From Oscillospiraceae bacterium (GTDB taxonomy: Bacteria; Bacillota; Clostridia; Oscillospirales; JAAYXM01): a stretch of 64,000 nt of DNA. The translations under genes were made by a program, and so were the position numbers. The notes beneath the pieces were generated by a model. The model was not told the DNA's origin. It did not search any database and was given only the letters and a program-made list of their open reading frames with translations. This document shows, one piece after another, positions 1-64,000 of the stretch. The DNA lies in contig JAFYPW010000036.1 in the NCBI GenBank assembly GCA_017559985.1, positions 23,295 to 87,294 of the forward strand. Reading direction: 5' to 3'. How positions within the stretch are numbered: position 1 is the first letter of the stretch; each line of letters starts with the position of its first letter.

Positions 1-81
1 GTTCAGCTTGCACACCCTGACTTTAAGTTTATGACAGGCGAAACACTCACACTTGAAGGCGGTCTCGGTCAGCGTCCGTAA
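1..81 (+). CDS. 3' end of a CDS entering from the left edge; tail resembles an SDR-fold (short-chain dehydrogenase / enoyl reductase type) C-terminus
   Basis: Frame 1 is open from base 1 to TAA at 79-81. The tail '...FMTGETLTLEGGLGQRP' resembles the 'ITGqtlxvDGG' C-terminal motif of SDR enzymes. A hairpin terminator follows. Confidence 0.4.
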   Translation, partial: VQLAHPDFKFMTGETLTLEGGLGQRP

Positions 82-92
82 AACGAATAAAT

Positions 93-125
93 AAAAAGCC
101 GTTGCATCGCAACGGCTTTTATGTT
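93..125. terminator. Bidirectional rho-independent terminator between convergent genes
   Basis: Stem GCCGTTGC (98-105), loop ATC, stem GCAACGGC (109-116). An A-run lies 5' and a T-run 3'. Confidence 0.6.
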
Positions 126-126
126 T

Positions 127-615
127 TTAAAGATATTTTTTTGTCAGTTTCACATATTCTTCGGCGTTTTCTTTTATTGACTCAATCTGTTCGTCGGAAA
201 GTTCGCGCTTGACGCTTGCCGGTGAGCCGATAATGAGGCTTTTTGGCGGGAAAACCTTTCCGCCCGTGACAAGCGCGCCTGCACCCACTATTGAGCATTC
301 ACCGATTTCCGCACCGTCGAGGACGATTGCGCCCATTCCGATAAGCACGTTGTCGCAAACGGTACAGCCGTGAACAATAGCATTGTGGCCGACTGTAACA
401 CCGTTTCCTATTCTGGTTTTTGAGTGAACGGTTGCGTTGTCCTGAATGTTTGAGTTGTTTCCGATAACGATTTTGCCTTCGTCGCCACGTATTGCCGCAC
501 CGAACCATACACTGACGTTGTCACCGAGTGTAACGTCACCGCAGACAGTGGCAGTTTCTGCAACAAAGGTATCTTTGCCGATAGACGGCGTTTTGTTGTC
601 AAAGCTTTTTATCAT
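127..615 (-). CDS. Gamma-class carbonic anhydrase family / hexapeptide-repeat (LbH) protein (YrdA/PaaY-like)
   Basis: 162 aa with repeated hexapeptide pattern ('GDNVSVWFGAAIRGD', 'IGNNSNIQDNATVHS', 'IGNGVTVGHNAIVHGC'), a size and layout typical of the gamma-CA family. Confidence 0.85.
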   Translation of the reverse strand: MIKSFDNKTPSIGKDTFVAETATVCGDVTLGDNVSVWFGAAIRGDEGKIVIGNNSNIQDNATVHSKTRIGNGVTVGHNAIVHGCTVCDNVLIGMGAIVLDGAEIGECSIVGAGALVTGGKVFPPKSLIIGSPASVKRELSDEQIESIKENAEEYVKLTKKYL

Positions 616-638
616 TTTTAATTTACCTCAGCTGAAAT

Positions 639-1454
639 TTATTTCGATGCGTTTATGAGTATATCGACCGATGCGTCATAATACGGATGGGAAGCAATAT
701 ATTTTGTCGAAATGGGCTCCTCCTCACTCGGTGAGAAGGCAGACATAGCTATGTCAACCTCACCGTTGTCAAGAGCTTTTAGGAGTTCTTTTTCCGAATA
801 TTCTTTTATAATAAGGTCGCGCCCCATATAAGCGGCAATTTCGTGTGCAACATCTGCATTTACGCCGACAAGGCTTCCGCCTTCGGCACGGTAATTAAAG
901 GGATAGTTATCATCCGAGCAGATACCGATTGTTATTGTTGCACCTTTGCGCTTGACCACAATTTCCGGGCGGGCATACGGCTCTTTTGCATTCTTTGCAT
1001 AAGGCGAATGAGCGGTTGCAATCTTATCTGCTGTGCCGTTGTTCTGAATGAGCGTAAGTGCGGCGTCAACTACGATTGAAGATTCAAAAGACGAAAGACA
1101 AAGCGCGCGGATATCCTTTTCCACAAACGGAGCGTAAAGCTTTTCAAAGTTATCTGAATTTTCAAGCTCGTTCTTTATATATACAGTCGGGAGCACCATT
1201 CCGTGGATTTTCTTGCTTTTAAGTGCGCTCACGCCTTTTTCGGCAGAAGCGAAGGTTTTGATGTCGGGAGAGTCAATGTTGTCTGTTATAACCTTTTTGT
1301 CAACAAGACCGTCTACCGTTCCGAGCTTATATCCGCCAAATTGCTGTGCAACGAGAAAGCCGATTTGGGGCGGCTCCTTGTATTCATCAGAGCAAGCGGA
1401 AAAAAGCGAAAGCATGAGAAGGGCGGAAAGAAGCCCGCAAATGAGTTTTTTCAT
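639..1454 (-). CDS. Lipoprotein, family-3 (amino-acid type) solute-binding protein fold, apparently circularly permuted; no ABC partner genes adjacent
   Basis: Signal peptide plus lipobox 'LSLFSAC'. The C-terminal 100 aa ('TITIGICSDDNYPFNYR..GVNADVAHEIAAYMGRDLII..LLKALDNGEVDIAMSAFSPSEE..YYDASVDILI') match what is normally the N-terminal part of SBP_bac_3 proteins. Confidence 0.75.
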   Translation of the reverse strand: MKKLICGLLSALLMLSLFSACSDEYKEPPQIGFLVAQQFGGYKLGTVDGLVDKKVITDNIDSPDIKTFASAEKGVSALKSKKIHGMVLPTVYIKNELENSDNFEKLYAPFVEKDIRALCLSSFESSIVVDAALTLIQNNGTADKIATAHSPYAKNAKEPYARPEIVVKRKGATITIGICSDDNYPFNYRAEGGSLVGVNADVAHEIAAYMGRDLIIKEYSEKELLKALDNGEVDIAMSAFSPSEEEPISTKYIASHPYYDASVDILINASK

Positions 1455-1496
1455 AAGAAAACACCTTTCTGTTTAAAGAGTTGATTTATTATATCA

Positions 1497-1539
1497 CGAA
1501 AAAACAAATAAGACAACTTCCGTAAACGAAGTTGTCTTA
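1497..1539 (-). terminator. Rho-independent terminator after the TM2/zinc-ribbon gene
   Basis: 12-bp stem TAAGACAACTTC (1509-1520) pairs with GAAGTTGTCTTA (1528-1539). A T-run follows on the minus strand (complement of 1497-1508). Confidence 0.6.
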
Positions 1540-1553
1540 TCCTTTGAAGGTTG

Positions 1554-1937
1554 TTAAATGAGCTTTTCCGGATTTACGACATATGTGTCCATTGCAATTC
1601 TGACAAGGTCAATAAGCGCAAGTATTTCTCCTATGCCGCAGCAGAAAGACATAATGATTTTGAAAATTCCCTTTTTCGTTTCACCCATTATAAAATTATG
1701 GATGCCGAGTCCGCCGAGGAAAAGGCATACTAAAATCATAACAATTTTATCCTGACCTGCAAGGTCGCTTCCGGGCTTCTTTACCGCAACACCGCAGTTC
1801 ATACATACATCGGCACCTGACGGAAGTGAAGCGCCGCAATTTGCGCAAAAGTTTGTTCCTTTACCAACCTTGACGCCGCACTTGATGCAGATCGCCTGGT
1901 TTTCGTGCATAGGTTCGCCACAGTTTTTACAATACAT
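1554..1937 (-). CDS. Zinc-ribbon plus TM2-domain small membrane protein
   Basis: Three CxxC pairs at the N-terminus ('CKNCG','CIKCG','CANCG','CMNCG'), then two TM helices with 'GGLGIHNF..G' typical of TM2 domains. Confidence 0.7.
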   Translation of the reverse strand: MYCKNCGEPMHENQAICIKCGVKVGKGTNFCANCGASLPSGADVCMNCGVAVKKPGSDLAGQDKIVMILVCLFLGGLGIHNFIMGETKKGIFKIIMSFCCGIGEILALIDLVRIAMDTYVVNPEKLI

Positions 1938-2016
1938 ACATAGACCCTCCTTTTTGCTATTTGTATGTACTTAAAATGTATCATATGATACGGAGGATTG
2001 TCAACAAAAATTGAGT

Positions 2017-2367
2017 TTATACGACAGAGGTCATATTGATTAAGAACCCTATGACAATGAGGGAATAAAACAAAATATTTGCCAAGCGGGTTTTAAAAAG
2101 TCTCCCGTCATATAAAAAGGCGAGATATAAAAGAGGAAGCGACCAGAACATAAGATGGTGAGAAAACGCCGCGCGGAAATCGAGCGAAAAAGCAGAAATT
2201 ATGGCTCTTGTCATACCGCAACCGGGACATTTCATTCCGGTAATTGCAAGAATGGGGCAGGAAACGGGAGACAGATAGAGAAGAACCGCATACAACAAAA
2301 CGGCGAGCGTAATAAAAAGCTTATATTTAAGGTTTCTGATTTTCAATTTCACCACCTCACCTGACAT
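2017..2367 (-). CDS. DUF2752-type small membrane protein
   Basis: 116 aa and hydrophobic. The 'CPGCGMTRA' motif after the first TM is characteristic of DUF2752. Confidence 0.6.
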   Translation of the reverse strand: MSGEVVKLKIRNLKYKLFITLAVLLYAVLLYLSPVSCPILAITGMKCPGCGMTRAIISAFSLDFRAAFSHHLMFWSLPLLYLAFLYDGRLFKTRLANILFYSLIVIGFLINMTSVV

Positions 2368-2424
2368 TATAAGTTATGTTTTGCAAAAACACAAGAAAAG
2401 AGCAGAATTTTTTGTGTATATCAT

Positions 2425-2454
2425 TTGACAGAGAGAAGTTTTTTGGTGTATAAT
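2425..2454 (+). promoter_or_regulatory. Sigma-A-like promoter for alaS
   Basis: TTGACA (2425-2430), 18-nt spacer, TATAAT (2449-2454), with TG immediately upstream. It lies about 70 nt before the alaS ATG. Confidence 0.5.
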
Positions 2455-2524
2455 GTAATCTGTGTAAAAATGACCGCAAAAAGTTATTGAAAATTCATAT
2501 AAATCGCATTGGAGGTTTTTTGAA

Positions 2525-5158
2525 ATGCAGTATATGGGATTAAACGAACTTCGCGAAAAGTTTTTAAGCTTCTTTGAAAGCAAGGGGCATCTTCGCCTTA
2601 AAAGCTTTCCGCTTCTTCCGCAGGGGGACAACTCTCTCCTGCTCATAAACTCCGGTATGGCGCCGATGAAGCCGTACTTCTCCGGAGAGGCAACCCCTCC
2701 GAGAACCCGCGTTACCACCTGCCAGAAGTGTATCCGCACACCTGACATTGAGCGCGTCGGCAAGACATCACGCCACGGCACGTTCTTTGAAATGCTCGGA
2801 AACTTCTCGTTCGGTGACTATTTCAAACCCGAGGCAACAAAATGGGCATGGGAGTTTGTTACGGAAGTTCTTGAAATTCCGAAGGACAAGCTCTATGTTT
2901 CCGTATACCTTGACGACGACGAAACCTACAATATGTGGGTTAACGATCACGGTGTAGACCCGTCGCATATGGTCCGTCTCGGTAAGGAGGATAACTTCTG
3001 GGAAATCGGAGCAGGTCCGTGCGGTCCGTGTTCTGAAATATACTTTGACCGAGGTCCCGAGAACGGTTGCGGCTCGCCCGATTGCAAGGTCGGTTGTGAT
3101 TGCGACAGATACGTCGAGTTCTGGAACCTTGTTTTCACACAGTTCAACAACGACGGCAACAATAACTACACAGAGCTCAAACAGAAGAACATTGATACAG
3201 GTATGGGCCTTGAACGCCTTGCCTGCATTATGCAGGGTGTTAACTCACTCTTTGATGTTGACACCGTAAAGAACGTTACAGCTCACATTTCACGTATTGC
3301 AAAGGCAAACTACGGCGAAAACGACAAGACAGACGTTTCTCTCCGCATTATCACAGACCACATCCGCTCAACGACAATGATGGTCTGCGACGGAGTTATG
3401 CCGTCAAACGAGGGCAGAGGCTATGTTCTCCGCCGTCTCCTCCGCCGCGCGGCACGTCACGGCAGACTCCTCGGCATTGAGGGAACCTTCCTTCACGATG
3501 TCTGCGATACGGTAATCAAAGAAAGCGGCGGTGCATATCCCGAGCTCATTGAAAAAGCAGAGTATATCAAAAAGGTAATCAAAAACGAGGAAGAGGGCTT
3601 TAACCGCACGATAGATGCAGGTCTCTCGATTCTCGAAGATATGATAAAGAAGCTTTCTGCAAGCGGCGGAAAGACACTTTCCGGCGACGATGCGTTCAAG
3701 CTTGCAGACACATTCGGATTCCCGATAGACCTTACGGTTGAAATTTTAGAGGAAAAGGGTCTCTCTGTTGACCGCGAGCGCTTTGACGCCTGCCTCACAG
3801 AGCAGAAGGAGCGCGCACGCGCGGCAACAGCTTCTCTCGGCGATTTTGCATGGGAAAAGCTCGACCTCGGCCTTGACAAGAGTGTAAAGACAGAGTTTAT
3901 CGGCTATGAGTCACGCACAGGCGAGGGCAAAGTTCTTGCTATGGTAAGCGGTGGCGAGGTAGTTGAGAGCGCATCCGCTCCTGCACGCGTTGAGATAGTG
4001 CTTGACCGCACGCCTTTCTATGCGGAATCGGGCGGTCAGCTCGCAGACGTCGGCAAAATCAGGACAGATGCGGGACTCGTTAAAATTGAAAATGTAAAGA
4101 AGACAAAGGACGGAAAATTCCTCCACATCGGCGAGGTCTGTGAGGGCAGCATTTCAAAGGGCGATAAGGTTGAGTGCAAGGTCTGCTCCTGCCGCCGTGA
4201 GGCGACAGAGCGTGCACACTCCGCAACGCACCTTCTCCAGAAGGCGCTTCGCTCGGCACTCGGCACACACGTTGAGCAGGCAGGCTCGCTTGTCGGCCCC
4301 GACAGCATCCGCTTTGACTTTACGCACTTCTCGGCAATGACAACAGAGGAGATTTTGGCAGTTGAGCGCGAGGTAAACAAGAACATTCTTGCGGGTCTTG
4401 AAGTTACGGTTCGTGAAATGCCGATTGAAGAGGCAAAGAAGCTTGGCGCGATGGCACTTTTCGGCGAGAAATACGGCGACACGGTCCGCGTTGTAACAAT
4501 GGGCGACTATTCGCTTGAACTTTGTGGCGGTACACACCTTGACAACACGGCAAAGGCAGGAATATTCAAGATTGTTTCCGAGTCAAGCGTTGCAGCAGGT
4601 GTCCGCAGAATTGAAGCTATCTGCGGTATGAACGTAATTGAGAAGATTGCAGAGCTTGAAGGCACCGTAGCAGAGGTCTCAAATGCACTCAAAGCAGCTC
4701 CGAAGGAGGTTGTTACAAAGGCAGCTTCCGCTATGGACGAGATAAAGGCTCTCAGAGCAGAGATTTCGGCTATGAACTCAAAGCTTGCGCGCCTTGATGC
4801 TGCCGAATACTTAAACGAAGCTTCCGATATGGGCGGTATTAAGTTTGTTGCAAAGGTTATAAAGAACGCAAAAGCCGATGACCTTCGCGCGATAAGCGAT
4901 GTCATCCGTGACCTTGACGGAAATGCTGTCGCTGTTCTTGCAACCGTAACAGGTGAGAAGATAGTGTTCACCGCAACTTGTGGTAAAGATGCTGTTGCCC
5001 GCGGCATAAAGGCAGGCGACCTTGTCCGTGAAACGGCGAAGACAGCCGGCGGCAACGGCGGCGGTAAGCCTGACTTTGCAATGGCAGGCGGAAATGATGT
5101 ATCAAAGCTTGATGCGGCACTCTCTGCTGCGCGCGATTTTGTCGCAAGTAAGGCATAG
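2525..5158 (+). CDS. alaS: Alanine--tRNA ligase
   Basis: 877 aa. N-terminus 'LNELREKFLSFFESKGH', 'FFEMLGNFSFGDYFK', editing-domain 'HSATHLL', 'CGGTH', and a C-terminal DHHA1-like 'GGGGKPDFA'. Confidence 0.97.
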   Translation: MQYMGLNELREKFLSFFESKGHLRLKSFPLLPQGDNSLLLINSGMAPMKPYFSGEATPPRTRVTTCQKCIRTPDIERVGKTSRHGTFFEMLGNFSFGDYFKPEATKWAWEFVTEVLEIPKDKLYVSVYLDDDETYNMWVNDHGVDPSHMVRLGKEDNFWEIGAGPCGPCSEIYFDRGPENGCGSPDCKVGCDCDRYVEFWNLVFTQFNNDGNNNYTELKQKNIDTGMGLERLACIMQGVNSLFDVDTVKNVTAHISRIAKANYGENDKTDVSLRIITDHIRSTTMMVCDGVMPSNEGRGYVLRRLLRRAARHGRLLGIEGTFLHDVCDTVIKESGGAYPELIEKAEYIKKVIKNEEEGFNRTIDAGLSILEDMIKKLSASGGKTLSGDDAFKLADTFGFPIDLTVEILEEKGLSVDRERFDACLTEQKERARAATASLGDFAWEKLDLGLDKSVKTEFIGYESRTGEGKVLAMVSGGEVVESASAPARVEIVLDRTPFYAESGGQLADVGKIRTDAGLVKIENVKKTKDGKFLHIGEVCEGSISKGDKVECKVCSCRREATERAHSATHLLQKALRSALGTHVEQAGSLVGPDSIRFDFTHFSAMTTEEILAVEREVNKNILAGLEVTVREMPIEEAKKLGAMALFGEKYGDTVRVVTMGDYSLELCGGTHLDNTAKAGIFKIVSESSVAAGVRRIEAICGMNVIEKIAELEGTVAEVSNALKAAPKEVVTKAASAMDEIKALRAEISAMNSKLARLDAAEYLNEASDMGGIKFVAKVIKNAKADDLRAISDVIRDLDGNAVAVLATVTGEKIVFTATCGKDAVARGIKAGDLVRETAKTAGGNGGGKPDFAMAGGNDVSKLDAALSAARDFVASKA

Positions 5159-5170
5159 GAGGAAAGGTCA

Positions 5171-5512
5171 ATGTCAGATTGCTTGTTTTGTAGGATAGTT
5201 GCGGGCGAAATTCCGTCAACAAAGGTTTATGAGGACGAGCTTGTGCTTGCATTCCGAGATATTGCGCCTCAGGCACCGACACATATCCTCGTTATCCCGA
5301 AAGAGCATATCGCGTCTGTTGCAGAGATAAATTGCGAAAACTCAAAGGTTGTTTCACACATCTTTGAAGTGATTGCAAAGATTGCAAAGGACGAGGGGCT
5401 TTGCAGCGGATATCGCGTGGTTTCAAATTGCGGCGATGATGCCGGGCAGACAGTTCACCATCTGCATTTCCATATACTTGGCGGAAAGAAGCTCAATGTA
5501 GAAATGGCATAA
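5171..5512 (+). CDS. HIT-family (histidine triad) nucleotide-binding protein
   Basis: 113 aa with 'CLFCRI' and the histidine triad 'HHLHFHILGG'. SD AGGAGG lies upstream. Confidence 0.9.
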   Translation: MSDCLFCRIVAGEIPSTKVYEDELVLAFRDIAPQAPTHILVIPKEHIASVAEINCENSKVVSHIFEVIAKIAKDEGLCSGYRVVSNCGDDAGQTVHHLHFHILGGKKLNVEMA

Positions 5513-5518
5513 ATCAAA

Positions 5519-5556
5519 CCGCATCTGCAAAAAAGCAGATGCGGCTTATTTTTTTG
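5519..5556 (+). terminator. Rho-independent terminator after the alaS-HIT unit
   Basis: Perfect 10-bp stem CCGCATCTGC (5519-5528) / GCAGATGCGG (5535-5544) with an A6 loop, followed by CTTATTTTTTT. Confidence 0.8.
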
Positions 5557-5565
5557 AAAAAATGC

Positions 5566-5594
5566 TTGACAAATATTTCATATATGTGTATTAT
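5566..5594 (+). promoter_or_regulatory. Sigma-A-like promoter for the feo operon
   Basis: TTGACA (5566-5571), 17-nt spacer, TATTAT (5589-5594). Confidence 0.5.
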
Positions 5595-5601
5595 ATATAC
5601 G

Positions 5602-5617
5602 GTTAGCAGGTGCTAAC
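5602..5617. promoter_or_regulatory. Palindrome GTTAGC-AGGT-GCTAAC at the predicted feoA transcription start (candidate operator or 5'-terminal RNA hairpin)
   Basis: GTTAGCAGGTGCTAAC is a perfect inverted repeat starting about 8 nt after the -10 box. The same half-sites recur at 5920-5937. Confidence 0.4.
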
Positions 5618-5662
5618 TCATATTGTTTAAAAGATTTGCATAAGCTGTTTTGGGTGGTATAT

Positions 5663-5878
5663 ATGAATTTAGCAGAAGCCATTGAGGGCAAGAAATACAT
5701 AATAGAGCGCATCGACACCGACGATGAAGAGCTAAACTCGTTTCTTTTTTCGCTCGGCTGTTACAGCGGTGAGCCGATTACCGTAATTGCACATCGCCGC
5801 GGCGGGTGCACGGTTTCCATAAAAGACGGGAGATACAGCATTGATACACAGCTTGCAAAGGCAATACTTCTTGCGTAA
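5663..5878 (+). CDS. feoA: Ferrous iron transport protein A (FeoA)
   Basis: 71 aa from the ATG at 5663 (the track ORF starts earlier at a TTG). It shows an SH3-like FeoA pattern ('GKKYIIERID..','LGCYSGEPITVIA..GGCTVSIKDGRYSIDTQLAKAILL') and sits directly upstream of feoB. Confidence 0.85.
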   Translation: MNLAEAIEGKKYIIERIDTDDEELNSFLFSLGCYSGEPITVIAHRRGGCTVSIKDGRYSIDTQLAKAILLA

Positions 5879-5919
5879 ATTTTGCCGTGTCGTGTGGCAC
5901 GGTTTGATTTCCGGAGGGC

Positions 5920-5937
5920 GGTTAGCGGTTGCTAACC
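5920..5937. promoter_or_regulatory. Second palindrome GGTTAGC-GGTT-GCTAACC just upstream of the feoB SD
   Basis: Perfect 7-4-7 inverted repeat containing the same GTTAGC/GCTAAC half-sites as 5602-5617. It ends about 5 nt before GGATGAGGAGG, the feoB RBS. Confidence 0.4.
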
Positions 5938-5957
5938 AAGGATGAGGAGGAAAATGG

Positions 5958-7916
5958 ATGAGAATTGCTCTGACAGGCAATCCCAACAGCGGCAAAACGA
6001 CGATGTTCAACGCGTTGACGGGCTGTAATGAAAAAGTCGGCAACTGGGCGGGGGTTACCGTTGAGAAGAAAGAACACTCAATCAGGAAAAATTTTTATGA
6101 CGGACGGGAAGAACTTATCGCGGTTGACCTTCCGGGTGCATATTCAATGTCTCCGTTCACATCGGAGGAAAGCATCACAAGCTCATATGTAAAAGACGAG
6201 AATCCCGATGTTATTGTCAACATCGTGGATGCGACAAATTTAAGCCGCAGCCTTTTCTTTACGACACAGCTTTTAGAACTTGGGATACCGGTTGTTGTTG
6301 CGCTCAATAAGGCAGATATCAACAAGAAAAAACAGACAAAGATAGACGCTCGGGCACTTTCGGCAAAGCTCGGGTGTGCCGTTGTCGAAACTGTTTCTGT
6401 ATCTTCTGACGGTCTTTCAGAGGTTATAAAAACGGCTGTTGCGGCAGTGGGTAATACGCAAAAAGCACCGTATAATCAGGGGAATGTTGACCTTGCGGAC
6501 AAAAAGGCAGCGCTTACGGCAGACCGTGCGCGCTTTGAGTTTGTAAACAACATTGTAAAAAGTGTTGAAAGCCGTAAGATTTTTACAAATAAGAAGAACT
6601 TCCAGGACAAAATAGACGCGGTTCTTACCAACAAATGGCTCGGTATTCCGATTTTTGCCGTTGTTATGTACCTTGTGTTCCAGATTTCGCAGGTATGGGT
6701 AGGAACGCCGATTGCCGACCGGCTTGTGGCTGTTCTTGAAAACTTCCAGGCTTTTGTCGGTGAGCTTTTTGCAGATGCAAACCCGCTTCTCTCGGCGCTT
6801 CTTGTTGACGGAGTTCTCGGCGGGGTTATTGCGGTTATCGGATTTTTGCCGCTTGTTATGGTTATGTATTTCCTTATCGCACTTCTTGAAGACTGCGGGT
6901 ATATGTCCCGTGTTGCGGTAGTGCTCGATCCGATATTTAAAAGAGTCGGCCTTTCGGGAAAATCAGTTATCCCGTTTGTCATGACGATCGGCTGTGCAGT
7001 TCCGGGCATTATGGCAAGTCGCACAATCCGCAATGAGCGTGAGAGGCGTGCAACGGCAATGCTTGCTCCGTTTATGCCCTGCGGCGCAAAGATTCCGGTA
7101 ATTGCTCTTTTTGCCGGCGCGTTCTTTGAAGATGCCGGCTGGGTAAGCACAACGATGTACCTTTCGGGTATAGTTCTGATATTTCTCTCGGCGCTTCTTA
7201 TAAACAAAATTACGGGCTATAAGGCACGTAAGTCCTTCTTCATCATCGAGCTTCCTGAGTACAGGTTTCCGGACCTTGGCGGTGCGTTCAGGTCAATGTG
7301 CTCACGTGGCTGGGCGTACATAGTAAAAGCGGGAACAATTATTCTCCTTTGCAACACTGCAATCCAGATTATGCAGACATTTGACTGGAACTTTACTGTG
7401 GCAGAGAGTGCAGATACGTCAATCCTTGCATCAATAGCGCGTCCGATTGCATACCTGCTTGTTCCGGTTGTGGGATATCACGCGTGGCAGCTTGCGGCGG
7501 CAACAGTCTCCGGATTTATCGCAAAAGAAAATGTTGTGGCGACGATAGCGGTCTGCTATGCAATGACAGATGTTGCAAAAGAGCTTCCGGGAGCGACTCC
7601 CGAGCTTACTGCCGCCTCCGCTCTTGCTTATCTTATGTTCAATCTCTACACTCCGCCGTGCTTTGCCGCAATCGGCGCTATGAATGCTGAGATGAAGAGC
7701 TCAAAATGGCTGTGGGGCGCAATCGGTCTCCAGCTCGGTGTCGGTTTTACGGTAGGCTATCTTGTATATCAGACAGGCACGCTTATCGTTGAGGGAACAT
7801 TCGGAGCAGGTTTTGTCCCGGGCCTCATTGCAGTAGCAGTTTTTGCGGCTGTTGTTTCCTGTCTCATTAAAAAAGCAAACAGAAGCATTGGGAGAGAATA
7901 TGCCCTCTCGGAATAA
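5958..7916 (+). CDS. feoB: Ferrous iron transporter FeoB
   Basis: 652 aa. N-terminal G-domain ('GNPNSGKTTMFNALTG', 'DLPGAYS', 'NKAD') followed by a polytopic membrane domain. Confidence 0.95.
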   Translation: MRIALTGNPNSGKTTMFNALTGCNEKVGNWAGVTVEKKEHSIRKNFYDGREELIAVDLPGAYSMSPFTSEESITSSYVKDENPDVIVNIVDATNLSRSLFFTTQLLELGIPVVVALNKADINKKKQTKIDARALSAKLGCAVVETVSVSSDGLSEVIKTAVAAVGNTQKAPYNQGNVDLADKKAALTADRARFEFVNNIVKSVESRKIFTNKKNFQDKIDAVLTNKWLGIPIFAVVMYLVFQISQVWVGTPIADRLVAVLENFQAFVGELFADANPLLSALLVDGVLGGVIAVIGFLPLVMVMYFLIALLEDCGYMSRVAVVLDPIFKRVGLSGKSVIPFVMTIGCAVPGIMASRTIRNERERRATAMLAPFMPCGAKIPVIALFAGAFFEDAGWVSTTMYLSGIVLIFLSALLINKITGYKARKSFFIIELPEYRFPDLGGAFRSMCSRGWAYIVKAGTIILLCNTAIQIMQTFDWNFTVAESADTSILASIARPIAYLLVPVVGYHAWQLAAATVSGFIAKENVVATIAVCYAMTDVAKELPGATPELTAASALAYLMFNLYTPPCFAAIGAMNAEMKSSKWLWGAIGLQLGVGFTVGYLVYQTGTLIVEGTFGAGFVPGLIAVAVFAAVVSCLIKKANRSIGREYALSE

Positions 7917-7930
7917 GGGGTTGATTTTGT

Positions 7931-8086
7931 ATGACAAATATCATCGTCATAGCAGTGCTGCTTGTGATTATTGGCGTGGCGGCGGGGTATGTGATAAAAG
8001 AGAAAAAGAGCGGAAAGAAATGTATCGGTTGTCCGCATGGCGGTTCGTGTAACGGTTGTGCGGCTTGTGATAAGGAGGAAGAATAA
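7931..8086 (+). CDS. FeoB-associated Cys-rich small membrane protein (51 aa; absent from the supplied ORF track)
   Basis: My translation is MTNIIVIAVLLVIIGVAAGYVIKEKKSGKKCIGCPHGGSCNGCAACDKEEE*. It has one TM helix and a C-terminal CxxC..C..CxxC cluster. It begins 15 nt after the feoB stop, and its TAA overlaps the next ATG (TAATG). Confidence 0.7.
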   Translation: MTNIIVIAVLLVIIGVAAGYVIKEKKSGKKCIGCPHGGSCNGCAACDKEEE

Positions 8087-8331
8087 TGGTAAAGATAACA
8101 ATGCACGTGGAGGGTATGATGTGCCCTATGTGCGAAAGGCATATGAACGAAGCGATAGAAAAGGCATTTGATGTAAAGAAGGTAACATCCTCTCATACGG
8201 AGAAAAAAACAGAAATTATCGCAAAAGAGGCAATGAGCGAAGCGGCGATTCTGGAAGCCACCAAAGAAACAGGCTATGTTGTCTCGGATATCAGATGCGA
8301 GGAGAAAAAGTTTTCACTCTTTGGGAGATAA
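8086..8331 (+). CDS. Heavy-metal-associated (HMA) domain protein, CopZ-like fold
   Basis: 81 aa with the 'GMMCPMC' metal-binding motif at the expected position of a ferredoxin-like HMA fold. A strong SD AAGGAGG lies 7 nt upstream. Confidence 0.8.
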   Translation: MVKITMHVEGMMCPMCERHMNEAIEKAFDVKKVTSSHTEKKTEIIAKEAMSEAAILEATKETGYVVSDIRCEEKKFSLFGR

Positions 8332-8337
8332 AGAAAA

Positions 8338-8366
8338 ACACCGCGGATGAAAATCATCCGCGGTGT
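8338..8366. terminator. Bidirectional terminator between the feo operon (+) and acpP (-)
   Basis: 13-bp perfect stem ACACCGCGGATGA (8338-8350) / TCATCCGCGGTGT (8354-8366), flanked by an A-run and a T-rich run. Confidence 0.7.
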
Positions 8367-8377
8367 TCTGTCTTTAT

Positions 8378-8605
8378 TTACATATTTGCTTCGATGTAGT
8401 TTACAACGTCGCCGACTGTTTTGAAAAGCTGTGCGTCGCTGTCGTTTATAGTAATGTTAAATTCCTCTTCAACGCTCATCATAAGCTCTACCATATCGAG
8501 CGAATCTGCGCCGAGATCATCGGTAATAACTGTGTTTTCAGTAATTGTTGCAGGGTCAATATCAAGCTGTGCTTCGATAATGCTTCTTAAAGTATCAAGT
8601 GTCAT
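8378..8605 (-). CDS. acpP: Acyl carrier protein
   Basis: 75 aa, acidic, with the phosphopantetheine attachment motif 'DLGADSLDMVELMM'. Confidence 0.9.
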   Translation of the reverse strand: MTLDTLRSIIEAQLDIDPATITENTVITDDLGADSLDMVELMMSVEEEFNITINDSDAQLFKTVGDVVNYIEANM

Positions 8606-8648
8606 GTTTGTACCTCCGTAGTCTTTCTGGGTTTATGTTTATATCCGT

Positions 8649-8677
8649 ATAATAGCATTATTACGGCATTTTTGCAA
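8649..8677 (-). promoter_or_regulatory. Sigma-A-like promoter for acpP (minus strand)
   Basis: On the minus strand: TTGCAA (8677-8672), 17-nt spacer, TATTAT (8654-8649). Confidence 0.45.
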
Positions 8678-8692
8678 TAGTAAAATTTCTTG

Positions 8693-9805
8693 TCATACAA
8701 GTTTTGCTTTTGCGACCGAAATAAATTCTGAAACTTCTTCTTCGGTTGAAAAGCGTGAAAGGCTTATTCTGACAGCGCTTCCGATAAGCCTTTCCGGAAC
8801 ATTTAATGCTCTTAAAACGTGGCTTTTCTTTCCGCGGCTGCAAGCAGAGCCTGCCGAGATATATATCCCGTCCTCTTCAAGAATTCGCATCACAACTTCG
8901 GACGGATATTTTGTAAAGGATACGTTGAGGATATGCGGAGCGCGTGAGTCGGGTGCAAGCACGTGCACGTTCGGAAGTGTTTCAAGCTCCTGCTGCAACT
9001 TTTCTGAGAGGTCTGAAATTCTTCTGCGGTCATCGTCAAGTGTTTTGGTGCCCGCTCTTACCGCCGCGGCAAATGCCGCAATTTGCGCTGTTGGCTCTGT
9101 GCCCGAGCGAAGCCCTCGCTCCTGACCTCCGCCGAGAAGCTGCGGTGTGAGCCCGACACCCTGCTTTATATATATTGCGCCGATTCCCTTTGGTGCGTGT
9201 ATTTTGTGACCGGAAATGGAGATTATGTCCGCACCGTATTTTTTTGTATTTATCGGAATTTTCAAAAACGCCTGGACAGCGTCCGTGTGAATCAGGGTGT
9301 CGCGGTTTTTGAGCTTAACGGCATTTGATATCGCGGGGATATTCATCAGCGCGCCGATTTCATTGTTCACACTCATCACCGATACCATAAAGGTATCATC
9401 GCGCACGGCTGCTGCGACATCTCCGGGAAAGATTGTGCCGTTGTCGCGCGGAGAGATGTATGTAACCTCAAAGCCGTCAGCTTCAAGCTTTTTTGCCGTG
9501 GAAAGCACAGAGGGGTGCTCGTAGGCGGTTGTGACAAAATGGCGGCGCTTTCCGCTCCTTGCCGCGGCACCGAATATCGCAAGGTTATTGCTCTCCGTGC
9601 CGCAGGAGGTAAAGGTTATCTCACGCGGGGTGCAGGAAAGAGCCTCTGCTATATCCGCGCGTGCGGAGGAGAGCATATTTTCTGCTGAAATTCCGAGCCC
9701 GTGAAGGGAAGACGGGTTTCCGAAATCCTCACACATTGCTGCGGTCGCCGCGGCGGCGGCTTCGGGTATAACTTTTGTTGTGGCTGCGTTGTCAAAGTAT
9801 ATCAT
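8693..9805 (-). CDS. Cysteine desulfurase (NifS/IscS class, PLP-dependent)
   Basis: 370 aa. 'IYFDNAATT' N-terminus, PLP-lysine motif 'SGHKIHAPKGIGA', and active-site Cys loop 'SAGSACS'. Confidence 0.9.
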   Translation of the reverse strand: MIYFDNAATTKVIPEAAAAATAAMCEDFGNPSSLHGLGISAENMLSSARADIAEALSCTPREITFTSCGTESNNLAIFGAAARSGKRRHFVTTAYEHPSVLSTAKKLEADGFEVTYISPRDNGTIFPGDVAAAVRDDTFMVSVMSVNNEIGALMNIPAISNAVKLKNRDTLIHTDAVQAFLKIPINTKKYGADIISISGHKIHAPKGIGAIYIKQGVGLTPQLLGGGQERGLRSGTEPTAQIAAFAAAVRAGTKTLDDDRRRISDLSEKLQQELETLPNVHVLAPDSRAPHILNVSFTKYPSEVVMRILEEDGIYISAGSACSRGKKSHVLRALNVPERLIGSAVRISLSRFSTEEEVSEFISVAKAKLV

Positions 9806-9873
9806 AAAAACTTCTCCGTTGTTTATTTGTTCTTAATTAACAGTATAAAACATTTTTTAATATAATTCCACCT

Positions 9874-9911
9874 ATTTTATGCTTGTAAGCATAAAATATT
9901 TGTGTTATAAT
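9874..9911 (+). promoter_or_regulatory. purA promoter with an 11-2-11 perfect palindrome centred on the -35 region
   Basis: ATTTTATGCTT-GT-AAGCATAAAAT (9874-9897). TTGTAA (9883-9888), 17-nt spacer, TGtTATAAT (9903-9911) extended -10. Confidence 0.4.
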
Positions 9912-9924
9912 ACCAACGGAATAA

Positions 9925-11217
<1,293 letters not shown>

Positions 11218-11233
11218 GAAAGAAGGCAAACCT

Positions 11234-12460
11234 ATGCCAAAGATAAATGTTGTCGGTCTCGGATATATCGGTCTTCCCACAGCGCTTATGTTTGCGTCTC
11301 ACGGTATTGAAGTTGTGGGAACTGACTATAATGCAGAGCTTGTGGCAACACTCAATGCCGGAAAGACCACCTTTGAAGAAGAGGGGCTTTCAGAGCTTTT
11401 TGCAGATGCGCTCGGAAAAGGAATAGAGTTTACAACTGAATATATCGCAACGGATGTATACATTGTGTCCGTTCCCACTCCTTATGACAAGTCGAGCAAG
11501 AAGATTGACCCGAAGTATGTCATAAGCGCAGTGAAGAGCATTATGGAGGTTTGTCCGAAGGGCGCAACGGTCGTTGTTGAGTCTACGGTTTCTCCCGGCA
11601 CGATAGACCGCTTTGTCCGTCCGGTTATCGAAGATAACGGATTTGTTATCGGGCGTGACATCAACCTTGTTCACGCGCCGGAAAGAATAATCCCCGGCAA
11701 TATGGTATACGAGCTTGAATACAATTCAAGAACGATCGGTGCGGATTCAAAGGAAATCGGCGAGAAGATAAAGTCGCTTTACGCATCGTTCTGCAAGGGG
11801 GAAATTGTTGTTACCGATATCCGCACGGCAGAGATGTCAAAGGTAGTCGAGAACACCTTCCGCGACATAAACATAGCATTTGCAAACGAGCTTGCAAAGA
11901 TTTGCAGAAGCGACAATATGGATGTTTATGAAATTATCCGCATAGCCAATAAGCATCCGCGCGTTAACATTCTCCAACCGGGCCCCGGTGTCGGCGGTCA
12001 CTGCATTTCGGTTGACCCGTGGTTCCTTGTGGGAGATTATCCCGGTCTTGCAAACATAATCCTTGCGGCGAGAAAGATAAACGATTCCATGCCGGAGTTT
12101 GTGCTTTCACGAATCCGCGAGATAATGGAAGAAAACGGAATTTCAGATGTTTCGCGCGTTGGTCTTTACGGACTCACATATAAAGAAGATGTTGACGATG
12201 TGCGCGAAAGCCCGGCGCTTCAGCTTCTTGAAAGTATGAAGAACCATCTCGGTGGAAAAATCCGTGCATATGACCCGTTCGTAACAAAGAAGCTTTGCGA
12301 CGGACAGGTGTTTGATTTTGATGAGTTCCTCCGCGAGGTTGACATTGTCGTTGTTCTTACGGCGCATACGCATATCAAGGAAAATGAAAAGGCTCTTTCG
12401 GGAAAGATTGTTTTTGATACAAAGAACATAATTTCCGCGCCCGGAGTTTATAAGCTTTAA
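11234..12460 (+). CDS. Nucleotide-sugar dehydrogenase, UDP-N-acetyl-D-mannosamine dehydrogenase-like (WecC/Cap5O type)
   Basis: 408 aa. Rossmann N-terminus 'INVVGLGYIGLPTA' and catalytic-Cys motif 'GPGVGGHCISVDPWF'. It starts 16 nt after the purA stop. Confidence 0.8.
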   Translation: MPKINVVGLGYIGLPTALMFASHGIEVVGTDYNAELVATLNAGKTTFEEEGLSELFADALGKGIEFTTEYIATDVYIVSVPTPYDKSSKKIDPKYVISAVKSIMEVCPKGATVVVESTVSPGTIDRFVRPVIEDNGFVIGRDINLVHAPERIIPGNMVYELEYNSRTIGADSKEIGEKIKSLYASFCKGEIVVTDIRTAEMSKVVENTFRDINIAFANELAKICRSDNMDVYEIIRIANKHPRVNILQPGPGVGGHCISVDPWFLVGDYPGLANIILAARKINDSMPEFVLSRIREIMEENGISDVSRVGLYGLTYKEDVDDVRESPALQLLESMKNHLGGKIRAYDPFVTKKLCDGQVFDFDEFLREVDIVVVLTAHTHIKENEKALSGKIVFDTKNIISAPGVYKL

Positions 12461-12465
12461 AACTT

Positions 12466-12499
12466 AAAAGACCTGTGATTTTAAAATCACAGGTCTTTT
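12466..12499. terminator. Bidirectional terminator between convergent genes (overlaps the last codons of the YihY gene)
   Basis: AAAAGACCTGTGATTT / AAATCACAGGTCTTTT perfect palindrome followed by T-runs on both strands. Confidence 0.7.
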
Positions 12500-13332
12500 T
12501 TTGTGTCAGAAATTGTTTTGTTGAGTTCTGCTCCGAGAACCAGAATTATCCCCGCAAAATACATCCACAGCATAAGAAGAACGACAGCACCGATGGAGCC
12601 GTAAAAGGTGACGGAAGAAAAGAAAAAGTTGACATAAAGTGAGAAAAGCCAGGTGAGAATCATAAAAGCACACAGAGAAAAGACTGTGCCGGGCAATGCT
12701 TCGGAAAATGTCACTTTTGCCGACGGCAGAACCTTATATATTATACATATCGTAAAGAAGAGTATGGCGGCGGTCGTTATCCAGCGCCAGACTGAGAGTA
12801 AGTCGATGAATGCAAAAGCACCGCTCATATCGGCAAGTGTTTCAGAAATAAGGTCATTGCCGAAGGCTACGAGAACGATGCAGGCAAGAAGAATGAGCGC
12901 AAAGAGCAGAATGAAGAGCATTGAAAAGAGGATCTGTGCAAAAAAGCCGCGGTTTGAGTCTGTTTCATAGGCTTTGTTAAAGGAGTTTATGAGTGAACGC
13001 ACGGCTTTTGAGGATGAAAAAACTGCAAGAATGATACCGAAGGAAAGAAGGCTTATTCCGCTTTGGGAATTTATATATTCAAGATAGCTTGCGATAAAGG
13101 TAACTATCTGTTCGGGGAAAAACGGTTTGAGAAAAGAAACAGCGTTTGCTGACGGAATGTCAAATGAAGCAATGAGGGAATTTATGAAGATGAGAAAAGG
13201 GAAGATGGAGAGGATGAAAAAGTATGCTATCTGCCCTCCGGTGTAGCTTATATCGTGTTCTTTGAATTTTTTACAGAGAATGCGAAAAACAAACAAAGGC
13301 CCTGTGAACTTCTTTTTAATCTTATCAATCAT
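12487..13332 (-). CDS. YihY/BrkB-family membrane protein
   Basis: Polytopic membrane protein with 'GGQIAYFFILSIFPFLIF' typical of the YihY family. The start is set at 'MIDKIKKKF' (13332); the track ORF extends to 13374. Confidence 0.78.
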   Translation of the reverse strand: MIDKIKKKFTGPLFVFRILCKKFKEHDISYTGGQIAYFFILSIFPFLIFINSLIASFDIPSANAVSFLKPFFPEQIVTFIASYLEYINSQSGISLLSFGIILAVFSSSKAVRSLINSFNKAYETDSNRGFFAQILFSMLFILLFALILLACIVLVAFGNDLISETLADMSGAFAFIDLLSVWRWITTAAILFFTICIIYKVLPSAKVTFSEALPGTVFSLCAFMILTWLFSLYVNFFFSSVTFYGSIGAVVLLMLWMYFAGIILVLGAELNKTISDTKKDL

Positions 13333-13412
13333 TGAGGTAGCGCCTCCCTGAAGTCTGATAGTTACATTATACACAAAGTTTTCCGTTTTGAAAATACCCT
13401 GCTGTGCACATA

Positions 13413-13441
13413 TTGTATTTTGCTTTTTAATTTGTTATAAT
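13413..13441 (+). promoter_or_regulatory. Sigma-A-like promoter for the recJ-relA-dtd operon
   Basis: TTGTAT (13413-13418), 17-nt spacer, TGtTATAAT (13433-13441). Confidence 0.45.
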
Positions 13442-13472
13442 ATTTCCATAAAGAATAAAGGAAAATGTTAAT

Positions 13473-15500
13473 ATGAGAAATACTGAATGGAAAACCGGAA
13501 CGTATGATAATGACATAGTTGCAAGGCTTATGGAAAGACTCGGCATACCTTCGCTCACGGCAAAGCTTCTTGCGGTGCGCGGTATCTGCGAAGAGTCTTC
13601 TGCAAGACGGTTTATGGAAAAAGACCTCAGAACTTTAAACGACCCGTTTCTTCTTTGCGATATGCAAAAAGCGGTCGATAGGATAGAAAAGGCGATAGAG
13701 AACAAAGAAAAAATTGCTGTATATGGAGATTACGATGCCGACGGAGTTACGGCGACATATATTATGGTACATTATCTCCGTTTCCGTGGCGCGGAGTGCA
13801 CATACCATATTCCGGACCGTTTCGAGGATGGATACGGTCTTTCCGGTGGTGCGCTCAAAGTTCTCTCTGATGGTGGGGTGTCGCTTGTAATTACCGTAGA
13901 CACGGGAATTACCGCAATTGAAGAAGTAAAGTATGCAGCAGAGCTCGGGCTTGATGTCGTCATTACTGACCACCATAAATGCGGGGAAAGCTTGCCCGAT
14001 GCCGTTGCGATAGTCAATCCGAACAGAGAGGACTGCACCTATCCGTTTCCGCATCTTGCGGGTGTAGGCGTTGCGTTCAAGCTTATTTCGGCAATGAGCG
14101 GGAGCGACCGCGAAATTATGGAGAAATATCTGCCGTATGTGTGTATAGGCACGGTCGCGGATGTTATGCCCATAATAGATGAAAACAGAGCAATTGTTGC
14201 GCGCGGAATCCGCCTTATTTCCGAGCGCCGCGAGGTTGGAATCACGGCACTTCTTGATGCTGCGGGGTCAAGGCGCGGCGAGGACATAACGTCCGGTGGC
14301 ATAGGTTTTCTTATCGGCCCCAGGATGAACGCGGCAGGAAGAATGGGGAGTGCGACACTTGCACTTGACCTCCTTTTCGCAAACGAAGACAATGCCGCGC
14401 AGGTTGCCCAAAAGCTCAATGAAAAGAACAGTGAGCGTCAGCGTTGTGAAGGGCAGATAATGAAAGAGGCCCTCTCTCATATTGAGGAGCACCCGGAATA
14501 TAAAGAAAAAAGCGCGATAGTCATAAGCGGAGAGGGCTGGCACCACGGCGTTCTGGGCATTGTTGCGTCGCGCGTGTGCAATATGTTAGGCAAACCGACA
14601 ATCCTCATCTCCGTTGAAGACGGCGAATGTCGCGGTTCGGGAAGAAGCGTTGCGGGCGTGAGCCTTCACAGTGCGCTCGGCAGATGCTCTGACCTGCTTG
14701 TCAAGTTCGGCGGACATGACCTTGCGGCGGGAATTGTGGTAAAGCGTGAGAACATTGACAGGTTCCGTGAAAGATTGAATGAAGAGCTCAGGTCTGAAAT
14801 GGCAGACTTTGTTCCCGTTCTGGGAATTGATTTTGAGGCAAAACCCGAGGAACTCACGATAGAACAGGTCCGCTCACTTGATGTTATGGAGCCGTTCGGC
14901 AAGTTCAATGAGGCGCCCGTGCTTCGTATAAACCGATGCAAGGTGTCAAAAATCGTGCCGATAGGAAACGGAAGCCATACAAAGCTTGTTGTTGAACACG
15001 CGGGCAGGTTCCAGTGTGTATATTTCGGTAAAAAATGCGACAGCCTTCCGTTTGTGGAGGGTGACTATGCAGATCTTGCATTTACACCTCAGATAAATAA
15101 AATGTACGGAACAAACGTTCAGCTGCATATAAAGGATGCGCGCCCGTGTGAGGAGGATATTGCGGAAATCACTTCTGCAATAAATGTCCTTTCGGAAGAA
15201 CGGACAGAAGGTCTTGAAATATCATATAATGAGCTGGGGTGCATCTGGCGTATGATAACTTCACCTCAATTTCCGAAGTCTTTCCCGCTCACGTTTGCAA
15301 AGCGCAAGCTTTTCGTGATGGACAGAGGGATCACTCTTTCAAAGCTTCTTCTTGCGTTTGAGATTTTTTCCGAAGTGGGGCTTATGAGCTTTGAAATTTC
15401 CGATTTCCGTGTTTTGTTAAACCTCGCAGAGCATAATAATAAAGTAGACCTGAATGACTCAGAAACATACCGTATATATAAAAGTTGTGGGAGCAGATGA
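13473..15500 (+). CDS. recJ: Single-stranded-DNA-specific exonuclease RecJ
   Basis: 675 aa with DHH-family motifs 'IAVYGDYDADGVT', 'ITVDTG', 'VITDHH', and DHHA1 'GGHDLAAG'. Confidence 0.93.
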   Translation: MRNTEWKTGTYDNDIVARLMERLGIPSLTAKLLAVRGICEESSARRFMEKDLRTLNDPFLLCDMQKAVDRIEKAIENKEKIAVYGDYDADGVTATYIMVHYLRFRGAECTYHIPDRFEDGYGLSGGALKVLSDGGVSLVITVDTGITAIEEVKYAAELGLDVVITDHHKCGESLPDAVAIVNPNREDCTYPFPHLAGVGVAFKLISAMSGSDREIMEKYLPYVCIGTVADVMPIIDENRAIVARGIRLISERREVGITALLDAAGSRRGEDITSGGIGFLIGPRMNAAGRMGSATLALDLLFANEDNAAQVAQKLNEKNSERQRCEGQIMKEALSHIEEHPEYKEKSAIVISGEGWHHGVLGIVASRVCNMLGKPTILISVEDGECRGSGRSVAGVSLHSALGRCSDLLVKFGGHDLAAGIVVKRENIDRFRERLNEELRSEMADFVPVLGIDFEAKPEELTIEQVRSLDVMEPFGKFNEAPVLRINRCKVSKIVPIGNGSHTKLVVEHAGRFQCVYFGKKCDSLPFVEGDYADLAFTPQINKMYGTNVQLHIKDARPCEEDIAEITSAINVLSEERTEGLEISYNELGCIWRMITSPQFPKSFPLTFAKRKLFVMDRGITLSKLLLAFEIFSEVGLMSFEISDFRVLLNLAEHNNKVDLNDSETYRIYKSCGSR

Positions 15501-15506
15501 CAGCCT

Positions 15507-17687
15507 ATGATGCCGGAAGCAAAATATCAGGAACTGATAAGTAAAATAAAAGGACATATCCCGTCTGTTGACGAGAAGCGTATTCACGACGCATACGACT
15601 GCGCAACACAGGCGCACGAGGGACAAAAGCGCCGTGATGGCAGCGACTATGTAACACACCCGATAGCAGTTGCAGAGATTGTTGCCGATATGGAGCTCGA
15701 TACAGACTCTCTTGTTGCTGCCCTTTTGCATGACTGCATAGAGGACACAGAGCTTGGTTATGAAAAAATCAGGACGAAGTTCGGGCGTGATGTTGCAGAC
15801 ATTGTCGAAGGCGTATCAAAACTTACAAGGATGCCGTATGCAAGTAAGGAAGAGGCACAGATTGAAAGTCTGCGCAAGATGTTCCTTGCGATGGGAAAGG
15901 ACATCCGAGTTATCCTTATAAAAATTGCTGACCGTCTTCATAATATGCGGACGATTGAGTTCCATAAGCCTGACAAGCAGCGGGAAAAAGCTCTTGAAAC
16001 AATGGAGGTTTATGCGCCGCTTGCACACAGACTCGGTATGCAGAAGATAAAGTGGGAGCTTGAAGACCGCTCACTGCGCTGTCTTGACCCTGTCGGATAT
16101 GCCGAGATTACCGAAGAGCTTGAAAAGAGAAGCGAAGAAAGTGAGGCTTTCCTCGGTCAGATCAAAGAACGTCTCATAAGCCGTCTTTCCGAAGCGGGTA
16201 TTGACGGCTATGTCCAGAGCAGAGTCAAGCATATTTACAGCATTTATCGCAAAATGTATACGCAGAACAAGACGATAGACGAGGTTTACGACCTGTATGC
16301 AATGCGCGTTATAGTCGATACCGTTGCCGATTGCTATAACGTTCTCGGCTTCATTCACGATATGTATCATCCCGTTCCGGGAAGGTTCAAGGATTATATC
16401 AGCACTCCGAAACCGAATATGTACCAGTCTCTGCATACGACGGTTATCGGACGAGAAGGTGTTCCGTTTGAGGTTCAGATCCGCACAAAGGATATGCACG
16501 AAACGTCCGAGTACGGAATTGCCGCACACTGGAAGTATAAATCCGGTGTGGGAAGCAAGAGCAACCTTGAAGAAAAGCTTGCGTGGGTGCGTCAACTTCT
16601 TGAAAATCAGGAAGTTGAAGACGAGGACTTTGTAACATCTCTTAAAACAGATATGTTCAGTGACGAAGTGTTCGTTTTCACACCGAACGGAGACGTTATC
16701 AGCCTTCCGTCCGGCTCAACACCGATAGACTTTGCCTATTCCATACACTCTGCGGTAGGAAATCGCATGATAGGCGCGAAGGTAAACGGACGTATGGTGC
16801 AGCTTGATTATAAACTGCAAAACGGTGAGATTGTTGAGGTTTTGACATCAAATGCCGGAAAAGGTCCGAGCCGCGACTGGATAAAGATAGCAAAAACGGG
16901 AGAAGCGCGAAACAAGATAAAGCACTGGTTTAAAAAAGAGTGCAGGGAAGAAAATATTGCCCGCGGTAAAAACGAGCTTGAAATGATGCTCAAACGCGAC
17001 GGAATAATTCTTCCTGAGGACGAGGCAGAGGAAATACTTCTCTCTGTCGCGAACAGAATGTCGTTTAAGCTTACCGACGAGATGTATGCAAGTCTCGGCT
17101 ATGGCGGAATAAAGCTCAGCCGTGTAGTCAACCGCATAAAGACCGAGCTTTCAAAGTCTGCGCCTGTCATACAGGACGAGGAAGAAATCATAAAGGAAAA
17201 CATCACACAGCCGGTAAAGCCGCAGTCGTCCAATTCCGGTGTTATAGTGCCTGGTGTTGAAAACTGCCTTGTCAAGTTTGCGCGATGCTGTACGCCTATC
17301 CCGGGCGATTCCATAATCGGCTTCATCACGCGCGGATACGGAGTTTCCGTACACCGTGCCGACTGTCAGAATGTGACAAATGCGATGAAAGAATCCGACG
17401 ATTTAAGCCGTTGGATAAGCGTTTCCTGGGCAGACGATATAACTGACAAATTCCAGACCTCTCTCCAGATTTCCGCAAAGGACAGAGGCGGCCTTGTTAT
17501 GGATATCGCATCAATTTTCAACAATATCAAAGTACCTATGCATCAGATGGATGCAAGACGCCTTGGCGACGGTTATGCAATAATAAATGTAGTGCTCAAT
17601 ACCAACGGCAAGGACCAGCTTGAATTCATAATGAACAAGCTCAACAGTGTTCCGGGCGTAATAGACGTAAAGAGGGCACGGAGTTAA
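15507..17687 (+). CDS. relA: Bifunctional (p)ppGpp synthetase/hydrolase (RelA/SpoT homolog)
   Basis: 726 aa. HD hydrolase 'HPIAVA..LLHDCIEDT', synthetase 'YRKMY..DLYAMRVIV..YQSLHTTV', a TGS region and a C-terminal ACT-like region. Confidence 0.95.
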   Translation: MMPEAKYQELISKIKGHIPSVDEKRIHDAYDCATQAHEGQKRRDGSDYVTHPIAVAEIVADMELDTDSLVAALLHDCIEDTELGYEKIRTKFGRDVADIVEGVSKLTRMPYASKEEAQIESLRKMFLAMGKDIRVILIKIADRLHNMRTIEFHKPDKQREKALETMEVYAPLAHRLGMQKIKWELEDRSLRCLDPVGYAEITEELEKRSEESEAFLGQIKERLISRLSEAGIDGYVQSRVKHIYSIYRKMYTQNKTIDEVYDLYAMRVIVDTVADCYNVLGFIHDMYHPVPGRFKDYISTPKPNMYQSLHTTVIGREGVPFEVQIRTKDMHETSEYGIAAHWKYKSGVGSKSNLEEKLAWVRQLLENQEVEDEDFVTSLKTDMFSDEVFVFTPNGDVISLPSGSTPIDFAYSIHSAVGNRMIGAKVNGRMVQLDYKLQNGEIVEVLTSNAGKGPSRDWIKIAKTGEARNKIKHWFKKECREENIARGKNELEMMLKRDGIILPEDEAEEILLSVANRMSFKLTDEMYASLGYGGIKLSRVVNRIKTELSKSAPVIQDEEEIIKENITQPVKPQSSNSGVIVPGVENCLVKFARCCTPIPGDSIIGFITRGYGVSVHRADCQNVTNAMKESDDLSRWISVSWADDITDKFQTSLQISAKDRGGLVMDIASIFNNIKVPMHQMDARRLGDGYAIINVVLNTNGKDQLEFIMNKLNSVPGVIDVKRARS

Positions 17688-17712
17688 AATATCATACGGG
17701 GAGGAACTTTCC

Positions 17713-18174
17713 GTGAGGGCAGTAATAACAAGAGTAAAATCCGCAGAGGTTAAAATAGACGGGGCAACACACTCAAAGATAGGGAAAGGTCTTCTTATTC
17801 TCCTTGGTGTTTCCGTTAACGACAGCGCAGCTGATGCTGAATATCTCGCAAAGAAAATTTCAATGATGCGAATATTTGAAGATTCCGAAGAAAAGCTCAA
17901 TCTTTCCTGCTCGCAGGTAGGTGGAGCTATGATGGTAGTGTCAAACTTCACGCTGTATGCAAATACTCAGAAGGGTAACCGTCCGAGCTTTGTTGACGCG
18001 GCACGTCCTGAGCTTGCGCGCCCGCTTTATGAGTATTTCGTATCACTCTTAAAAGATGCAGGATATAAAACCGAAACGGGTGTGTTCGGGGCATATATGG
18101 AACTTGAATCGGTAAACGACGGACCTGTTACCGTTGTGATTGATACAGAGGATGTTTTCGGAGGAGAAAAATGA
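17713..18174 (+). CDS. dtd: D-aminoacyl-tRNA deacylase
   Basis: 153 aa with a GTG start after GGGGAGG. Motifs 'MRAVITRV', 'LLILLGV', 'SNFTLYA' and 'NDGPVT'. Confidence 0.93.
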   Translation: MRAVITRVKSAEVKIDGATHSKIGKGLLILLGVSVNDSAADAEYLAKKISMMRIFEDSEEKLNLSCSQVGGAMMVVSNFTLYANTQKGNRPSFVDAARPELARPLYEYFVSLLKDAGYKTETGVFGAYMELESVNDGPVTVVIDTEDVFGGEK

Positions 18175-18800
18175 CGGTTGAAACTCTACCGGTAGGATAT
18201 CTCGGGACAAATTGTTATATAGTACACGACGGCAAAGCTGCGGTCGTGATTGACCCGGGCGATGATGTGGAAAAAATCCTTGAAACAGTGCGGGGACTGT
18301 CGCTTTCCGTAAAATATATTTTTCTGACACACGCACATTTTGACCATACGCTTGCAGCGGCTGGAACAGCTGAAATGACAGGCGCGGTAATCTGCGCTGC
18401 GTCGGGTGAATTTGCAAGGCTTTCAGACCCTGTTCTTTCGGGAAGTGAAAGTTTTCCGTTTGCGAAGTTCATTCCGCTTTCGGTGGAATTCGAGCTCTCG
18501 GAGAAGACATCCTTAAAAGTTGGAGAGCTTTCTTTTGAATTTATTGAGACGCCCGGACATACGGAAGGAAGCATATGTATTGTTTGCGGAGACACGATTT
18601 TTGCGGGCGACACTCTTTTTTACGGCAGCTGCGGAAGGTGCGACCTGCCGGGTGGAAACTTTGAAGATATGATGAAATCACTAAAAAAATTGTATGAGCT
18701 TCCGGGCGATTTCAAGGTGCTTCCCGGTCACGGAGAGGCAACAACCCTTTCCCGTGAGCGTCGGTATAATCCATATATGGCAGAGGCGGTAAGAAATTGA
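18171..18800 (+). CDS. MBL-fold metallo-hydrolase (glyoxalase II-like)
   Basis: 209 aa with 'LTHAHFDH' (HxHxDH) and 'TPGHTEGS'. A 4-nt ATGA overlap links it to dtd. Confidence 0.85.
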   Translation: MTVETLPVGYLGTNCYIVHDGKAAVVIDPGDDVEKILETVRGLSLSVKYIFLTHAHFDHTLAAAGTAEMTGAVICAASGEFARLSDPVLSGSESFPFAKFIPLSVEFELSEKTSLKVGELSFEFIETPGHTEGSICIVCGDTIFAGDTLFYGSCGRCDLPGGNFEDMMKSLKKLYELPGDFKVLPGHGEATTLSRERRYNPYMAEAVRN

Positions 18801-20269
18801 AGGTTTTTTTGGACGGTCACGATTTTGAATTTGCGACACAGCAGATATATATGTGTATGTTTCCTAACTCTCACGCGGAATTCGTTCCGGAAAAGCCCGT
18901 GGGTGGAGACTATATAGTTTCCCGGGTCCGGAGGCGGGAAGAAGAAATTTGTTCGGAAACGGAAATAAATTTAAGCGGTGAAATATCGGTAGGCACTGTG
19001 AATATACCTATTGCCGTCTCGTGTGACGGAGAGGACGAAAAACGCGCCGTCAGACGTGCTATAAAAACGTCATTTTATAATGCGGCGGTGCAGTTTACTT
19101 CCGAAAGACCGCAGTGGGGAGCACTAACCGGAATACGCCCGTCAAAGGTTGCGGCAAAATATCTCGATGAGGGTAGAAGTGAATCTGAAACCGTTGCTCT
19201 TATGGAAGAGGAATATTTTGTGTCAGAAACGAGGGCGCGTCTTGCGACCGACTGCGCCGTGCGGGCAAAAAAGTTAGCCGGAATTTCAAAACCGAATGAT
19301 TTTTCGTTGTATGTGGGAATTCCGTTCTGTGCATCGCGTTGCCGCTACTGCTCGTTTGTGAGCCATTCTGTCGAAAAGGCAGGCCATCTCATAGAACCGT
19401 ATCTCCGTATGCTGGAAAAGGAGCTTTCTGTTCTCGGAGAAGCGGCAGGCAAGTCGGGGCTTTCTCTTAAATCTGTGTATATCGGCGGCGGAACGCCGAC
19501 TGCAATTTCCGCAAAACAGCTTGAATTTGTTATGAGAACAATCGCTGATAATTTTGATATTGCAACGGCGGGGGAGTATACCGTTGAGGGCGGACGCCCC
19601 GATACGATAACGCCGGAAAAGATAAAAATCATAAAGCAATACGGAGCGACGCGCATAAGCGTCAATCCGCAGACTATGAACGATGAAATTCTCGCCGCGA
19701 TGGACAGACGCCACACCGCAGAGGATGTTATAAGGACTGTGCATGAGGTGAAGAACGAGGGCGGACTTATCATAAACACAGACCTTATTGCAGGGCTTCC
19801 GGGCGATAACTTTGAAAGTTTCAGATCGTCTTTGGACCGTGTACTTGCGTTTGAGCCCGAAAACATAACAGTGCACACACTGGCAGTCAAGCGCGGTTCA
19901 ACTCTTGCGCGAGAAAATTATCTTCTGCCGCAGGATGCCGAAACCGGACGTATGGTAGACTACGCATTGAAGACGGTGACCGCGGGCGGGTATGTTCCGT
20001 ATTACCTCTATCGACAGAAATATATGTCGGGAAACCTCGAAAATGTGGGATATTCAAAACCGGGTAGGGAAAGTGACTATAATAATTACATAATGGATGA
20101 GCTTCATACAATACTCTCCGCGGGAGCGGGCGGTGTGACAAAGCTTATCGACCGTTCCGGTGGCAGGATAGAGCGAATATTCAACCCGAAATATCCATAT
20201 GAATACAATAATGCAGAAGAGAAGATAAAACAGACAAGCACGGCAATATCAGAATTCTTCGTCGGATAG
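18797..20269 (+). CDS. hemZ: Radical-SAM coproporphyrinogen dehydrogenase-like protein (HemZ type)
   Basis: 490 aa with radical-SAM cluster motif 'CASRCRYCSF', 'YIGGGTP' and an HemN-like C-terminal region. It overlaps the preceding gene by 4 nt. Confidence 0.78.
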   Translation: MKVFLDGHDFEFATQQIYMCMFPNSHAEFVPEKPVGGDYIVSRVRRREEEICSETEINLSGEISVGTVNIPIAVSCDGEDEKRAVRRAIKTSFYNAAVQFTSERPQWGALTGIRPSKVAAKYLDEGRSESETVALMEEEYFVSETRARLATDCAVRAKKLAGISKPNDFSLYVGIPFCASRCRYCSFVSHSVEKAGHLIEPYLRMLEKELSVLGEAAGKSGLSLKSVYIGGGTPTAISAKQLEFVMRTIADNFDIATAGEYTVEGGRPDTITPEKIKIIKQYGATRISVNPQTMNDEILAAMDRRHTAEDVIRTVHEVKNEGGLIINTDLIAGLPGDNFESFRSSLDRVLAFEPENITVHTLAVKRGSTLARENYLLPQDAETGRMVDYALKTVTAGGYVPYYLYRQKYMSGNLENVGYSKPGRESDYNNYIMDELHTILSAGAGGVTKLIDRSGGRIERIFNPKYPYEYNNAEEKIKQTSTAISEFFVG

Positions 20270-20280
20270 GAGGAGCGGCT

Positions 20281-21216
20281 ATGGCTCTTGATTTAAAAGA
20301 GATAAATGTGCGGATAGAAAAAGACCCGTGCGGATTTGTGCAGGAATGTGAAGAAAACTACGAAAGAATGATTCTTGCATCAGCAAAGAAAATAGCCGGA
20401 AGGATAGATAAAAGCCGTGTGGTTCTTCTTTCGGGGCCTTCGGGTTCGGGAAAGACCACGACTGCCTTAAAGCTTGAAAAAGCCCTTGAAAATCTTGGCG
20501 TTGGAACTATTCCGGTTTCGCTTGATGACTATTTCAGAACGGTTGATTTCAAGACCGCTCCGAAAGATGAAAAGGGAAATATAGACTATGAATCGCCGGA
20601 ATGTCTTGACCTTCCGCTTCTCGACAGACACATAAAAGAGATTATAGACGGCGGGGAGGTATACGTTCCAAAATTTGATTTCAAGTCGCAGTCAAGGTCG
20701 GATATCACGACTCCGCTGAGACTTTCGAAAAACGAAATAGTCATATTCGAGGGAATTCACGCCCTTAACGATAAAATAACATCTGCCGCAGGAGAGCACG
20801 GTATAAAGCTCTATATTTCCGCACGGGAAAATATAATGAAGGACGGAAAGGTGTTTTATAAAGGGACGTGGACGAGGCTTACGAGAAGGCTTGTACGCGA
20901 CAATCTCTTTCGCGGTGCCGATGCAAACTTCACACTTCCCATATGGGAGAATATCCGGCGCGGTGAGAAGATGTATATTTCGCCGTTTCGCGACCGTGCG
21001 GATATCATAATAAACTCAACCCACGGCTATGAGATAAACGTACTTAAAAAGCATCTCAAAGCGGCGGTTACGAGTGTTCCTACCGGTATTCCGCGATATG
21101 ATGAAATCTGCGAGCTTCTTGAAAATGTAAACGGCTTTTCAGACCTTTCGGATGATTTTGTGCCGAAGGACTCGCTACTTCGTGAATTTATAGGCGGCGG
21201 AAGTTTTAAGTATTGA
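20281..21216 (+). CDS. Uridine-kinase/phosphoribulokinase-family P-loop kinase (specificity unknown)
   Basis: 311 aa with Walker A 'GPSGSGKTT'. 'DDYF', 'FEGIH' and 'RDxxxRG' patterns are typical of Udk-family kinases. Confidence 0.65.
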   Translation: MALDLKEINVRIEKDPCGFVQECEENYERMILASAKKIAGRIDKSRVVLLSGPSGSGKTTTALKLEKALENLGVGTIPVSLDDYFRTVDFKTAPKDEKGNIDYESPECLDLPLLDRHIKEIIDGGEVYVPKFDFKSQSRSDITTPLRLSKNEIVIFEGIHALNDKITSAAGEHGIKLYISARENIMKDGKVFYKGTWTRLTRRLVRDNLFRGADANFTLPIWENIRRGEKMYISPFRDRADIIINSTHGYEINVLKKHLKAAVTSVPTGIPRYDEICELLENVNGFSDLSDDFVPKDSLLREFIGGGSFKY

Positions 21217-21274
21217 TTTAGAAAAGAAAAGAGAGTATAATTTAAAATATGAAAGGTTTAAGGAGGGTTTTAAT

Positions 21275-21673
21275 ATGAACGATAGAATCAAAGGTATCTG
21301 GGATAAGATAGTTGCAGGTGCAAATGTTGCAGGCGCTTTCGCTTCAAAGACGGCAGAAACAGCGGGTAAGAAAGCAACAGATGTTTTCAACACATCCAAA
21401 TTAAGCCTTAAAGTTTTTGACCTCAAAACAGATATAGACGTCCTCTACAAAGAGGTAGGGCGTATGATTTATGCTGCCCACACAAACGAAGAGGCTTCTA
21501 CCGAAGAACTTGACGCAAAGCTTCTTGAAATTGATAAAAAGCTTTCCGAAATAGAAGAAATCAAGGTAGTCATAGAAAACAGCCGCACAACGAAAAAATG
21601 CCCTGAATGCGAAAGGGAAAACCCACGTGACAGCGCGTTCTGTGCAGGGTGCGGTACAAGGCTTGATATTTAA
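21275..21673 (+). CDS. Zinc-ribbon domain protein (coiled-coil N-terminal part)
   Basis: 132 aa with a C-terminal 'CPECERENPRDSAFCAGCG' zinc ribbon. Confidence 0.6.
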   Translation: MNDRIKGIWDKIVAGANVAGAFASKTAETAGKKATDVFNTSKLSLKVFDLKTDIDVLYKEVGRMIYAAHTNEEASTEELDAKLLEIDKKLSEIEEIKVVIENSRTTKKCPECERENPRDSAFCAGCGTRLDI

Positions 21674-21723
21674 AGATGGGCGGCATATAAGCCGCCCAAA
21701 AAGTTTATAAGGAAGTTGTTTTT

Positions 21724-22992
21724 ATGGATATACTTTTTAAAAATGCACGAGTCATAACGATGGACGAAGCGACCTCTTATCTTGAAAACGCGTATGTCGC
21801 TGTTTCCGGCAGGAAGATAGAATATGTCGGCACGTGCCGTCCTGAGAAAACGCCAAAAAGAGAAATCGATGCACGCGGCAAAGTTATTATGCCGGGAATT
21901 GTCAATACGCATACACATATCCCCATGACTCTCTTTCGCGGGCTTTCGGATGATTGTGAGCTTCAGGTATGGCTCACACAGTACATCTGGCCTGCGGAGG
22001 ACAAGCTCACATCTGACCGCGTAAGGCTCGCAAGCGAGCTTGCCATCGCGGAGATGTTAAGAAGCGGAACAACCTCCTTTTCGGACAGTTATTTCTTTGT
22101 TGATGCCATTGCAGATGCAGTTAAAAGCTCCGGCATCCGTGCAAATCTGTCGCGCTCAATCGTGGGAAGCGGCGAAGAGTATGAGGAAATGGCGTCGGTT
22201 TCTGAGATGAAAGAGCTTTATAAAAACTATCATATGTTTGATGACGGAAGAATAAAGGTTGATGCGTCAATACACGCCGAATACACATCTGAGACGGAAT
22301 GCAGAATAAAAACCGCGGCGTTTGCGCGTGAAAACGGTCTTGTTTTGCAGATTCATACATCCGAAACGAAAAAGGAACATAACGACTGTATTGAAAAATA
22401 CGGAAGAACTCCTACGGCACAGTTTGAGAAGGAAGGCCTTTTTGACGGAGTGACCCCTCTTCTTGCACATTGCTGCCATATAACGGAAGACGATATGGAA
22501 ATAATCAGAAACAGGGGCGGCTCTGTCGCGCACTGTCCGTACAGCAACTTAAAACTTGCATCGGGAGTTGCGCCGGTTCCTGCAATGATGAAGAAGGGCG
22601 TTAACGTAACTCTCGCAACAGACGGTGTTGCAAGCAATAACAACACCGATATGTTTGAGGAAATCAAGCTCTTTGCGACGCTTCACAAGGGGATTTGCGG
22701 CGACCCGACGGCAATCGGTGCTTTGAAGGCACTCCGTGCGGCAACGTTAAACGGTGCAGCTGCACAGGGACGCAGTAACCTCGGAAGAATAAAAAAAGGC
22801 TTTGAAGCGGATATGATAATGCTTGATTTTGACCGCCCGCACCTTATTCCGTGCCATAATACAATTTCAAATGTCGTCTATTCGGCAAACGGCAGTGATG
22901 TCGTTATGACTATGGTTGGAGGAAAAATTCTCTATGAAGACGGGGAATTCAAGACGATAGACATAGAACGTGTAAAGAGTTTGCTGGCATAA
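21724..22992 (+). CDS. mtaD: Amidohydrolase, 5-methylthioadenosine/S-adenosylhomocysteine deaminase-like
   Basis: 422 aa with 'GKVIMPGIVNTHTHIPMT', 'IHTSET', 'AHC' and 'LATDGVASNN', the pattern of MtaD/SsnA-class deaminases. Confidence 0.75.
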   Translation: MDILFKNARVITMDEATSYLENAYVAVSGRKIEYVGTCRPEKTPKREIDARGKVIMPGIVNTHTHIPMTLFRGLSDDCELQVWLTQYIWPAEDKLTSDRVRLASELAIAEMLRSGTTSFSDSYFFVDAIADAVKSSGIRANLSRSIVGSGEEYEEMASVSEMKELYKNYHMFDDGRIKVDASIHAEYTSETECRIKTAAFARENGLVLQIHTSETKKEHNDCIEKYGRTPTAQFEKEGLFDGVTPLLAHCCHITEDDMEIIRNRGGSVAHCPYSNLKLASGVAPVPAMMKKGVNVTLATDGVASNNNTDMFEEIKLFATLHKGICGDPTAIGALKALRAATLNGAAAQGRSNLGRIKKGFEADMIMLDFDRPHLIPCHNTISNVVYSANGSDVVMTMVGGKILYEDGEFKTIDIERVKSLLA

Positions 22993-23045
22993 GACAAGAC
23001 CTCTCATCATAAATTCGCAGTATAGAAAAGAAGGTGTGAATTTAT

Positions 23046-24632
23046 ATGAGAGTATCAGAAAAACAAAGTTTTCTGCACGGTGCCGCAGTTCTTGCCGTGG
23101 CGGGAATTGCCGTTAAGATAATCGGCGCATTCTACAAAATTCCGCTTGGTTCGATTCTGGGCCCTGTGGGTATGGCAAATTTTTCGGTCGCGTATAACAT
23201 TTATGCGCTTCTGTTTGTTCTCTCAACTGCCGGTGTTCCGGTTGCGGTTTCAAAGCTCGTGGCTGAAAGCCTTGCCTGTGGCAGGGTGAGCGAGGTCTGT
23301 AAAATTTACAGGGTTTCCTATCTTGCATTTGTTTCGGTCGGTGCGGCAGGATTTGTTCTGATGTTTGTCTTTGCAAAGCCGATTGCAACAATAATGGGAA
23401 ATGCGGATGCTGCGGCAGCAATCCGCGCAATTTCTCCCGCTGTTTTGTTTGTCTCAATGTCTGCGATAAACCGCGGATATTTTCAGGGACAATCCAATAT
23501 GTATCCGACTGCGATTTCTGAGGTGGCGGAAGCTTCGGGAAAGCTTGTTTTCGGAATAGGAGCTGCGTGGTATCTGAAAACACGGGGTTTTTCCGACGGT
23601 ATGGTTTCAGCCGGCGCCGTCTGCGGCGTTTCTGCGGGTGCGCTTCTTTCGGCACTGTATTTTGCAGCAAAAAGGGATAACGGAGAACAAAGCAGAAACA
23701 CCCGGACACAGAGCTTTCCGGAAATTCTTTTAAAGCTTATAAAGCTTTCCGTGCCGATAACGCTTGGTGCGGCTGTAATAAGCCTTACGAATGTTATAGA
23801 TTCCGCGCTCGTTATGAATTTGCTGGGAGAAAGGCTTTTTTCAAGGGAGCGCGCAAAATGGCTTTTTGGGGCATATAACTATGCGACAACACTCTTTAAT
23901 CTTCCTTCTGCGCTTGTCGCAACACTTTCCGCATCTCTTATACCTACGCTTTCGGGCGCTCTTGCAAAGCGGGAATTCACATCACTTTCAAAGGGTGTGA
24001 ATACGGGTATAAAGCTTGCGATGATGCTTGCCGTGCCTGCATCTTTTGGTATGTCATATCTCTCGGAGGGCATCATAGAGCTTTTGTACGGCGGTGGGAT
24101 AGATGCAGAATGTATAGCGGTGTCGGGAAAGCTTCTCGCCATCGTTTCGGCGGCGATAGCGCCGCTCTGCCTTGTAACTGTCACAAGCTCTGTTCATCAG
24201 GCAATGGGGAGCGCGGACATCCCCGTGAAAGCGATGCTTTGCGGCTGTGTTGTCAAAATAATTTCCAACCTTGTCCTTGTGTCAGATTCAGACATAAACA
24301 TATACGGAGCGGCGTGGAGTACGGTTCTGTGCTATTTTACAATAGCTGTGTTCAACGTTTCTTCACTTAAAAAATATTCTTTTATAAAACTGAAAAAATC
24401 CGATGTTTTTCTTGCACCGCTCTTTCTTGGGATTGTAACTTTTTGCGCGGCAACAGTAGCAAAAAAATGCGCATTTTCTGTTTTTGATAGCAAAATCACC
24501 ACTGTTCTGGCAGTCGCTTCCGGTGCCGCGGCGTGTGTCGCGTGTGCTTTCTTGACCGGCATTGCCGCAAAAGATGATTTCAAGGTTACTTTTAAGCGAA
24601 AAAAAGTATCTAAATTTTTAAATAATGATTGA
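23046..24632 (+). CDS. MOP-superfamily flippase (YabM/SpoVB/MurJ-like polysaccharide biosynthesis protein)
   Basis: 528 aa, polytopic. N-terminus 'FLHGAAVLAVAGIAVKIIGAFYKIPL' is typical of this family. Its position upstream of mazG matches B. subtilis yabM. Confidence 0.8.
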   Translation: MRVSEKQSFLHGAAVLAVAGIAVKIIGAFYKIPLGSILGPVGMANFSVAYNIYALLFVLSTAGVPVAVSKLVAESLACGRVSEVCKIYRVSYLAFVSVGAAGFVLMFVFAKPIATIMGNADAAAAIRAISPAVLFVSMSAINRGYFQGQSNMYPTAISEVAEASGKLVFGIGAAWYLKTRGFSDGMVSAGAVCGVSAGALLSALYFAAKRDNGEQSRNTRTQSFPEILLKLIKLSVPITLGAAVISLTNVIDSALVMNLLGERLFSRERAKWLFGAYNYATTLFNLPSALVATLSASLIPTLSGALAKREFTSLSKGVNTGIKLAMMLAVPASFGMSYLSEGIIELLYGGGIDAECIAVSGKLLAIVSAAIAPLCLVTVTSSVHQAMGSADIPVKAMLCGCVVKIISNLVLVSDSDINIYGAAWSTVLCYFTIAVFNVSSLKKYSFIKLKKSDVFLAPLFLGIVTFCAATVAKKCAFSVFDSKITTVLAVASGAAACVACAFLTGIAAKDDFKVTFKRKKVSKFLNND

Positions 24633-24677
24633 AAAATTTAGATATTTTAAAAAAATACTTGCAGGAGAACGATAAAT

Positions 24678-25406
24678 ATGGTAAATTTTTTAAGTAAGGA
24701 TAAATATGTTTTTGAAGACCTCATTGAAATAACAAAGATTCTCCGCTCTGACGGGGGCTGTCCGTGGGACAGGGAACAGACACATAAAAGTGTGAGAATG
24801 AACTTTGTCGAAGAGGTTTTTGAAGCTTGCGAAGCGATAGACAATGACAACCCGGAGCTTCTTCTTGAAGAGCTTGGGGATGTTTTGGCGCAGGTGGTTT
24901 TTCACGCCCAGATAGAAAACGAAATCGGCAGGTTTGACATAAACGATGTGGCAGACGGTGTCTGCAAGAAGTTTATCGAGCGTCACCCGCATGTTTTCGG
25001 AGAGGTATCTGCCGAAACTTCCGACGAGGTTTTAAAAAACTGGGATGAAATCAAACGGCGCGAGAAAAAACAGACGACACATTTCTCTGCGATGGATTCC
25101 GTTGCCCGGAGTCTTCCGGCACTTATGCGTGCAGAAAAGCTTCAGAGCAAAGCAAAGAAGGCAGGACTTCCCCAGAAGAATGTTTTGAGCCTTTCTGAGC
25201 TTATAGAAGAAGAACTCTCTAAGGGAGAGGAGATGAACATCGGAAATGTTCTCTTCCTCGCAGTTTCGCTTGCAAGAAGGCTTGGAGTCAATCCCGAGCA
25301 GGAGCTTGATTTGAGAAACGAAGAGTTTCTTCACAATTTCAAAAAGCTTGAAAACGAAAAGGGAGAGCTGTCACAGCTCCTTTCCGAAAATCAGGACAAG
25401 CTTTAA
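24678..25406 (+). CDS. mazG: MazG nucleoside-triphosphate pyrophosphohydrolase
   Basis: 242 aa with 'CPWDREQTH', 'EEVFEACEAI' and 'LEELGDVLAQVVFHAQ' MazG motifs. Confidence 0.9.
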   Translation: MVNFLSKDKYVFEDLIEITKILRSDGGCPWDREQTHKSVRMNFVEEVFEACEAIDNDNPELLLEELGDVLAQVVFHAQIENEIGRFDINDVADGVCKKFIERHPHVFGEVSAETSDEVLKNWDEIKRREKKQTTHFSAMDSVARSLPALMRAEKLQSKAKKAGLPQKNVLSLSELIEEELSKGEEMNIGNVLFLAVSLARRLGVNPEQELDLRNEEFLHNFKKLENEKGELSQLLSENQDKL

Positions 25407-25473
25407 AAACATTTGCTAAAACGGCTGGGGATAAACCGCCTTTTAGATAAAAACAAAATAGGAGGCAAAACAG

Positions 25474-25749
25474 ATGAACAAGACAGAATTGGTAAATGCA
25501 GTTGCTGATAAGGCAGGATTTTCCAAGAAGGATGCTGAGAAGGTAATCAATGCTACAATTGATGCTATCACAGCAGCTCTTAAAGCAGGCGATAAGGTTC
25601 AGCTCGTTGGTTTTGGTGCATTTGAGGTTAAGTCCCGTGCAGCACGTCAGGGCAGAAATCCGCGCACAAAGGAAACTATCACAATTCCTGCATCAAAGAG
25701 CCCTGTTTTCAAGGCTGGTAAGGCACTTAAAGACGCTGTTTCCAAGTAA
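25474..25749 (+). CDS. hup: DNA-binding protein HU
   Basis: 91 aa with 'MNKTELV', 'GFGAFEVKSRAARQGRNPRT' and 'PVFKAGKALKDAV'. Confidence 0.96.
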   Translation: MNKTELVNAVADKAGFSKKDAEKVINATIDAITAALKAGDKVQLVGFGAFEVKSRAARQGRNPRTKETITIPASKSPVFKAGKALKDAVSK

Positions 25750-25834
25750 TTAAAACTTTTACAGCATTGTGTTCGGGGCGGGGATATTCTTCGCCCCGAA
25801 ATACAGACCAAATATTCCCAAACGAAGGATAAAA

Positions 25835-26077
25835 ATGAGAATAGACAAGTATCTCAAAGTTTCAAGACTTATTAAAAGAAGGACGGTCGCAAACGAAGCG
25901 TGCGACAATGGCAGAGTCTCGGTAAACGGAAAGCCGGTGAAAGCATCATACGATGTTAAGGTTTCCGATGTTATTGAGATTTCTTTTGCTACTCGTACAC
26001 TTAAAATACGTGTGCTTGCCGTCTCTGAACATATCACCAAGGATGAGGCGCACACTATGTATGAAGAAGTGCGCTGA
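25835..26077 (+). CDS. S4-domain RNA-binding protein (YabO-like)
   Basis: 80 aa from the ATG at 25835 ('MRIDKYLKVSRLIKRRTVANEACDNGRVSVNGK'). The track ORF begins earlier at a non-ATG codon. Confidence 0.85.
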   Translation: MRIDKYLKVSRLIKRRTVANEACDNGRVSVNGKPVKASYDVKVSDVIEISFATRTLKIRVLAVSEHITKDEAHTMYEEVR

Positions 26078-26152
26078 TTTTTATATTTAAATTTGCGAAT
26101 AAACTGTTGGTGCATCCAATATAATTAAGCAGAATGTTATGGAGGTGCACTT

Positions 26153-26437
26153 ATGCAGATTGAAGATAAAAATATGCTGCGGGACGTTCCGCAGAACATA
26201 ATAATAGAAAACCGTTCCAGAATGTCAGTTTCGGGTGTTTCGGATGTCGAAAACTTCGATGAAAACACGGTCGTGCTTTATACAACGCGCGGTCTTCTGA
26301 CCGTCCGCGGCGTGGGGCTTCACATAGAACGGTTGAGTCTGGAGTCCGGTGAACTTGCCGTGGAGGGGACGATCGACGGGATAGAATACAGTGCAGAAGC
26401 AGAGACGGGCGGGTTCTGGTCCCGCTTGTTCCGCTAG
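26153..26437 (+). CDS. yabP: Sporulation protein YabP
   Basis: 94 aa with 'IENRSRMSVSGVSDVENFDENTVVLYT..GLLTVRG..LHIERLSLESGEL', typical of YabP. Confidence 0.85.
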   Translation: MQIEDKNMLRDVPQNIIIENRSRMSVSGVSDVENFDENTVVLYTTRGLLTVRGVGLHIERLSLESGELAVEGTIDGIEYSAEAETGGFWSRLFR

Positions 26438-26440
26438 GCG

Positions 26441-26953
26441 GTGTCTGCCGTGCTCAATTCAGTGTCTTCACAAACGGTTGAGTTTTTATACTCGGCGCTC
26501 CTCGGTGTTTCTCTCGCTGCAATGTTCGACATATTCCGTGTTCTTCGTGTATATGCTCCGAAGAAAAAGCTATATACAGCCTTTCTTGATATAGCCTTCT
26601 GGGCACTTGCAACAGTCGGGCTTTTTGCCTTTGTTCTAACGGTTTCGGCAGGGCGGATGCGATGGTATGTCTTGTTCGGCACATTCTGCGGAAGCTTTGT
26701 TTATATGTCAGCATTAAGCGATATTGTTTTTAAGATTATGCTCTCGGTCGTTAGACTTATACAAAAGTTATTGAACCTTCTCACACGTCCGCTGTATCTC
26801 TTTCTGAGGTGGGGCTGGGGGATAATTAAAAAAACAGGAAGAAAAACGGAAGCCGGCATACGGACCGGCATTAAGAAACGAAAACAAAAGAAAGGAAGGG
26901 CCGGTAAAGATGGCGGCAAGAAAAAGAAAGAAGCGGAAAGGTTTATTGCCTAA
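26441..26953 (+). CDS. yabQ: Spore cortex biosynthesis protein YabQ (with a Lys/Arg-rich C-terminal tail)
   Basis: 170 aa with four hydrophobic segments; 'FDIFRVLR' is typical of YabQ. Its position directly after yabP supports the call. Confidence 0.7.
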   Translation: MSAVLNSVSSQTVEFLYSALLGVSLAAMFDIFRVLRVYAPKKKLYTAFLDIAFWALATVGLFAFVLTVSAGRMRWYVLFGTFCGSFVYMSALSDIVFKIMLSVVRLIQKLLNLLTRPLYLFLRWGWGIIKKTGRKTEAGIRTGIKKRKQKKGRAGKDGGKKKKEAERFIA

Positions 26954-27200
26954 GCTCATCCTTGCTGTATTTGTTATATATGCAACCGGTGTTCTGATTT
27001 CCAATCAGGTAAAAATCAACAGGCTTGAAAGCAGCACAGCTGAGCTTGATGAGCTTATAGCGACAGAGGAAATAAAAAAGGCGCAGCTTGAGCAGGCGCT
27101 TTCTGACGAGATAGATGACGACTATGTAACAAAAGAGGCACAGAGCCAGGGCTACGCCGCGCCAAATGAGCGCGTTTTTGTAGATGTTTCGGGAAGCTGA
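26910..27200 (+). CDS. divIC: Septum formation initiator (DivIC/FtsB family)
   Basis: 96 aa with a basic N-terminus, a single TM helix, then a coiled coil ('NRLESSTAELDELIATEEIKKAQLEQ'). It overlaps the yabQ 3' end by 44 nt. Confidence 0.75.
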   Translation: MAARKRKKRKGLLPKLILAVFVIYATGVLISNQVKINRLESSTAELDELIATEEIKKAQLEQALSDEIDDDYVTKEAQSQGYAAPNERVFVDVSGS

Positions 27201-27238
27201 TACGCTTTCTAAAAATACAAAGGAGGAAACAGCAGAGT

Positions 27239-27649
27239 ATGGGACTCGAAGTAGGGGCCGTTTGTATGGGGAAGGTCACGTCAATTACGAAATATGGTGC
27301 GTTTGTTGCACTTGAAGAGGGAAAGAGCGGTATGGTACATATATCCGAAATATCCCACACATACGTAAATGACATAAACGACCACTTGCAGACAGGGCAG
27401 GAGGTAAAGGTAAAAATAATAGGAATTGACGAAAACGGAAGGATAAGCCTGTCTGTCAGAAAGGCCGAACCCAAGCCGGAGCAACGTCCGCAGCAGAATT
27501 TTGCGCCACGTCCTGCACCCGCAAAGCAGCCTGTTGAGTTGTCTTTTGAAGACAAGTTAAAGCAGTTTATGCAAGACAGCGACAGCAAGATATCCGGAAT
27601 AAAGCAATATTCCGAGCGTCGCACGAATACGCGCCGCGCCCGAAGATAA
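27239..27649 (+). CDS. S1 RNA-binding domain protein (YabR-like)
   Basis: 136 aa with the S1 fold pattern 'GAVCMGKVTSITKYGAFVAL..GKSGMVHISEIS..V..GQEVKVKIIGIDENGRISLS'. Confidence 0.85.
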   Translation: MGLEVGAVCMGKVTSITKYGAFVALEEGKSGMVHISEISHTYVNDINDHLQTGQEVKVKIIGIDENGRISLSVRKAEPKPEQRPQQNFAPRPAPAKQPVELSFEDKLKQFMQDSDSKISGIKQYSERRTNTRRARR

Positions 27650-27656
27650 AAAATGA

Positions 27657-27697
27657 AAGCCGAGGCAAACTATAATAATTTGCTTCGGCTTTTTTGC
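27657..27697 (+). terminator. Rho-independent terminator after the yab cluster
   Basis: Stem AAGCCGAGGCAAA (27657-27669) / TTTGCTTCGGCTT (27679-27691) with one G-U pair, followed by TTTTTGC. Confidence 0.7.
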
Positions 27698-27758
27698 ATT
27701 TTTAAATGTTTTTCCAAATATACTTTAAAGAGAAGTATATTCGGAGGTTTAACGTAAG

Positions 27759-28853
27759 ATGCGAAAACGAGGAATGTCGGGTCTTGCCGTTGTGTTTTTC
27801 GGCGCGGCAATAGTGATAAAGCTTTTTTCAGCCGATGGCGGAGTGTCGGGCGACATAAAAAACGCGATCAGGACCGTTGCGCAGGACGAACGGTTTGTGG
27901 GGTACGCAGTGGCAGGGGAAACACAGCTTTTTGAAAATGACTCAAAGGAAGAGCTTATAACCTTTTTTGCGCGTGAAACTGCCATCAGACCGTCGGAAGA
28001 AGAGCCTGTGCGCGAAGCGCTTACCGTCTGGGAATACACACCCGGCGGAGAGAAAAAGGAGAAAATATATCCGATTGAAAATATTACGATAAGCCCGAAA
28101 TCTCCGGAAGGTTATGTGAAATATAATAACATCTGGGTCAAAAACGACAGCACCAAGGGGATTGACCTTAAATGGCTGCTTTCTGCAAAGCTTCCGTTTA
28201 AGCTTATAGGGAAGGGACCCCATGTCCTGATTGTTCATACACACGCAAGCGAAAGCTATTTCCCGCAAGGAAAGGATACATATGCTCTGACGGATGTTGA
28301 AAGGACTGGCGATAAAAATTACAATGTCATCCGTGTGGGTGACGAGCTTGAAAAGACGCTTCTTGATTGCGGCATTTCTGTACTTCACGACCGCAATATC
28401 TATGACAGCCCGTCGTATAACGGGTCATATACGCGGACTCTTGATGCGATAGGTCAGGCGATAAAGAAAAACCCGTCAATCAAGGTTGTGATAGATGTTC
28501 ACCGCGATGCGATGACCACGGACGAGGGAGTAAAATACCGCACAGTTGCAAACATAAACGGAGAGCAGATGGCGCAGATGATGCTTGTTATGTCAACGGG
28601 CGAGAGCGGGCTTCCTCATCCGGACTGGGCGGAGAATTTAAAGCTTGCGGTAAAGCTTCAGAACGCTATGGCAAATAAATACCCAAACCTTATGCGGCCG
28701 ATAAATCTTCGCAAAGAGCGATTTAATATGCATGCAACGAAAGGGTCAATGCTCGTCGAGGTGGGAACGAGCGCAAACGCACTTTCCGAGGCGCTTGCTT
28801 CCGTTCGTCTTCTTGGGTGCGAACTTGCAGAAATACTGAAAACCGCAAAATAA
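27759..28853 (+). CDS. spoIIP: Stage II sporulation protein P
   Basis: 364 aa with an N-terminal TM anchor and 'VLIVHTHASESY', 'YNGSY', 'VIDVHRDA' motifs of SpoIIP amidase/peptidase. Confidence 0.85.
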   Translation: MRKRGMSGLAVVFFGAAIVIKLFSADGGVSGDIKNAIRTVAQDERFVGYAVAGETQLFENDSKEELITFFARETAIRPSEEEPVREALTVWEYTPGGEKKEKIYPIENITISPKSPEGYVKYNNIWVKNDSTKGIDLKWLLSAKLPFKLIGKGPHVLIVHTHASESYFPQGKDTYALTDVERTGDKNYNVIRVGDELEKTLLDCGISVLHDRNIYDSPSYNGSYTRTLDAIGQAIKKNPSIKVVIDVHRDAMTTDEGVKYRTVANINGEQMAQMMLVMSTGESGLPHPDWAENLKLAVKLQNAMANKYPNLMRPINLRKERFNMHATKGSMLVEVGTSANALSEALASVRLLGCELAEILKTAK

Positions 28854-28867
28854 AACGAGACATAAAA

Positions 28868-28898
28868 AGAGTCCTGAACTTATTGAGTTCAGGACTCT
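28868..28898. terminator. Bidirectional terminator between spoIIP (+) and mnmE (-)
   Basis: Inverted repeat AGAGTCCTGAAC / GTTCAGGACTCT, with an A-run upstream and a T-rich stretch downstream. Confidence 0.65.
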
Positions 28899-28902
28899 GA
28901 AT

Positions 28903-30249
28903 TTACTTTCCAACGCAGAAGCGGCTGAAAATTTCAGATATTATAACATCCTGTGCGCAATTACCGGTTATCTCTCCGAGAATGTTTATCGCGTTTTCGA
29001 TGTCGGTTACGCAAAGGTCCGGATATGTGCCGTTTTTAAAACCCTCTGCCGCTGAAACTATCGCATCGTGTGCCCTCATGAGAGTTGACGCATGGCGCGG
29101 GTTTGTTACGGTTCTTCCGTCGCACGGAATATCAGAAGCGCCCACGGTTTTGCATATAAGCGCGAGAAGCTCGTCCGTGCCCTTGTTTTCCTTGGCTGAG
29201 AGAACAACGGTGGGCAGTGGAGAAAAGTTGTCAGCAGAGAGAACACAGCCGAGGTCGTTTTTGTTGATTACGCATATGGAACGCTTTTTTTCTGCGATTG
29301 AGAGAATCTCTCTGTCGTAGCTATCAAGTGGCACGGAACCGTCAAAAACGGCTATAACAAGGTCTGACGAATCTATCGCGCGGCGGCTTCGTTCTATTCC
29401 GAGACGCTCCGGCTCGCCTTCCGCCTCGCGAAGTCCTGCCGTGTCGATAAGGTGAAGTGTCAGCGAATTTATAGAAAAGGACTCCTCAACCGTATCTCGT
29501 GTTGTGCCTTCGATATCGGTAACAATACTTCTGTCAGTGCCGAGGATGGCGTTTAACAGTGATGATTTACCAACGTTCGGTCGGCCTACGAGAGCAACCT
29601 TGACGCCGTCGCGGAGAAGCTTTCCGCGCTCGTATGTTCCCGAGAGCCCCTTTGCCTTTTGTGCACAGAGCGCAAGACTTTTACAAAGCTCATCGCGTTC
29701 GGTCTCGGGAATATCGTCATCGGGATAGTCTACATAAGCATAGAACTCGGCGGCGATGGCAGTCAGTGAATCTGAAATCGAAGATATCTCGCGTCCCATC
29801 GCACCGTTCATCTGCTCTGCTGCATTTTTTGCGGCAAGCTCGCAATCGGAATCTATAAGGTCGATAATCGCCTCTGCCTGGGTAAGGTCAATTTTTCCGT
29901 TTAAAAAGGCACGCTCTGAAAACTCGCCCGGCTTTGCGGGGTGTGCGCCCGCCTTGAAAAGAGAGGAGAGCACGGCGGAGAGCACAGCGGTAGAGCCGTG
30001 ACAGAAAAACTCAACGGAATCTTCCCCGGTAAAGCTTTTCGGACCTTTGAAATATACCGCCATCCCAAAATCGAGGGTATCCCCCGTTTGTGAGAGAAAT
30101 TTCCCCGTGACCATTTCGCGCGGGCTTTGTGAAAGCCTTCCGCAAAAGACACGCTCTGCAACAGAAAGCGCATCGTCACCGGATATCCTTATTATTCCAA
30201 GCGCACTTTTCATCGGCGCCGTTGAAATTGCAGCGATAGTCTGAGCCAT
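28903..30249 (-). CDS. mnmE: tRNA modification GTPase MnmE
   Basis: Start set at the ATG at 30249 ('MAQTIAAIST'), 6 nt after GAGGTG. G-domain 'GRPNVGKSSLLN', 'DTAGLR', 'NKND', and the C-terminal 'CVGK' motif. Confidence 0.95.
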   Translation of the reverse strand: MAQTIAAISTAPMKSALGIIRISGDDALSVAERVFCGRLSQSPREMVTGKFLSQTGDTLDFGMAVYFKGPKSFTGEDSVEFFCHGSTAVLSAVLSSLFKAGAHPAKPGEFSERAFLNGKIDLTQAEAIIDLIDSDCELAAKNAAEQMNGAMGREISSISDSLTAIAAEFYAYVDYPDDDIPETERDELCKSLALCAQKAKGLSGTYERGKLLRDGVKVALVGRPNVGKSSLLNAILGTDRSIVTDIEGTTRDTVEESFSINSLTLHLIDTAGLREAEGEPERLGIERSRRAIDSSDLVIAVFDGSVPLDSYDREILSIAEKKRSICVINKNDLGCVLSADNFSPLPTVVLSAKENKGTDELLALICKTVGASDIPCDGRTVTNPRHASTLMRAHDAIVSAAEGFKNGTYPDLCVTDIENAINILGEITGNCAQDVIISEIFSRFCVGK

Positions 30250-30291
30250 TTTTAACACCTCTTAAAGGTATTGTATCATAAGTTTCTGAAA

Positions 30292-30332
30292 ATTTAAAGA
30301 AAAACAGGCGGTCAATCAAAAGATTAACCGCC
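30292..30332 (-). terminator. Probable terminator after the small lipoprotein gene
   Basis: GGCGGT (30307-30312) / ACCGCC (30327-30332) stem, followed on the minus strand by TGTTTTTCTTT. Confidence 0.45.
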
Positions 30333-30338
30333 CCGTAA

Positions 30339-30668
30339 TTATTTTTTTATAAACGTTTTCTCGATTTCTTTAAGCTTTTCGTCTATTTTGTCAAGTGCTG
30401 AGGAAAATTTCTGAAGTTCCTCTTCGCTTAACGAGTCGCGGTCACGCGAGACGCGTGACGCAATTTCAGTAAGCTCAATGCCCATGCTTACAAAATTACT
30501 CATATCGGTTGAATTCTGCTCAAAGGAGACAGAGGACGAAAGAGAAGAGTAAAAGTTTGCAATCTCCGAGTATTTATCAAGAAGCTTTTCACTTGCTGTT
30601 TTTCCGCAAGCGGAAAAGAGCGTGAGGGAAAGTGCGACGAGAAGCACAAGTGCAATAATCCTTTTCAT
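30339..30668 (-). CDS. Small lipoprotein of unknown function
   Basis: 109 aa with signal peptide plus lipobox 'LTLFSAC'. The rest is helical and acidic, with no family recognised. Confidence 0.6.
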   Translation of the reverse strand: MKRIIALVLLVALSLTLFSACGKTASEKLLDKYSEIANFYSSLSSSVSFEQNSTDMSNFVSMGIELTEIASRVSRDRDSLSEEELQKFSSALDKIDEKLKEIEKTFIKK

Positions 30669-30683
30669 TTTATAATACCTCGC

Positions 30684-31154
30684 TTATTCGATTGTAACCT
30701 TTTTCATAATAACAGGCTTTAAGGGTTTGTCGGAAAAGTCTGTATCAGAGGCCGCGATTTCGTCAACAACTTCAATGCCCTCAATGACGTGTCCGAATGC
30801 GGCGTAATTGCCGTCGAGGTGCGGGGAATCCTTATGCATAATGAAGAACTGGCTTCCTGCGGAGTTGGGCATCATTGAACGCGCCATGGAAATAACGCCG
30901 CGCGTGTGCTTTATCGGGTTGTCAATTCCGTTTGCACGGAATTCGCCCTTGATTGTGTGGCCCGGGCCGCCTGTACCTGTGCCGAGAGGGCAACCGCCCT
31001 GAATCATAAAGCCGGAAATAACGCGGTGGAAGGTAAGACCGTCGTAGAAACCTTCGCCCACAAGCTTTTCAAAATTCTCACAGGTTATGGGTGCTGCGTT
31101 TTTATCAAGCTCAATCTTAATCTTTTTGCCGTTTTCCATTTCAATAACTATCAT
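30684..31154 (-). CDS. ppiB: Peptidyl-prolyl cis-trans isomerase, cyclophilin type
   Basis: 156 aa with 'FHRVISGFMIQGGCP', 'GxxSMA' and 'SQFFI' cyclophilin motifs. Confidence 0.93.
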   Translation of the reverse strand: MIVIEMENGKKIKIELDKNAAPITCENFEKLVGEGFYDGLTFHRVISGFMIQGGCPLGTGTGGPGHTIKGEFRANGIDNPIKHTRGVISMARSMMPNSAGSQFFIMHKDSPHLDGNYAAFGHVIEGIEVVDEIAASDTDFSDKPLKPVIMKKVTIE

Positions 31155-31187
31155 ATAATAATCCTCCGTGGTTTTTTGTCATAGATT

Positions 31188-31215
31188 ATTATACATCTTT
31201 TTTTGAAAATGTCAA
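31188..31215 (-). promoter_or_regulatory. Sigma-A-like promoter for ppiB (minus strand)
   Basis: On the minus strand: TTGACA (31215-31210), 16-nt spacer, TATAAT (31193-31188). Confidence 0.45.
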
Positions 31216-31670
31216 TTTGCAAGGCAGATATAAAGGTTTAAATATCCCGCAAAAAGAAGCCAGATCAGATAAGGGCTCTGAAGAAGTCCCGCGAGCTTAT
31301 CAATTCTCCAAAATTTTAGTGTCATAAGCGCGACTATTGCGATAAGAAGGACGAGCCACACAAAGGCAAAGCAGAATGCGCGCATATTAAAGAAAATTAT
31401 GCTCCAGAAAAAGTTTACGAACAGATTTATTCCGAAAACGCGGATAGCATCGGAATCCGGCTCACGAAGATAAACTCTTGCAGCACCGACACCCATAAGA
31501 ATGAAGAGGATGGTCCAGACTGTCGGAAAAACAATTGCAGGGGGAGAAAGCGGCGGCTTGTTGATGACCTCAAAGACATCCATGCTGTTTTGTGTAAGAA
31601 GAGCGGATAGTCCTCCGACGGCGAGAGAAATAAGGATAAAAGTGATGTAGGTTCTTGTTTTTTTACTCAT
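31212..31670 (-). CDS. tspO: TspO/MBR family tryptophan-rich sensory protein
   Basis: 152 aa with five TM segments. 'KPPLSPPAIVFPTVWTILF' and a W-rich C-terminal half are typical of TspO. Confidence 0.85.
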   Translation of the reverse strand: MSKKTRTYITFILISLAVGGLSALLTQNSMDVFEVINKPPLSPPAIVFPTVWTILFILMGVGAARVYLREPDSDAIRVFGINLFVNFFWSIIFFNMRAFCFAFVWLVLLIAIVALMTLKFWRIDKLAGLLQSPYLIWLLFAGYLNLYICLAN

Positions 31671-31716
31671 AATATCAGCCTCCGAAATAAGTTTACGCGC
31701 AGAATGTGAAAATATT

Positions 31717-31761
31717 CCAAAGAAAAAGACGCCGTATGCCTTTCAGGCATTCAGCGTCTTT
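31717..31761 (-). terminator. Terminator after the RimK-like pair (overlaps the last codons of the CDS)
   Basis: Outer stem AAAGACGC (31725-31732) / GCGTCTTT (31754-31761) with inner ATGCC/GGCAT pairing, followed on the minus strand by TTTTCTTTGG. Confidence 0.55.
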
Positions 31762-32549
31762 ATAATATAATCGAGATACAGCGAAAGTATGTCGATGTCG
31801 TGCGTTTTATACAGCATACGCGCACCCACGACGTCTTCGATTTCATTTATGACGGGTTTTCCCTCGTGATACATAATATCAATTCCGCAAAGACCAAAAT
31901 CAAAAAGAGTGCAGACTTTGTGTATGAGAGCGGTTTCTTCGTCTGTCAGTACGGCTTTTGCTACCGTGCCACCGAGCGAAAAATTGCTGCGGAAATCGTC
32001 CTTTGCGGTTCGGAGAACGGCCGCGACGGGTTCGTTTGCGATAACGTAAACACGCATATCGCGTCCTGCTTCCGTTGCGAGGGGCTGAATGACATATTCG
32101 TCCGGCAAAATAGCCTCTCGCGCTTTTTTGTAATCCTCATCGTTTTCGATGAGGCGGACGTTCTTTCCGCCGTGACCCGAGCAAGGTTTTATGACTTTCG
32201 GATACTCTGTAATTTCCGGAGGCACATCCGTCGCCTTTGCTGAAATCCAGGGAATTACCGGTATGCCGTTTTTGTGGAGATATTCATAAGTTCTTGCTTT
32301 GTTGTTGCATATTGAAGAAACATGGAAGTTGTTGAATGTGCGGATGTTTCTGTCTTCTAAAAGCTTTGTTATGTCCGGGCGCATTGCACGAACTATTGCA
32401 AAATCGGGGTTCTCCGCGGGCAAGGGCTCTTCGTCGCATATGATAAGCGAAAAGTCAATCCCGCGCTCGCGCCCGTAGCGCATATGCATAGCTATAAAGT
32501 CATTATTGCGCTCTTTTCCTTCTCTCTCGTAAATAAGCCAAGCCTTCAA
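31743..32549 (-). CDS. RimK-family ATP-grasp ligase (paralog 2)
   Basis: 268 aa with a TTG start 7 nt after AGGTGA. ATP-grasp core 'YPKVIKPCSGHGGKNV', 'YVIQP', 'DFRSNFSLGGT' and 'GIDIMY..GKPVINEIE'. Confidence 0.8.
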   Translation of the reverse strand: MKAWLIYEREGKERNNDFIAMHMRYGRERGIDFSLIICDEEPLPAENPDFAIVRAMRPDITKLLEDRNIRTFNNFHVSSICNNKARTYEYLHKNGIPVIPWISAKATDVPPEITEYPKVIKPCSGHGGKNVRLIENDEDYKKAREAILPDEYVIQPLATEAGRDMRVYVIANEPVAAVLRTAKDDFRSNFSLGGTVAKAVLTDEETALIHKVCTLFDFGLCGIDIMYHEGKPVINEIEDVVGARMLYKTHDIDILSLYLDYIIKTLNA

Positions 32550-32556
32550 GATAAAA

Positions 32557-33420
32557 TCACCTGCATTTGTCGGTTATATGCTGTGCTATGAGATCTGCAA
32601 GGTCAACGCCTGTGCAGTCGTATGTGCTTTTAAAATGTGCATTTGAGTTAACCTCGCATATGAGCGGGCCGTCTTCACCAAAGAGAATGTCAATACCTGC
32701 AAAATCAAGCCTGAGTCGCTCCGTTGCCGCAAGTGCAAGTTCACATTCTGCATCAGTGGGGGAATACGGCAGAGTGCTTCCGCCGAGGGTAACATTGCTT
32801 CGGAAATCTCCGCATTTACTCTCACGGAGCATCGCGGCGCAAACCTTACCGCCGACTACATTTATGCGGATGTCGCGCCCGAAGCTCGTTTTTACAAGCT
32901 CCTGAAAAAGAAGCGGTGAGCGCTCGTGCTGCTTTATTATGTCGCGAAGCTCCGCCATATCGTGTGCAAGATATACCTGCGCACCGAAAGAGCCGAAAGA
33001 TTCCTTCACGACAAGCGGGAAGCCAAGGAGAGAAGTTACTTTGTCAAGGAAAGAAAGGTCTGAAAAGCCGATGTTCGGAAAGGTTTTCGGAGCAATGACG
33101 GTTTTTGGCATCGGAAGCCCTTTCAGTGCAAGGTGCATCTTCGCCTTGTCATCGCATTTTTCAATAGCATCTGCGCTGTTGAAAACGGGAACACCGGTTT
33201 CTTCTATCGCCCGAGCAAGGAGGATATCCTTATCCCAGAAAAGAACGAAACCGGGCTTTTCGGGAAACGGGATTTCCTCACTGACGGGATGCGCAAGGGA
33301 AGCATTTGTGCAGAGTAGGAGCCTTGCGCCGTGGGCATCAAATCCTTTTGAAAGGCGGGAGTAAATATCGGAAAATTTTCCGTTTTTTAAAAATTCGTTG
33401 ACAACAAGTATACCTGTCAT
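32557..33420 (-). CDS. RimK-family ATP-grasp ligase (paralog 1)
   Basis: 287 aa with 'FPLVVKESFGSFGAQV', 'FQELV', 'DFRSNVTLGGS' and 'GIDILFGEDGPLICEVNSN'. Its ATG lies 3 nt after the permease stop. Confidence 0.8.
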   Translation of the reverse strand: MTGILVVNEFLKNGKFSDIYSRLSKGFDAHGARLLLCTNASLAHPVSEEIPFPEKPGFVLFWDKDILLARAIEETGVPVFNSADAIEKCDDKAKMHLALKGLPMPKTVIAPKTFPNIGFSDLSFLDKVTSLLGFPLVVKESFGSFGAQVYLAHDMAELRDIIKQHERSPLLFQELVKTSFGRDIRINVVGGKVCAAMLRESKCGDFRSNVTLGGSTLPYSPTDAECELALAATERLRLDFAGIDILFGEDGPLICEVNSNAHFKSTYDCTGVDLADLIAQHITDKCR

Positions 33421-33423
33421 GGT

Positions 33424-34695
33424 CTAGCACCACAACGCCCAGACGAGGATATAACCTGCAAGAACTGCACAGAGTGTGAAAGGAATACCGATTCTGAAAA
33501 AGTCGCGGTTTTTGACTTCATATCCCGCATTTCGCAAAATGCCGATACCTGTAATGTTTGCAGATGCGCCGATGGGAGTGAGGTTTCCGCCGAGTGTTGC
33601 GCCGACAAGAAGTCCGAAAGCCAGAAGGTGAGGCTCGCAGCCTATCTGAGGTGCGATGCTTGCAACAACGGGGAGCATTGCCGCAACGTAGGGTATATTA
33701 TCAATAAACGCGGAGAGAAGAACCGATGCCCATACTATAAGAGTGTATATTACAAACGGATTGCCACCGCCTATTTTTACAAAGAATTCGCTGATTGCCT
33801 TTATAACACCAAGCTCTTCGATACCTGCGATGACAACGAAAAGACCTGCGAGGAGACCGAGTGTATAAAAGTCAATTTCTTTGAAAACTTCTTTGAAAAT
33901 CCCACGGTTCTTTTTGAGAATGAGCTCGCGGAAAATGCCTATAAACATAAGTGCTACGCAGATATATCCGTTTGTTTCCGCGGGTTTGAGCTCTGCCGGG
34001 ATAAACGATGCGATGATGAGAAGAACGATTGTGCCGACGAGAAGAACCGTAGGGAAGAAATCCTTCACCTCTGTCTTTGTGGAAACGGAAATCGGTGCGG
34101 TTTCCTTCCTGAAAAGGAAGAGGAGGATGCAGGCGGAGGCAAGTGCGCCTACCTGGACAACCCAGAAAAGACCGGGACGGCCTGCATACCAGAAGAAGTC
34201 TAAAAAGTTCATTTCAAGCTCGCCTGCAAGCATAATCGAGGTTGTGTCACCCACGAGCGTTGCCGCGCCCTGGAGGTTTGAGGAAACAGCGATTGAAATG
34301 ATAATCGGAACAGGGGATATTTTGAGCTTCTTTGCAATGTCGAGTGCAACGGGGGCAATCATAAGAACGGTTGCCACATTATCGACAAAAGCAGAAACTA
34401 TACCTGTAAAAAGAGCAAGACAAACGATAGCCCATTTTACATTCGGAACCTTTTCGATGATGAAATCGGAAAGTCTGTCGGGCATTTTGGACTGGATGAA
34501 AAGATAAACCGTGCCCATCGTGCCGGCAATCATCATAAGAACGTTCCAGTCGATGGCATAGAAGACCTCGGGAAGACTGAATTTTGCGATGATTGCAAAA
34601 ACAACAGCTGCGGCTATCGCTATGTACGGACGGAACTTCTGGAATGAAAGCAGAAGAACATAGGTGATTGCAAAAATTATAAGTGCGGGAAGCAT
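33424..34695 (-). CDS. ArsB/NhaD-superfamily (CitMHS/SLC13-like) anion permease
   Basis: 423 aa, polytopic with two-fold internal organisation. 'TLVGDTTSIMLA' and 'ATLGGNLTPIGASANI' hairpin-type motifs are typical of this superfamily. Confidence 0.78.
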   Translation of the reverse strand: MLPALIIFAITYVLLLSFQKFRPYIAIAAAVVFAIIAKFSLPEVFYAIDWNVLMMIAGTMGTVYLFIQSKMPDRLSDFIIEKVPNVKWAIVCLALFTGIVSAFVDNVATVLMIAPVALDIAKKLKISPVPIIISIAVSSNLQGAATLVGDTTSIMLAGELEMNFLDFFWYAGRPGLFWVVQVGALASACILLFLFRKETAPISVSTKTEVKDFFPTVLLVGTIVLLIIASFIPAELKPAETNGYICVALMFIGIFRELILKKNRGIFKEVFKEIDFYTLGLLAGLFVVIAGIEELGVIKAISEFFVKIGGGNPFVIYTLIVWASVLLSAFIDNIPYVAAMLPVVASIAPQIGCEPHLLAFGLLVGATLGGNLTPIGASANITGIGILRNAGYEVKNRDFFRIGIPFTLCAVLAGYILVWALWC

Positions 34696-34721
34696 AGTGA
34701 AACAACTCCTTAAAAAATTAA

Positions 34722-35123
34722 TTACTTATCTATTATTATTTGAAAAAGCGCATTTAAGCGGTCATATCTTCCGAGAAGAAAAAGGTAACCCCAGAGCGCT
34801 TCGAATGCGGTCGCTGTGTGGTATGTTGCAGGGTCGGAATGCTTGGGGATTGTGTTGACTTTTGCATTTCTCCCGCGGAGAAAAACTGCGTTTTCTTCAT
34901 CCGTGAGATGTGAAAGAATTTTTTCTGCGGCTTCCTTCTGTGCTTTTGCGGAAACGGACATGACCGTGCTTTTGTGAAGCTCGCCCGCCTTTCTTATTCC
35001 GCGTTTGCAGAGGTTGCTGCGCACCATCAGCTCAAACGCGGCATCGCCTATATGTGCGAGAGCGGTGGCACTCATTTCAAAAATTTCCTCTTTTGAAAGG
35101 GTTGAATGTAAAAAGTCCTGCAT
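34722..35123 (-). CDS. mrnC: Mini-ribonuclease 3
   Basis: Start set at 'MQDFL' (35123). The RNase III signature-like 'ALAHIGDAAFELMVR' and small size with no dsRBD are typical of Mini-III. Confidence 0.82.
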   Translation of the reverse strand: MQDFLHSTLSKEEIFEMSATALAHIGDAAFELMVRSNLCKRGIRKAGELHKSTVMSVSAKAQKEAAEKILSHLTDEENAVFLRGRNAKVNTIPKHSDPATYHTATAFEALWGYLFLLGRYDRLNALFQIIIDK

Positions 35124-35227
35124 ACTGTCTCCTCTATAAAAAATATACATAACAATTCTATGTCAGAATAATAAAAAAGTCAATCCATATAATAGGAGAA
35201 AGACAAAAAAGATTTAACCGGAAAAAG

Positions 35228-35256
35228 TTGAAATTTAAGGTAAAATATGCTATACT
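35228..35256 (+). promoter_or_regulatory. Sigma-A-like promoter for the V-type ATPase operon
   Basis: TTGAAA (35228-35233), 17-nt spacer, TGcTATACT (35248-35256). Confidence 0.5.
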
Positions 35257-35292
35257 AGCAAAGATACTGAAAATTACCAAGGCGGTGATGAA

Positions 35293-35606
35293 ATGGCAAA
35301 ATTTGCCGTCAATGAAATTATATTTTGTGAGGGTAAAGCGGCAGAGGTGATTGCGAAAGCTGAGGCTTTGGCAAAGGAGATTGTCTCTGATGCTGAAAAG
35401 ACGGGCCGTGCTCTCGTTCTTGAAACGGAAGCGGCAATGCACAAAAAAGCACGCGAACTTCTCGACACGGCAGAAGGTGAGAATGAAGCAGTTCTTTCAG
35501 AAAACCTTTCAAAACAGGCTGATGATGCTGAAAAGCTTGCTACTCTTGCCGGAGGAAGAATGGAAGAGGCTGCAACACTCATTGCGGAAAGGGTCGTGAA
35601 AGGATA

Positions 35607-35607
<1 letters not shown>
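35293..35607 (+). CDS. V-type ATPase small peripheral-stalk subunit (G/H-like)
   Basis: 104 aa, all-helical and Ala/Glu/Lys-rich. It is the first gene of the ntp operon, and its stop overlaps the subunit I start. Confidence 0.6.
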
Positions 35608-38007
<2,400 letters not shown>

Positions 38008-38021
38008 GGCGGTTTTGCAAT

Positions 38022-38600
38022 ATGAACGGTATTGAAAACATTAAAAAGCGCATCACGGAGGATGCAGAGAGCAAAGCTTCAGTGATTTTGGAAGAGGCAA
38101 AGCAGAAGGCAGCGGAGATTTCGGCAGGATATAAAGAAAAGTGCGATAAAATCATATCCGACGAAACTGCACGTGCCGAAAAAGCGGTGCAGGAGAGGCG
38201 TGACCGGCTTGCGGGAAGCGCTGCGCTTGAATCCAAAAAAGCTCTTCTTGCAAAAAAACAGGAGCTTATTTCAGAAGCTTTTTCACTTGCAGAGAAAAAG
38301 CTTTCAGCGCTCTCGGGAGATGAGCTTGCCTCTGTTCTTGCATCTCTCGCACTCTCTGCGGCAGACGGAAAGCCGGGAGAAATTATTCTCTCAAAATCCG
38401 TGCGTGAAGAGCTTTCCGACAAGATATCCGAAAAGGTTTCGGAAAACAAGGGCTTGAAGATTTCTGACGAAGTGCGCGAAATTTCCGGCGGCCTTATACT
38501 GAAATCAGGCACAACCGAGGTAAATTGCACGTTTGAAGCGCTCGTCGCCGAAAAACGCGATGAAATGAGCCGTGAAATCGCGGATATACTCTTTTCGTAA
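38022..38600 (+). CDS. ntpE: V-type ATPase subunit E
   Basis: 192 aa with a long N-terminal helix ('IILEEAKQKAAEI') and a globular C-terminus, at the expected operon position. Confidence 0.85.
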   Translation: MNGIENIKKRITEDAESKASVILEEAKQKAAEISAGYKEKCDKIISDETARAEKAVQERRDRLAGSAALESKKALLAKKQELISEAFSLAEKKLSALSGDELASVLASLALSAADGKPGEIILSKSVREELSDKISEKVSENKGLKISDEVREISGGLILKSGTTEVNCTFEALVAEKRDEMSREIADILFS

Positions 38601-38645
38601 AAAGCTATTTTGCCGCGCTGTGCGGTAAGCGGAGGTCTTTTGTTG

Positions 38646-39632
38646 ATGAAGATTCGTGACACAGATTATTTATATGCAACCATGCGCGTACGTGCCAACG
38701 AGAAAAGTCTTTTAAACTCGTCGCAAATTTCGCGTATGGTATCTGCAAAAACACCTGAGGAGGCCGCTAAAATACTTTCCGAAGCAGGATATTCCGATGT
38801 TTCGCTAAACAGCCTTTCAGATATATTTGCGGCTGTCACAAAGATGCAGGCGGAGGCATATGAGCTTGTCGGTGAAGTTCTGGACAACGCATTTTTGAGG
38901 GACGTGTTTTTGCTTAAATATGATTTCCATAACATAAAAGTTGCCGTAAAGGCACGTCTTACGGGCGAAGATCCGACAAGGCTTATGTCTGATTTTTCAA
39001 TCATCCCGAAGGATGAGCTTTTAAATGCCGTCAGGACCGGAGATATGAGCGCTCTTCCCGAAAAGATGTCGGAGGCGATAAAGCTTTCAGAAGAGAAGCT
39101 TTCTCATACGGGTAACGCGCAGATGGCAGACTTTGTTCTCGATGCGGCGTGCTTTGATATGATGCGTGACGCTGCGATAAAATCCGGAAGTGAGTTTCTC
39201 GTTGGTTATGTAAAGCTTATGTGCGATGTTGCAAATCTTCGCACGGCTGTACGGGTAAGGCGGCAGAAAAGCGAGCTTGGCGTATTAAAGAGCGCCTTTG
39301 TTCCCGGTGGCGAGACAGATGCCGAAACACTCTATGCAGATGACTTGAAAGAGGTGTTTTTCGGAACACTTCTCCAACCCGCAGCGAGCCTTGCGGATGC
39401 GGTGATTGACGGGAAAAGCGGGTTTACGGAGTTTGAGCGCGAGCTTGACAGCGCACTTGTGTATTATATGCAGAGCGCAAAATACGTTGCTTTTGACGAA
39501 CGCCCCATCGTTGCATATCTTGCGGCGAAAGAAACAGAGGCACAGGCTGTGCGGATAATTATGGCAGGGAAATTTGAAAACCTCTCTCCCGACCAAATAC
39601 AGAGCAGATTGAGAGGAATAAAAAATGGCTAA
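38646..39632 (+). CDS. ntpC: V-type ATPase subunit C (d-subunit)
   Basis: 328 aa from the ATG at 38646 ('MKIRDTDYLYATMRVRANE'), helical-repeat protein at the expected operon position. Confidence 0.85.
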   Translation: MKIRDTDYLYATMRVRANEKSLLNSSQISRMVSAKTPEEAAKILSEAGYSDVSLNSLSDIFAAVTKMQAEAYELVGEVLDNAFLRDVFLLKYDFHNIKVAVKARLTGEDPTRLMSDFSIIPKDELLNAVRTGDMSALPEKMSEAIKLSEEKLSHTGNAQMADFVLDAACFDMMRDAAIKSGSEFLVGYVKLMCDVANLRTAVRVRRQKSELGVLKSAFVPGGETDAETLYADDLKEVFFGTLLQPAASLADAVIDGKSGFTEFERELDSALVYYMQSAKYVAFDERPIVAYLAAKETEAQAVRIIMAGKFENLSPDQIQSRLRGIKNG

Positions 39633-39939
39633 AAAAATCGCAGTTTTAGGTGACCGCGAAAGCGTTCTGGGATATCGCACACTCGGTTTTGTGTGCAGAT
39701 GTGCGTCTGATGCGGAGAGCGCAGAACGGGAGCTCAAAGCGCTTGCAAAGGAAGATTTTGCGGTTATTTATATCACAGAACAGCTTGCGTGTCTTATTCC
39801 TGACACAATAGCCGGGTATAAGGATTGCCCGCTTCCGGCGATAATACTTATCCCCGGGAAAGAGGGAAGCCTCGGAATAGGAATGAAGGGCGTGCACGAC
39901 GCAGTAGAACGTGCTGTCGGCGCAGATATTTTAGGTTAA
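39625..39939 (+). CDS. V-type ATPase subunit F
   Basis: 104 aa with '[18 protein letters not shown]' typical of subunit F. It overlaps the subunit C end by 8 nt. Confidence 0.85.
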
Positions 39940-39955
39940 AGGATTTGATGGACAT

Positions 39956-41725
39956 ATGACAAGCGGAAAGATTATTAAAGTTTCCGGTCCGCTCATTGTG
40001 GCGGAGGGGATGGCCCATGCGAATATGTTTGATGTTGTTCGCGTAGGTGAGGATAAGCTTATTGGCGAAATAATCGAGATGCGCGGAGACCGCGCATCAA
40101 TTCAGGTATACGAAGAAACGGCAGGCGTAAAGTTTGGTGACGAGGTTATCACAACGGGAGCACCGCTCTCTGTTGAGCTTGCGCCGGGTCTTATTGAAAA
40201 TATTTACGACGGAATCCAGCGTCCGCTCGAAAAAATCCGCGAGATTGCAGGAAGCAACATAAACCGCGGAATTGACGTCAAGAGCGTTGACCGTGACCGC
40301 GTGTGGGATTTTGCTCCGTCCAAAAAGGTTGGAGATAAGGTTACATCCGGCGATATTCTCGGCACTGTGCCGGAGACTGTCATTGTTGAACACCGCGTTA
40401 TGGTTCCGCACGGAATTTCCGGCGAGATTGTCGAAATTTCGGAAGGCTCGTTCAGAGTTGAAGATACCATCTGTAAAATTAAAAAGGAAAACGGAGAAAC
40501 AGTTTCTGTTTCAATGCTCCAGAAGTGGCCTGTCCGTGTAGGACGCCCGTATAAGGAGAAAATGCCGCCGGATGTGCCGATGATTACCGGACAGCGCGTT
40601 ATAGACACAATGTTTCCGATTGCAAAGGGCGGCGCGGCAGCAGTTCCCGGTCCGTTCGGAAGCGGAAAGACAGTTGTTCAGCACCAGCTTGCAAAGTGGT
40701 CTGACGTTGATATTGTTGTATATATCGGCTGCGGCGAGCGCGGAAACGAAATGACAGATGTTCTCCGCGAATTCCCCGAGCTTCTTGACCCGAAAACGGG
40801 CGAGTCTCTTATGAAGAGGACGGTGCTTATCGCAAATACTTCCGATATGCCTGTTGCGGCGCGTGAAGCATCAATATACACAGGCATTACAATTGCCGAG
40901 TATTACAGAGATATGGGTTATGACGTTGCAGTTATCGCCGACTCGACTTCGCGTTGGGCAGAGGCTCTCCGTGAGATGTCAGGCCGACTTGAAGAGATGC
41001 CCGGTGAAGAGGGATATCCGGCATATCTCGCTTCCCGCCTTGCACAGTTCTATGAACGCGCGGGAAGAATTTATGCAGTATGCGGCGAAGAAAGACGCGG
41101 CTCGCTTACGGCAATCGGTGCAGTTTCACCTCCGGGTGGTGACATTTCCGAGCCGGTCAGCCAGGCAACGCTCCGAATAGTAAAGGTTTTCTGGGGACTT
41201 GATTCGTCTCTTGCATACCGCCGCCACTTCCCGGCAATCAATTGGCTCAATTCCTACTCGCTCTACCTTGACAGACTTTCCGGTTGGTTTGACGAGAATG
41301 TAACCCGTGAGTTTATAAAGAACAGAAGCGAGGCAATGAACCTCCTCCAGCTTGAAGCAGAGCTTCAGGAGATTGTCCGCCTTGTCGGTATAGATGCACT
41401 CTCCGCGGAGGACCGCGTAACACTCGAAACAGCACAGATTATCCGCGAAGACTTCTTGCAGCAGAACGCATTCTCCGATACTGACAGCTACACACCGCTT
41501 ACAAAGCAGGCGCGCCTTATGAATCTCATTCTCAAATATTATGAGCTTTCAAAAAACGCTGTTGCAGCGGGCGCTGCGCTGGGCAATATATTTGCAATAA
41601 GCGCAAGAGAAAAGCTCGGCCGTGCAAAAGACGTTTCAAACGAAACCTTCAACACAGCCTATGATGAGATAGAAGAGCTTATGGAAAAAGAAATGAATGC
41701 TCTCGTTACAAAGGAGGTACAGTGA
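39956..41725 (+). CDS. ntpA: V-type ATPase catalytic subunit A
   Basis: 589 aa with Walker A 'GPFGSGKTV', 'GERGNEM' and '[13 protein letters not shown]'. Confidence 0.97.
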
Positions 41726-43104
41726 TGATAAAAGAATATCGTACCGTCCAGGAAGTAACAGGACCGCTTATGCTGGTCCGTGATGTTTCCGGAGTTGCAT
41801 ATGACGAGCTCGGCGAAGTCGAACTTCCCAACGGCGACCGTCGCCGTTGCAAAGTTCTTGAAGTTAACGGAAACGACGTTCTCGTTCAGCTTTTTGAAAA
41901 CAGCGCGGGAATCAACCTGCGCGACAGCAAGGTAAGATTTCTCGGTCACGGAATAGAGCTTGGCGTTTCTGAGGATATGCTCGGTCGTGTTTTTGACGGT
42001 ATGGGCAGACCGAAGGACGGGGGCCCCGAAATTCTTCCCGAAGAGAGAAGAAACATAAACGGAACGCCGATGAATCCCGCGGCAAGAAACTATCCTGACG
42101 AATTTGTTCAGACAGGTATCTCCACAATTGACGGACTCAACACACTTGTCAGAGGACAGAAGCTCCCGATTTTCTCGGGCTCAGGTCTTCCTCATGCACA
42201 GCTTGCCGCGCAGATTGCGCGTCAGGCAAAGGTGCTTTCGGCAGATGCTAAGTTTGCTGTTGTCTTTGCGGCTATCGGTATCACCTTTGAAGAGGCAGAC
42301 TTCTTCATAAGTGACTTTAAGCGCACGGGAGCCATTGACCGCACGGTTCTTTTTGTAAATCTCGCAAACGACCCTGCGATTGAGCGTATTTCAACACCGC
42401 GTATGGCACTTACTGCGGCAGAATATCTTGCCTTTGAGAAGGATATGCACGTTCTTGTCATTATGACAGATATCACAAACTATGCGGAAGCTTTGCGTGA
42501 GGTCTCTGCGGCACGTAAAGAGGTTCCCGGACGTCGCGGATATCCGGGATATCTCTATACAGACCTTGCAACAATGTATGAAAGAGCGGGAAGAAACCTC
42601 GAGAGTGAGGGCTCAATTACAATGATTCCGATTCTTTCAATGCCGGAGGATGATAAAACACATCCCATCCCTGACCTTACGGGATATATCACAGAGGGAC
42701 AGATTATCCTTTCCCGCGAGCTTTACAGAAAAAACATACTCCCGCCTGTTGACGTTCTTCCGTCGCTTTCCCGCCTTAAAGACAAGGGAATAGGCGCAGG
42801 AAAGACCCGTGAGGACCACGCAGGGACAATGAACCAGCTCTTTGCTGCATATGCGCGCGGTAAAGAAGCAAAAGAACTTATGACGATTCTCGGTGAAGCT
42901 GCGCTTTCAGATATTGATAAGCTCTATGCAAAGTTCTCCGAAGAATTTGAAAAGCAATATGTAAACCAGGGCTATGACGAAAACCGTTCAATTGAGGAAA
43001 CACTCAACCTCGGCTGGAAGCTTCTTTCCATTCTCCCGAAGAGCGAGCTCAAAAGAATAAAACCCGAACTTATCGAAAAATATCTTCCGGTCGAAGAAAA
43101 GTAA
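41722..43104 (+). CDS. ntpB: V-type ATPase subunit B
   Basis: 460 aa with '[13 protein letters not shown]', '[13 protein letters not shown]' and '[13 protein letters not shown]'. Confidence 0.97.
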
Positions 43105-43120
43105 GAAAGGGTTTTAAGTT

Positions 43121-43768
43121 ATGGCGACTTTGAATGTAAATCCTACGCGTATGGAACTCAAACGCCTCAAAGGCAGAGTTACCACTGCGCGTCGCGGACA
43201 TAAGCTTTTAAAGGATAAGCGCGACGAGATGATGAAGCGCTTTCTTGAAATTGTCCGCGAAAATAAGCGTCTTCGCATTGAGGTTGAAAAAGCGCTTACG
43301 GATGCAAACCGCGGTTTTGGAATTGCAAGTGCAGTTATGTCTCCCGAAACTCTGGAACAGGCACTTATGTGTCCTACCAAAAGTGTCGAGCTTGACGTGT
43401 CGTATAATAACATAATGAGTGTCGAGGTGCCGGAATTTTCATTTTCGGAAAGCGACGGAAAGGGAGTTTATCCCTATGGATATGCTTTTGTTTCCGGCGA
43501 ACTTGATGACGCGGTTGACGGACTTTCAAAAGTACTTCCGAGTCTTTTGCGACTGGCGGAAACCGAAAAATCAGCTCAGCTTCTCGCACAGGAGATAGAG
43601 AAGACACGCCGACGCGTAAACGCGCTTGAATATGTTATGATTCCGCAGCTTGAAGAGACTATCAGGATGATAACCATGAAGCTTGACGAAAACGAGCGCG
43701 GAAACCTTACCCGACTTATGAAGGTTAAGGATATGATGATAAAAGAACAGCTTCAAAAGAAAAAATAA
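43121..43768 (+). CDS. ntpD: V-type ATPase subunit D
   Basis: 215 aa with 'NVNPTRMELKRLKGRVTTARRGHKLLKDKRDE' and 'EKTRRRVNALEYVMIP'. Confidence 0.93.
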   Translation: MATLNVNPTRMELKRLKGRVTTARRGHKLLKDKRDEMMKRFLEIVRENKRLRIEVEKALTDANRGFGIASAVMSPETLEQALMCPTKSVELDVSYNNIMSVEVPEFSFSESDGKGVYPYGYAFVSGELDDAVDGLSKVLPSLLRLAETEKSAQLLAQEIEKTRRRVNALEYVMIPQLEETIRMITMKLDENERGNLTRLMKVKDMMIKEQLQKKK

Positions 43769-43771
43769 GAA

Positions 43772-43810
43772 AATAAGCACCGCCTTTTGCGGTGCTTATT
43801 GACTTTTTTG
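43772..43810 (+). terminator. Rho-independent terminator after the ntp operon
   Basis: Perfect 12-bp stem AATAAGCACCGC (43772-43783) / GCGGTGCTTATT (43789-43800), followed by GACTTTTTT. Confidence 0.8.
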
Positions 43811-43826
43811 AGGCTTGTGATATAAT
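43799..43826 (+). promoter_or_regulatory. Sigma-A-like promoter for the AEC transporter gene
   Basis: TTGACT (43799-43804), 16-nt spacer, TGaTATAAT (43818-43826). Confidence 0.45.
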
Positions 43827-43846
43827 AACACGGTAAAAATCCGGAG

Positions 43847-44767
43847 GTGTTTTTCTTGCAGATAACTTTGATTACCTTAAAACAGCTTATAAATATGTTC
43901 TTCTTTATAGGAGTAGGCTATATATTCAGAAAAAAGAATATTTTTGACGACAAGTCAGGCACAACAATCTCAAAGCTCGTTGTAAACATCTTCCTGCCGG
44001 CAATGGTCGTTCTTTCTTTTTCGAACAATTTCAAAGTTGATGTCATTCGTGACAAGCTGATGATTTTTCTCTTTTCGTTTGCAGTGCTTGCCGTGACGGG
44101 CGTTCTTTCGATTGTTCTTGCGAAGATGTTCTCTAAAAACCGCAAAACACAGGCGATTTACATATACAGCTTCACAATCCCGAACCTCGGATATATGGCA
44201 TATCCGCTCGTCAAGGCGATTTACGGAGAAATTGCTTTTCTTGATACGTTGGTTTACTGCATACCGTATAGCCTGTACATATACACGATAGGAATGTATC
44301 TGCTCACTTCAAATGAAAAGCTTTCGTTTAAGTCACTCTTAAACCCGGCGCTCCTCGCGGCTTTTGTAGGTATCTTCCTGGGGGTTCTTGATGTAAAGCT
44401 TCCCGAAGTGGTAACGGGAATTATAAAATCTGCTGAAAACTGCGTGACACCGTGTGCGATGGTCCTGACAGGATGCGTCTTTGCAAGAATCAATATAAAG
44501 GCGGTTTTCCTTGACTGGCGTTCATATGTAACATCGGCGATTCGCCTTCTTATAATCCCCATTGCGTCGCTCTTCATTTTCAGGCTTTTAAATGTGCCCG
44601 AAAGCTGGATACTCCCTGCTGTTGCGGTTCTTGCAATGCCCTGCGGCGTAAACAGTGTTGTTTTTCCCGAAGCATACGGCGGCGATGCGGAGTCCGGCGC
44701 AAAAATCTGCTTTATGTCTGCTATTGCCGCGCTCATAACAATCCCCATAGTTTTTGCATTGATATAA
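43847..44767 (+). CDS. AEC-family (auxin efflux carrier type) transporter
   Basis: Polytopic protein of about 300 aa with an N-terminus '..FFFIGVGYIFRK' typical of AEC/MleP-like permeases. The TTG at 43856 (6 nt after GGAGGTG) is the more likely true start than the GTG at 43847. Confidence 0.78.
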   Translation: MFFLQITLITLKQLINMFFFIGVGYIFRKKNIFDDKSGTTISKLVVNIFLPAMVVLSFSNNFKVDVIRDKLMIFLFSFAVLAVTGVLSIVLAKMFSKNRKTQAIYIYSFTIPNLGYMAYPLVKAIYGEIAFLDTLVYCIPYSLYIYTIGMYLLTSNEKLSFKSLLNPALLAAFVGIFLGVLDVKLPEVVTGIIKSAENCVTPCAMVLTGCVFARINIKAVFLDWRSYVTSAIRLLIIPIASLFIFRLLNVPESWILPAVAVLAMPCGVNSVVFPEAYGGDAESGAKICFMSAIAALITIPIVFALI

Positions 44768-44769
44768 TA

Positions 44770-44808
44770 AAATCCCTGTACGGAAATCCGTACAGGGATT
44801 TATGTTTT
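44770..44808. terminator. Bidirectional terminator between convergent genes
   Basis: AAATCCCTGTACGGA (44770-44784) / TCCGTACAGGGATTT (44787-44801) palindrome, followed by ATGTTTT. Confidence 0.7.
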
Positions 44809-44815
44809 AATGATA

Positions 44816-45217
44816 TTACTTTTTTGAGATGTCTTCTCCGTTGAGAAGTGCCTCAACAAGGTCTAACACAGACTGCGGATAGCCTTTTGCGGGGTAGGAG
44901 AAAAAACGTCCGTTCTGAATGGGCTTGTTCGGGCTTTCCTCGCCGAACATCGCGCAGTTTTTGGTAGCGGAAGCTTTGCTGTCTGTAAGGACAACAGGGA
45001 TAGAAACGGTGAAATCCTTGCCGATTGAAACCTTGAAGGAAAATGCGGAAACAACACCCTCAAAGGTGGAGTCAACAAAAGTGTTCCGGACTTCATATCC
45101 TGCCGCTTCAAGACTGGTTTTCATATCCTCAAACTTTTTTTCGTCACTTTTCATACAAGCAGAAAGCGAGAGAACCATCGCAAGAAGCGTGATAATTGTT
45201 AAAAATCTTTTCATCAT
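44816..45217 (-). CDS. Small lipoprotein of unknown function
   Basis: 133 aa with signal peptide plus lipobox 'LSLSAC'. No family recognised. Confidence 0.6.
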   Translation of the reverse strand: MMKRFLTIITLLAMVLSLSACMKSDEKKFEDMKTSLEAAGYEVRNTFVDSTFEGVVSAFSFKVSIGKDFTVSIPVVLTDSKASATKNCAMFGEESPNKPIQNGRFFSYPAKGYPQSVLDLVEALLNGEDISKK

Positions 45218-45243
45218 AAAAAACTCCTTATGTAAATTTATTT

Positions 45244-45864
45244 TTATACTGCCATAAATCTGTCTTCGCCGCGTTTTGTAAGAACCCTGCCGTTGGTCAG
45301 GTCGAACACCTTATCGGCAATTAGCTGAAATTCTTCGGCGGGAATGAGAAAGGAAAGAGCGACCTCCGCGCCATAGTCGGTGTCGGTTATTTTGGCACCA
45401 AGCGCCGTAAGTGATTTTGAAACAATTTCAAAGAGGTTGTACGGTATATTCATTTTTCCGTAGGTCCATAGCCGCATAACGGCGATGCCTGCGGCATCGA
45501 GAGCAATTTTTGCGGAGTGTGAATACGCTCTTACAAGCCCGCCTGCACCGAGAAGAGTGCCGCCGAAATATCGCGTAACGACACAGCAGAAATCAAAAAC
45601 CTCTTCTTTCCGGAAAACATCAAGAACGGGAAGCCCCGCCGTACCCTGCGGCTCGCCGTTGTCGGAATAGCGCATTATGTTGTTTTCGCGAATGGAGTAG
45701 GCATAGACATTGTGTGTTGCGCTCTTGTGTTTTTCGTTTTGTTCTGCTATAAAAGCAAGGGCCTCTTCTTCTGTTTTTGTGTAACGGACAGTGCCGATAA
45801 AGCGGGAACGCTTCTCAATAAACTCGTCCGTTCCGTCATGCGCGGGAATTTTAAATGCTGTCAT
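45244..45864 (-). CDS. YigZ/IMPACT-family protein
   Basis: 206 aa with 'KRSRFIG', 'ATHNVYAY' and 'DNGEPQGTAGLPVL' typical of UPF0029/YigZ. Confidence 0.85.
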   Translation of the reverse strand: MTAFKIPAHDGTDEFIEKRSRFIGTVRYTKTEEEALAFIAEQNEKHKSATHNVYAYSIRENNIMRYSDNGEPQGTAGLPVLDVFRKEEVFDFCCVVTRYFGGTLLGAGGLVRAYSHSAKIALDAAGIAVMRLWTYGKMNIPYNLFEIVSKSLTALGAKITDTDYGAEVALSFLIPAEEFQLIADKVFDLTNGRVLTKRGEDRFMAV

Positions 45865-47131
45865 TTATATCACCTGTAAGCTTGTGCATTATTTTTCCGT
45901 AAACACGGTCGGAAAGCACAGCCGAAACTGCGATACCGTCGTTTCCGTATTCCTCCGATAAAACCTTTGCCTCGCGGTGTAAAACATCGAGAAGTTGTGA
46001 CTTCGGATACGGTATCATAAGCTCTGCCTTTCGGGATGAAAGAGAAAGCATACGGCAGATTTCCTTTTTTAATTCGTCAAAGCCTTCGCCTGTTTTCGCG
46101 GAAACGCAGACGGAGTCCGGGTCGTTTTCAAAAAGCTCGCGGGTGCAGACAAGGTCACACTTGTTAAAAACAGTGAGACAAGGGGTGCATTCTGCGCCAA
46201 GACCCTTTATAACATCGAGAACAACTCTTCCGTGTTCCGGCCATTCGGGGTTTGAAACGTCGACAACATGGAGAAGAAGGTCGGCATACAGGAGTTCTTC
46301 AAGTGTTGCGCGGAAGGCGCGGGTGAGATGGTGAGGAAGCTTTCTTATGAAGCCGACGGTGTCGGAAAGCACAACCTCTGCCGTGTCGCTTATCCGGAAC
46401 TTGCGTGCGGTCGGGTCGAGTGTATCAAAAAGCCTGTTTTCGGCGTGGATATCAGAGTCCGTGAGTTTGTTTAAGAGAGTGGATTTGCCTGCGTTTGTAT
46501 AGCCTATGAGAGCGACGAGCGGAACCTCGCGTTTTGTTCTTGCCCGGCGTTGTTCGCTTCTCACGCGCATAACCGTATCGAGTTCATCTTCAAGCTTTGA
46601 AATTCTGCGGCGTATGTGACGGCGGTCTGTTTCAAGCTTCGTTTCACCCGGGCCTCGCGTACCGATGCCACCGCCGAGACGGGAAAGCGCAGAGAAGCTG
46701 CCTGTAAGGCGGGGGAGAAGATATTTATATTGAGCAAGCTCAACTTGAAGCCGCCCTTCGTGGCTTGCGGCACGACTTGCAAAAATATCGAGTATAAGCG
46801 TTGAACGGTCAACGACGCGGACACCCAGAAGGTCTTCCAAGTTTTTTGTCTGGGCGGGGGAAAGCTCGTTGTCAAAGACTGCAAGAGAGACATCGTTTGC
46901 AGAAATGAATTCTGCGATTTCAGAAGCTTTTCCGGCGCCGATAAGCGTTTTCGGCTCGGGAAATTTGCGGTGCTGGATAACCCGTGCAACCTCTGTTCCG
47001 CCGGCGGTTCTCAAAAGCTCTGAAAGCTCATCCATACTGCTCTCGGAAACTGCTTCCGCTTCTGTATTGGTATCTGCATCAAGCCCTATGAGGACTGCGC
47101 GTTCTAAAATCTCTTCATTATTTATGTCCAT
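45851..47131 (-). CDS. hflX: GTPase HflX
   Basis: 426 aa with an HflX N-domain ('QVELAQYKYLLPRL', 'GGGIGTRGPGETKLE') and G-domain 'GYTNAGKSTLLN', 'DTVGF', 'NKCD'. Confidence 0.93.
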   Translation of the reverse strand: MDINNEEILERAVLIGLDADTNTEAEAVSESSMDELSELLRTAGGTEVARVIQHRKFPEPKTLIGAGKASEIAEFISANDVSLAVFDNELSPAQTKNLEDLLGVRVVDRSTLILDIFASRAASHEGRLQVELAQYKYLLPRLTGSFSALSRLGGGIGTRGPGETKLETDRRHIRRRISKLEDELDTVMRVRSEQRRARTKREVPLVALIGYTNAGKSTLLNKLTDSDIHAENRLFDTLDPTARKFRISDTAEVVLSDTVGFIRKLPHHLTRAFRATLEELLYADLLLHVVDVSNPEWPEHGRVVLDVIKGLGAECTPCLTVFNKCDLVCTRELFENDPDSVCVSAKTGEGFDELKKEICRMLSLSSRKAELMIPYPKSQLLDVLHREAKVLSEEYGNDGIAVSAVLSDRVYGKIMHKLTGDINDSI

Positions 47132-47196
47132 AGAGCCTCCTGCAAGTTACTTTATATTTAGTATAACTTAAAATCACGGTTCTATCAATATAAAAT

Positions 47197-47225
47197 TTGC
47201 CGAAAGTTTTACAATGTGGTATACT
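47197..47225 (+). promoter_or_regulatory. Candidate sigma-A-like promoter for addBA
   Basis: TTGCCG (47197-47202), 17-nt spacer, TGgTATACT (47217-47225). Confidence 0.4.
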
Positions 47226-47258
47226 TGTAAATAAGAGAGAAAAGCTTTGGAGGAGTAT

Positions 47259-50200
47259 ATGCTTCATCTTGTTTTAGGCCGCATAAAAAGCGGAAAGACA
47301 TCCTGCATAATAAATGAGCTTGCTTCACGTCGGGAGGAGGGAAGTCTTCTTGTTGTGCCCGAAAGACTTTCTCACTCGGTAGAGCGTCTTTTGTGCAAAA
47401 GGTGCGGGAACACTGTTTCCTCATATGCTGAGGTTACAAGCTTCCGCCGTCTTGCCGCGCGAATAAAAGGGGAGATAGGCGGAGTTGCTGCGGAGACTGT
47501 AGGTGACGGCAAACGTATGCTTCTTCTTTATTCTGCCATAAAGTCGGTATCCCCTGCGCTTTCAAAGCTTAAAAAGGCAGCGACAAATCCACAGCGTCTT
47601 TCTGGCGTTATCGAAAGCATAGATGAATTCAAGGCATACGGAATAACACCCGAGGAGCTCCTTTCTGCTTGCGGGAATGTTTCAAAACCTCTCGGTGAAA
47701 AATTAAAAGACCTTGCAGCTATATATGCGGCATATGAAAACGGACTCGGCGAAGAGGAATGCGACAGTTATGATGAACTTGGCTTTGTTGCGGCGATGCT
47801 TCGGAAAGAGGCGTTTTTCAAGGACAAAACAGTTTTTCTCGACGGTTTTTCGGGATTTACAAAGCCTGAGTTTGATATTATCGAGTCGGCTTTTGTGCAG
47901 GCGAGGGATGTGTATATTACCCTTGAACTTCCGGGAAACGCCTCTGAGGGCGAGGAAAACGGAATTTTTGATAAAGCAATAACGACAAAGAAAAAACTCA
48001 TAAATCTTTGTGAAAAGAACGGCATAGCGTGGGACGAAACCGTCCTTTGCAAGGAAAAAGAGACAACACTTTCCGTGCTTGATGAAATTATTTTTAATAC
48101 AGACAGCAAAAAATATCCTTGCGAGGGCTGTATAACGGTTGCCCGCGCTGACGGAGCGTTTCACGAGTGCGAGCTTTCTGCGGCGTATATAATTGACAGC
48201 ATAAGGAAAAACGGAATGAGATACCGCGATTTTTCCGTTGCAATTACCGACGAAGAAAAATATATTGGTATCTGTGAGATGGTATATTCGCGCTACGGAA
48301 TACCCGTTTATATCAACCGCGCAGACGATATTACCCAAAAGCCGGCGGTCGCGATAATTCTTTCGGCACTTTCCTTAATACAGAAAAATTTCAAGCCTGC
48401 TGCTGTTATGGAATATATAAAGACGGGCTTTTCCGGAATTTGCTCAAAGAGCCTTGATATATTTGAAAACTACCTGTATATGTGGGAACCGAGGGCTTCC
48501 GAATGGAAGAGCGGCGAGGATTTTACCAAAAACCCCCTTGGCTTTGGTGTTGAGGAAAATGATGAAGGCCGTGAACTTTTGCGTATAGTAAACCGTGTTC
48601 GCAGAAAGATTTCTGAGCCGATAAAGCATCTTTCCGGTGTCGTTTCAAAGGGTTGCACGGGAGAGCGTGCCGCCGCCGCAATTTATGACTTCATAAATGA
48701 AATAAACCTGCCGCGGAGATGCGATGCATACAGCTATCTGTCAAAACTGATGGGCGATTTCAAAACAGCTCAGGAATATGACGGTATGCTTTCTGTTATA
48801 TGTGACGTGATAGACAGCATAGGTACGGTTTGCGGAGAGGATGACATTACGCTTGATGAGCTCTGTGAGCTTTTCAGAATTACAGCTTCAAAGTATACAC
48901 TTTCAACAATACCTGCCACTCTTGACAGCGTAAGTGTTTCTTCTCTTGCAAGGGCGGAGGGAGAACGCGCGCGCGTCCGCATTGTTCTTGGCGCAAATGA
49001 CGGCGCATTTCCAAAAACTGCGGACCATGCGGGGATTCTTTCTGACCGTGACCGCGGAGAGCTTTCCGATTGCGGCATAGAGCTTGCACCGGCGCTGACC
49101 GAGCGTGTGTTTGAGGATTTCCGCGTTATACACAACGTTCTTTGCACGGCGGAGGAGGCTTTATATATAAGCTCTGACTCTTCCGGCAAAGCCGGAGAGG
49201 AGAGTCCTGAGGCGTCTGCTGTTTTAAGGATAAAGGACACATTTGATGGGATATCCGGCGGTTTTTCTCTGGCTGATGCAAGAAGATGCGCAAAAATTCC
49301 GTGCTTTGACGAGAGCATAGCAAGAGGAGAACTTTCAGACTTCTGGGAAATGGATGCGGAAGAAGCGTCGCGTCTTATGTCCGTGCGCGAGGCAAAGTCT
49401 ATGAAGCGCGGGCCGATAAAGAAGAGAGAGAATATAGAAGCGCTCTTTGGAAACAGAATTTATTTAAGCGCATCCCGCGCGGAGAAATTCATCTCGTGCA
49501 GATACGCATATTTTCTCCGCTACGGCATGAAGGCGTTTCCGAGGGAGAGAGCGGAGATATCCCCTATTCAGGCGGGTGACCTTCTCCACTATGTTTTAGA
49601 AAATGTTTTAAAGAGGCTCTCGAAGGCGGGGCGCTTTGACAGTGACTATGCGCTCGCACTTTCGGAGGGCATTGTGCGCGAGTATGTAGCTTTGCGTCTT
49701 GGCGGTGAGGCTGTGCTTTCGGGAAGGATGGATTTTCTCATTTCACGCCTTGAAAAGACGGTCAGGGCAGCGCTGTGTGACATATGCTCGGAAATAGAAA
49801 AAGGGGAGTTTCGCCCGCGTGACTTCGAGCTTGAATTTTCGTTTGGCGAGGACGGGCTTTCGCCGATAGAAATAAATGGCGAGACCTCGACAGTGCTTTT
49901 TGGCGGAGTTATAGACCGTGTTGATACTTACGAAAGAGACGGAGAGCTGTATTTCCGCGTGATGGATTACAAATCCGGAACAAAAACCTTTTCACTTGAT
50001 GAGAGCGTAAACGGTATAGGAATGCAGATGCTTCTTTATATGTTCGCACTTGAAGATATGGCAGAAAAGCACTATGGCAGGGGCGCAAAGCCTGCGGGGA
50101 TTATGTATATTCCTCTTGCACAGTCGTTTTCTCAGGTGCGCGGCGAAGCTGCACCCAGAACCCGCCGTGCGGGCGTTGTCATTAATGACACGGAGATCAT

Positions 50201-50552
50201 AAATGCAATGGAGAGTGGTGAGGAGAAGGTTTATTTGCCGGTAAAGATAAACAAAAACGGAACGCTTTCGAAAACATCCTCCATCCTATCAAAGGAAGGC
50301 TTTGAAGCAGTCAAAACGCGAACAAGAGAAATTCTTGCAAGAATAGGTGACGAGCTATCCCGCGGCGAGATTGAGGCAAATCCGTATATCCATCGCGACT
50401 TTAATTCGTGCAAGTGGTGTGAGTATAAGGCTGTTTGCGCGTTTGATGAAAGAGCCGGCTGTGATAAGATGCGAGACCTTATAGAAGTTTCGGCAAAAGA
50501 AATTACGGGGGAAGGCGAGGTGAGCGACATTGGCGGAAATGAAATGGACTGA
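47259..50552 (+). CDS. addB: ATP-dependent helicase/nuclease subunit B (AddB)
   Basis: Start set at the ATG at 47259 after GGAGG. N-terminal P-loop 'GRIKSGKTS'; C-terminal RecB-type nuclease with Fe-S cysteines ('SCRYAYF', 'CKWCEYKAVC'). It sits directly upstream of and overlaps addA. Confidence 0.9.
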   Translation: MLHLVLGRIKSGKTSCIINELASRREEGSLLVVPERLSHSVERLLCKRCGNTVSSYAEVTSFRRLAARIKGEIGGVAAETVGDGKRMLLLYSAIKSVSPALSKLKKAATNPQRLSGVIESIDEFKAYGITPEELLSACGNVSKPLGEKLKDLAAIYAAYENGLGEEECDSYDELGFVAAMLRKEAFFKDKTVFLDGFSGFTKPEFDIIESAFVQARDVYITLELPGNASEGEENGIFDKAITTKKKLINLCEKNGIAWDETVLCKEKETTLSVLDEIIFNTDSKKYPCEGCITVARADGAFHECELSAAYIIDSIRKNGMRYRDFSVAITDEEKYIGICEMVYSRYGIPVYINRADDITQKPAVAIILSALSLIQKNFKPAAVMEYIKTGFSGICSKSLDIFENYLYMWEPRASEWKSGEDFTKNPLGFGVEENDEGRELLRIVNRVRRKISEPIKHLSGVVSKGCTGERAAAAIYDFINEINLPRRCDAYSYLSKLMGDFKTAQEYDGMLSVICDVIDSIGTVCGEDDITLDELCELFRITASKYTLSTIPATLDSVSVSSLARAEGERARVRIVLGANDGAFPKTADHAGILSDRDRGELSDCGIELAPALTERVFEDFRVIHNVLCTAEEALYISSDSSGKAGEESPEASAVLRIKDTFDGISGGFSLADARRCAKIPCFDESIARGELSDFWEMDAEEASRLMSVREAKSMKRGPIKKRENIEALFGNRIYLSASRAEKFISCRYAYFLRYGMKAFPRERAEISPIQAGDLLHYVLENVLKRLSKAGRFDSDYALALSEGIVREYVALRLGGEAVLSGRMDFLISRLEKTVRAALCDICSEIEKGEFRPRDFELEFSFGEDGLSPIEINGETSTVLFGGVIDRVDTYERDGELYFRVMDYKSGTKTFSLDESVNGIGMQMLLYMFALEDMAEKHYGRGAKPAGIMYIPLAQSFSQVRGEAAPRTRRAGVVINDTEIINAMESGEEKVYLPVKINKNGTLSKTSSILSKEGFEAVKTRTREILARIGDELSRGEIEANPYIHRDFNSCKWCEYKAVCAFDERAGCDKMRDLIEVSAKEITGEGEVSDIGGNEMD

Positions 50553-53500
50553 TGACCAGCTTTGTGCAATCAAAGCGCGCGGAAGCTCACTTCTTGTTTC
50601 TGCGGCCGCAGGCTCCGGAAAAACCGCAGTTCTTGTTGAAAGGCTTCTGCGGAGGATTGAAGAAGAGCGACTTGACATAACAGATTTTCTCGTAATTACA
50701 TACACAAAAGCCGCGGCATCTGAGCTTCGCCGGAAAATAGGCGATGCCCTTTATGAACGTATAGCAAAGAAACCGGGCGCGAAACACCTCAAACGGCAGA
50801 TTGCGCTTGTGGGAAGTGCGAGAATTTCAACCGTACATTCCTTCTGTACCTGGCTTTTGAGAAACTATGCCGAAAACGACGACATAGCAGGAGGATTTCG
50901 CGTTCTTGACGAGTCTGAGGCGGAGATGCTTCTTATGGACACGCTCTCCGAGATGATTGAGGAAAAGTATAACAGCAGGGATAAAGGCTTTCTTGCCCTG
51001 GCAGATTTCATGAGCGATTCGAGAAGCGATAAAAAGCTTTCTCCGGCAGTGCTTGAACTCTATCATAAAAGTATGAGCCATCCATACCCCGAAAAGTGGA
51101 TTTCGGAGGTGGGGCGATCTTACGAAATAGGCGATGTGAACAACATCAAAGAAACGCCTTGGGGAAAGGAAAGCTATCTCCGCGCGGAAAAACTCGTCTC
51201 CGAATGTGAAGAAATGGTTTGTCTTATGGAGAGTGATACTCAGAGAGTTGTGTCCTCGGGAGATTTATATGATGAGGTACTCCGGGAACTTCGACAGAGC
51301 ATAGGCAGGATAAAATCGTCTGACTGGGACGAGTTCCGGGAAAATGCCCGGAGCTTCTGCGTGCCGAAGCTTCCGTCGTCAAAGAATGTAGCAGACAAGA
51401 CCTTTACGGAACGAATCAAAGCTCTCACGAAGGTCATCAAAGAAAAAACAGGAGAGATTTCTGAAAAAATAATGCTTGCGGAGTCGGAGGTGCTACTTTC
51501 GGAAATACGCGCACTTTCGCCCATAATGAAAGAACTTTCCGAGCTTTCTGCCGAGCTTTATGAAAGGTTTGAGAAGGAAAAGCTTCGCTTGGGCACGCTT
51601 GACTATTCAGACCTTGAACATCAGACGATAAATCTGCTTATTGAAAGCTATGATGAAAAGAACGACACTGTAATACCCACAGAGCTTGCAGAGACCATAT
51701 CGGCAGACTTCTGCGAGATTCTTCTCGATGAATTTCAGGACAGCAATATTATTCAGGATATAATCTTCCGCGCGATTTCGCGCAAAGAGAAAAATATCGT
51801 GATGGTAGGAGATGTCAAACAGTCGATATACGGTTTCAGACTTGCTGATCCGTCAATCTTTATGAAAAAGTACAGAACCTTTGCTCCTTTTGCAGAAGCA
51901 AAGGGCGATGCTCCGCGGCGTGTAAACCTCTCGAAAAATTTTCGTTCACGTCGGGAAATTCTTGATGCGTCAAACTCTGTTTTTTCGCGGATAATGACGG
52001 AGGAACTCGGCGGTGTTGATTATAACGAGGAGCATATGCTTATCCCGCGGGACGAAATTCCGCATAGTGACCGCGAGGATATGAAGTGTGAGTTCTGCCT
52101 TATAGATGTAGATAAAAACGGTGAGGAGAGCGAGCTCTCGGCGCAGGCGCGCTTTACTGCTCGGAAAATCCGTGAAATGGTTGACTCGGGTTTTGAGGTA
52201 TGCGACAAAAACGGAAATTTAAGACCTGTTACATATCGTGACTTTGCAATTCTTTTGCGCTCGGTGTCAACGTCGGCGGAGGGTTATGAGGCGGCGCTTG
52301 AAGAATACGGAATTCCGTTTTTCGCCCCCATAAAAGGCGGGCTTCTGCAAAAAAATGAGGTCAATACAATCCTTTCCTATCTCACGGTTATAGATAACCC
52401 GACATCTGATATACCCCTGCTTGCAACACTTCGCTCACCGCTGTTCGCGTTTTCGGCAGACGAGCTTTGCGAAATGAGAATTGCAGGAAAGGGAACGCTT
52501 ATCTCCGCAATGGAGAAGCTTTCGCGTGAGGAGACGGAAACAGGCAGAAAATGCAGCGAATTTCTCAAAACTACGGCGTACCTTCGCGCGCGCAGCCGCG
52601 GTATGAGAATATCAAAGCTCATATGGGAGGTTTACAACAAAACGAATGCGCTCGGACTTTTCGGAGCGATGCCGTATGGCGAGGAGCGTCAGGAAAATCT
52701 CATAGAGTTTTATAAAAGCGCAGAAGGTCTTGAAACTCTCGGCTATTCAAACCTCTACAAGTTTCTTTCTCACATCTCTTCACTTGCCGAACGGGGGGGA
52801 GATATTGCGGTGTCGTCAGAAAACGCACATAATGCCGTGACAATTATGACGGTGCATAAGTCAAAGGGGCTTGAGTTTCCGGTTGTTTTTGTGGGCAATG
52901 CCTTTAAAAACTTCAATCTTAAAGATTTGCAGAAGGGTGTGCTGATTCACCCGAAACTCGGCGTCGGGCTTAATTTCCGCGACGAGGAGAAAAAGCTCGA
53001 ATGTTCAACGCTTATGCGCGAGGCGATAAAGCTTCGGCTTCTGGAGGATATGAAGAGTGAAGAAATGCGCCTTCTGTATGTCGCCCTCACTCGTGCCCGG
53101 GAGAAGCTGTTTATAACAGGTGCGAAAAAGGATGCGGCGCGTATGATACAAAAGGTTGCGGCTTCAAACTCATATGAAAAGCTTGACAAAGCAAACCTTG
53201 TATCAAGAAATGATGCTGAGCTGTGGTTTATGCTCCCTCTTTTCCGCACAATGACGGGAAGCGATATTTTTGCCTATGGTGACTACATAATAAACAGGGA
53301 TGAAGCTCTTGCAGGACTCTGTGCATATGTCGAGAAGGACGAGAGAGAAAAGGAAAGCCGCGTCAATGAAAAACAGACGGCAGACGGTGTCAGGGCGGTT
53401 CGTGAGCCGGAGTTTCTCGACTATAAATACAAAGAGGCAACGAGAACACCGTCAAAAATTACAGCGACGGGTATTCTTGCAGCAACGGAAAAGGGTGTGG

Positions 53501-54060
53501 AAATACGCCGCACGAGAGCGCCAAGACCGTCTTTTATGCTCAAAAAGGAGCTTTCTGCGGCAGAACGTGGAATTGCTCTTCATATGGCAATGCAATTCTG
53601 CGATTTTTCAAAATGCACCACGCGTGACGGGGCAAAGGCAGAGCTTTTAAGGCTTTATGAGCAGAAGTTTCTGACGAAAAGACAGTATGAAGCTGTGTCT
53701 GACGAGAAGATATATAATTTCGTGAATTCCGATATAGGCCGCGAGATGCTCTCGGCAAAAAAGATTTCGCGTGAATTCAAGTTCTCGCTCCTGCTTCCGG
53801 CAGAAGAGGTTTTCTCCGGCACGGAGCTTTGCGGTGAAGATGTTCTTGTTCAGGGCGTAATTGATATGTACTACGAAACTGATGAGGGCATAACAATCGT
53901 TGACTTCAAGACAGACAGAAAAAAGCCCTCCGGGAGAACACTTCTCAAATACAGTGAGCAGCTTTATACATATCGCCGTGCACTTTCCGAGATAACCGGA
54001 AAGACTGCCGCAAGAGCGCTTCTTTATCTTGTTATGACAAATGAATATATAGAAGTGTAA
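50530..54060 (+). CDS. addA: ATP-dependent helicase/nuclease subunit A (AddA)
   Basis: 1176 aa with UvrD/Rep helicase motifs ('VSAAAGSGKTAVLVER', 'LLDEFQDSN', 'VGDVKQSIYGFR', 'TVHKSKGLEFPVVF') and a C-terminal PD-(D/E)xK nuclease ('GVIDMYY..IVDFKTD'). Confidence 0.93.
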   Translation: MAEMKWTDDQLCAIKARGSSLLVSAAAGSGKTAVLVERLLRRIEEERLDITDFLVITYTKAAASELRRKIGDALYERIAKKPGAKHLKRQIALVGSARISTVHSFCTWLLRNYAENDDIAGGFRVLDESEAEMLLMDTLSEMIEEKYNSRDKGFLALADFMSDSRSDKKLSPAVLELYHKSMSHPYPEKWISEVGRSYEIGDVNNIKETPWGKESYLRAEKLVSECEEMVCLMESDTQRVVSSGDLYDEVLRELRQSIGRIKSSDWDEFRENARSFCVPKLPSSKNVADKTFTERIKALTKVIKEKTGEISEKIMLAESEVLLSEIRALSPIMKELSELSAELYERFEKEKLRLGTLDYSDLEHQTINLLIESYDEKNDTVIPTELAETISADFCEILLDEFQDSNIIQDIIFRAISRKEKNIVMVGDVKQSIYGFRLADPSIFMKKYRTFAPFAEAKGDAPRRVNLSKNFRSRREILDASNSVFSRIMTEELGGVDYNEEHMLIPRDEIPHSDREDMKCEFCLIDVDKNGEESELSAQARFTARKIREMVDSGFEVCDKNGNLRPVTYRDFAILLRSVSTSAEGYEAALEEYGIPFFAPIKGGLLQKNEVNTILSYLTVIDNPTSDIPLLATLRSPLFAFSADELCEMRIAGKGTLISAMEKLSREETETGRKCSEFLKTTAYLRARSRGMRISKLIWEVYNKTNALGLFGAMPYGEERQENLIEFYKSAEGLETLGYSNLYKFLSHISSLAERGGDIAVSSENAHNAVTIMTVHKSKGLEFPVVFVGNAFKNFNLKDLQKGVLIHPKLGVGLNFRDEEKKLECSTLMREAIKLRLLEDMKSEEMRLLYVALTRAREKLFITGAKKDAARMIQKVAASNSYEKLDKANLVSRNDAELWFMLPLFRTMTGSDIFAYGDYIINRDEALAGLCAYVEKDEREKESRVNEKQTADGVRAVREPEFLDYKYKEATRTPSKITATGILAATEKGVEIRRTRAPRPSFMLKKELSAAERGIALHMAMQFCDFSKCTTRDGAKAELLRLYEQKFLTKRQYEAVSDEKIYNFVNSDIGREMLSAKKISREFKFSLLLPAEEVFSGTELCGEDVLVQGVIDMYYETDEGITIVDFKTDRKKPSGRTLLKYSEQLYTYRRALSEITGKTAARALLYLVMTNEYIEV

Positions 54061-54065
54061 AAAAA

Positions 54066-54097
54066 CACAGCACCGCCGTCGGTGCTGCGTTTTTTTT
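54066..54097. terminator. Bidirectional terminator between addA (+) and the CDF gene (-)
   Basis: Stem CAGCACCG (54068-54075) / CGGTGCTG (54080-54087), flanked by A7 and T8 runs. Confidence 0.75.
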
Positions 54098-55262
54098 ACA
54101 TAACCGTTCTGTCTATTGTGGGCTTTACTATGAATGACTGGTCGATTGCGGAAACCGCTGTTATGACCATATCGGAGACGATGCTGTCCGGCGCGGGGTG
54201 TGCAATAGGGACAACAACGTCAAACAGGATATTTTTCAAATCACCGTTTTTTATAACTCGGAAGTCGTGCATTGTGAAAGAAGCATCAAGCTTTTTTAAA
54301 GCATCGGCAACAAGTTTTGAAATACGCCGGACTTCTTCGTTTTCCACTTCGAGCGGGTCGAGATGAATTGTGATTTCAATTCCGAGCTTTTTCGAAAGCT
54401 CGCTCTCAATGCGGTCTATAAGCTCGTGGCTTTCGAGAATGTCTTCCGAAGAGGAAACTTCCGCATGGAGAGATGCGAAAACCTTTCCGGGCCCGTATTC
54501 GTGAACTATCAGGTCGTGTATACCGAGGATTTTGTCGTGTCCCGCGACCGTGCTGTATATGTCTCTGACAAGGTCCGGGTTTGGGGTTGTACCGAGAAGC
54601 GGGGTTAACGTGTCGCGGATTATTTTTATTCCCGACCACATAACAAATGCACTCACAAGAATGCCGATATATCCGTCAAGCGGGAAAGCTGTAAATTTTG
54701 AAAGAACTATTGAGATGAGCGTGACTGTTGTGGAGAACGCATCGGATATGCTGTCTGTTGAAACTGCCTTTATCGTCGAAGAGTTGATTTTCGTGCCGAG
54801 CTTTTTGTAAAAGAAGGCAAGCCAGAGCTTTGTTAAAACAGAGACGGCAAGACCTGTCGTTACAAAAACGGAGAAATTTGAGCTTCCCCTGGAAAAGATT
54901 TTTAAAAGTGACGTTTTTCCCACCTCAAAGCCTGCAAGAAGAACGAGGAAGGCGACGACAAGGCCGCAGATGTATTCAATCCTTCCGTGACCGAAAGGGT
55001 GTTCGCGGTCAGCAGGTTTCGAAGAAAGCTTAAACCCGATGATTGTAACGATGTTTGAAGCACAGTCGGATAAATTGTTGACGGCATCTGCCGTAACGGC
55101 AATGCTGTTTGCAAAGATGCCGAGTATGAATTTAAGCGCGGCAAGTATAATGTTGAATACAATGCCGACGGTGCTTGAAACAACACCGTAACGCGTTCTT
55201 ACAGTCGGGTTTGTGACATCTTCATAATTCTTTATGAAAAGGCGGATGATAAAATTTGTCAT
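54096..55262 (-). CDS. Cation diffusion facilitator (CDF) family divalent-metal efflux transporter
   Basis: 388 aa with six TM segments, 'SIAVTADAVNNLSD', 'HPFGHGRIEY', and a cytoplasmic C-terminal domain ('IHDLIVHEYG', 'FTMHDFR'). Confidence 0.88.
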   Translation of the reverse strand: MTNFIIRLFIKNYEDVTNPTVRTRYGVVSSTVGIVFNIILAALKFILGIFANSIAVTADAVNNLSDCASNIVTIIGFKLSSKPADREHPFGHGRIEYICGLVVAFLVLLAGFEVGKTSLLKIFSRGSSNFSVFVTTGLAVSVLTKLWLAFFYKKLGTKINSSTIKAVSTDSISDAFSTTVTLISIVLSKFTAFPLDGYIGILVSAFVMWSGIKIIRDTLTPLLGTTPNPDLVRDIYSTVAGHDKILGIHDLIVHEYGPGKVFASLHAEVSSSEDILESHELIDRIESELSKKLGIEITIHLDPLEVENEEVRRISKLVADALKKLDASFTMHDFRVIKNGDLKNILFDVVVPIAHPAPDSIVSDMVITAVSAIDQSFIVKPTIDRTVM

Positions 55263-55289
55263 CTGAAAATATCATATCCTAACAAAAAG

Positions 55290-56648
55290 TTATTTTACCA
55301 AAACTGCACGAAGATGGGGGAAAACATCCCTGCGCGAAAGTTTGCCCGGATTGATTGTAAAGGAATAGGTGGGGGCAAGGCTTCGCAAAAATGCAGAGAG
55401 AAGCTCTCCCGTAACCGTTGTTTTATACGAAAGCTTTTCGCTGTTATCACAGTTGATTATACCGAGCTCTGCTGCTTTGCAGAAAGCTATGAAATACGGA
55501 TGGTTCTCGCCCACACCGTATCTTTTTGCACACTCAGCCAAAAGAGCACCTGTCTCAAAGCCGGAATCAACAAATTTGCGGTAGGACGTGAGAATATCCT
55601 GCGGCGGAGTGCAGGTTACAACCAACTCACCAAATGTCATGGCACGCTCGGGGTGAAGAGTGTTGTTCTTGTAAGCGACGGTGAAACCTGCGTTTGCGAG
55701 AGCCTGTGCGTCTTCGTTCACACAGTCGGCAAACTGCGAAAGCGAAAGAAGCTCGGATACAGAAATGACATCATAGCCGTGTTTTTTGAGCAGGTCGAGC
55801 TGAAGCGGAAGAGCTTCCGCAACGGGCGTATGGCGTGACATACTGTACCCGTCCTTCTGGAAAATTATCTGTCCGTTCAAAGAATCGGGGTCTTCGGAGA
55901 GGGCACGCGAAATCGGCTCTACCATAGCATCGATGTCTTTTTTGAAATCGCCCGTCGAGGGAAGCCATCCGCCGCCGTCAAAGCTTGCGGCGAGGTAGTT
56001 ATACCCTGCATAGCGATACGCATCGTAAGATGTCTTGCCGTCCGGGATTTTGTCAACATAGTGCGGAGGGCGCGAAAGGCGCATTTTATAACCGTGTTCT
56101 TCAAGGAGAAGGCTGTCAAGCTCCATAATGTCGGAGATGACTTCGTGAATATTGTTAAAACACGCGCGGGCACCGTAAACAAGCTTTAAATGGCCAAAGA
56201 GAATGTGGCGGTAGCCGTGGTTTGTGATTTCGTGACCGCCTGAAAGTATGCGGGAGATAAGGTCGGACTTGTTTTTTGCACCTGCGCACAAATCGCGGTT
56301 TATGTCCGGGTAGTGGTCATACCTGACGCCACCCCAGGAAAAAGAGCCGTGGACACCCGCCTCGTCGGGATAGTTGTGCTCTGTCGTGCCTATAACATCA
56401 AATGTGCCCTTTGCTCCGAATTTTTCGAGTGTCTTCAAGAGGTGGAGCGTTAAGCCGTCATCGGAAATCTTCGGGTTTGTCTCCGTGTCGGTAGGACCGT
56501 CGTCAAATGTCATTGCACATACACGACGGTCAGTGAGCGGGAAAACGCGTTCAATGCGGCGAACCGGTGTGATGTATTCACAGTCGCGGCTTTTCTGGTA
56601 TTCTTTGAGAATGTGTTTTGCACGTCTTGCAAGGTCGTAAAGTATCAT
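55290..56648 (-). CDS. NodB-fold polysaccharide/carbohydrate deacetylase-family protein with an extra C-terminal domain of about 150 aa; no signal peptide
   Basis: 452 aa with NodB motifs 'CAMTFDDGP', 'GHEITNHGYRH' and 'RPPHY'. The N-terminus 'MILYDLARRAKHILKEY' is not a signal sequence. Confidence 0.8.
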   Translation of the reverse strand: MILYDLARRAKHILKEYQKSRDCEYITPVRRIERVFPLTDRRVCAMTFDDGPTDTETNPKISDDGLTLHLLKTLEKFGAKGTFDVIGTTEHNYPDEAGVHGSFSWGGVRYDHYPDINRDLCAGAKNKSDLISRILSGGHEITNHGYRHILFGHLKLVYGARACFNNIHEVISDIMELDSLLLEEHGYKMRLSRPPHYVDKIPDGKTSYDAYRYAGYNYLAASFDGGGWLPSTGDFKKDIDAMVEPISRALSEDPDSLNGQIIFQKDGYSMSRHTPVAEALPLQLDLLKKHGYDVISVSELLSLSQFADCVNEDAQALANAGFTVAYKNNTLHPERAMTFGELVVTCTPPQDILTSYRKFVDSGFETGALLAECAKRYGVGENHPYFIAFCKAAELGIINCDNSEKLSYKTTVTGELLSAFLRSLAPTYSFTINPGKLSRRDVFPHLRAVLVK

Positions 56649-57436
56649 TATTTATTCTCCTCCGGCGTTGTGTCTATATAATGACCTTCATATTTTTTGC
56701 AGAAAACAGATTTTAATAACATATATAGGTGAACAAAGTAACTTTTTAAAAGTCTGCCGTAAAGTTTTTTGCAACGGTACATATATCTTTTCCCGCGCAA
56801 AACGTCAAACGGAGATGCAGCACCCGCAAAAACGCGCCCGCGACCGGAAAGAAGCTCGGCCTTGAGTTTGTCTTCAAAATCGGGCTCGGACATAGCATAT
56901 TCCCGCAGGTCGCACTCCCAGAAGGTTGTGCCAACTTCTTCGGGAATATGCGCATCGCTTCCTGCTGAAAAAGGCAATCCCAATTTTTTACACAGTTTTA
57001 AAGCGTCACGGTTTGCGTTTGTCTTTCGTGAGTGTACGACTCGTGAATTGAAAATTTCTATTCCGTCGATTTCGTCAAAAAGGGCATCGGGACGGGGACG
57101 GAAAGGAGAAAACGGATGCGCAAGAAAAACCAGCGCGCCCTGGTCATGTGCCGCTTTTACGATATCGCGCCAGTAAAACCTGCCGTATTCGTCACGCGAG
57201 AGGGCTTCGTTTACGTGCTCTTTCTGGAAATAGACTATAAGATGTCCGACATCTGTTGAGAATTCACAGGCGTGGATTATGTAGAAGTTTTCGCGTTCGC
57301 GATGGTGGTGGAACGCGTTGTGGTCAGCGATGGCAACGCCTGAAAGTCCTGCGCGGCGGGCGGCTTCCACAAGGTCGTCAGACCTCATCCTTGAATCATA
57401 TGATAGATTTGTGTGAACGTGTAAATCGAATTTCAT
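56648..57436 (-). CDS. PHP-domain metal-dependent phosphoesterase
   Basis: 262 aa with 'MKFDLHVHTNLSYDS', 'AIADHN', 'LAHPF' and 'GSDAH' PHP metal-ligand motifs. Its TAA overlaps the deacetylase ATG (TAATG). Confidence 0.85.
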   Translation of the reverse strand: MKFDLHVHTNLSYDSRMRSDDLVEAARRAGLSGVAIADHNAFHHHRERENFYIIHACEFSTDVGHLIVYFQKEHVNEALSRDEYGRFYWRDIVKAAHDQGALVFLAHPFSPFRPRPDALFDEIDGIEIFNSRVVHSRKTNANRDALKLCKKLGLPFSAGSDAHIPEEVGTTFWECDLREYAMSEPDFEDKLKAELLSGRGRVFAGAASPFDVLRGKRYMYRCKKLYGRLLKSYFVHLYMLLKSVFCKKYEGHYIDTTPEENK

Positions 57437-57441
57437 ATAAA

Positions 57442-58599
57442 TTACCTCACGATACTGTCGGTTTTCTTTAACGCCTGCTTAAAGTATTGGAGTGATGAGC
57501 GGATGTCGGATATATCAAAAACACCGTCGGAAACGAAAGGGTTTAAAAGTCCCGAAAGAAAAGAAACGGCAAATTTCAATTTATGCTCACTCTTTTTCAG
57601 ATATGCAGGAAAAGAGAGAAGGTCCTGAATTATAAATCTCATCTTGTGGCCTGTTTTGTAGCTTGGCGAGAACGAAGAAAAAGGCTTTGCAAGCTCTCCG
57701 CGGGCGGCGCGGTAAAGGGCAAATGGAATGTTGCAGCCTGAATTTGGCGCGAGGGCAGAGCTTCCCCAGAAACGTGGGTTGATTTCCATAAGGTAAAATC
57801 CGGTTTCGGGAGTGCCTTTAAACTCAACCATTGCAACGCCTTCCCAATGCAATGTGCGCAAAAGCTTTATCGCATATTCTGCAAGTTGCGGAGAGTCAAC
57901 GCTCTCACAGAAGCACGACGGACCGCCGCTTGACGGATATTCGCGTATTCTGCGGTGGCAGAAAACTTCGAGCGGCTCGGAGTTTTTGTCAAAGACGCAG
58001 GAAACGCCGTAGCCATCGCCGGTGATATATTGCTGAACGAGAATTTCCTGACCGTATTGTTCAAAAACCGTATAGGTTTTTATGAATTCTTCCTTTGAGG
58101 AGACAATGCTGTATCTCTTTTCGGGCGGAAGCCCCAGCATCTCACCGAGCGGGAGCTTTATTACAGAAGGGTAAGTTATTCTCTGTGAAAGGGAGAGGAC
58201 ACTCTCGCCGTCTGCCTTGAATGTTGTTTCCGGAACGGGAACGCCTGCTTCTTTTGCAAAGGGGATGAGGCGCGATTTGTTGTTTGCAAGTTCGATTGAT
58301 GAGAACGGCGGCAGCGCGCAATCACAAAAGCCGAGAACTTCGTCACGGTTTTCACACAGCGTAAGGAGGGTGGAAATGCCGACCGGTATCACAACCGGGC
58401 GCTCATCAAGATCAGAACACAAAGACGAAAGCTCTGAAAGGAACAGTGCGGTATCTGTATCTGCGTCGGGGAGCAGAACATTCCTTTTTGAATATTTAGA
58501 ATAAAAACCCAATGCCGCCTTTGTATCACATACGTCTCTCTCGGTGCAAACAACAGGGACACCGCTCTTTCCGAGAGCACGGATGGCAGGAAGACTCAT
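57442..58599 (-). CDS. ATP-grasp ligase (COG3919-like 'predicted ATP-grasp enzyme'); the true start is probably upstream at a non-canonical codon (ATT at 58635)
   Basis: 385 aa from the first ATG. ATP-grasp core 'YPSVIKLP', 'LVQQYITG' and 'VAMVEFK..FYLMEINPRFWGS'. The frame stays open to the TGA at 58650-58648 and encodes 'INSAIVTDVRYR' with no ATG/GTG/TTG. Confidence 0.8.
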   Translation of the reverse strand: MSLPAIRALGKSGVPVVCTERDVCDTKAALGFYSKYSKRNVLLPDADTDTALFLSELSSLCSDLDERPVVIPVGISTLLTLCENRDEVLGFCDCALPPFSSIELANNKSRLIPFAKEAGVPVPETTFKADGESVLSLSQRITYPSVIKLPLGEMLGLPPEKRYSIVSSKEEFIKTYTVFEQYGQEILVQQYITGDGYGVSCVFDKNSEPLEVFCHRRIREYPSSGGPSCFCESVDSPQLAEYAIKLLRTLHWEGVAMVEFKGTPETGFYLMEINPRFWGSSALAPNSGCNIPFALYRAARGELAKPFSSFSPSYKTGHKMRFIIQDLLSFPAYLKKSEHKLKFAVSFLSGLLNPFVSDGVFDISDIRSSLQYFKQALKKTDSIVR

Positions 58600-58670
58600 G
58601 CGGTAGCGTACATCCGTTACAATAGCAGAATTAATGACAGATACACCTCACCTATTATATATTGATTTTA

Positions 58671-58699
58671 ATTATATAACATATGTAAGAACTTATCAA
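58671..58699 (-). promoter_or_regulatory. Near-consensus sigma-A promoter for the ATP-grasp/PHP/deacetylase operon (minus strand)
   Basis: On the minus strand: TTGATA (58699-58694), 17-nt spacer, TATAAT (58676-58671). Confidence 0.55.
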
Positions 58700-58827
58700 G
58701 TGATGAGATATTGAAAAAAACTATATCTTACATAGTATTATTCAAAAATAGAATATGAAGCTACAAACTCTTGTTTTTTTCGCTGAAATATTATATATTT
58801 TTATTATAAAATGAGGAGGTTTATGTT

Positions 58828-59892
58828 ATGGAAAAAGTAAAAGTGCTTCTTATAGGTGCAGCGTTCTCTGCTGACTTGCATGCTGAGGGTTATGCAAGAT
58901 GCCGCGATGTTGCAGAACTCGTCGCTATCTGCGATAAAGACACAAGCCGTGTAAAAGACCTTGCTGACAGGTACGGCTTTACTGATTACCAGGTTTATGA
59001 TGATATGTTCAAGGCTATTGATGAAGTAGAGTGTGATGTTGTTGACATCTGCCTGCCCAACTTCCTTCACGTTGAAGCGGCACTCCGCGCATTTGCAAAG
59101 GGACGCCACGTCATCAGCGAAAAGCCGCTTGCTACAACGGTAGAAGATGCGGAAAAGATGATAAACGCAGCAGAGGCAGCAGGAAAAAAGCTCTACTATG
59201 CAGAAGACTGGCTCTTTGCGCCGGCTCTCAACCGTGCTCTTGAAGTTATAAATGAAGGCGCAATAGGAAAGCCGATGTTCGTCCGTGCACGCGAGTGCCA
59301 CTGTGGCTCACACTCACCGTTTGCACAGACAATCAAGTTCTGCGGCGGAGGTTCTATGGTACATCTCGGCGTTCATCCGGTATGCTTTATGCTCGCGCTC
59401 AAAAACAATCGTTGGACAGAAGTTGTTGCTATGACATCCGGCGGCGGAGAGGAAAATCTCTGGCACAAGACAATGGAAGGCGAAGACTGGGGTGCAGCTC
59501 TTATGCGTTTTGAAGACGGCACAACAGCGCTTTTAGAGGCAAACTACGTCACAACAGGCGGTATGGAAGACGTTATCGACTTCTACGGCGACAATGGTTG
59601 TCTCCACGTTGACCTTACTTTCTCATCGGCATTGAACCTTTACTCAATTCCGGGTGCATCATACACTGTTGAGAAGGCAGAGGTAACAACAGGCTGGTCA
59701 AGACCGGCAGTTGACGAGAAGTTCAACCTCGGCTATGTAAACGAAATCCGTCACTTTATGGAATCTGCCCGCGACAACAAGGACGCAAAGGTAGGTCTCC
59801 GCGGTATAGACGGTTACGAAGCAATCCGTGTTATCAACCTTATCTACAAATCAGCCCGTGAGGGAATTGCAATAAAGAACGATAGACTTTAA
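58828..59892 (+). CDS. Gfo/Idh/MocA-family NAD(P)-dependent oxidoreductase
   Basis: 354 aa with Rossmann N-terminus 'VKVLLIGAAFSADLHAEGY', 'LPNFLH' and the 'VISEKPLA' family motif. SD GAGGAGG lies 8 nt upstream. Confidence 0.88.
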   Translation: MEKVKVLLIGAAFSADLHAEGYARCRDVAELVAICDKDTSRVKDLADRYGFTDYQVYDDMFKAIDEVECDVVDICLPNFLHVEAALRAFAKGRHVISEKPLATTVEDAEKMINAAEAAGKKLYYAEDWLFAPALNRALEVINEGAIGKPMFVRARECHCGSHSPFAQTIKFCGGGSMVHLGVHPVCFMLALKNNRWTEVVAMTSGGGEENLWHKTMEGEDWGAALMRFEDGTTALLEANYVTTGGMEDVIDFYGDNGCLHVDLTFSSALNLYSIPGASYTVEKAEVTTGWSRPAVDEKFNLGYVNEIRHFMESARDNKDAKVGLRGIDGYEAIRVINLIYKSAREGIAIKNDRL

Positions 59893-59934
59893 TCTACAAA
59901 AATAAAGAGGACTTATTTTAAGGAGGAAAAACGT

Positions 59935-62577
59935 ATGACAGGCAATTTCAATCTTCCGGTAGAGATAGCCGGCGTAAAGTTCCGCAACCCGTTCTATGTA
60001 GCATCGGGTCCGACCACAAAATCAGTAGAACAGCTCAAAAAAATCGAAGAATGCGGCTGGGGTGCAGCTTCAATCAAGCTCACAATCGACCCGGCTCCGT
60101 ATATCAACCGCGTTCCGCGTTATGCAATTTTCAAGGACCGCAACGCTCTTTGCTTCACAGTTGAGAAGCGCCTTAAATTTGAAGAAGGCTTAAAACTCAT
60201 GCGCGATGCAAAGAAAGAACTCAAAGGCGACCTCAAGCTTATGGCAAACATCACATATGCAGGTGATAAGGGCGTAGCAGGCTGGGTAAACATGGCAGTT
60301 GAGTTTGAAAAAGCAGGTGCTGACATCATCGAGCTTAATATGTGCTGCCCGAATATGTCATTTAACCTCCAGCTTTCCCAGGGCGACGACAACGCTTCAA
60401 AAATCAAGACGGGCGCAAGCCTTGGTCAGAACGGTGATGCGGTTGCAGAAATCGTTCGCGAAATCAAGAAGTCAATCTCAATTCCGCTCTTCGTTAAGCT
60501 CACTCCTGAGGGCGGAAGAATTGCACAGATTGCAACAGCTCTTTATGCTGCCGGCGCAGATGCTGTCGGTGGTACATCGAACCGTATGGCTCTTCCACCG
60601 ATCAACCTTGATCATCCGGAAAAGGCTCCGTATCATCTCCAGGACGAGATTTCAATGTCCTGCCACTGCGGTTCATGGGTAAAGCCTCTTGCACTCCGTG
60701 ATACATACGAAATCAGAAAAGTTAACGGTCCCGAGCCGAAGATTATGATGGCTGGCGGTGTCAGAAACTGGCGCGATGCTTGCGAAATGTTCATGGCAGG
60801 TGCAGACCTTGTTGGTATCTGCTCAGAAACACTTATCTCGGGTTACGGCTTCATTGGTGATCTTATCGACGGAGTCCGCGACTTTATGGATAGCCACGGT
60901 TACAGCAACACACGTGAAATGCGTGACCTTATCCTCCCGCACGTCCGCACAGCAGCAGACGTTACACTCTACAAGGGTTATTCTCACGTAAAAGGAACTC
61001 TTGCAGCACCGTGTAAGTCAGCTTGCCCTGCAAACGTTCCGGCTCAGGCATATGTCAATATGATTGCCCAGAAGAACTTCAAGCGCGCATATGAGCTCAT
61101 CGTCGGCGCGGCACCGCTTATGGGTATCTGCGGCGTTGTCTGCTCACATCCGTGCGAACTCTCCTGCACACGCGGCATAACAGGCCGTTCAATCCAGATC
61201 CGTGACCTTAAACGCTTTACTCTTGAACAGGCAAAGAAGAACGGCTGGAAGCCTGACCTCGTCAAGGCAAAGGCAAACGGCAAGAAGATTGCTGTTATCG
61301 GTTCCGGTCCGGCAGGTATCTCTGCTGCATTCTACCTTGCAAAGGCAGGTTACGGCGTAACCGTATTTGAAAAAGAAAATTATCTCGGCGGTATGCTCCG
61401 CTACGCTATACCGAACTTCCGTCTTGACAAGAGCCTCATCGACGATGAAATCGCAATTCTCAAAGAGCTTGGTGTTGAGTTCAAGACAGGCGTTATGTTC
61501 GGAAAGGATATTACGGCAGAAAGCCTTAAAAAGGACGGATTCGACTCCGTATTTATGGGCGTTGGCGCTCAGTCCGGCAGACTTCCGGGCATTCCGGGCG
61601 AGGATGCAAAGGGCGTATTCAATGCTGTTGATTTCTTAAAGGATGTATATGACGGCAAGAAGATTTCTATCGGTGATGACGTAGTTATCCTCGGCGGCGG
61701 CTTCACAGCTGTTGACGCAGCACGTACAGCACGTCGACTCGGTGCAAAGAATGTTTACATTGCTTACCGTCGTACACGCGACGAGATGCCGGCAACTGCG
61801 GAAGAAATCGCAGAGGCAGAGGCAGAGGGCGTAAAGATTATGTACCTTGTTGCTCCGACAGAGATTGTCGCTGCAAACGGCAAGGTTTCAGCAATCAAGA
61901 TGACAACTCAGGTTCTCGGCGAGTCTGACACAAGCGGCAGACGTCGTCCTGAGGCAGTTTGCGGTGCAGAGTTCACACTCAAATGCGACACGGTTGTTGC
62001 AGCTATCGGTCAGGTTCCGTGCAAGTGCGCAACAGACGGTATCAAGACAACAAGAAGTGGCATGATTGCAGTTAACGAGTGGAACGCAGTTGACGAGTTC
62101 ATCTACGCAGGCGGTGACGCAGTTGAGGTCCGCAACATCATCTCTGCTGTTGCAGACGGACGCCGTGCGGCATACTGCATCGACTTCAAGCTTACAGACG
62201 GTAACCCGAACGTTGAGCTTGTAAACATCGCAGACACGGTTGACCCGTATGCTGTTCTCCGTCGCAACCCCTACTTCACAGACAACGGTGCAGTTGACCT
62301 TGATACAAAGGCAGGCGCAGAAAGAGTCAAGAACTTCGACACATTCCGCCGCGTAATGACAGAGGATGAGGCTGTCAAGGAAGCATCCCGCTGCCTCAAA
62401 TGCGGATGCGGCGAAGGTTGCCAGCTCTGTAAGACAATATGCACAGACTTTGCGGTTGACATTGTTGCTGATGACACAATGCAGATCAACAAAGACAAGT
62501 GCGTAGCCTGTGGTATGTGCTACAACCGTTGCCCGAACGGCAACATCGAGATGATTGATCTCGGAATCAAAGCATAA
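59935..62577 (+). CDS. Multidomain flavo-iron-sulfur oxidoreductase: DHOD/DPD-type FMN barrel, then GltD/PreT-like FeS plus FAD/NAD(P)H module, then C-terminal ferredoxin-type Cys clusters
   Basis: 880 aa. Residues 1-340 carry 'VKFRNPFYVASGP', 'IELNMCCPN', 'PLFVKLTPE' and 'MMAGGVRNWRDACEMFMAGADLVGICS'. Residues 350-760 carry 'CKSACPANVP', 'GICGVVCSHPCELSCTRG', 'KIAVIGSGPAGISAAFYLAKAGYGVTVFE' and 'VVILGGGFTAVDAARTARRLGA'. The C-terminus carries 'CLKCGCGEGCQLCKTIC' and 'CVACGMCYNRCP'. Confidence 0.85.
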   Translation: MTGNFNLPVEIAGVKFRNPFYVASGPTTKSVEQLKKIEECGWGAASIKLTIDPAPYINRVPRYAIFKDRNALCFTVEKRLKFEEGLKLMRDAKKELKGDLKLMANITYAGDKGVAGWVNMAVEFEKAGADIIELNMCCPNMSFNLQLSQGDDNASKIKTGASLGQNGDAVAEIVREIKKSISIPLFVKLTPEGGRIAQIATALYAAGADAVGGTSNRMALPPINLDHPEKAPYHLQDEISMSCHCGSWVKPLALRDTYEIRKVNGPEPKIMMAGGVRNWRDACEMFMAGADLVGICSETLISGYGFIGDLIDGVRDFMDSHGYSNTREMRDLILPHVRTAADVTLYKGYSHVKGTLAAPCKSACPANVPAQAYVNMIAQKNFKRAYELIVGAAPLMGICGVVCSHPCELSCTRGITGRSIQIRDLKRFTLEQAKKNGWKPDLVKAKANGKKIAVIGSGPAGISAAFYLAKAGYGVTVFEKENYLGGMLRYAIPNFRLDKSLIDDEIAILKELGVEFKTGVMFGKDITAESLKKDGFDSVFMGVGAQSGRLPGIPGEDAKGVFNAVDFLKDVYDGKKISIGDDVVILGGGFTAVDAARTARRLGAKNVYIAYRRTRDEMPATAEEIAEAEAEGVKIMYLVAPTEIVAANGKVSAIKMTTQVLGESDTSGRRRPEAVCGAEFTLKCDTVVAAIGQVPCKCATDGIKTTRSGMIAVNEWNAVDEFIYAGGDAVEVRNIISAVADGRRAAYCIDFKLTDGNPNVELVNIADTVDPYAVLRRNPYFTDNGAVDLDTKAGAERVKNFDTFRRVMTEDEAVKEASRCLKCGCGEGCQLCKTICTDFAVDIVADDTMQINKDKCVACGMCYNRCPNGNIEMIDLGIKA

Positions 62578-62648
62578 ATTATATAAAAATATGCGTGCGC
62601 TTCGATTTGTCGGGGCGCACGCGAAAGCATAGAAAGGAAAGAAACAAA

Positions 62649-63467
62649 ATGAGTAATATGTTTTCACTTGAAGGAAAAATCGCAGTAGTAACAGGTGCGG
62701 GCGGCGTTCTCTGTGCAGAGATTTCAAAAGGACTTGCACGTGCAGGTGCAAAGGTTGCACTTTTGGACCTTCGTCTTGATATGGCAGAAAAAGCAGCAGA
62801 TGCTATCCGTGCAGAAGGCTTTGAAGCAGCTGCTTTTGAGTGTAATGTTCTTGAAAAGGCAAGTATTGAGAAGGCAAAGGACGAAGTTCTTGCAAAGTTC
62901 GGCAAGGTTGATATTCTCTTAAACGGCGCAGGCGGAAACCACCCGAAGGGTTCAACAAGTCCGGAAATGTCATTCTTTGACATCCCGCAGGAAGCTGTTC
63001 AGTGGGTGTTCAACCTCAACATCGTCGGAACTATTCTTCCGACACAGGTTTTCGGTAAGCTCTTTGCAGAACAGAATTCAGGCTGTGTTGTAAACATAAG
63101 CTCAATGTCGGCCTACCACCCGCTCACACGCACTGTTGCATATTCCGCAGCCAAGGCAGGCGTAACAAACTTCACAGAGTGGATGGCAGTTCACTTCAAT
63201 CAGGAATATTCAAAGAATATCCGCGTCAATGCTATCGCTCCGGGATTCCTTCTCACACAGCAGAACTACTATCTTATGGTAGATGAGAAGACAGGTGGCA
63301 ACACACCGCGTGCAGAAAAGGTTCTCGCAAAGACTCCGATGGATCGCTTCGGAAAACCTGAAGAGCTTGTAGGCGGCGTTATTTATCTCTGCTCTGATGC
63401 CGCATCATTTGTTAACGGAACAGTTCTCGCCATCGACGGTGGATTCAACGCATATTCAGGAGTTTAA
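62649..63467 (+). CDS. SDR-family oxidoreductase (mannonate/gluconate-5-dehydrogenase-like subgroup)
   Basis: 272 aa from the ATG at 62649 ('MSNMFSLEGKIAVVTGAGGVLC'). 'NGAGGN', catalytic 'SSMSAY..YSAAKAG' and 'NAIAPGF' motifs. Confidence 0.88.
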   Translation: MSNMFSLEGKIAVVTGAGGVLCAEISKGLARAGAKVALLDLRLDMAEKAADAIRAEGFEAAAFECNVLEKASIEKAKDEVLAKFGKVDILLNGAGGNHPKGSTSPEMSFFDIPQEAVQWVFNLNIVGTILPTQVFGKLFAEQNSGCVVNISSMSAYHPLTRTVAYSAAKAGVTNFTEWMAVHFNQEYSKNIRVNAIAPGFLLTQQNYYLMVDEKTGGNTPRAEKVLAKTPMDRFGKPEELVGGVIYLCSDAASFVNGTVLAIDGGFNAYSGV

Positions 63468-63469
63468 TT

Positions 63470-64000
63470 ATGAAACTGTACATTAACGGCAAAATCCATT
63501 CAATGGATGCTTCCGGAAGTGTATATTCCGCGCTTTGTGAAGAGGACGGAAAGATTTTGGGACTGGGAGATGAAAAAGACCTCATCTCCCGGTATCCTTG
63601 CGCTGAAACGGTCGACCTTCAAGGTAAGACAGTTATTCCGGGAATAATCGATACACATGCGCATCTTTTTGCCGCGGCACTCAGCGAAAAAACGCGTAAG
63701 CTGTTTATTCCAAAAAGCGTGAGCGAGCTTCTTTCTGATCTGAAAGAACGCGTTAAAAGTCTTCCGGAAGGCGAGTGGGTCATCTATAAAAACACATATG
63801 TGTTAAGACTTTCCGAACTGCGTTTTCCTACACGCGAGGAGCTTGATGCGGCAGCACCGAAAAATCCGGTTGTTGTGGACGGATATTATGCTTCCCAGCT
63901 CAATACCGTGGCACTCAATATGATAGATTTTGAGAAACTGCCAAAAGGTGCCGGCGTTGAATATAACGACGACGGCAGTATGACGGGGCTCTTGAAGTGC
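63470..64000 (+). CDS. Amidohydrolase-family metal-dependent hydrolase (YtcJ/Amidohydro_3-like), 5' part, continuing past the window end
   Basis: ATG at 63470, 2 nt after the SDR stop, and open to base 64000. 'MKLYINGKIHSMD..GKILGLG..DLQGKTVIPGIIDTHAHLF' and 'PTREELDAAAPKNPVVV' are typical of this family. Confidence 0.8.
   Translation, partial: MKLYINGKIHSMDASGSVYSALCEEDGKILGLGDEKDLISRYPCAETVDLQGKTVIPGIIDTHAHLFAAALSEKTRKLFIPKSVSELLSDLKERVKSLPEGEWVIYKNTYVLRLSELRFPTREELDAAAPKNPVVVDGYYASQLNTVALNMIDFEKLPKGAGVEYNDDGSMTGLLKC

What the first reader, a model, noticed from the sequence alone, without database searches (positions are those of the whole stretch)
31743..34695. Two tandem RimK-type ATP-grasp ligases translationally coupled to an ArsB/NhaD-type anion permease
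Seen: the order on the minus strand is permease (423 aa), then RimK-like 1 (287 aa), then RimK-like 2 (268 aa). The gaps are 3 nt and 7 nt, and each downstream start has an SD inside or just after the preceding gene. A hairpin terminator directly follows the last gene. Both ligases carry the RimK/LysX signature DFRSNxxLGG and are clearly diverged paralogs rather than a recent duplication. No lysW/argX-type carrier, ribosomal protein S6 gene or cofactor genes are nearby. Known: RimK-family enzymes add glutamate or aspartate to carboxylates. Examples are S6 poly-glutamylation, LysX, CofF/MptN cofactor tails, and mammalian RIMKLA/B making NAAG and beta-citrylglutamate. ArsB/NhaD/CitMHS permeases move di- and tricarboxylates and other anions. 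Inference: two sequential ligations plus a dedicated anion permease fits a small acidic peptide or carboxylate-amino-acid conjugate (osmolyte, chelator or signal). Either the substrate is imported or the product exported. I could not match this arrangement to a characterised bacterial system.
Basis: partly seen in the sequence, partly recalled or inferred. Interest (0 to 1): 0.55.

Follow-up and report, generated by a model that had tools for sequence, protein, structure and literature searches.

The report
Paired RimK-like ligases with optional permease
Two different RimK-type ATP-dependent ligases form a conserved, uncharacterised gene pair in hundreds of Clostridia species; the anion permease in front of them here is an add-on found in only one Oscillospiraceae lineage, so the product is unknown but is most likely a small amino-acid conjugate.

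Summary
On the minus strand lie a 423-aa CitMHS/ArsB-superfamily permease, a 287-aa RimK-family ligase and a 268-aa RimK-like ligase with a TTG start. The gaps are 3 and 7 nt, there are SD-like sequences, and a strong hairpin terminator follows. The conserved unit is the ligase pair, not the trio. A ligase 1 relative occurs in at least 597 species-level Clostridia genomes, and a ligase 2 homolog sits next to it in 74 of 77 informative loci. The permease is present in 2 of 80 genome loci. Elsewhere it is a stand-alone gene. Within the window's own clade (ligase 1 at least 59% identical), the three-gene block does recur with different flanking genes, in roughly half of the relatives. Two clade members that lack it carry an Asp-Al_Ex transporter at the same position. 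Neither ligase reaches the equivalog cutoffs for RimK, LysX, MptN or CofF. Both keep the catalytic motifs but have different acceptor-pocket residues. No carrier protein or S6 gene is nearby. The best reading is two different ATP-dependent amide ligations that make a small conjugate, with lineage-specific transporters. No function has been shown. I rate this a moderately interesting, uncharacterised variant of a known enzyme family.

The parts
33424..34695 (-). Permease, 423 aa, about 9 predicted TM segments, ion-transporter superfamily (CitMHS/DASS/ArsB-like). It is a lineage-specific accessory gene of the ligase pair.
   Evidence: ORF. Pfam CitMHS 3.9e-56; DctM and ArsB weak. No NCBIfam family reaches its cutoff: DASS 77 bits against 198.6, ArsB 44 against 457, NhaD 30 against 80. 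Nearest solved structure is VcINDY at E about 1e-8. Linked to the pair only in L001, L008, L009, L100 and L103. Stand-alone elsewhere.
34706..34711 (-). Shine-Dalgarno AAGGAG, 10 nt upstream of the permease ATG and 10 nt after the stop of the upstream mini-RNase III gene.
   Evidence: Read from the sequence. No promoter-like site was found in the 26-nt gap.
32557..33420 (-). Ligase 1, 287 aa, RimK-family ATP-grasp. This is the 'WDKD / CEVNSNAHF' subfamily, with invariant N8, F10, W62, D63, D65, K139, R185, E256 and N258.
   Evidence: TIGR00768 rimK_fam 184 bits against a cutoff of 143, while all equivalogs are below cutoff. for the invariant columns. AF2 pLDDT 93.5. Foldseek finds ArgX/LysX/RimK at TM 0.81-0.85.
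32557..32562 (-). SD-like AGGTGA overlapping the ligase 1 stop codon, 7 nt upstream of the ligase 2 TTG start.
   Evidence: Read from the sequence.
31743..32549 (-). Ligase 2, 268 aa (TTG start), a diverged RimK/ArgX-like ATP-grasp. This is the 'R54 / NEIEDVVGxRMLY' subfamily, with invariant Y7, N15, R54, K121, R166, E236 and E238.
   Evidence: rimK_fam 125 bits, below the 143 cutoff. for the invariant columns. AF2 pLDDT 94.6, with residues 2-7 forming beta-strand 1. Foldseek finds ArgX at TM 0.83. A homolog lies directly downstream of ligase 1 in 74 of 77 informative loci.
31717..31761 (-). Intrinsic terminator: a 16-bp interrupted hairpin followed by a U-run, with the ligase 2 stop codon (31743-31745) at the tip of the hairpin.
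   Evidence: dG -24.7 kcal/mol, z -5.48, 0 of 200 shuffles as stable.
34722..35150 (-). Upstream mini-RNase III-like gene (142 aa). It is probably co-transcribed with the block in this genome and is not functionally part of it.
   Evidence: Pfam Ribonuclease_3 3.4e-20. Only 26 nt separate it from the permease. In L007 it abuts ligase 1 directly with no permease. In L100 and L103 the block has other upstream genes.
35155..35183 (-). Promoter-like site (TTGACT, 17 nt, TAGAAT) upstream of the mini-RNase III gene. This is the only good candidate promoter for the whole transcription unit.
   Evidence: 10 of 12 consensus matches. This is a consensus match only, not evidence of function.

Best explanation
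The core is a two-gene cassette encoding two diverged RimK/LysX-type ATP-grasp carboxylate-amine ligases. It is conserved as an adjacent pair, in the same order, across Clostridia (Oscillospiraceae, Christensenellales/Limiplasma, Lachnospiraceae).

Both enzymes keep the residues needed to bind ATP-Mg and to form an acyl-phosphate. This is shown by motif conservation, not by assay. Their N-domain acceptor pockets differ. Ligase 2 keeps the Arg that sits at RimK's substrate-binding R64 position. Ligase 1 has replaced it with an invariant W-D-K-D motif.

I infer that the two enzymes catalyse two different amide-bond formations in the same pathway. Each would activate a carboxylate with ATP and join it to an amino group, most probably that of Glu or Asp. 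The product would be a small amino-acid conjugate, not a modified protein.

The pathway has no fixed partners. Different lineages have attached different accessory genes to it. In the window's Oscillospiraceae lineage, a generic ion-transporter-superfamily anion permease was captured directly upstream and is co-transcribed and probably translationally coupled. Its inferred role is to import the carboxylate or amino-acid substrate or to export the product.
For: Pair conservation:
- At least 597 species-level genomes encode a ligase 1 relative.
- A ligase 2 homolog lies directly downstream in 74 of 77 informative loci.

Catalytic motifs are conserved in both families:
- Lys of the ATP-binding strand, the Gly-rich loop, GRDxR, DFRSN..GG, GxD, and E-x-N (E-x-E in ligase 2).

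Both models are confident and have the RimK/LysX/ArgX fold.

The acceptor pockets differ:
- Ligase 2 R54 aligns with ligase 1 W62.
- This is the position of RimK R64, which contacts the poly-Glu chain (PMC10092738).

No carrier or target protein is encoded nearby:
- There is no conserved small ORF between the ligases.
- No LysW or S6 homolog was found.

Accessory genes point to small-molecule chemistry and transport:
- Limiplasma-type loci carry an FGase-like amidohydrolase (17 loci), a DegT-family PLP aminotransferase (16), DUF308 (10), an aldo/keto reductase (5) and MatE (8). They carry no glycosyltransferases.
- An EamA transporter lies between the two ligases in Herbinix.
- An Asp-Al_Ex transporter lies divergently upstream in L102 and L011.

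Permease link within the close clade:
- The permease-ligase 1-ligase 2 block is kept with -3 to +7 nt spacing in L001, L008, L009, L100 and L103.
- It has three different sets of flanking genes, at 60-100% ligase 1 identity.
- By matching contig lengths, 13 of 16 long-contig members of the window's subclade carry it.
Against: No substrate, product or activity has been shown for any member.

The nearest structurally characterised relatives (RimK, LysX, ArgX) all act on the C-terminal Glu of a protein, which favours a protein target a priori.

Most pair loci have only housekeeping neighbours and no transporter or tailoring genes: 33 have ftsK/spoIIIE upstream and 25 have formate-THF ligase downstream.

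The permease is absent from more than 95% of pair loci. It has been lost repeatedly within its own clade. It is a stand-alone gene elsewhere.

Outside the close clade, transporter adjacency is not clearly above what chance would give: about 7 of 160 neighbour slots.

Ligase 2 has E-x-E instead of the usual E-x-N metal motif, so its activity is assumed, not shown.

The contig-length proxy for linkage is indirect.
Confidence: 0.4

Rival explanations
1. The pair is a protein- or peptide-modifying system that works like RimK or LysX/ArgX. One or both enzymes would add Glu (or another amino acid) to the C-terminus of a protein encoded elsewhere in the genome, possibly acting as a hetero-oligomer. 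On this reading the permease is irrelevant.
For: The best fold matches for both proteins are ArgX-LysW, LysX and RimK (including the RimK-RpsF complex entry 5zk6), at TM 0.8-0.85. Most pair loci have housekeeping-type neighbours and no pathway genes. The RimK family is known to form tetramers (PMC10092738), so a mixed oligomer of two paralogs is conceivable.
Against: - RimK's poly-Glu-contacting N-domain residues (S7, R8, S14, R64, S68) lie in a region of ligase 1 that does not align with RimK. That region carries a different invariant motif instead: N8, F10 and W62-D-K-D65.
- No LysW-like or other conserved small ORF is present near the pair in about 90 loci.
- Scores are far below the RimK and LysX equivalog cutoffs.
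- Small-molecule-type accessory genes occur in several lineages.
Confidence: 0.25
2. The permease is a functionally unrelated passenger. A common stand-alone transporter gene inserted between the mini-RNase III gene and the ligase pair in one ancestor. It has stayed there by descent and shares a transcript without sharing a pathway.
For: - It is absent from 78 of 80 genome loci.
- L007 shows the 'empty site', with mrnC abutting ligase 1.
- Homologs at 63-68% identity are solitary genes in unrelated contexts in Thermoclostridium, Anaerocolumna and Bacilli MAGs.
- The linkage has been lost repeatedly within the clade.
- The permease is more conserved than the ligases, as expected for a gene with its own independent, general role.
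Against: - The three-gene block survives rearrangements that changed both flanks (L100, L103).
- It keeps -3 to +7 nt spacing down to 60% ligase 1 identity.
- Two clade members that lack it carry another anion or amino-acid transporter family (Asp-Al_Ex) at the same position.
- In Herbinix an EamA transporter sits between the ligases.
- A recurrent but non-homologous transporter association is hard to explain by pure chance.
Confidence: 0.3
3. Only one ligation is performed. Ligase 2, with its altered E-x-E metal motif, would be a regulatory or scaffolding paralog of ligase 1 in an obligate heteromer.
For: Adjacency is strict and the order is fixed. The genes often overlap (ATGA-type overlaps in L062, L074 and L086). 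Ligase 2 deviates from the canonical E-x-N motif.
Against: Ligase 2 conserves every other catalytic element: K121, the GHGG loop, R166, the nearly invariant DFRSN motif with invariant N189 and G193-G194, D224 and E236. An acidic residue at the third metal-ligand position is compatible with metal binding. The invariant residues cluster at the active site, as expected for an active enzyme.
Confidence: 0.12
4. The pair decorates a cell-envelope glycopolymer or amino sugar with amino acids, for example by amidating a uronic acid or acylating an amino sugar.
For: A DegT/WecE-type sugar aminotransferase lies directly downstream in 16 loci. Some family members carry precomputed hits to PF14397, 'sugar-transfer associated ATP-grasp'.
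Against: No glycosyltransferase, flippase or nucleotide-sugar genes occur in those clusters. The neighbours are an aldo/keto reductase, DUF308 and MatE. The PF14397 hits lie under stronger RimK hits, and for the window's ligase 2 the score is below the gathering threshold (23.6 against 31.4 bits). The association is restricted to one lineage.
Confidence: 0.07

Closest known systems
RimK (ribosomal protein S6:L-glutamate ligase; E. coli 4iwx/5zct, Pseudomonas 7qyr/7qys)
   Same: Same ATP-grasp fold and size (TM 0.81-0.85 for ligase 1). It is the best PDB sequence hit for ligase 1 (4e-25). The shared core motifs include DFRSN..GG, the DIR arginine (RimK R189 = ligase 1 R185) and E-x-N (N262 = N258).
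   Different: Only 26-28% identity. NCBIfam RimK equivalog score is 99 bits against a cutoff of 331. The N-terminal domain is not alignable by sequence, and RimK's poly-Glu contacts S7/R8/S14/R64/S68 are replaced by N8/F10 and W62-D-K-D65. This system has two different paralogs in a pair instead of a homotetramer of one. No rimA/rimB or S6 gene is nearby.
LysX / ArgX (amino-group carrier protein ligases of the LysW pathway; 1uc8, 3vpd, 3vpb, 5k2m)
   Same: Top Foldseek hits for both proteins. ArgX is the best PDB sequence hit for ligase 2, nearly full length (1.3e-15). In Sulfolobus, two paralogous ligases (LysX and ArgX) serve related steps, which gives a precedent for paired RimK-type paralogs.
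   Different: No LysW-type zinc-ribbon carrier and no lysine or arginine biosynthesis genes are nearby. The LysX equivalog scores 132 and 92 bits against a cutoff of 275.6. Identity is 20-26%.
MptN and CofF (cofactor-tail alpha-L-glutamate ligases) and mammalian RIMKLA/RIMKLB (NAAG and beta-citrylglutamate synthases)
   Same: These are RimK-family enzymes that ligate Glu to a small-molecule carboxylate. That is the kind of chemistry proposed here. This comparison rests on family knowledge and NCBIfam names.
   Different: MptN scores 102 and 73 bits against a cutoff of 350, and CofF scores 60 and 43 against 300. The cofactors concerned (methanopterin, F420) are not expected in Clostridia.
VcINDY / DASS and CitMHS / ArsB transporters (ion-transporter superfamily)
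   Same: The permease has the CitMHS Pfam domain over its full length. Its nearest solved structure is the Na+/dicarboxylate symporter VcINDY. The size and number of TM segments are similar.
   Different: E is only about 1e-8 to VcINDY. All NCBIfam subfamily models are far below their cutoffs. The names given by sources are inconsistent: 'SLC13 family permease', 'TRAP transporter large permease', 'arsenic transporter' and 'NhaD'. The substrate is unknown.

Membership tests
ATP-grasp superfamily / RimK family (PF08443, TIGR00768) | Significant match to the family profile over the ATP-grasp domain | tested here: met
   Ligase 1: PF08443 2e-37, and TIGR00768 184 bits against a cutoff of 143. Ligase 2: PF08443 5e-24 (85 bits against a cutoff of 21), but TIGR00768 125 bits is below 143. 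Ligase 1 is therefore a member by both models, and ligase 2 by Pfam only.
ATP-grasp superfamily / RimK family (PF08443, TIGR00768) | Three-domain ATP-grasp fold with conserved ATP/Mg-binding residues (Lys, Gly-rich loop, Asp and Glu-x-Asn metal ligands, catalytic Arg) | tested here: met
   AF2 models have pLDDT 93.5 and 94.6. Foldseek TM is 0.8-0.85 to RimK, LysX and ArgX. Invariant in ligase 1: K139, G143-S-F-G146, R185, D244, E256, N258. Invariant in ligase 2: K121, G127-G128, R166, D224, E236, with E238 in place of Asn.
RimK proper (S6:Glu ligase, NF007764) | Score at or above the equivalog cutoff | tested here: not met
   99 bits (ligase 1) and 55 bits (ligase 2) against a cutoff of 331.
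RimK proper (S6:Glu ligase, NF007764) | Poly-Glu/S6-tail-contacting residues S7, R8, S14, R64, S68 (RimK of P. aeruginosa; PMC10092738) | tested here: not met
   The ligase 1 N-domain does not align to RimK by sequence; the match starts at residue 68-70. At the corresponding N-terminal strand and at the R64 position it has V7/N8 and W62-D-K-D65. Ligase 2 does keep an Arg (R54) at the R64-equivalent column. The mapping comes from profile alignment, not from superposing coordinates.
RimK proper (S6:Glu ligase, NF007764) | Glutamylation of ribosomal protein S6 | not testable with these tools
   No rpsF in the window or loci. This needs biochemistry or proteomics.
LysX/ArgX (TIGR02144) | Score at or above the equivalog cutoff | tested here: not met
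   132 and 92 bits against a cutoff of 275.6.
LysX/ArgX (TIGR02144) | Partner LysW-type carrier protein and AAA/Arg pathway genes in the neighbourhood | tested here: not met
   No LysW-like hit was found (best E 0.35, insignificant) in the window or in about 95 loci. No conserved small ORF lies between or beside the ligases. The neighbours are unrelated.
MptN (NF040720) / CofF (TIGR04443) | Score at or above the equivalog cutoff | tested here: not met
   MptN: 102 and 73 bits against a cutoff of 350. CofF: 60 and 43 bits against a cutoff of 300.
RIMKLA/RIMKLB (NAAG and beta-citrylglutamate synthases) | Orthology to the mammalian enzymes, and ligation of Glu to N-acetyl-Asp or citrate | not tested
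An ML tree including them is listed under next steps.
CitMHS citrate:metal symporters (PF03600 sensu stricto) | Pfam domain match | tested here: met
   PF03600 3.9e-56, residues 12-365 covering the whole 336-position profile. The Pfam family is broad, so this does not establish citrate as the substrate.
ArsB arsenite pumps / NhaD antiporters / DASS symporters / TRAP DctM | Score at or above the subfamily or equivalog cutoff | tested here: not met
   ArsB 44 bits against 457. NhaD 30 against 80. DASS 77 against 198.6. DctM 29 against 268. No TRAP DctP or DctQ genes are adjacent, so the source name 'TRAP transporter large permease' is a misnomer.
   Met within one clade: L008, L009, L100 and L103, and about half of relatives at 60% identity or more by the contig-length proxy. 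Not met in 78 of 80 species-level genome loci.

The most novel reading that the evidence does not exclude
The ligase pair makes a so-far-undescribed small amino-acid conjugate that is common to a large part of the gut and anaerobe-associated Clostridia. Examples would be a di- or tri-acid peptide serving as an osmolyte, chelator, cofactor tail or redox buffer. Different lineages would have independently bolted different transporters (CitMHS-type, Asp-Al_Ex, EamA, MatE) and tailoring enzymes onto the same two-enzyme core.
Probability: 0.25. Interest if true: 0.7.

Novelty: new variant of a known kind. Interest (0 to 1): 0.4.

Why it matters
RimK-family ligases are known from a handful of systems: S6 glutamylation, LysW-mediated lysine and arginine synthesis, methanogen cofactor tails, and mammalian NAAG and beta-citrylglutamate. 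This work defines a further, uncharacterised branch made of two obligately paired paralogs. It is present in at least 597 species-level genomes of Clostridia, including abundant gut families, and it is annotated only generically.

If the pair makes a small metabolite, that would be a widespread, unrecognised product of anaerobic Firmicutes, and cultured carriers are available for testing. If it modifies a protein, it would be a new post-translational modification system in Gram-positive anaerobes.

There is also an annotation point. The permease is not a defining part of the system. Its source names ('TRAP large permease', 'arsenic transporter') are unsupported. The public gene call for ligase 2 is 20 residues too short.

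Tried and rejected
- **Riboswitch or leader RNA as a substrate clue.** There were no Rfam hits at gathering threshold in the window. Upstream of stand-alone permease homologs the only hits were unrelated tRNAs.
- **Locally encoded carrier or precursor peptide.** The small ORFs in the ligase 1-ligase 2 gaps of 17 loci are unrelated to each other and lack acidic C-termini. LysW and S6 probes found nothing significant.
- **Universal conserved neighbour of the pair.** None exists. Clustering of about 900 neighbouring ORFs gave only lineage-specific sets. I judged the Lachnospiraceae set (tepA, ylzJ, ftsK/spoIIIE, HAD, formate-THF ligase) to be housekeeping synteny.
- **The FGase-like protein.** It has only a sub-threshold Pfam hit (26.3 against 28.9 bits) and no PDB relative by profile search, so it remains a weak lead.
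- **Metagenome scan for close relatives.** It returned only 8 distant or truncated loci and did not help. I used contig look-ups and a contig-length proxy instead.
- **YheC/YheD spore-coat ATP-grasp identity.** Rejected. The window's proteins do not hit PF14398, and those proteins are much longer.
- **Defence-system membership.** There were no PADLOC hits.
- **Literature.** Six full-text searches found no description of this pair or of a RimK-plus-CitMHS arrangement. The Iyer et al. 2009 amidoligase survey could not be retrieved, so I cannot exclude that it mentions this family.
- **TspO and cyclophilin genes downstream of ligase 2.** I considered whether they belong to the unit and rejected it. 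A strong terminator intervenes, and L009, L101 and L103 lack them.

Full report
**1. Observation**

- permease, 33424..34695 (423 aa, ATG)
- ligase 1, 32557..33420 (287 aa, ATG)
- ligase 2, 31743..32549 (268 aa, TTG)

The intergenic gaps are 3 nt and 7 nt. Reading the sequence gives these SD-like sites:
- a good AAGGAG, 10 nt before the permease ATG
- a weak GGTG inside the last permease codons, 7 nt before the ligase 1 ATG
- an AGGTGA that overlaps the ligase 1 stop codon, 7 nt before the ligase 2 TTG

The hairpin after ligase 2 is a strong terminator candidate. It has 16 pairs and a U-run, dG -24.7 kcal/mol and z -5.5, and none of 200 shuffles folds as well. The ligase 2 stop codon sits at its tip. 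The simple pattern scan missed it.

Pfam assigns the permease to CitMHS (3.9e-56), with weak ArsB and DctM hits. It assigns both ligases to the RimK ATP-grasp domain (2e-37 and 5e-24). Both ligases carry DFRSNxxLGG. They are 24-27% identical to each other over their full length.

The public gene call starts ligase 2 at an internal ATG, giving 248 aa.
- Homologs are 260-281 aa and align from residue 1-4.
- Y7 and N15 are invariant.
- Residues 2-7 form beta-strand 1 of a confident model.

**2. What the unit really is**

The window is part of a metagenomic Oscillospiraceae-type scaffold. Ligase 1 belongs to a large family named only 'RimK family alpha-L-glutamate ligase'.

A scan of one genome per species found at least 597 genomes with a relative. 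All the listed ones are Clostridia: Oscillospiraceae, Candidatus Limiplasma, and Lachnospiraceae such as Herbinix hemicellulosilytica and Mobilisporobacter senegalensis.

In the 80 loci fetched, a ligase 2 homolog lies immediately downstream of ligase 1, in the same order, in 74. The other six break down as follows:
- Three are cut by contig ends.
- Three truly lack ligase 2.

In two of the 74, other genes have been inserted between the pair:
- an EamA transporter in Herbinix
- a BlaI/BlaR-LCP cassette in Mobilisporobacter

The permease is present in only 2 of those 80 loci (L008, L009). In L007, which is 72% identical in ligase 1, the mini-RNase III gene abuts ligase 1 directly. The conserved unit is therefore the ligase pair.

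**3. The permease**

Its homologs at 63-68% identity are widespread in Clostridia and Bacilli MAGs. Sources name them inconsistently. In Thermoclostridium stercorarium, an Anaerocolumna-type genome and a Bacilli MAG, the homolog is a solitary gene in unrelated contexts, with no ATP-grasp gene nearby. No riboswitch precedes it.

Within the window's own clade the picture is different:
- The permease-ligase 1-ligase 2 block recurs in L100 (ligase 1 60% identical; upstream gene heparinase-like) and in L103 (74%; HTH gene upstream, Fe-S/NADH-dehydrogenase genes downstream).
- The permease-ligase 1 spacing stays between -3 and +7 nt.
- I matched contig lengths between the ligase 1 and permease hit lists as a proxy and placed the results on a neighbour-joining tree. 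By this measure 13 of 16 long-contig members of the window's subclade are linked. None of the 9 in the sister clade is linked. One basal member (L100, verified) is linked.
- This pattern fits an early capture followed by repeated loss.

Members without the CitMHS gene have other membrane proteins at the same position:
- an Asp-Al_Ex transporter, divergent, in L102 and L011
- DUF2238 in L101

**4. Family placement of the ligases**

Ligase 1 passes only the broad rimK_fam model (184 bits against a cutoff of 143). Ligase 2 falls below it (125 bits). The functional equivalogs are all far below their cutoffs:

| Equivalog | Ligase 1 (bits) | Ligase 2 (bits) | Cutoff |
|---|---|---|---|
| LysX | 132 | 92 | 275.6 |
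| MptN | 102 | 73 | 350 |
| RimK | 99 | 55 | 331 |
| CofF | 60 | 43 | 300 |

The closest solved proteins are RimK for ligase 1 (4e-25) and ArgX for ligase 2 (1e-15). AF2 models are confident, with pLDDT 93.5 and 94.6. They superpose on ArgX, LysX and RimK at TM 0.8-0.85, with 20-28% identity and nothing closer.

The catalytic core is intact in both families. Ligase 2 has E-x-E where the family usually has E-x-N.

In P. aeruginosa RimK, the bound poly-Glu chain contacts S7, R8, S14, R64, S68, R189 and N262 (PMC10092738). In ligase 1, R189 and N262 are conserved as R185 and N258. The N-domain of ligase 1 does not align with RimK. It carries a different invariant set: N8, F10 and W62-D-K-D65. The profile-profile alignment puts ligase 2's invariant R54 opposite ligase 1's W62. 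The two paralogs therefore differ at a position that binds the acceptor in RimK.

**5. Clues to function**

No carrier or target protein is encoded locally. The small ORFs in the ligase 1-ligase 2 gaps are not conserved.

No neighbour is universal. Lachnospiraceae-type loci show housekeeping synteny: tepA, ylzJ, ftsK/spoIIIE, HAD and formate-THF ligase.

In Limiplasma-type loci the pair is embedded in this gene order: FGase-like protein, ligase 1, ligase 2, DegT-family aminotransferase, DUF308, aldo/keto reductase. A MatE exporter lies nearby, and there are no glycosyltransferases. This looks like small-molecule metabolism with export. None of these genes is in the window.

The PADLOC search found nothing. 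Six literature searches found no description of the pair.

**6. Interpretation**

Shown:
- The gene anatomy, the terminator and the family membership.
- Conservation of the pair.
- The clade-restricted permease linkage.
- Non-membership in the characterised equivalog families.
- Absence of a local carrier gene.

Inferred:
- Both enzymes are active.
- They perform two different ligations in one pathway, because the pairing is obligate, the cores are intact and the acceptor pockets differ.
- The product is a small amino-acid conjugate, because accessory genes in several lineages are transporters and small-molecule enzymes and no protein partner is found.
- In this lineage the permease supplies a substrate or exports the product.

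My confidence in this composite is about 0.4.

The main rival is a RimK/LysX-like protein modification with the target encoded elsewhere (0.25). It rests on the fact that all structurally characterised neighbours act on protein C-termini. Separately, the permease may be a mere passenger (0.3).

**7. Novelty and score**

This is an uncharacterised, widespread variant of the RimK/LysX ligase theme. It consists of two obligately paired paralogs with no known partner. It is not a new kind of enzyme.

I score interest at 0.4. The most novel reading not excluded is an unknown common Clostridial metabolite made by this pair (probability about 0.25, interest 0.7 if true).

Noticed in passing
window 54096..58599 (minus strand): A second, unrelated ATP-grasp operon with abutting or overlapping genes. 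It runs from a 385-aa ATPgrasp_Ter (PF15632) protein (57442..58599), to a 262-aa PHP_C protein (56648..57436), to a 452-aa polysaccharide deacetylase (55290..56648), to a 388-aa cation-efflux (CDF) protein (54096..55262).
   Followed up: no
window 31743..32549: The public gene call for ligase 2 (248 aa, ATG at about 32489) is 20 residues too short. The TTG at 32549 restores conserved residues (Y7, N15) and beta-strand 1 of the fold.
   Followed up: yes
L041:7267-8136 (Herbinix hemicellulosilytica) and L075:7088-9452 (Mobilisporobacter senegalensis): In the two cultured carriers, foreign genes split the ligase pair. In Herbinix it is an EamA/DMT transporter. In Mobilisporobacter it is a BlaI-like repressor plus a BlaR-like protein with a C-terminal LCP-like region (that annotation is by eye from the translations, not scanned).
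   Followed up: partly
L003:6343-6987 and 16 other Limiplasma-type loci: A conserved 214-250 aa protein lies directly upstream of ligase 1. Its only match is a sub-threshold hit to N-formylglutamate amidohydrolase (PF05013, 26.3 against 28.9 bits), and it has no PDB relative by profile search. It has a strongly conserved SAPH...R..DDAN.D...DLHQ motif set and could be the hydrolase partner of the ligases.
   Followed up: partly
window 33424..34695 and homologs P0121-P0240: Public sources name this one permease family 'TRAP transporter large permease subunit', 'arsenic transporter', 'SLC13 family permease' and 'NhaD'. None of the corresponding NCBIfam models reaches its cutoff, and no TRAP partner genes are adjacent.
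   Followed up: yes
window 31212..31670 and 30684..31154 (minus strand): TspO/MBR and cyclophilin genes follow the ligase pair in most close relatives (L007, L008, L010, L011, L100, L102), but not in L009, L101 or L103. A strong terminator separates them from ligase 2 in the window.
   Followed up: partly
window 8693..9805 (minus strand) and the adjacent 75-aa gene: A class-V aminotransferase (Aminotran_5) lies next to a free-standing 75-aa PP-binding carrier protein, close to FeoA/FeoB. The pairing is unexplained.
   Followed up: no

Follow-up and report, generated by a model that had tools for sequence, protein, structure and literature searches.

Three enzymes encoded side by side in an Oscillospiraceae contig, an ATP-grasp ligase, a PHP-family phosphoesterase-like protein and a CE4/NodB deacetylase, raise the question of what chemistry they would carry out together. 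The locus was analysed within a 64,000-nucleotide stretch of DNA, referred to as the window.

Organization of the locus

The trio and a CDF transporter gene form four genes of one orientation, all on the minus strand. The ORF list places the ATP-grasp gene at 57442-58599 (as read; start corrected below to 58635), the PHP gene at 56648-57436, the deacetylase gene at 55290-56648 and, together with profile matches, the CDF gene at 54096-55262. The junctions of the original prediction were recovered from the sequence: the ATP-grasp and PHP genes are separated by 5 nt (TAA-tttat-ATG), the PHP stop overlaps the NodB start by 1 nt (TAATG) with GGAGGAG lying 9 nt upstream, and 27 nt separate NodB from CDF.

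The near-consensus promoter noticed earlier is the top of 13 promoter-like hits in the region, as evident from sequence and promoter scan; this sigma-A-type element, TTGATA-17-TATAAT (58671..58699), matches the consensus at 11/12 positions, and relatives L001 and L007 carry an identical one. Many lineages also show sigma-A-like −35 and extended −10 boxes upstream of their trio. Judged by these boxes, the core trio is transcribed from a vegetative-type promoter. A second, candidate TATAAT (58659-58654) abuts the Shine-Dalgarno sequence AGGTGAGGTG (58653-58644), the pair spanning 58644..58659; TATAAT beside the Shine-Dalgarno sequence is also seen in L004 and L006. The terminator expected at the operon end was likewise located: CDF and addA converge, and between them stem and T-runs indicate a bidirectional intrinsic terminator (54060..54097). 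Six of the 8 pairs in its stem (54068-54087) are G-C, and the stem is followed by T8 on the plus strand and by a T-run on the minus strand; it is the strongest hairpin, the remaining terminator-like hits being intra-ORF and weak (3 G-C pairs).

Conservation and neighbourhood of the trio

Of 80 loci from GTDB species genomes, 67 preserve the order ATP-grasp>PHP>NodB, as do four further loci (L081, L082, L083 and L086), an arrangement far beyond chance. Loss of adjacency in relatives had been set beforehand as one observation that would speak against the original prediction; since the three genes do stay neighbours, this objection falls away. The only clusters widely shared among the loci are the ATP-grasp, PHP and NodB proteins, while the flanks (97 ORFs in 149 Pfam families) have no common theme; because the flanking genes are otherwise unrelated, the trio is regarded as a self-contained module. 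The family forms a tight, strongly conserved group (113 clusters at E<=1e-30). Many of its carriers belong to spore-forming lineages, and the cultivable Fusibacter paucivorans DSM 12116 and Anaerobacterium chartisolvens are among the carriers. An LD-carboxypeptidase (Peptidase_S66) gene lies near the trio in L086, and a PTS transporter in L083.

Among 84 loci, none has a glycosyltransferase linked to the trio, in agreement with its reported absence here, and neither a polyprenyl-phosphate transferase nor a wall gene is a consistent neighbour across the trio loci. A literature search found no paper on the ATP-grasp/PHP/NodB trio. As had been supposed, neither a characterised locus nor a publication claims this set of genes, and the trio is a widely conserved, uncharacterised module of Clostridia.

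A different arrangement, NodB>ATP-grasp>MurJ, occurs in L020, L023, L025, L031 and L036, where PHP is absent and gene spacing ranges between a 4-nt overlap and about 90 nt. The third gene encodes a MurJ-type flippase (PF03023, 174 bits). The linkage is limited to essentially one clade, in which MurJ takes the place of PHP, and because of this confinement it may represent a single event.

The ATP-grasp ligase and the PHP protein

The three enzyme family assignments proposed earlier are upheld by Pfam profiles. The ATP-grasp carboxylate-amine ligase matches PF15632 (38.7 bits), PF02786 (30.1) and PF02655 (28.4), all above cut-off. Its start codon, however, had been misplaced: the ATG at 58599 (385 aa), both annotated and read as the start, leaves out 12 conserved N-terminal residues, and comparison with homologs moves the start 36 nt (12 codons) upstream to an ATT at 58635, giving a protein of 397 aa (57442..58635). 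Homologs begin at this very position with ATG, GTG, TTG, ATA or ATT, and share an invariant N-terminal T-D-V-x-Y-R-M motif; no canonical start exists between the in-frame TGA (58650-58648) and ATG 58599. PDB profile matches of the ligase are generic only (biotin carboxylase, CPS, 2pn1), and NCBIfam models naming D-aspartate ligase do not match it. Its top Pfam match, ATPgrasp_Ter, is a family whose predicted product is a nucleoside-like metabolite.

The PHP-family metal-dependent phosphoesterase-like protein (262 aa, 56648..57436) is identified by Pfam (PF02811, 36.9 bits; PF13263, PHP_C, 42.5 bits), homologs and a structure model (pLDDT 95.9). Residues of the metal-ligand type (H6, H8, H39, E58, H107, D161 and H163) are invariant in 44 homologs, as are D4 and N130. 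The nearest folds are PsfC, BVU_3505, RNase AM, TM0559 and the pAp phosphatase Cv1693, and the nearest relatives by sequence (3e0f, 7ug9, 2yb1) act on nucleotides. The nearest relatives are nucleotide enzymes (RNase AM, pAp phosphatase) or a non-hydrolase (PsfC) rather than sugar-phosphate enzymes; a distant homolog is located in a UbiA/GT/Wzy glycan cluster. Since PHP is dispensable in the MurJ clade, dephosphorylation is not universal, and the earlier view of it as an obligatory step is not sustained.

The deacetylase and its C-terminal domain

The N-terminal part of the deacetylase (55749..56648), defined by PF01522 (Polysacc_deac_1, 42.5 bits), homologs and a model (pLDDT 93.5), comprises an amphipathic helix (aa 2-21, muH 0.65), an Arg linker PVRRIER in which R30, R31 and R34 are invariant, and the CE4 catalytic domain (aa ~39-300). 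Homologs share invariant metal and base residues, in the motifs TFDDGP (47-52), H144xxxH148, R193PPH196 and D224...W228. The motif-5 region is also conserved (I261, I262, F263, K265, D266 and G267 invariant, Q264 in at least 90%), and here the usual catalytic-acid His appears from the sequences to be replaced by an invariant Lys, which renders the catalytic mechanism uncertain. The domain also carries long invariant active-site insertions (N92-G123). The top Foldseek matches are PdaC, SpPgdA, BA3943 and BA0150 (E about 1e-12), and the characterised enzymes among the closest fold matches all act on sugars or glycans.

A signal peptide or membrane segment is present in none of 55 deacetylase homologs, and the three enzymes and their homologs (44-55 per enzyme) are free of membrane segments and of hydrophobic stretches at the N-terminus. 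Within the deacetylase family, Kyte-Doolittle-19 values reach at most 1.37, as against 2.43 for the CDF control. Hydropathy agrees, for window proteins and homologs alike, with the earlier description of the enzymes as lacking export signals, and all three look cytoplasmic.

The last 150 aa of the deacetylase, left unassigned earlier and put forward for a structural check, turned out on profile comparison to be SLH-like. From profile matches, Pfam and the model, this region (aa ~301-452, 55290..55748) is judged to be a degenerate SLH domain. The family profile matches the OmpM-type SLH chains 8bz2, 8bys and 8bym at positions 304-375 with E-values of 1.4e-5 to 2.5e-4. Pfam SLH scores 18.2 bits on the window protein, below the 20.8 cut-off, and 32-47 bits in family members P0075 and P0102; it matches 23 of 55 family members. 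The model displays strand-strand-helix units at 336-346, 411-424 and 436-450, so that the module apparently has three repeats; repeat 1 does not conserve the TRAE arginine, and the last repeat retains an RRD motif. Being degenerate and below cut-off here, the domain could be a structural remnant or serve in oligomerisation. To our knowledge, this type of domain acts only as a binder of wall polymers.

Comparison with known systems

The logic of deacetylation followed by re-acylation that we propose for the trio resembles that of rhizobial Nod factor synthesis, in which the leaderless cytoplasmic CE4 enzyme NodB removes one GlcNAc-type N-acetyl group before NodA re-acylates the product ahead of export. 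NodA, however, is an acyltransferase that uses an acyl carrier rather than an ATP-grasp enzyme, the Nod system has a linked glycosyltransferase (NodC) and exporter (NodIJ) that the trio lacks, and NodB (about 200 aa) has the canonical motif-5 His and no SLH-like domain. Mycothiol (MshA2/MshB/MshC) and bacillithiol (BshB/BshC) synthesis likewise combine a phosphatase, an N-deacetylase and ATP-dependent amino-acid ligation to a sugar amine. These pathways employ LmbE folds and CysRS-like or BshC ligases instead of CE4 and ATP-grasp, begin with a dedicated glycosyltransferase, and have no wall-binding-type domain. SpPgdA, PdaC, PdaA, BC1960 and BA0150, secreted CE4 peptidoglycan deacetylases that supply the best structural matches, share the Asp-His-His metal triad and catalytic Asp; these enzymes are secreted or tethered to the membrane and work on peptidoglycan that is already assembled, whereas the window protein has no signal peptide, a catalytic domain about 100 aa larger, apparently a Lys for the motif-5 His, and an SLH-like C-terminus.

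The homology to SLH domains of Sap, SbsB, SpaA and OmpM covers aa 304-375. Known SLH proteins are exported and attach outside the membrane to pyruvylated secondary wall polymer or, as in OmpM, to polyaminated peptidoglycan (PMC10628300), whereas the protein here is leaderless. In the HS:2 capsule of Campylobacter jejuni, the ATP-grasp enzyme Cj1438C forms an amide on a sugar of the surface glycan, with a phosphatase taking phosphate off the attached group, a precedent for an amidoligase/phosphatase pair (PMC11800379 and references therein); Cj1438C, however, combines a TupA-like ATP-grasp with a fused glycosyltransferase, its partner is a HAD and not a PHP phosphatase, and no deacetylase takes part. 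The D-aspartate ligase AslA/Aslfm, an ATP-grasp enzyme, decorates a cytoplasmic peptidoglycan precursor via an acyl phosphate (PMC4155827), and is linked to a racemase but not to CE4 or PHP genes.

Proposed function

The most economical chemical logic, we infer, would be deacetylation followed by ligation to the freed amine. The reading that we tentatively put forward, somewhat short of an even chance, is cytoplasmic de-N-acetylation and ATP-dependent re-acylation of a wall-glycan precursor amino sugar, with PHP removing a phosphate. Editing would take place on an N-acetylated amino sugar of an envelope glycan precursor at the cytoplasmic membrane face. The leaderless CE4 enzyme would bind the precursor, its SLH-like module recognising the glycan; R30, R31, R34 and the amphipathic helix could serve to anchor a (pyro)phosphate-lipid or nucleotide carrier, and the metal site would take off the N-acetyl group. 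The ligase would then activate a carboxylate, most simply an amino acid or other small acid, as acyl phosphate and join it to the amine, or alternatively amidate a glycan carboxylate. PHP may strip phosphate from the substrate or from a newly attached phosphorylated group, a step dispensable in one clade, before a MurJ/Wzx-type flippase exports the edited precursor.

Wall-precursor editing is favoured by the SLH-like C-terminus, the peptidoglycan-deacetylase folds and the MurJ coupling in one clade; the conserved gene order, lack of export signals, amphipathic helix, sigma-A-type promoters, invariant CE4 metal and base residues and PHP homolog in a glycan cluster also count for it, as do the AslA and Cj1438C precedents. 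Against it stand the lack of a consistently linked glycosyltransferase, polyprenyl-phosphate transferase or wall gene, the restriction of MurJ to one clade, the degenerate SLH domain, PHP relatives that are not sugar-phosphate enzymes, and the mechanistic uncertainty from the apparent motif-5 change. The enlarged, very conserved CE4 loops would also suit a small soluble substrate, and a soluble aminosugar conjugate (low-molecular-weight thiol, compatible solute or cofactor-like) is what the original prediction preferred. By analogy with mycothiol and bacillithiol, with different folds, such a product would arise by dephosphorylation, de-N-acetylation and ATP-dependent amino-acid ligation; in its favour are an enzyme set that fits the established MshA2/MshB/MshC chemistry, a compact family and an autonomous, housekeeping-like module with sigma-A promoters and no export signals. 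However, no scaffold-forming enzyme, glycosyltransferase or other, is linked in any of the 84 loci, SLH-type domains have no known role with soluble metabolites, and the MurJ coupling, with PHP missing, points to a lipid-linked exported product. The deacetylation-ligation logic is retained, while the preference for a soluble conjugate over wall chemistry is weakened by the SLH homology, the folds and MurJ, and we consider such a conjugate rather unlikely.

Less probable again is the cytoplasmic salvage of imported or turned-over wall fragments, in which PHP would dephosphorylate a sugar phosphate, the deacetylase would take the acetyl group off a fragment recognised by its SLH-like domain, and the ligase would re-attach a peptide or amino acid in an Mpl-like recycling step. 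The cytoplasmic prediction, the deacetylase fold with its SLH-like domain, and the neighbours in L086 and L083 agree with this. These neighbours, however, are isolated cases that do not recur, and an ATP-grasp ligase is seldom called for in catabolic salvage; moreover, no consistent linkage to a transporter, kinase or etherase is seen, and the coupling to MurJ speaks for export, not import. A non-sugar target has a slim chance: the ligase would modify a peptide, protein or nucleotide-like molecule, the CE4 enzyme would be a general amidohydrolase or deformylase, and PHP a nuclease-like or nucleotide phosphatase of the RNase AM/pAp branch. The nucleotide-acting PHP relatives, ATPgrasp_Ter and the non-canonical motif 5 are in keeping with it; the sugar and glycan enzymes among the CE4 matches and the SLH homology argue otherwise, and neither the operon nor its immediate surroundings contain an ORF for a precursor peptide (gaps 5, −1 and 27 nt; the upstream 190 bp are promoter). 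Equally slim is a sporulation role, in which leaderless mother-cell proteins, by analogy with LysM-bearing coat proteins without signal peptides, would act on spore surface or cortex precursors. Leaderless wall-binding-domain proteins are typical of spore coats, many carriers come from spore-forming lineages, and the window encodes SpoIIP and a SpoVB/MurJ-like flippase elsewhere; but the trio has no linked sporulation gene, and the promoters here and in many relatives are near-consensus sigma-A (TTGACA-like −35, TG-extended −10), not sigma-E/K/F/G.

The CDF transporter

The CDF protein matches PF01545 (Cation_efflux, 146 bits) and TIGR01297 (194 bits), with ZT_dimer also present. It had been counted in the unit; it adjoins the trio in only 6 of 80 loci (L002-L007, the closest relatives) and is a lineage-specific passenger, co-transcribed here and outside the conserved module. 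Its NxxxD/DxxxD site, judged by eye only, suggests a Mn-type exporter.

Conservation and distribution of the trio

The ATP-grasp ligase, PHP phosphoesterase and CE4/NodB deacetylase genes form a conserved and autonomous trio, in which the NodB and ATP-grasp genes are the core and are usually accompanied by the PHP gene. Two signature peptides of the deacetylase, searched in one genome per GTDB species, yielded at least 409 loci, of which the best 80 were fetched and their arrangement scored by tblastn. The adjacency on which the original prediction depended persists among these relatives: the order ATP-grasp>PHP>NodB is kept in 67 of the best 80 loci, while 8 have NodB>ATP-grasp without PHP, 2 have NodB alone, and in 3 the contig is too short for judgement. 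The full order on one strand is also present in the window and in four further loci reached via other proteins (L081, L082, L083 and L086). All-versus-all clustering of 912 ORFs of the loci gave only three widely shared clusters, namely the three enzymes, and 97 flanking ORFs, with 149 Pfam families, displayed no recurring theme. Neither the clustering nor the Pfam search of the flanking ORFs revealed a glycosyltransferase, racemase, transporter or regulator travelling with the trio; the lack of a linked glycosyltransferase, pointed out earlier for the window, extends to more than 80 loci.

The carriers belong, according to their records, to Oscillospiraceae, Peptococcaceae, Lutisporaceae, Anaerovoracaceae and Feifaniaceae, and include three Fusibacter strains, Epulonipiscium and Anaerobacterium chartisolvens; many are from gut or rumen samples. 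An exhaustive HMM search delimits the deacetylases as a compact, sharply bounded family of 113 clusters (50% identity, E ≤ 1e-30) as compared to 7814 generic CE4 hits, and even its distant members are 43-57% identical, which is unusual conservation. No curated NCBIfam equivalog was matched by any of the three enzymes, and the full-text literature search returned no paper on the trio, so that a module with at least 409 loci in species-representative genomes is found here without a name, a curated family model or a publication. A PHP locus of C. thermocellum was set aside as a possible description of the trio, being a capsule locus that is unrelated and has a PHP of the CpsB type (PMC3880215). 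PADLOC returned no defence model, its sole match being a 15-bit one of the PHP protein to Ppl; the trio is therefore no recognisable defence system. The search for plasmid carriage also gave no match.

In five of the eight loci with NodB>ATP-grasp and no PHP, the next gene encodes a MurJ-family flippase (PF03023, 174 bits). This NodB>ATP-grasp>MurJ arrangement occurs in L020 (3019-4563), L023 (5054-6640), L025 (7176-8840), L031 (6615-8093) and L036 (10453-11991), with tight coupling of the genes, the spacing ranging from a 4-nt overlap, as in L023, through a 3-nt gap in L020 to about 90 nt. As these loci form essentially one clade of the NodB tree plus L035, the linkage is attributed to one or two evolutionary events, and it has been retained over considerable divergence.

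Operon organization and the start of the ATP-grasp gene

In the window, the minus strand carries four genes in head-to-tail order: ATP-grasp (57442-58599 as listed, 385 aa), PHP (56648-57436, 262 aa), CE4/NodB deacetylase (55290-56648, 452 aa) and a CDF transporter (54096-55262, 388 aa). Direct reading of the sequence reproduced the layout of the original prediction, i.e. a 5-nt spacing between ATP-grasp and PHP, a 1-nt overlap of the PHP stop and NodB start (TAATG) with GGAGGAG upstream, and 27 nt between NodB and CDF; its four domain assignments were likewise upheld by Pfam and NCBIfam searches. The promoter it had proposed (TTGATA-17-TATAAT, 58699-58671) is the top sigma-70-like site of the region, matching at 11 of 12 positions, and the terminator it had seen is the sole strong one, an 8-bp hairpin (54068-54087) that has T-runs on both strands and separates the CDF gene from convergent addA. 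The CDF gene is not a member of the conserved module, as it adjoins the trio only in L002-L007, the six closest relatives.

TTGACA-like -35 and TG-extended -10 boxes are present upstream of the trio in many lineages and agree with the promoter of the window. Recurrence of these sigma-A-type boxes across lineages, together with their match to the window promoter, favours expression of the trio during vegetative growth over expression confined to sporulation, and a sporulation promoter was dropped for the same reason. A RiPP precursor in the operon was rejected too, the intergenic gaps being too small even for a short precursor ORF. There is also a second TATAAT box, a perfect match, which adjoins the Shine-Dalgarno sequence (TATAATAGGTGAGGTG, 58644-58659, minus strand); in L004 and L006, too, TATAAT abuts the Shine-Dalgarno sequence. 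Were this box to serve as a -10 element, the transcript would start inside the Shine-Dalgarno sequence or just before it.

The public annotation of the ATP-grasp gene, with 385 aa from ATG 58599, most likely begins 12 codons too late. Most ATP-grasp homologs have an N-terminus longer by 12-15 residues with an invariant T-D-V-x-Y-R-M segment in common, and in the window the codons for this segment precede ATG 58599 in its reading frame. From the in-frame stop TGA (58650-58648) to ATG 58599, no other ATG, GTG or TTG occurs. The homologous start codon is ATT in the window (58635; codon 58633-58635, minus strand) and in L001, ATA in L003 and L007, TTG in L004-L006, L013 and L014, GTG in L002 and L012, and ATG in L008 and L011; a Shine-Dalgarno sequence, AGGTGAGGTG, is located 8 nt 5' of ATT 58635. 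Since the homolog N-termini, the in-frame segment, the position of the start codon and the Shine-Dalgarno spacing agree, the gene most likely spans 57442-58635 and encodes 397 aa from a weak, non-canonical start codon. That relatives, too, begin this leading gene of the operon with weak or non-canonical codons suggests that initiation of its translation is deliberately kept low or is regulated.

The deacetylase and its SLH-like domain

The deacetylase matches the CE4/NodB family (PF01522, 42.5 bits; cut-off 23.1), and its AlphaFold model is confident (pLDDT 93.5). Foldseek retrieved the secreted peptidoglycan deacetylases PdaC, SpPgdA, BA3943 and BA0150 as the best matches of the catalytic part, with E about 1e-12. 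Motif 1 (TFDDGP, T47-P52, whose TFDDG holds the catalytic and metal-binding Asp), motif 2 (H144xxxH148, the metal-binding His pair), motif 3 (R193PPH196) and D224...W228 are invariant in 55 homologs. The catalytic-acid His of motif 5 (hhLxHD) appears to be absent from these 55 homologs, in which the strand ends as I-I-F-Q-K265-D266-G, K265 (codon 55854-55856, minus strand) and D266 being invariant and Q264 being kept in at least 90%; the equivalence of K265 to the motif-5 position derives from the sequence pattern and secondary structure and not from a superposition. H196 of motif 3 could stand in for the absent His. The domain exceeds the usual CE4 size by about 100 aa and contains insertions (N92...G123) that are themselves invariant.

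The protein begins with a basic, amphipathic helix (muH 0.65), after which comes the Arg-rich and invariant stretch V29-R30-R31-x-E33-R34. All three enzymes are predicted to be cytoplasmic, in agreement with the original prediction, and no signal peptide or membrane segment is present in any of the 55 deacetylase homologs. Long homologs of the ATP-grasp, PHP and NodB proteins contain insertions and no domain fusions, apart from the metagenomic protein P0354 (702 aa). This single ATP-grasp-NodB fusion has a NodB part beginning at profile position 92, without TFDDG, and may be a deletion, a pseudogene or a gene-calling artefact.

The C-terminal domain, left unassigned in the original prediction, has an SLH-type match both by the family profile and by Pfam in orthologs, from which its 150 residues appear to be SLH-derived. 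The family profile matches the SLH domains of the OmpM protein (8bz2, 8bys, 8bym) at positions 304-375, with a best E of 1.4e-5. In Pfam, SLH (PF00395) is matched by 23 of 55 orthologs (best E 1.9e-19), two homologs, P0075 and P0102, scoring 32-47 bits, and the protein of the window scores 18.2 bits, slightly below the cut-off of 20.8. The modelled domain has three strand-strand-helix units, which would fit the usual three-repeat SLH module. The TRAE ligand-binding motif is not kept: in repeat 1 the sequence is T-x-G-E, where the second residue varies instead of being a conserved Arg, and R-R-D is kept in the last repeat only. Known SLH domains bind wall polymers on the outer side of the membrane (PMC10628300), so an SLH-type domain without the expected secretion signal, which is missing from every homolog, is unusual.

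The PHP, ATP-grasp and CDF proteins

The PHP protein belongs to its superfamily by PF02811 (36.9; cut-off 26.4) and PF13263, PHP_C (42.5; cut-off 21.3), and the metal-ligand positions (HxH, H, E, H, D-x-H) are all invariant, namely H6, H8, H39, E58, H107, D161 and H163. The predicted model is confident (pLDDT 95.9) and PHP folds are among its structure matches, with E of 5e-10 to 2e-6. Its closest relatives are mixed, comprising BVU_3505, TM0559, RNase AM, the pAp phosphatase Cv1693 and PsfC, which serves in fosfomycin synthesis and is not hydrolytic. The protein is below the cut-off of the CehA/McbA metallohydrolase model NF038032 (71.8 vs 80), and scores 20-41 bits with the HisJ, RNase RNM and nucleoside bisphosphate phosphatase models, for which the NCBIfam cut-offs are 90-400. 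A distant homolog with 32% identity, P0312, is located within a surface-glycan cluster (L085, 3621-6678) having UbiA prenyltransferase, DUF362, EamA, GT4, GT9 and Wzy_C genes, which hints that its branch of PHP proteins may be able to serve lipid-linked glycan pathways.

The ATP-grasp protein is assigned to its superfamily by PF15632 (38.7; cut-off 29.1), PF02786 (30.1; 19.8) and PF02655 (28.4; 23.2). It remains below the curated NCBIfam cut-offs of the named equivalogs PRK12767 (CPS-like), RimK, Ddl, cyanophycin synthetase and LysX, the best score being 48.8 vs 218 bits, and its matches are generic relatives only (biotin carboxylase, CPS and 2pn1). The CDF transporter is identified by TIGR01297 (194.1; cut-off 82.35) and PF01545 (146.2), and falls short of the MntE equivalog (122 vs 500 bits). 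By eye, it displays NxxxD in TM2 (ADAVNNLSD) and DxxxD in TM5 (TDSISD), an 'NDDD' site A that resembles MntE-type Mn exporters more than the Zn-type HxxxD.

Proposed function

The trio combines known enzyme families and probably obeys a chemical logic that is also known; what is most surprising about it is that the SLH-type domain is leaderless and that Lys apparently takes the place of His in the CE4 active site. A plausible reading, to which we give somewhat less than an even chance, is that the trio edits, in the cytoplasm, an amino sugar belonging to a glycan precursor of the wall type. The deacetylase would release the amine on the inner side of the membrane, the ATP-grasp enzyme would re-acylate it via an acyl phosphate, the PHP protein would take off a phosphate, and the edited product would be flipped outward. 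NodB and NodA are a precedent for deacetylation followed by re-acylation. For the ligase, precedents are AslA, which acts on a peptidoglycan precursor (PMC4155827), and Cj1438C with a HAD phosphatase, where ATP-grasp amidation is followed by dephosphorylation on capsule (PMC11800379).

The original prediction favoured a soluble aminosugar-amino-acid conjugate of the mycothiol type, which agrees with the cytoplasmic location and the chemistry. We regard it as unlikely, as there is no glycosyltransferase and both the SLH homology and the MurJ link are left unexplained. Mycothiol and bacillithiol assembly employs the MshA/BshA glycosyltransferase, an LmbE-type deacetylase and a Cys ligase, whereas the trio has no linked glycosyltransferase in more than 80 loci, a CE4 rather than an LmbE-type deacetylase, and an ATP-grasp ligase. 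Salvage of wall material, a target other than a sugar, and a role in sporulation are weaker explanations, the last being at odds with the vegetative expression for which the upstream boxes argue.

Editing of a wall precursor can be stated in a more specific form, which is doubtful: a hitherto unrecognised cytoplasmic pathway in Clostridia, including many gut Oscillospiraceae, may swap the N-acetyl group for another acyl or aminoacyl group on a sugar of a wall-polymer or peptidoglycan precursor, with the leaderless SLH-derived domain serving in intracellular glycan recognition and Lys replacing the catalytic His of CE4. If true, the wall modification would be one not yet described, and an SLH domain would for the first time have a function inside the cell. 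Editing of a wall precursor by the trio would more generally imply an unknown envelope modification in a large share of anaerobic Firmicutes, which could bear on resistance to lysozyme and antibiotics, innate immune recognition and S-layer anchoring, and the SLH fold would gain an intracellular role. A soluble GlcN conjugate could instead bear on the low-molecular-weight thiols or solutes of strict anaerobes. On either reading the trio is small, self-contained and readily reconstituted.

Other genes near the trio

A divergent Gfo/Idh/MocA oxidoreductase gene (58828-59892, plus strand) is beside the trio in 8 related loci, adjoining it only within the clade of the window's relatives. A gene for an 880-aa fusion of dihydroorotate/dihydropyrimidine-dehydrogenase-like and GltD-like parts (59935-62577, plus strand) is beside it in 5. 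The persistence of these two neighbours may reflect mere synteny within the clade or a link in function. In L037 (2258-3112), an additional ORF of ~284 aa separates ATP-grasp from PHP, at this single locus. On the related metagenomic/MAG contigs L081 (10082-16016) and L082 (10309-16239), an RND efflux pair is 5' of the trio, and TetR, a 1060-aa SLH-subtilase, UDP-GlcNAc 2-epimerase and a phosphoglucosamine/phosphomannomutase-type gene are 3' of it.

Elsewhere in the window, two tandem RimK-type ATP-grasp genes (268 and 287 aa; 31743-33420, minus strand) lie directly 3' of a CitMHS transporter gene (33424-34695, minus strand) and look like a separate ligase pair. A SpoIIP homolog (27759-28853, plus strand) and a Polysacc_synt/MurJ-type, SpoVB-like flippase (23046-24632, plus strand) are also encoded, which makes a spore-forming host probable. 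At 11234-12460 there is a gene for a UDP-sugar dehydrogenase.

Follow-up and report, generated by a model that had tools for sequence, protein, structure and literature searches.

Enzymes of the dihydropyrimidine dehydrogenase (DPD)/PreTA type are known for nucleobase breakdown, by which gut bacteria also inactivate fluoropyrimidine drugs. The known role of YgfK is in the breakdown of urate. Class 1A dihydroorotate dehydrogenase (DHODH) barrels can reduce fumarate. Mammalian DPD/PydA (PDB 1H7W, 1GT8) can be written in a segment code in which A1 is the RCLxC helix, A2 the rest of the Fer4_20 domain, B the FAD/NADPH domains, C the FMN barrel and D the ferredoxin tail, in the order A1-A2-B-C-D; in E. 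coli the equivalent parts are shared out between PreT and PreA. The E. coli protein YgfK was characterised in 2025 as the yanthine reductase of the reductive uric acid pathway, an NAD(P)H-dependent enzyme with FMN, FAD and 4Fe-4S clusters and an N-terminal FMN site (PMC12507026); it works with the adjacent amidohydrolase SsnA. The substrate of PydAc, a ferredoxin-dependent clostridial DPD (PMC7332683), is uracil, and that of UacX is yanthine. In StnC and NfnABC (PDB 8OH5, 9BOV, 9N5U) a related input module provides a linear, non-bifurcating entry for NADPH (PMC10482914).

In the present study we describe a real, uncharacterised relative of DPD in which the parts stand in another order. We found no paper on this enzyme family in the literature, and a 100% identical protein is labelled in the database only as 'FAD-dependent oxidoreductase [Oscillospiraceae bacterium]'.

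Domain architecture

The window (the whole stretch of DNA that was analysed, 64,000 nucleotides) carries at 59935..62577 on the + strand a complete ORF of 880 residues, assigned to a DPD/YgfK-like Fe-S flavoenzyme from the ORF itself, Pfam, NCBIfam and homologues; all genes and domains given below lie on the same strand. The ORF runs uninterrupted from ATG to stop, as a preliminary description had stated. The Pfam scan agrees with that description on the families and on the order of barrel, GltD/PreT-like module and ferredoxin-like tail, giving DHO_dh at residues 7-318 (7.7e-24), Fer4_20 at 358-437 (7.7e-19), Pyr_redox_2 at 451-742 (4.6e-33) and Fer4 at 850-871. All the motifs it had quoted are present in the translation, namely VKFRNPFYVASGP (14-26), IELNMCCPN (132-140) and PLFVKLTPE (184-192) in the barrel, CKSACPANVP (360-369) and GICGVVCSHPCELSCTRG (397-414) in the PreT-like module, and KIAVIGSGPAG (451-461) and VVILGGGFTAVDAARTA (583-599) in the dinucleotide folds. 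The two cysteine motifs of the tail are also found, C820xxC823xC825xxxC829xxC832xxxC836 followed by C856xxC859xxC862xxxC866P, the first with six cysteines and not the five described. The Pfam E-values and the existence of over 120 clusters of full-length homologues (59-84% identity) rule out a chance match. Across 60 family members there is no variation in sixteen Fe-S cysteines, K426, C138, K48, N135, N140, K188 and N216, and 42-46 of 46 genomic copies retain the family motifs.

The electron-input module

The Fer4_20 match at residues 358-437 (61006..61245) covers profile positions 30-112 only and represents the second part of a split domain. It holds Cys 360, 364, 399, 403, 407 and 411 as well as K426, which aligns with the cluster ligand K170 of StnC (PMC10482914). 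The FAD and NAD(P)H binding domains follow at 451-742 (61285..62160), with an AF2 pLDDT above 90 across them and with 32% identity to E. coli PreT and 35% to the GltD-like domain of NfnABC/StnC. The first part of Fer4_20 (profile positions 1-38, 23 bits, E 7e-5) is located behind these domains, at residues 797-831 (62323..62427), and contains EASRC820LKC823. In BLASTP against PreT, residues 801-829 match PreT 7-38 with its RCLxC motif (E 0.004) and residues 358-753 match PreT 32-406, the two segments being in swapped order. With the RCLKC segment in this place, the canonical NfnB/GltD layout is absent from the 880-residue protein, and TIGR01316 gives 323.8 bits, below its cut-off of 471.75. 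As read from these alignments, the PreT-like module is itself circularly permuted, its RCLxC segment having moved behind the FAD/NAD(P)H domains. The C-terminal domain, residues 825-873 (62407..62553), matches Fer4, Fer4_21 and Fer4_7 and resembles a 2x[4Fe-4S] ferredoxin, with eight invariant cysteines (825, 829, 832, 836, 856, 859, 862 and 866) and a weak similarity to the PreA-like tail of the uncharacterised protein P0137 (33.5 bits). Altogether the 16 invariant cysteines and K426 would suit, by count and homology, four [4Fe-4S] clusters linking FAD to FMN, the number present in DPD.

The resulting order is C-A2-B-A1-D, with a split Fer4_20, as against A1-A2-B-C-D with a contiguous one in DPD. 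The preliminary description had seen here a circular permutation relative to DPD, formed by insertion of a PreT module between a PreA barrel and its ferredoxin tail. The first part does not hold, since C-A2-B-A1-D is no rotation of A1-A2-B-C-D; the second is not the simplest origin, since A2-B-A1-D already exists as a unit of its own. Residues 343-874 match NCBIfam PRK12771 (NF009410) end to end (positions 33-563 of 566), with 476.5 bits against a cut-off of 516 for a protein that carries an extra 340-residue barrel, and StnC/NfnABC, at 34-35% identity, likewise have an RCLxCGC segment behind the FAD domain. Since this unit exists on its own, the simplest origin is the joining of a tail-less PreA-like barrel in front of it, and the layout is less exceptional than had been supposed. 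PRK12771 and StnC/NfnABC differ in that they have no FMN barrel and deliver electrons to NuoG/HydBC-type modules and not to an organic substrate.

The comparable layout of YgfK, tentatively suggested in the same description, was confirmed by BLASTP, in which YgfK 444-949 aligns with residues 337-867 (31% identity over 530 residues, E 1e-54). Both proteins consist of an N-terminal FMN domain, a truncated Fer4_20 (positions 25-107 only in YgfK), the FAD/NAD(P)H domains, the RCLxC segment and a ferredoxin-like tail. However, the N-terminal domain of YgfK, of about 440 residues, is not recognised as DHO_dh and shows no detectable similarity to our barrel in hhalign (barrel profile against YgfK 1-445, probability 1.2%, E 0.044, of low sensitivity with a single template sequence). 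Furthermore, TIGR03315 scores 314.4 bits against a cut-off of 835.3 and is covered at profile positions 443-934 only.

The FMN barrel

The presumed substrate site lies in the FMN barrel of the DHODH/DPD/PreA family (residues 7-318; 59953..60888), whose best solved relative is the barrel of pig DPD, residues 532-836 (4.6e-20; phmmer). PreA-like barrels 31-51% identical to it occur in PydAc, UacX, P0133, P0137 and P0138, all of which differ in having their own PreA-type ferredoxin tail straight after the barrel and no FAD/NAD(P)H module; P0133, P0137 and P0138, uncharacterised barrel-ferredoxin proteins, share the motifs NMCCPNM, FTxE and xNRLG. The active-site motif N135-M-C-C138-P-N140 (60337..60354) conforms to the N-x-(S/C)-C-P-(H/N) of DPD and PreA around the catalytic cysteine and is invariant in the 60 family members and in 46/46 full-length genomic copies. 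In the phmmer alignment to 1gt8/1h7x/7m31, C138 falls in the column of the catalytic Cys671, the position of the C671A and C671S mutants; K48, N135 and N216 correspond to K574, N668 and N736 of pig DPD, and all four are invariant in the family.

Two other positions are different. Asn609 and Thr737 of pig DPD, which contact the pyrimidine, are replaced by E77 and R217, both invariant; the matching Asn of PreA is likewise replaced by E77, which is aligned within a loop that contains gaps. Confidence of the AF2 model is lowest in the barrel loops specific to the family, at 56-77, 138-157 and 232-249. Judged by alignment, the barrel keeps the catalytic cysteine and the FMN scaffold, and has two pyrimidine-binding positions changed. 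The NCBIfam PreA model (NF006183) gives 183.5 bits for the 880-residue protein, below its cut-off of 335. A class 1 dihydroorotate dehydrogenase was rejected, as the PyrD models stay below their cut-offs (NF005574, 121.6 vs 269; TIGR01037, 112.8 vs 270) and the Asn matching DPD N609 is replaced by E77.

Operon and gene neighbourhood

A Gfo/Idh/MocA-family dehydrogenase, the putative co-transcribed partner, is encoded 42 bp upstream (58828..59892). It reaches the cut-off of no named NCBIfam model, scoring highest with UDP-GlcNAc 3-dehydrogenase, IolG and levoglucosan dehydrogenase; among solved structures, glucose-fructose oxidoreductase is the best match (105 bits). Downstream follows an SDR ketoreductase of 272 residues from its ATG (62649..63467; alternative GTG start at 62595), placed in the PRK08277 'D-mannonate oxidoreductase' subfamily with 375.5 bits, above the cut-off of 281. 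The fourth gene, an Amidohydro_3-family metal hydrolase (63470..64000; PF07969, 4.6e-18), leaves the window end after its N-terminal 176 residues; a full-length orthologue of about 532 residues holds the equivalent position in related loci, the family being found at 10 loci in all. The operon probably has its promoter in the AT-rich divergent intergenic region at 58600..58827 (no strand assigned); of seven promoter-like matches on the + strand of the DNA scanned, five fall within 58634-58812, with match counts not above those of shuffled controls. Scanning between the four genes gave no convincing terminator, again with match counts not above shuffled controls.

The preliminary description had suggested a survey of this architecture. 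The C-A2-B-A1-D family proved widespread, with relatives in 392 species-level genomes, mostly of Clostridia and mostly from gut, rumen and digester samples. A sample of 77 loci drawn from these genomes was compared, with neighbours counted from crude ORF calling and with loci that are not independent, since many belong to related MAGs. A Gfo/Idh/MocA gene stands directly upstream (-1) on the same strand at 63/77 loci, and a dehydrogenase (SDR, 2-Hacid_dh, Ldh_2 or Mannitol_dh) at +1/+2 at 39/61. The metal hydrolase is creatininase-like at 30 loci and Amidohydro_3 at 10, both together at none of the 77, and at least four families of metal amidohydrolases turn up repeatedly beside the gene. A NagB-like gene is nearby at 22 of the 77 loci, and KDPG aldolase, KDG kinase, gluconokinase-like FGGY, Mannitol_dh and LarA-like genes are also found; Ldh_2 and malic-enzyme genes follow the gene at some loci. 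Accessory genes differ between lineages and so may not all serve one pathway. The recurrent amidohydrolase, NagB-like, SIS and aminotransferase genes could instead indicate an N-containing substrate. At loci L051, L013 and L017 NfnAB-like gene pairs lie immediately upstream. P0133, the stand-alone barrel relative that is 51% identical and carries the same motifs, is also preceded by a Gfo/Idh/MocA gene.

Proposed mechanism and alternatives

On balance, we consider the protein to be probably a soluble NAD(P)H-dependent ene-reductase acting on a non-pyrimidine, carbohydrate- or cyclitol-derived enone. A carbohydrate-derived ring is a probable substrate because the gene stands in sugar-type breakdown operons of hundreds of anaerobic bacteria; the earlier suggestion that the substrate need not be a pyrimidine thus gains from these neighbours and from the replacement of the two uracil-contacting positions. 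Electrons would pass from NAD(P)H to the FAD bound within residues 451-742, and then to the two [4Fe-4S] clusters of the split Fer4_20, for which homology to DPD and StnC predicts the ligands C364/C403/C407/K426 and C820/C823/C360/C411. From there they would reach the two clusters of the C-terminal ferredoxin-like domain, bound by its eight cysteines (825-866), and finally the FMN of the N-terminal barrel, where a carbonyl-conjugated C=C bond would be reduced, N5 of FMN giving the hydride and C138 the proton. This chemistry is presumably shared with DPD.

The most likely substrate is an anionic cyclic enone derived from a carbohydrate or cyclitol, or else an unsaturated lactone or lactam. The Gfo/Idh/MocA partner may produce it by oxidation of a neighbouring hydroxyl. 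A ketoreductase of the SDR, 2-Hacid_dh or Ldh_2 type, together with a creatininase-like metal hydrolase (in the window, one of the Amidohydro_3 family), may then process or open the product, and the carbon would enter a hexonate/KDG-type catabolism. More tentatively, at somewhat less than an even chance, we propose an anaerobic catabolic pathway, so far undescribed, of which the protein would be the signature enzyme in about 400 species; here a DPD-type Fe-S flavoenzyme reduces or desaturates a carbohydrate-, cyclitol- or amino-sugar-derived ring, with activation by the Gfo/Idh/MocA enzyme and opening by the metal hydrolase. In keeping with the neighbours, this ring compound might be, for example, an inosose, a 3-dehydroshikimate-like enone, an ascorbate-like unsaturated lactone or an N-acyl amino-sugar acid derivative.

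It is unlikely that the barrel works as an oxidative desaturase in an inositol-type pathway, in the place of IolM. An IolG-like Gfo/Idh/MocA enzyme would then form scyllo-inosose, the barrel would remove H2 across C-alpha/C-beta to give the enol of a 1,3-diketone (3-dehydro-scyllo-inosose), and an IolN-like creatininase-family hydrolase would open the ring, giving 5-keto-L-gluconate for the hexuronate/KDG route, as in Thermotoga maritima. The resemblance to the Thermotoga route (IolG, IolM, IolN, 5-keto-L-gluconate, KDG pathway) is one of context only, comprising a Gfo/Idh/MocA enzyme, a second redox enzyme, a creatininase-family hydrolase and hexuronate/KDG enzymes. The creatininase-like neighbour matches the NCBIfam model IolN (3e-20) and the Gfo neighbour IolG (2e-30), but far under the cut-offs (NF041098, 72.5 vs 245; TIGR04380, 105.7 vs 355), and the former scores better against creatininase and MftE and is replaced by Amidohydro_3 in the lineage of the window. 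Neither an inositol transporter nor other iol genes were seen. Furthermore, Thermotoga uses a simple NAD-dependent alcohol dehydrogenase at that step, and the characterised enzymes with an NAD(P)H/FAD/Fe-S input module (DPD, PreTA, YgfK) are all reductases in vivo (PMC7332683, PMC12507026).

The layout shared with YgfK also brings into consideration, at a rather low probability, a YgfK/UacX-like dearomatising reductase of purine type, acting on yanthine, a related oxopurine or another N-heterocycle, with the neighbouring amidohydrolase pulling the uphill reduction. In C. difficile the DHO_dh protein UacX fills the role of YgfK and the Amidohydro_3 protein UacY belongs to the cluster (PMC12507026); the window operon likewise pairs genes of these two families, and the recurrence of several amidohydrolase families would fit. 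However, the TIGR03315 match is confined to the input module, the N-terminal domains have no detectable relation within the sensitivity of the comparison given above, and the neighbourhood is wholly different: with the E. coli cluster as reference, xdhD, ssnA, hyuA, ygeX and ygeY are absent from the window and the 77 loci, and sugar kinases and aldolases are present.

It appears very improbable that the protein is a genuine dihydropyrimidine dehydrogenase for uracil or thymine whose domains have been reordered, with an amidohydrolase opening the ring afterwards, as happens in the Pyd pathway. The pig enzyme is the best solved match of the barrel, the catalytic cysteine and three FMN/substrate residues are kept, the predicted cofactor inventory is that of DPD and the window has an amidohydrolase gene two places downstream; against this stand the invariant E77 and R217, the low PreA score, conserved partners of the Gfo/Idh/MocA and sugar-acid type, and the absence of dihydropyrimidinase/hydantoinase and beta-ureidopropionase genes, the Pyd pathway neighbours, from the 77 loci.

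Least probable of all is a mainly electron-transferring or bifurcating (Nfn/Stn-like) device, or an NAD(P)H:fumarate-type reductase with the barrel as electron sink, serving no specific catabolic pathway: subunits of the bifurcating NfnABC and StnABC are the closest solved relatives of residues 334-867, and fumarate reduction by class 1A DHODH barrels, the trailing Ldh_2 and malic-enzyme genes and the NfnAB-like pairs count in its support, but the StnC module is a non-bifurcating input, a HydBC/StnAB or NfnA partner is not conserved, and the tight Gfo/Idh/MocA pairing and the family-specific invariant pocket residues favour a dedicated organic substrate.

If the protein is an ene-reductase of carbohydrate-like substrates, the DPD/PreTA-type machinery would extend to such compounds in the abundant, mostly uncultured Oscillospiraceae and in other Clostridia, and, should the pathway exist as proposed, a DPD-type Fe-S flavoenzyme would have been recruited out of nucleobase metabolism. 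The permuted GltD-like input cassette is joined to at least three acceptors, the barrel described here, the FMN domain of YgfK and NuoG-like domains, and informs how Fe-S wires are rebuilt. Its recognition also helps annotation, because the current labels are only 'FAD-dependent oxidoreductase' or 'glutamate synthase beta subunit-like'. The family is recognisable by its clean motif signature (NMCCPNM, FTxEKR, GGTxNR) and its conserved operon partner, and it has a cultured carrier in Ruminiclostridium cellobioparum DSM 1351, which makes the question directly testable.

Domain organisation of the fusion protein

The open reading frame at 59935-62577 (+) of the window extends over 880 codons without interruption, and Pfam assigns to its product DHO_dh (residues 7-318), Fer4_20 (358-437), Pyr_redox_2 (451-742) and Fer4/Fer4_21 (828-873) domains. 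The FMN barrel, Fer4_20, Pyr_redox_2 and Fer4-type tail thus lie in the order proposed in the preliminary description, and every motif quoted there was found at its place in the translated sequence. More than 120 clusters of full-length homologues (~880 aa) share 59-84% identity with the protein, and the ORF with its domain set is confirmed as real and well outside chance. An identical public protein carries the sole label "FAD-dependent oxidoreductase [Oscillospiraceae bacterium]". Identity as PreA, PyrD, YgfK or GltD was rejected, all the curated cut-offs being missed.

Relatives of the fusion protein were found by a pattern scan in 392 of 185,579 species genomes, one genome per species being sampled. 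The carriers are chiefly MAGs of Oscillospiraceae and other Clostridia together with a few Bacteroidales MAGs, and among isolates the gene occurs in two strains of Ruminiclostridium cellobioparum and in Acetivibrio sp. MSJd-27.

Complete family members of 791-846 aa occur in the loci L061, L071, L058, L047, L064 and related ones. These retain the start of the N-terminal barrel and the entire Cys-rich tail, and therefore the missing 35-90 residues must fall within or just past the FAD/NAD(P)H module. The end of this module, immediately ahead of the tail, is unlike that of the window protein in L061 and L071. In L029, a Bacteroidia MAG, the fusion gene (10001-12651) is broken into two ORFs of 634 and 249 aa and the KDG kinase gene (17621-18656) likewise into two of 181 and 180 aa, which look like assembly frameshift errors and not true pseudogenes.

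The electron-input module

Judged by sequence comparison, the GltD/PreT-like module of the fusion protein is circularly permuted, since both BLASTP against E. coli PreT and the Fer4_20 profile match it in pieces with the order swapped. Residues 32-406 of PreT align to 358-753 of the query (identity 32%, 2e-52), and PreT 7-38 aligns to 801-829 ("AVKEASRCLKCG" in the query versus "AIKEASRCLLCHD" in PreT, E 0.004). Correspondingly, positions 30-112 of the Fer4_20 profile are matched by residues 358-437 and positions 1-38 by residues 797-831, the latter with 23 bits and E 7e-5, slightly below the gathering score. The canonical RCxxC-x4-C-x3-CP motif is severed after its second Cys. The part with the third and fourth Cys, PC360xxxC364P, stands immediately after the barrel, and the part with the first two, RC820LKC823, lies beyond the FAD/NAD(P)H domains and leads directly into a 2x[4Fe-4S]-ferredoxin-like domain with Cys at 825, 829, 832, 836, 856, 859, 862 and 866.

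The 16 Fe-S cysteines are invariant among 60 family members. The assignment of the individual cluster ligands, made partly after the DPD structure, is putative. K426, too, is invariant in the 60 members; its counterpart in the alignment with StnC is K170, which ligates the FAD-proximal cluster (PMC10482914). By count and by homology, four [4Fe-4S] clusters are predicted for the fusion protein, a number equal to that of DPD (PMC7332683). The folds are supported by the AF2 model (mean pLDDT 82, with values >90 for the FAD/NAD module), the Fe-S wiring is not.

The preliminary description had seen a PreT module inserted between the PreA barrel and its ferredoxin tail. That history is disfavoured, as the tail matches as part of a PRK12771-type unit comprising residues 343-874, which cover positions 33-563 of the 566 of this NCBIfam model ("NAD(P)-binding protein"), and it shows only weak similarity (33.5 bits) to PreA-type tails. 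Since the whole of this unit matches free-standing PRK12771 proteins, origin by fusion of a tail-less barrel is a simpler history than retention of the PreA tail. Among solved structures, residues 334-867 are best matched by NfnABC (9BOV, 9N5U) and StnABC (8OH5), in each case by the large subunit.

The same description pointed to a comparable layout in YgfK-type proteins, rightly: residues 444-949 of E. coli YgfK (1032 aa) align to 337-867 of the fusion protein (identity 31%, 1e-54), its Fer4_20 domain is shortened likewise (profile positions 25-107), and both proteins have an FMN domain first and then the input module in the same order. Given the YgfK precedent, the fusion protein is not alone in having the "barrel first" layout. 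The N-terminal part of YgfK contains an FMN site, and the protein also has an FAD site and 4Fe-4S clusters; it carries out the NAD(P)H-driven reduction of 2,8-dioxopurine (yanthine), an activity seen only in coupling with SsnA, the adjacent amidohydrolase (PMC12507026). The fusion protein is however not a YgfK, as it scores 314 with TIGR03315 against a cut-off of 835 and the match is confined to the input module; a profile of the barrel, aligned to the N-terminal domain of YgfK as a single template sequence, detected no significant similarity.

The FMN barrel

The best solved match of the barrel is that of pig DPD, and the scores with PreA, PyrD and related models were under the cut-off for all of them. 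A scan of 1.84 billion representatives returned only 78 proteins at E 1e-30: the fusion family itself, stand-alone barrels with a PreA-like tail (P0133, P0137, P0138; identity 43-51%) having the family motifs in common, and ordinary PreA/PydAc-like proteins of ~400 aa (27-37%). Single chains in the DPD order were also among the matches, at ~30-32%. Residues K48, N135, C138, N140, K188 and N216 are kept as in DPD and PreA, C138 sharing its alignment column with the DPD mutants C671A/C671S. In the fusion family DPD N609 is replaced by E77, within an invariant FTxEKR loop, and T737 by R217, both replacements being invariant. Further invariant basic residues in the barrel are R59, R62, K78, R79, K250 and R255, and these extra Arg/Lys suggest an anionic substrate.

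The lowest AF2 confidence in the barrel (pLDDT <50) is found in loops 56-77 (~60100-60165), 138-157 (~60346-60405) and 232-249 (~60628-60681), which rank with the best-conserved parts of the family (invariant P55-R79, C138-N144/T159-Q165 and H234-C243). They are probably active-site loops ordered by ligand or cofactor, comparable to the mobile Cys loop of DPD.

The stand-alone barrels P0133 (L086, 2869-4158), P0137 (L083, 8001-9218) and P0138 bear the NMCCPNM, FTxE and NRLG signature and a PreA-type ferredoxin tail without the FAD/NAD(P)H module, and probably rely on ferredoxin or an unlinked partner. Upstream of P0133 lies a Gfo/Idh/MocA gene, and the neighbours of P0137 are sugar ABC transporter, FmdA/AmdA amidase, SIS, LarA-like and aldehyde dehydrogenase genes; the contexts of P0138 and of a further stand-alone relative, P0132, showed no informative neighbours (short contigs or unrelated genes).

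Genomic context and proposed function

In the window the operon begins with a Gfo/Idh/MocA dehydrogenase gene (58828-59892), followed by the fusion gene, an SDR gene (62649-63467) whose product scores above the cut-off of the "D-mannonate oxidoreductase" subfamily, and an Amidohydro_3 gene (from 63470), with gaps of 42, 71 and 2 bp. Five of the seven promoter-like matches on the + strand fall in the intergenic region upstream (58634-58812), in counts not above those of shuffled controls. Among solved structures, the Gfo/Idh/MocA partner is closest to glucose-fructose oxidoreductase and then to inositol, C-glycoside and levoglucosan dehydrogenases, and no curated model cut-off was reached by this protein.

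ORFs were called in 79 loci and three others, and the neighbours were clustered. In 63 of 77 loci the gene immediately upstream, on the same strand, encodes a Gfo/Idh/MocA dehydrogenase, as it does in L013 and L017 after correction of the ORF calls. At +1/+2 an NAD(P)-dependent dehydrogenase is encoded in 39 of 61 loci (SDR 15, 2-Hacid_dh 12, Ldh_2 11, Mannitol_dh 1). A creatininase-family hydrolase is present in 30 loci and Amidohydro_3 in 10, no locus having both, and a few loci have other amidohydrolase types. NagB-like proteins were found in 22 loci, and other recurrent neighbours are KDPG aldolase, KDG kinase, gluconokinase-like FGGY, Mannitol_dh and LarA-like proteins and TetR or LacI regulators.

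The conserved core thus consists of a dehydrogenase, the Fe-S flavoenzyme, a second dehydrogenase and a metal hydrolase. Since this core fits a common logic of oxidation, reduction, re-reduction and ring opening, we propose that the fusion protein is a putative NAD(P)H-dependent ene-reductase whose substrate would be no pyrimidine but a cyclic enone, lactone or lactam derived from a carbohydrate or cyclitol; candidate compounds are suggested by chemical analogy. A hydroxyl group would be oxidised to give an enone, whose C=C bond would be reduced by the Fe-S flavoenzyme; the product would then be re-reduced or oxidised further, and the ring would be opened with entry of the carbon into hexonate/KDG catabolism. 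The reverse direction, with the fusion protein as a desaturase in an inositol route like that of Thermotoga, where diketo-inositol is opened by the creatininase-family IolN (PMC5931981), is possible; however, identity of the neighbours as IolG and IolN was rejected, both curated cut-offs being missed by a wide margin. Specific tests disfavour each of three other readings: a true DPD, purine reduction in the manner of YgfK, and bifurcation of the Nfn/Stn type.

A literature search including reviews and surveys of Fe-S flavoenzymes found no description of the fusion architecture, the family or the operon. DPD, PreTA, PydAc, YgfK, PRK12771 and StnC provide precedents for the components and their chemistry, and even for the order of the domains. 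The family represents a well-defined and fairly widespread group of uncharacterised enzymes for which the pathway hypothesis can be tested, and it clearly exemplifies the reuse of a permuted GltD-like cassette with differing acceptor domains.

Other genes in the loci

A canonical pair of NfnA-like (DHODB_Fe-S_bind) and NfnB-like (463-465 aa, contiguous RCxxC...CP) genes lies immediately upstream of the operon in L051 (1507-3794), L013 (2055-4290) and L017 (equivalent position); it could supply NADPH to the fusion enzyme or be a coincidence. The members of 463-465 aa in the fusion-protein cluster are ordinary NfnB-like proteins and were rejected as fusion relatives. In the Bacteroidales loci L029 (5562-8443) and L037 (3210-4547), one or more genes for 445-aa proteins, matching only the N-terminal domain of neutral/alkaline ceramidases (PF04734, 3.5e-17), stand immediately upstream of Gfo/Idh/MocA, in the position of the creatininase-like hydrolase of other loci.

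Divergent from the window operon, on the - strand, are genes for an ATP-grasp protein (57442-58599), a PHP/CehA-like metallohydrolase (56648-57436), a 452-aa polysaccharide-deacetylase-like protein (55290-56648) and a cation-diffusion-facilitator transporter (54096-55262). This four-gene block (54096-58599) is found with the same genes in the same order beside the operon in the closest related MAGs (L005, L007-L011, L014-L016; neighbour clusters 12, 16, 14 and 24). Next to it, at 47247-54060 (+), a pair of genes with overlapping ends encodes AddB-like (ADDB_N and PD-(D/E)XK nuclease, 1101 aa) and AddA-like (UvrD helicase and nuclease, 1176 aa) proteins, which form an ordinary helicase-nuclease of double-strand-break repair.
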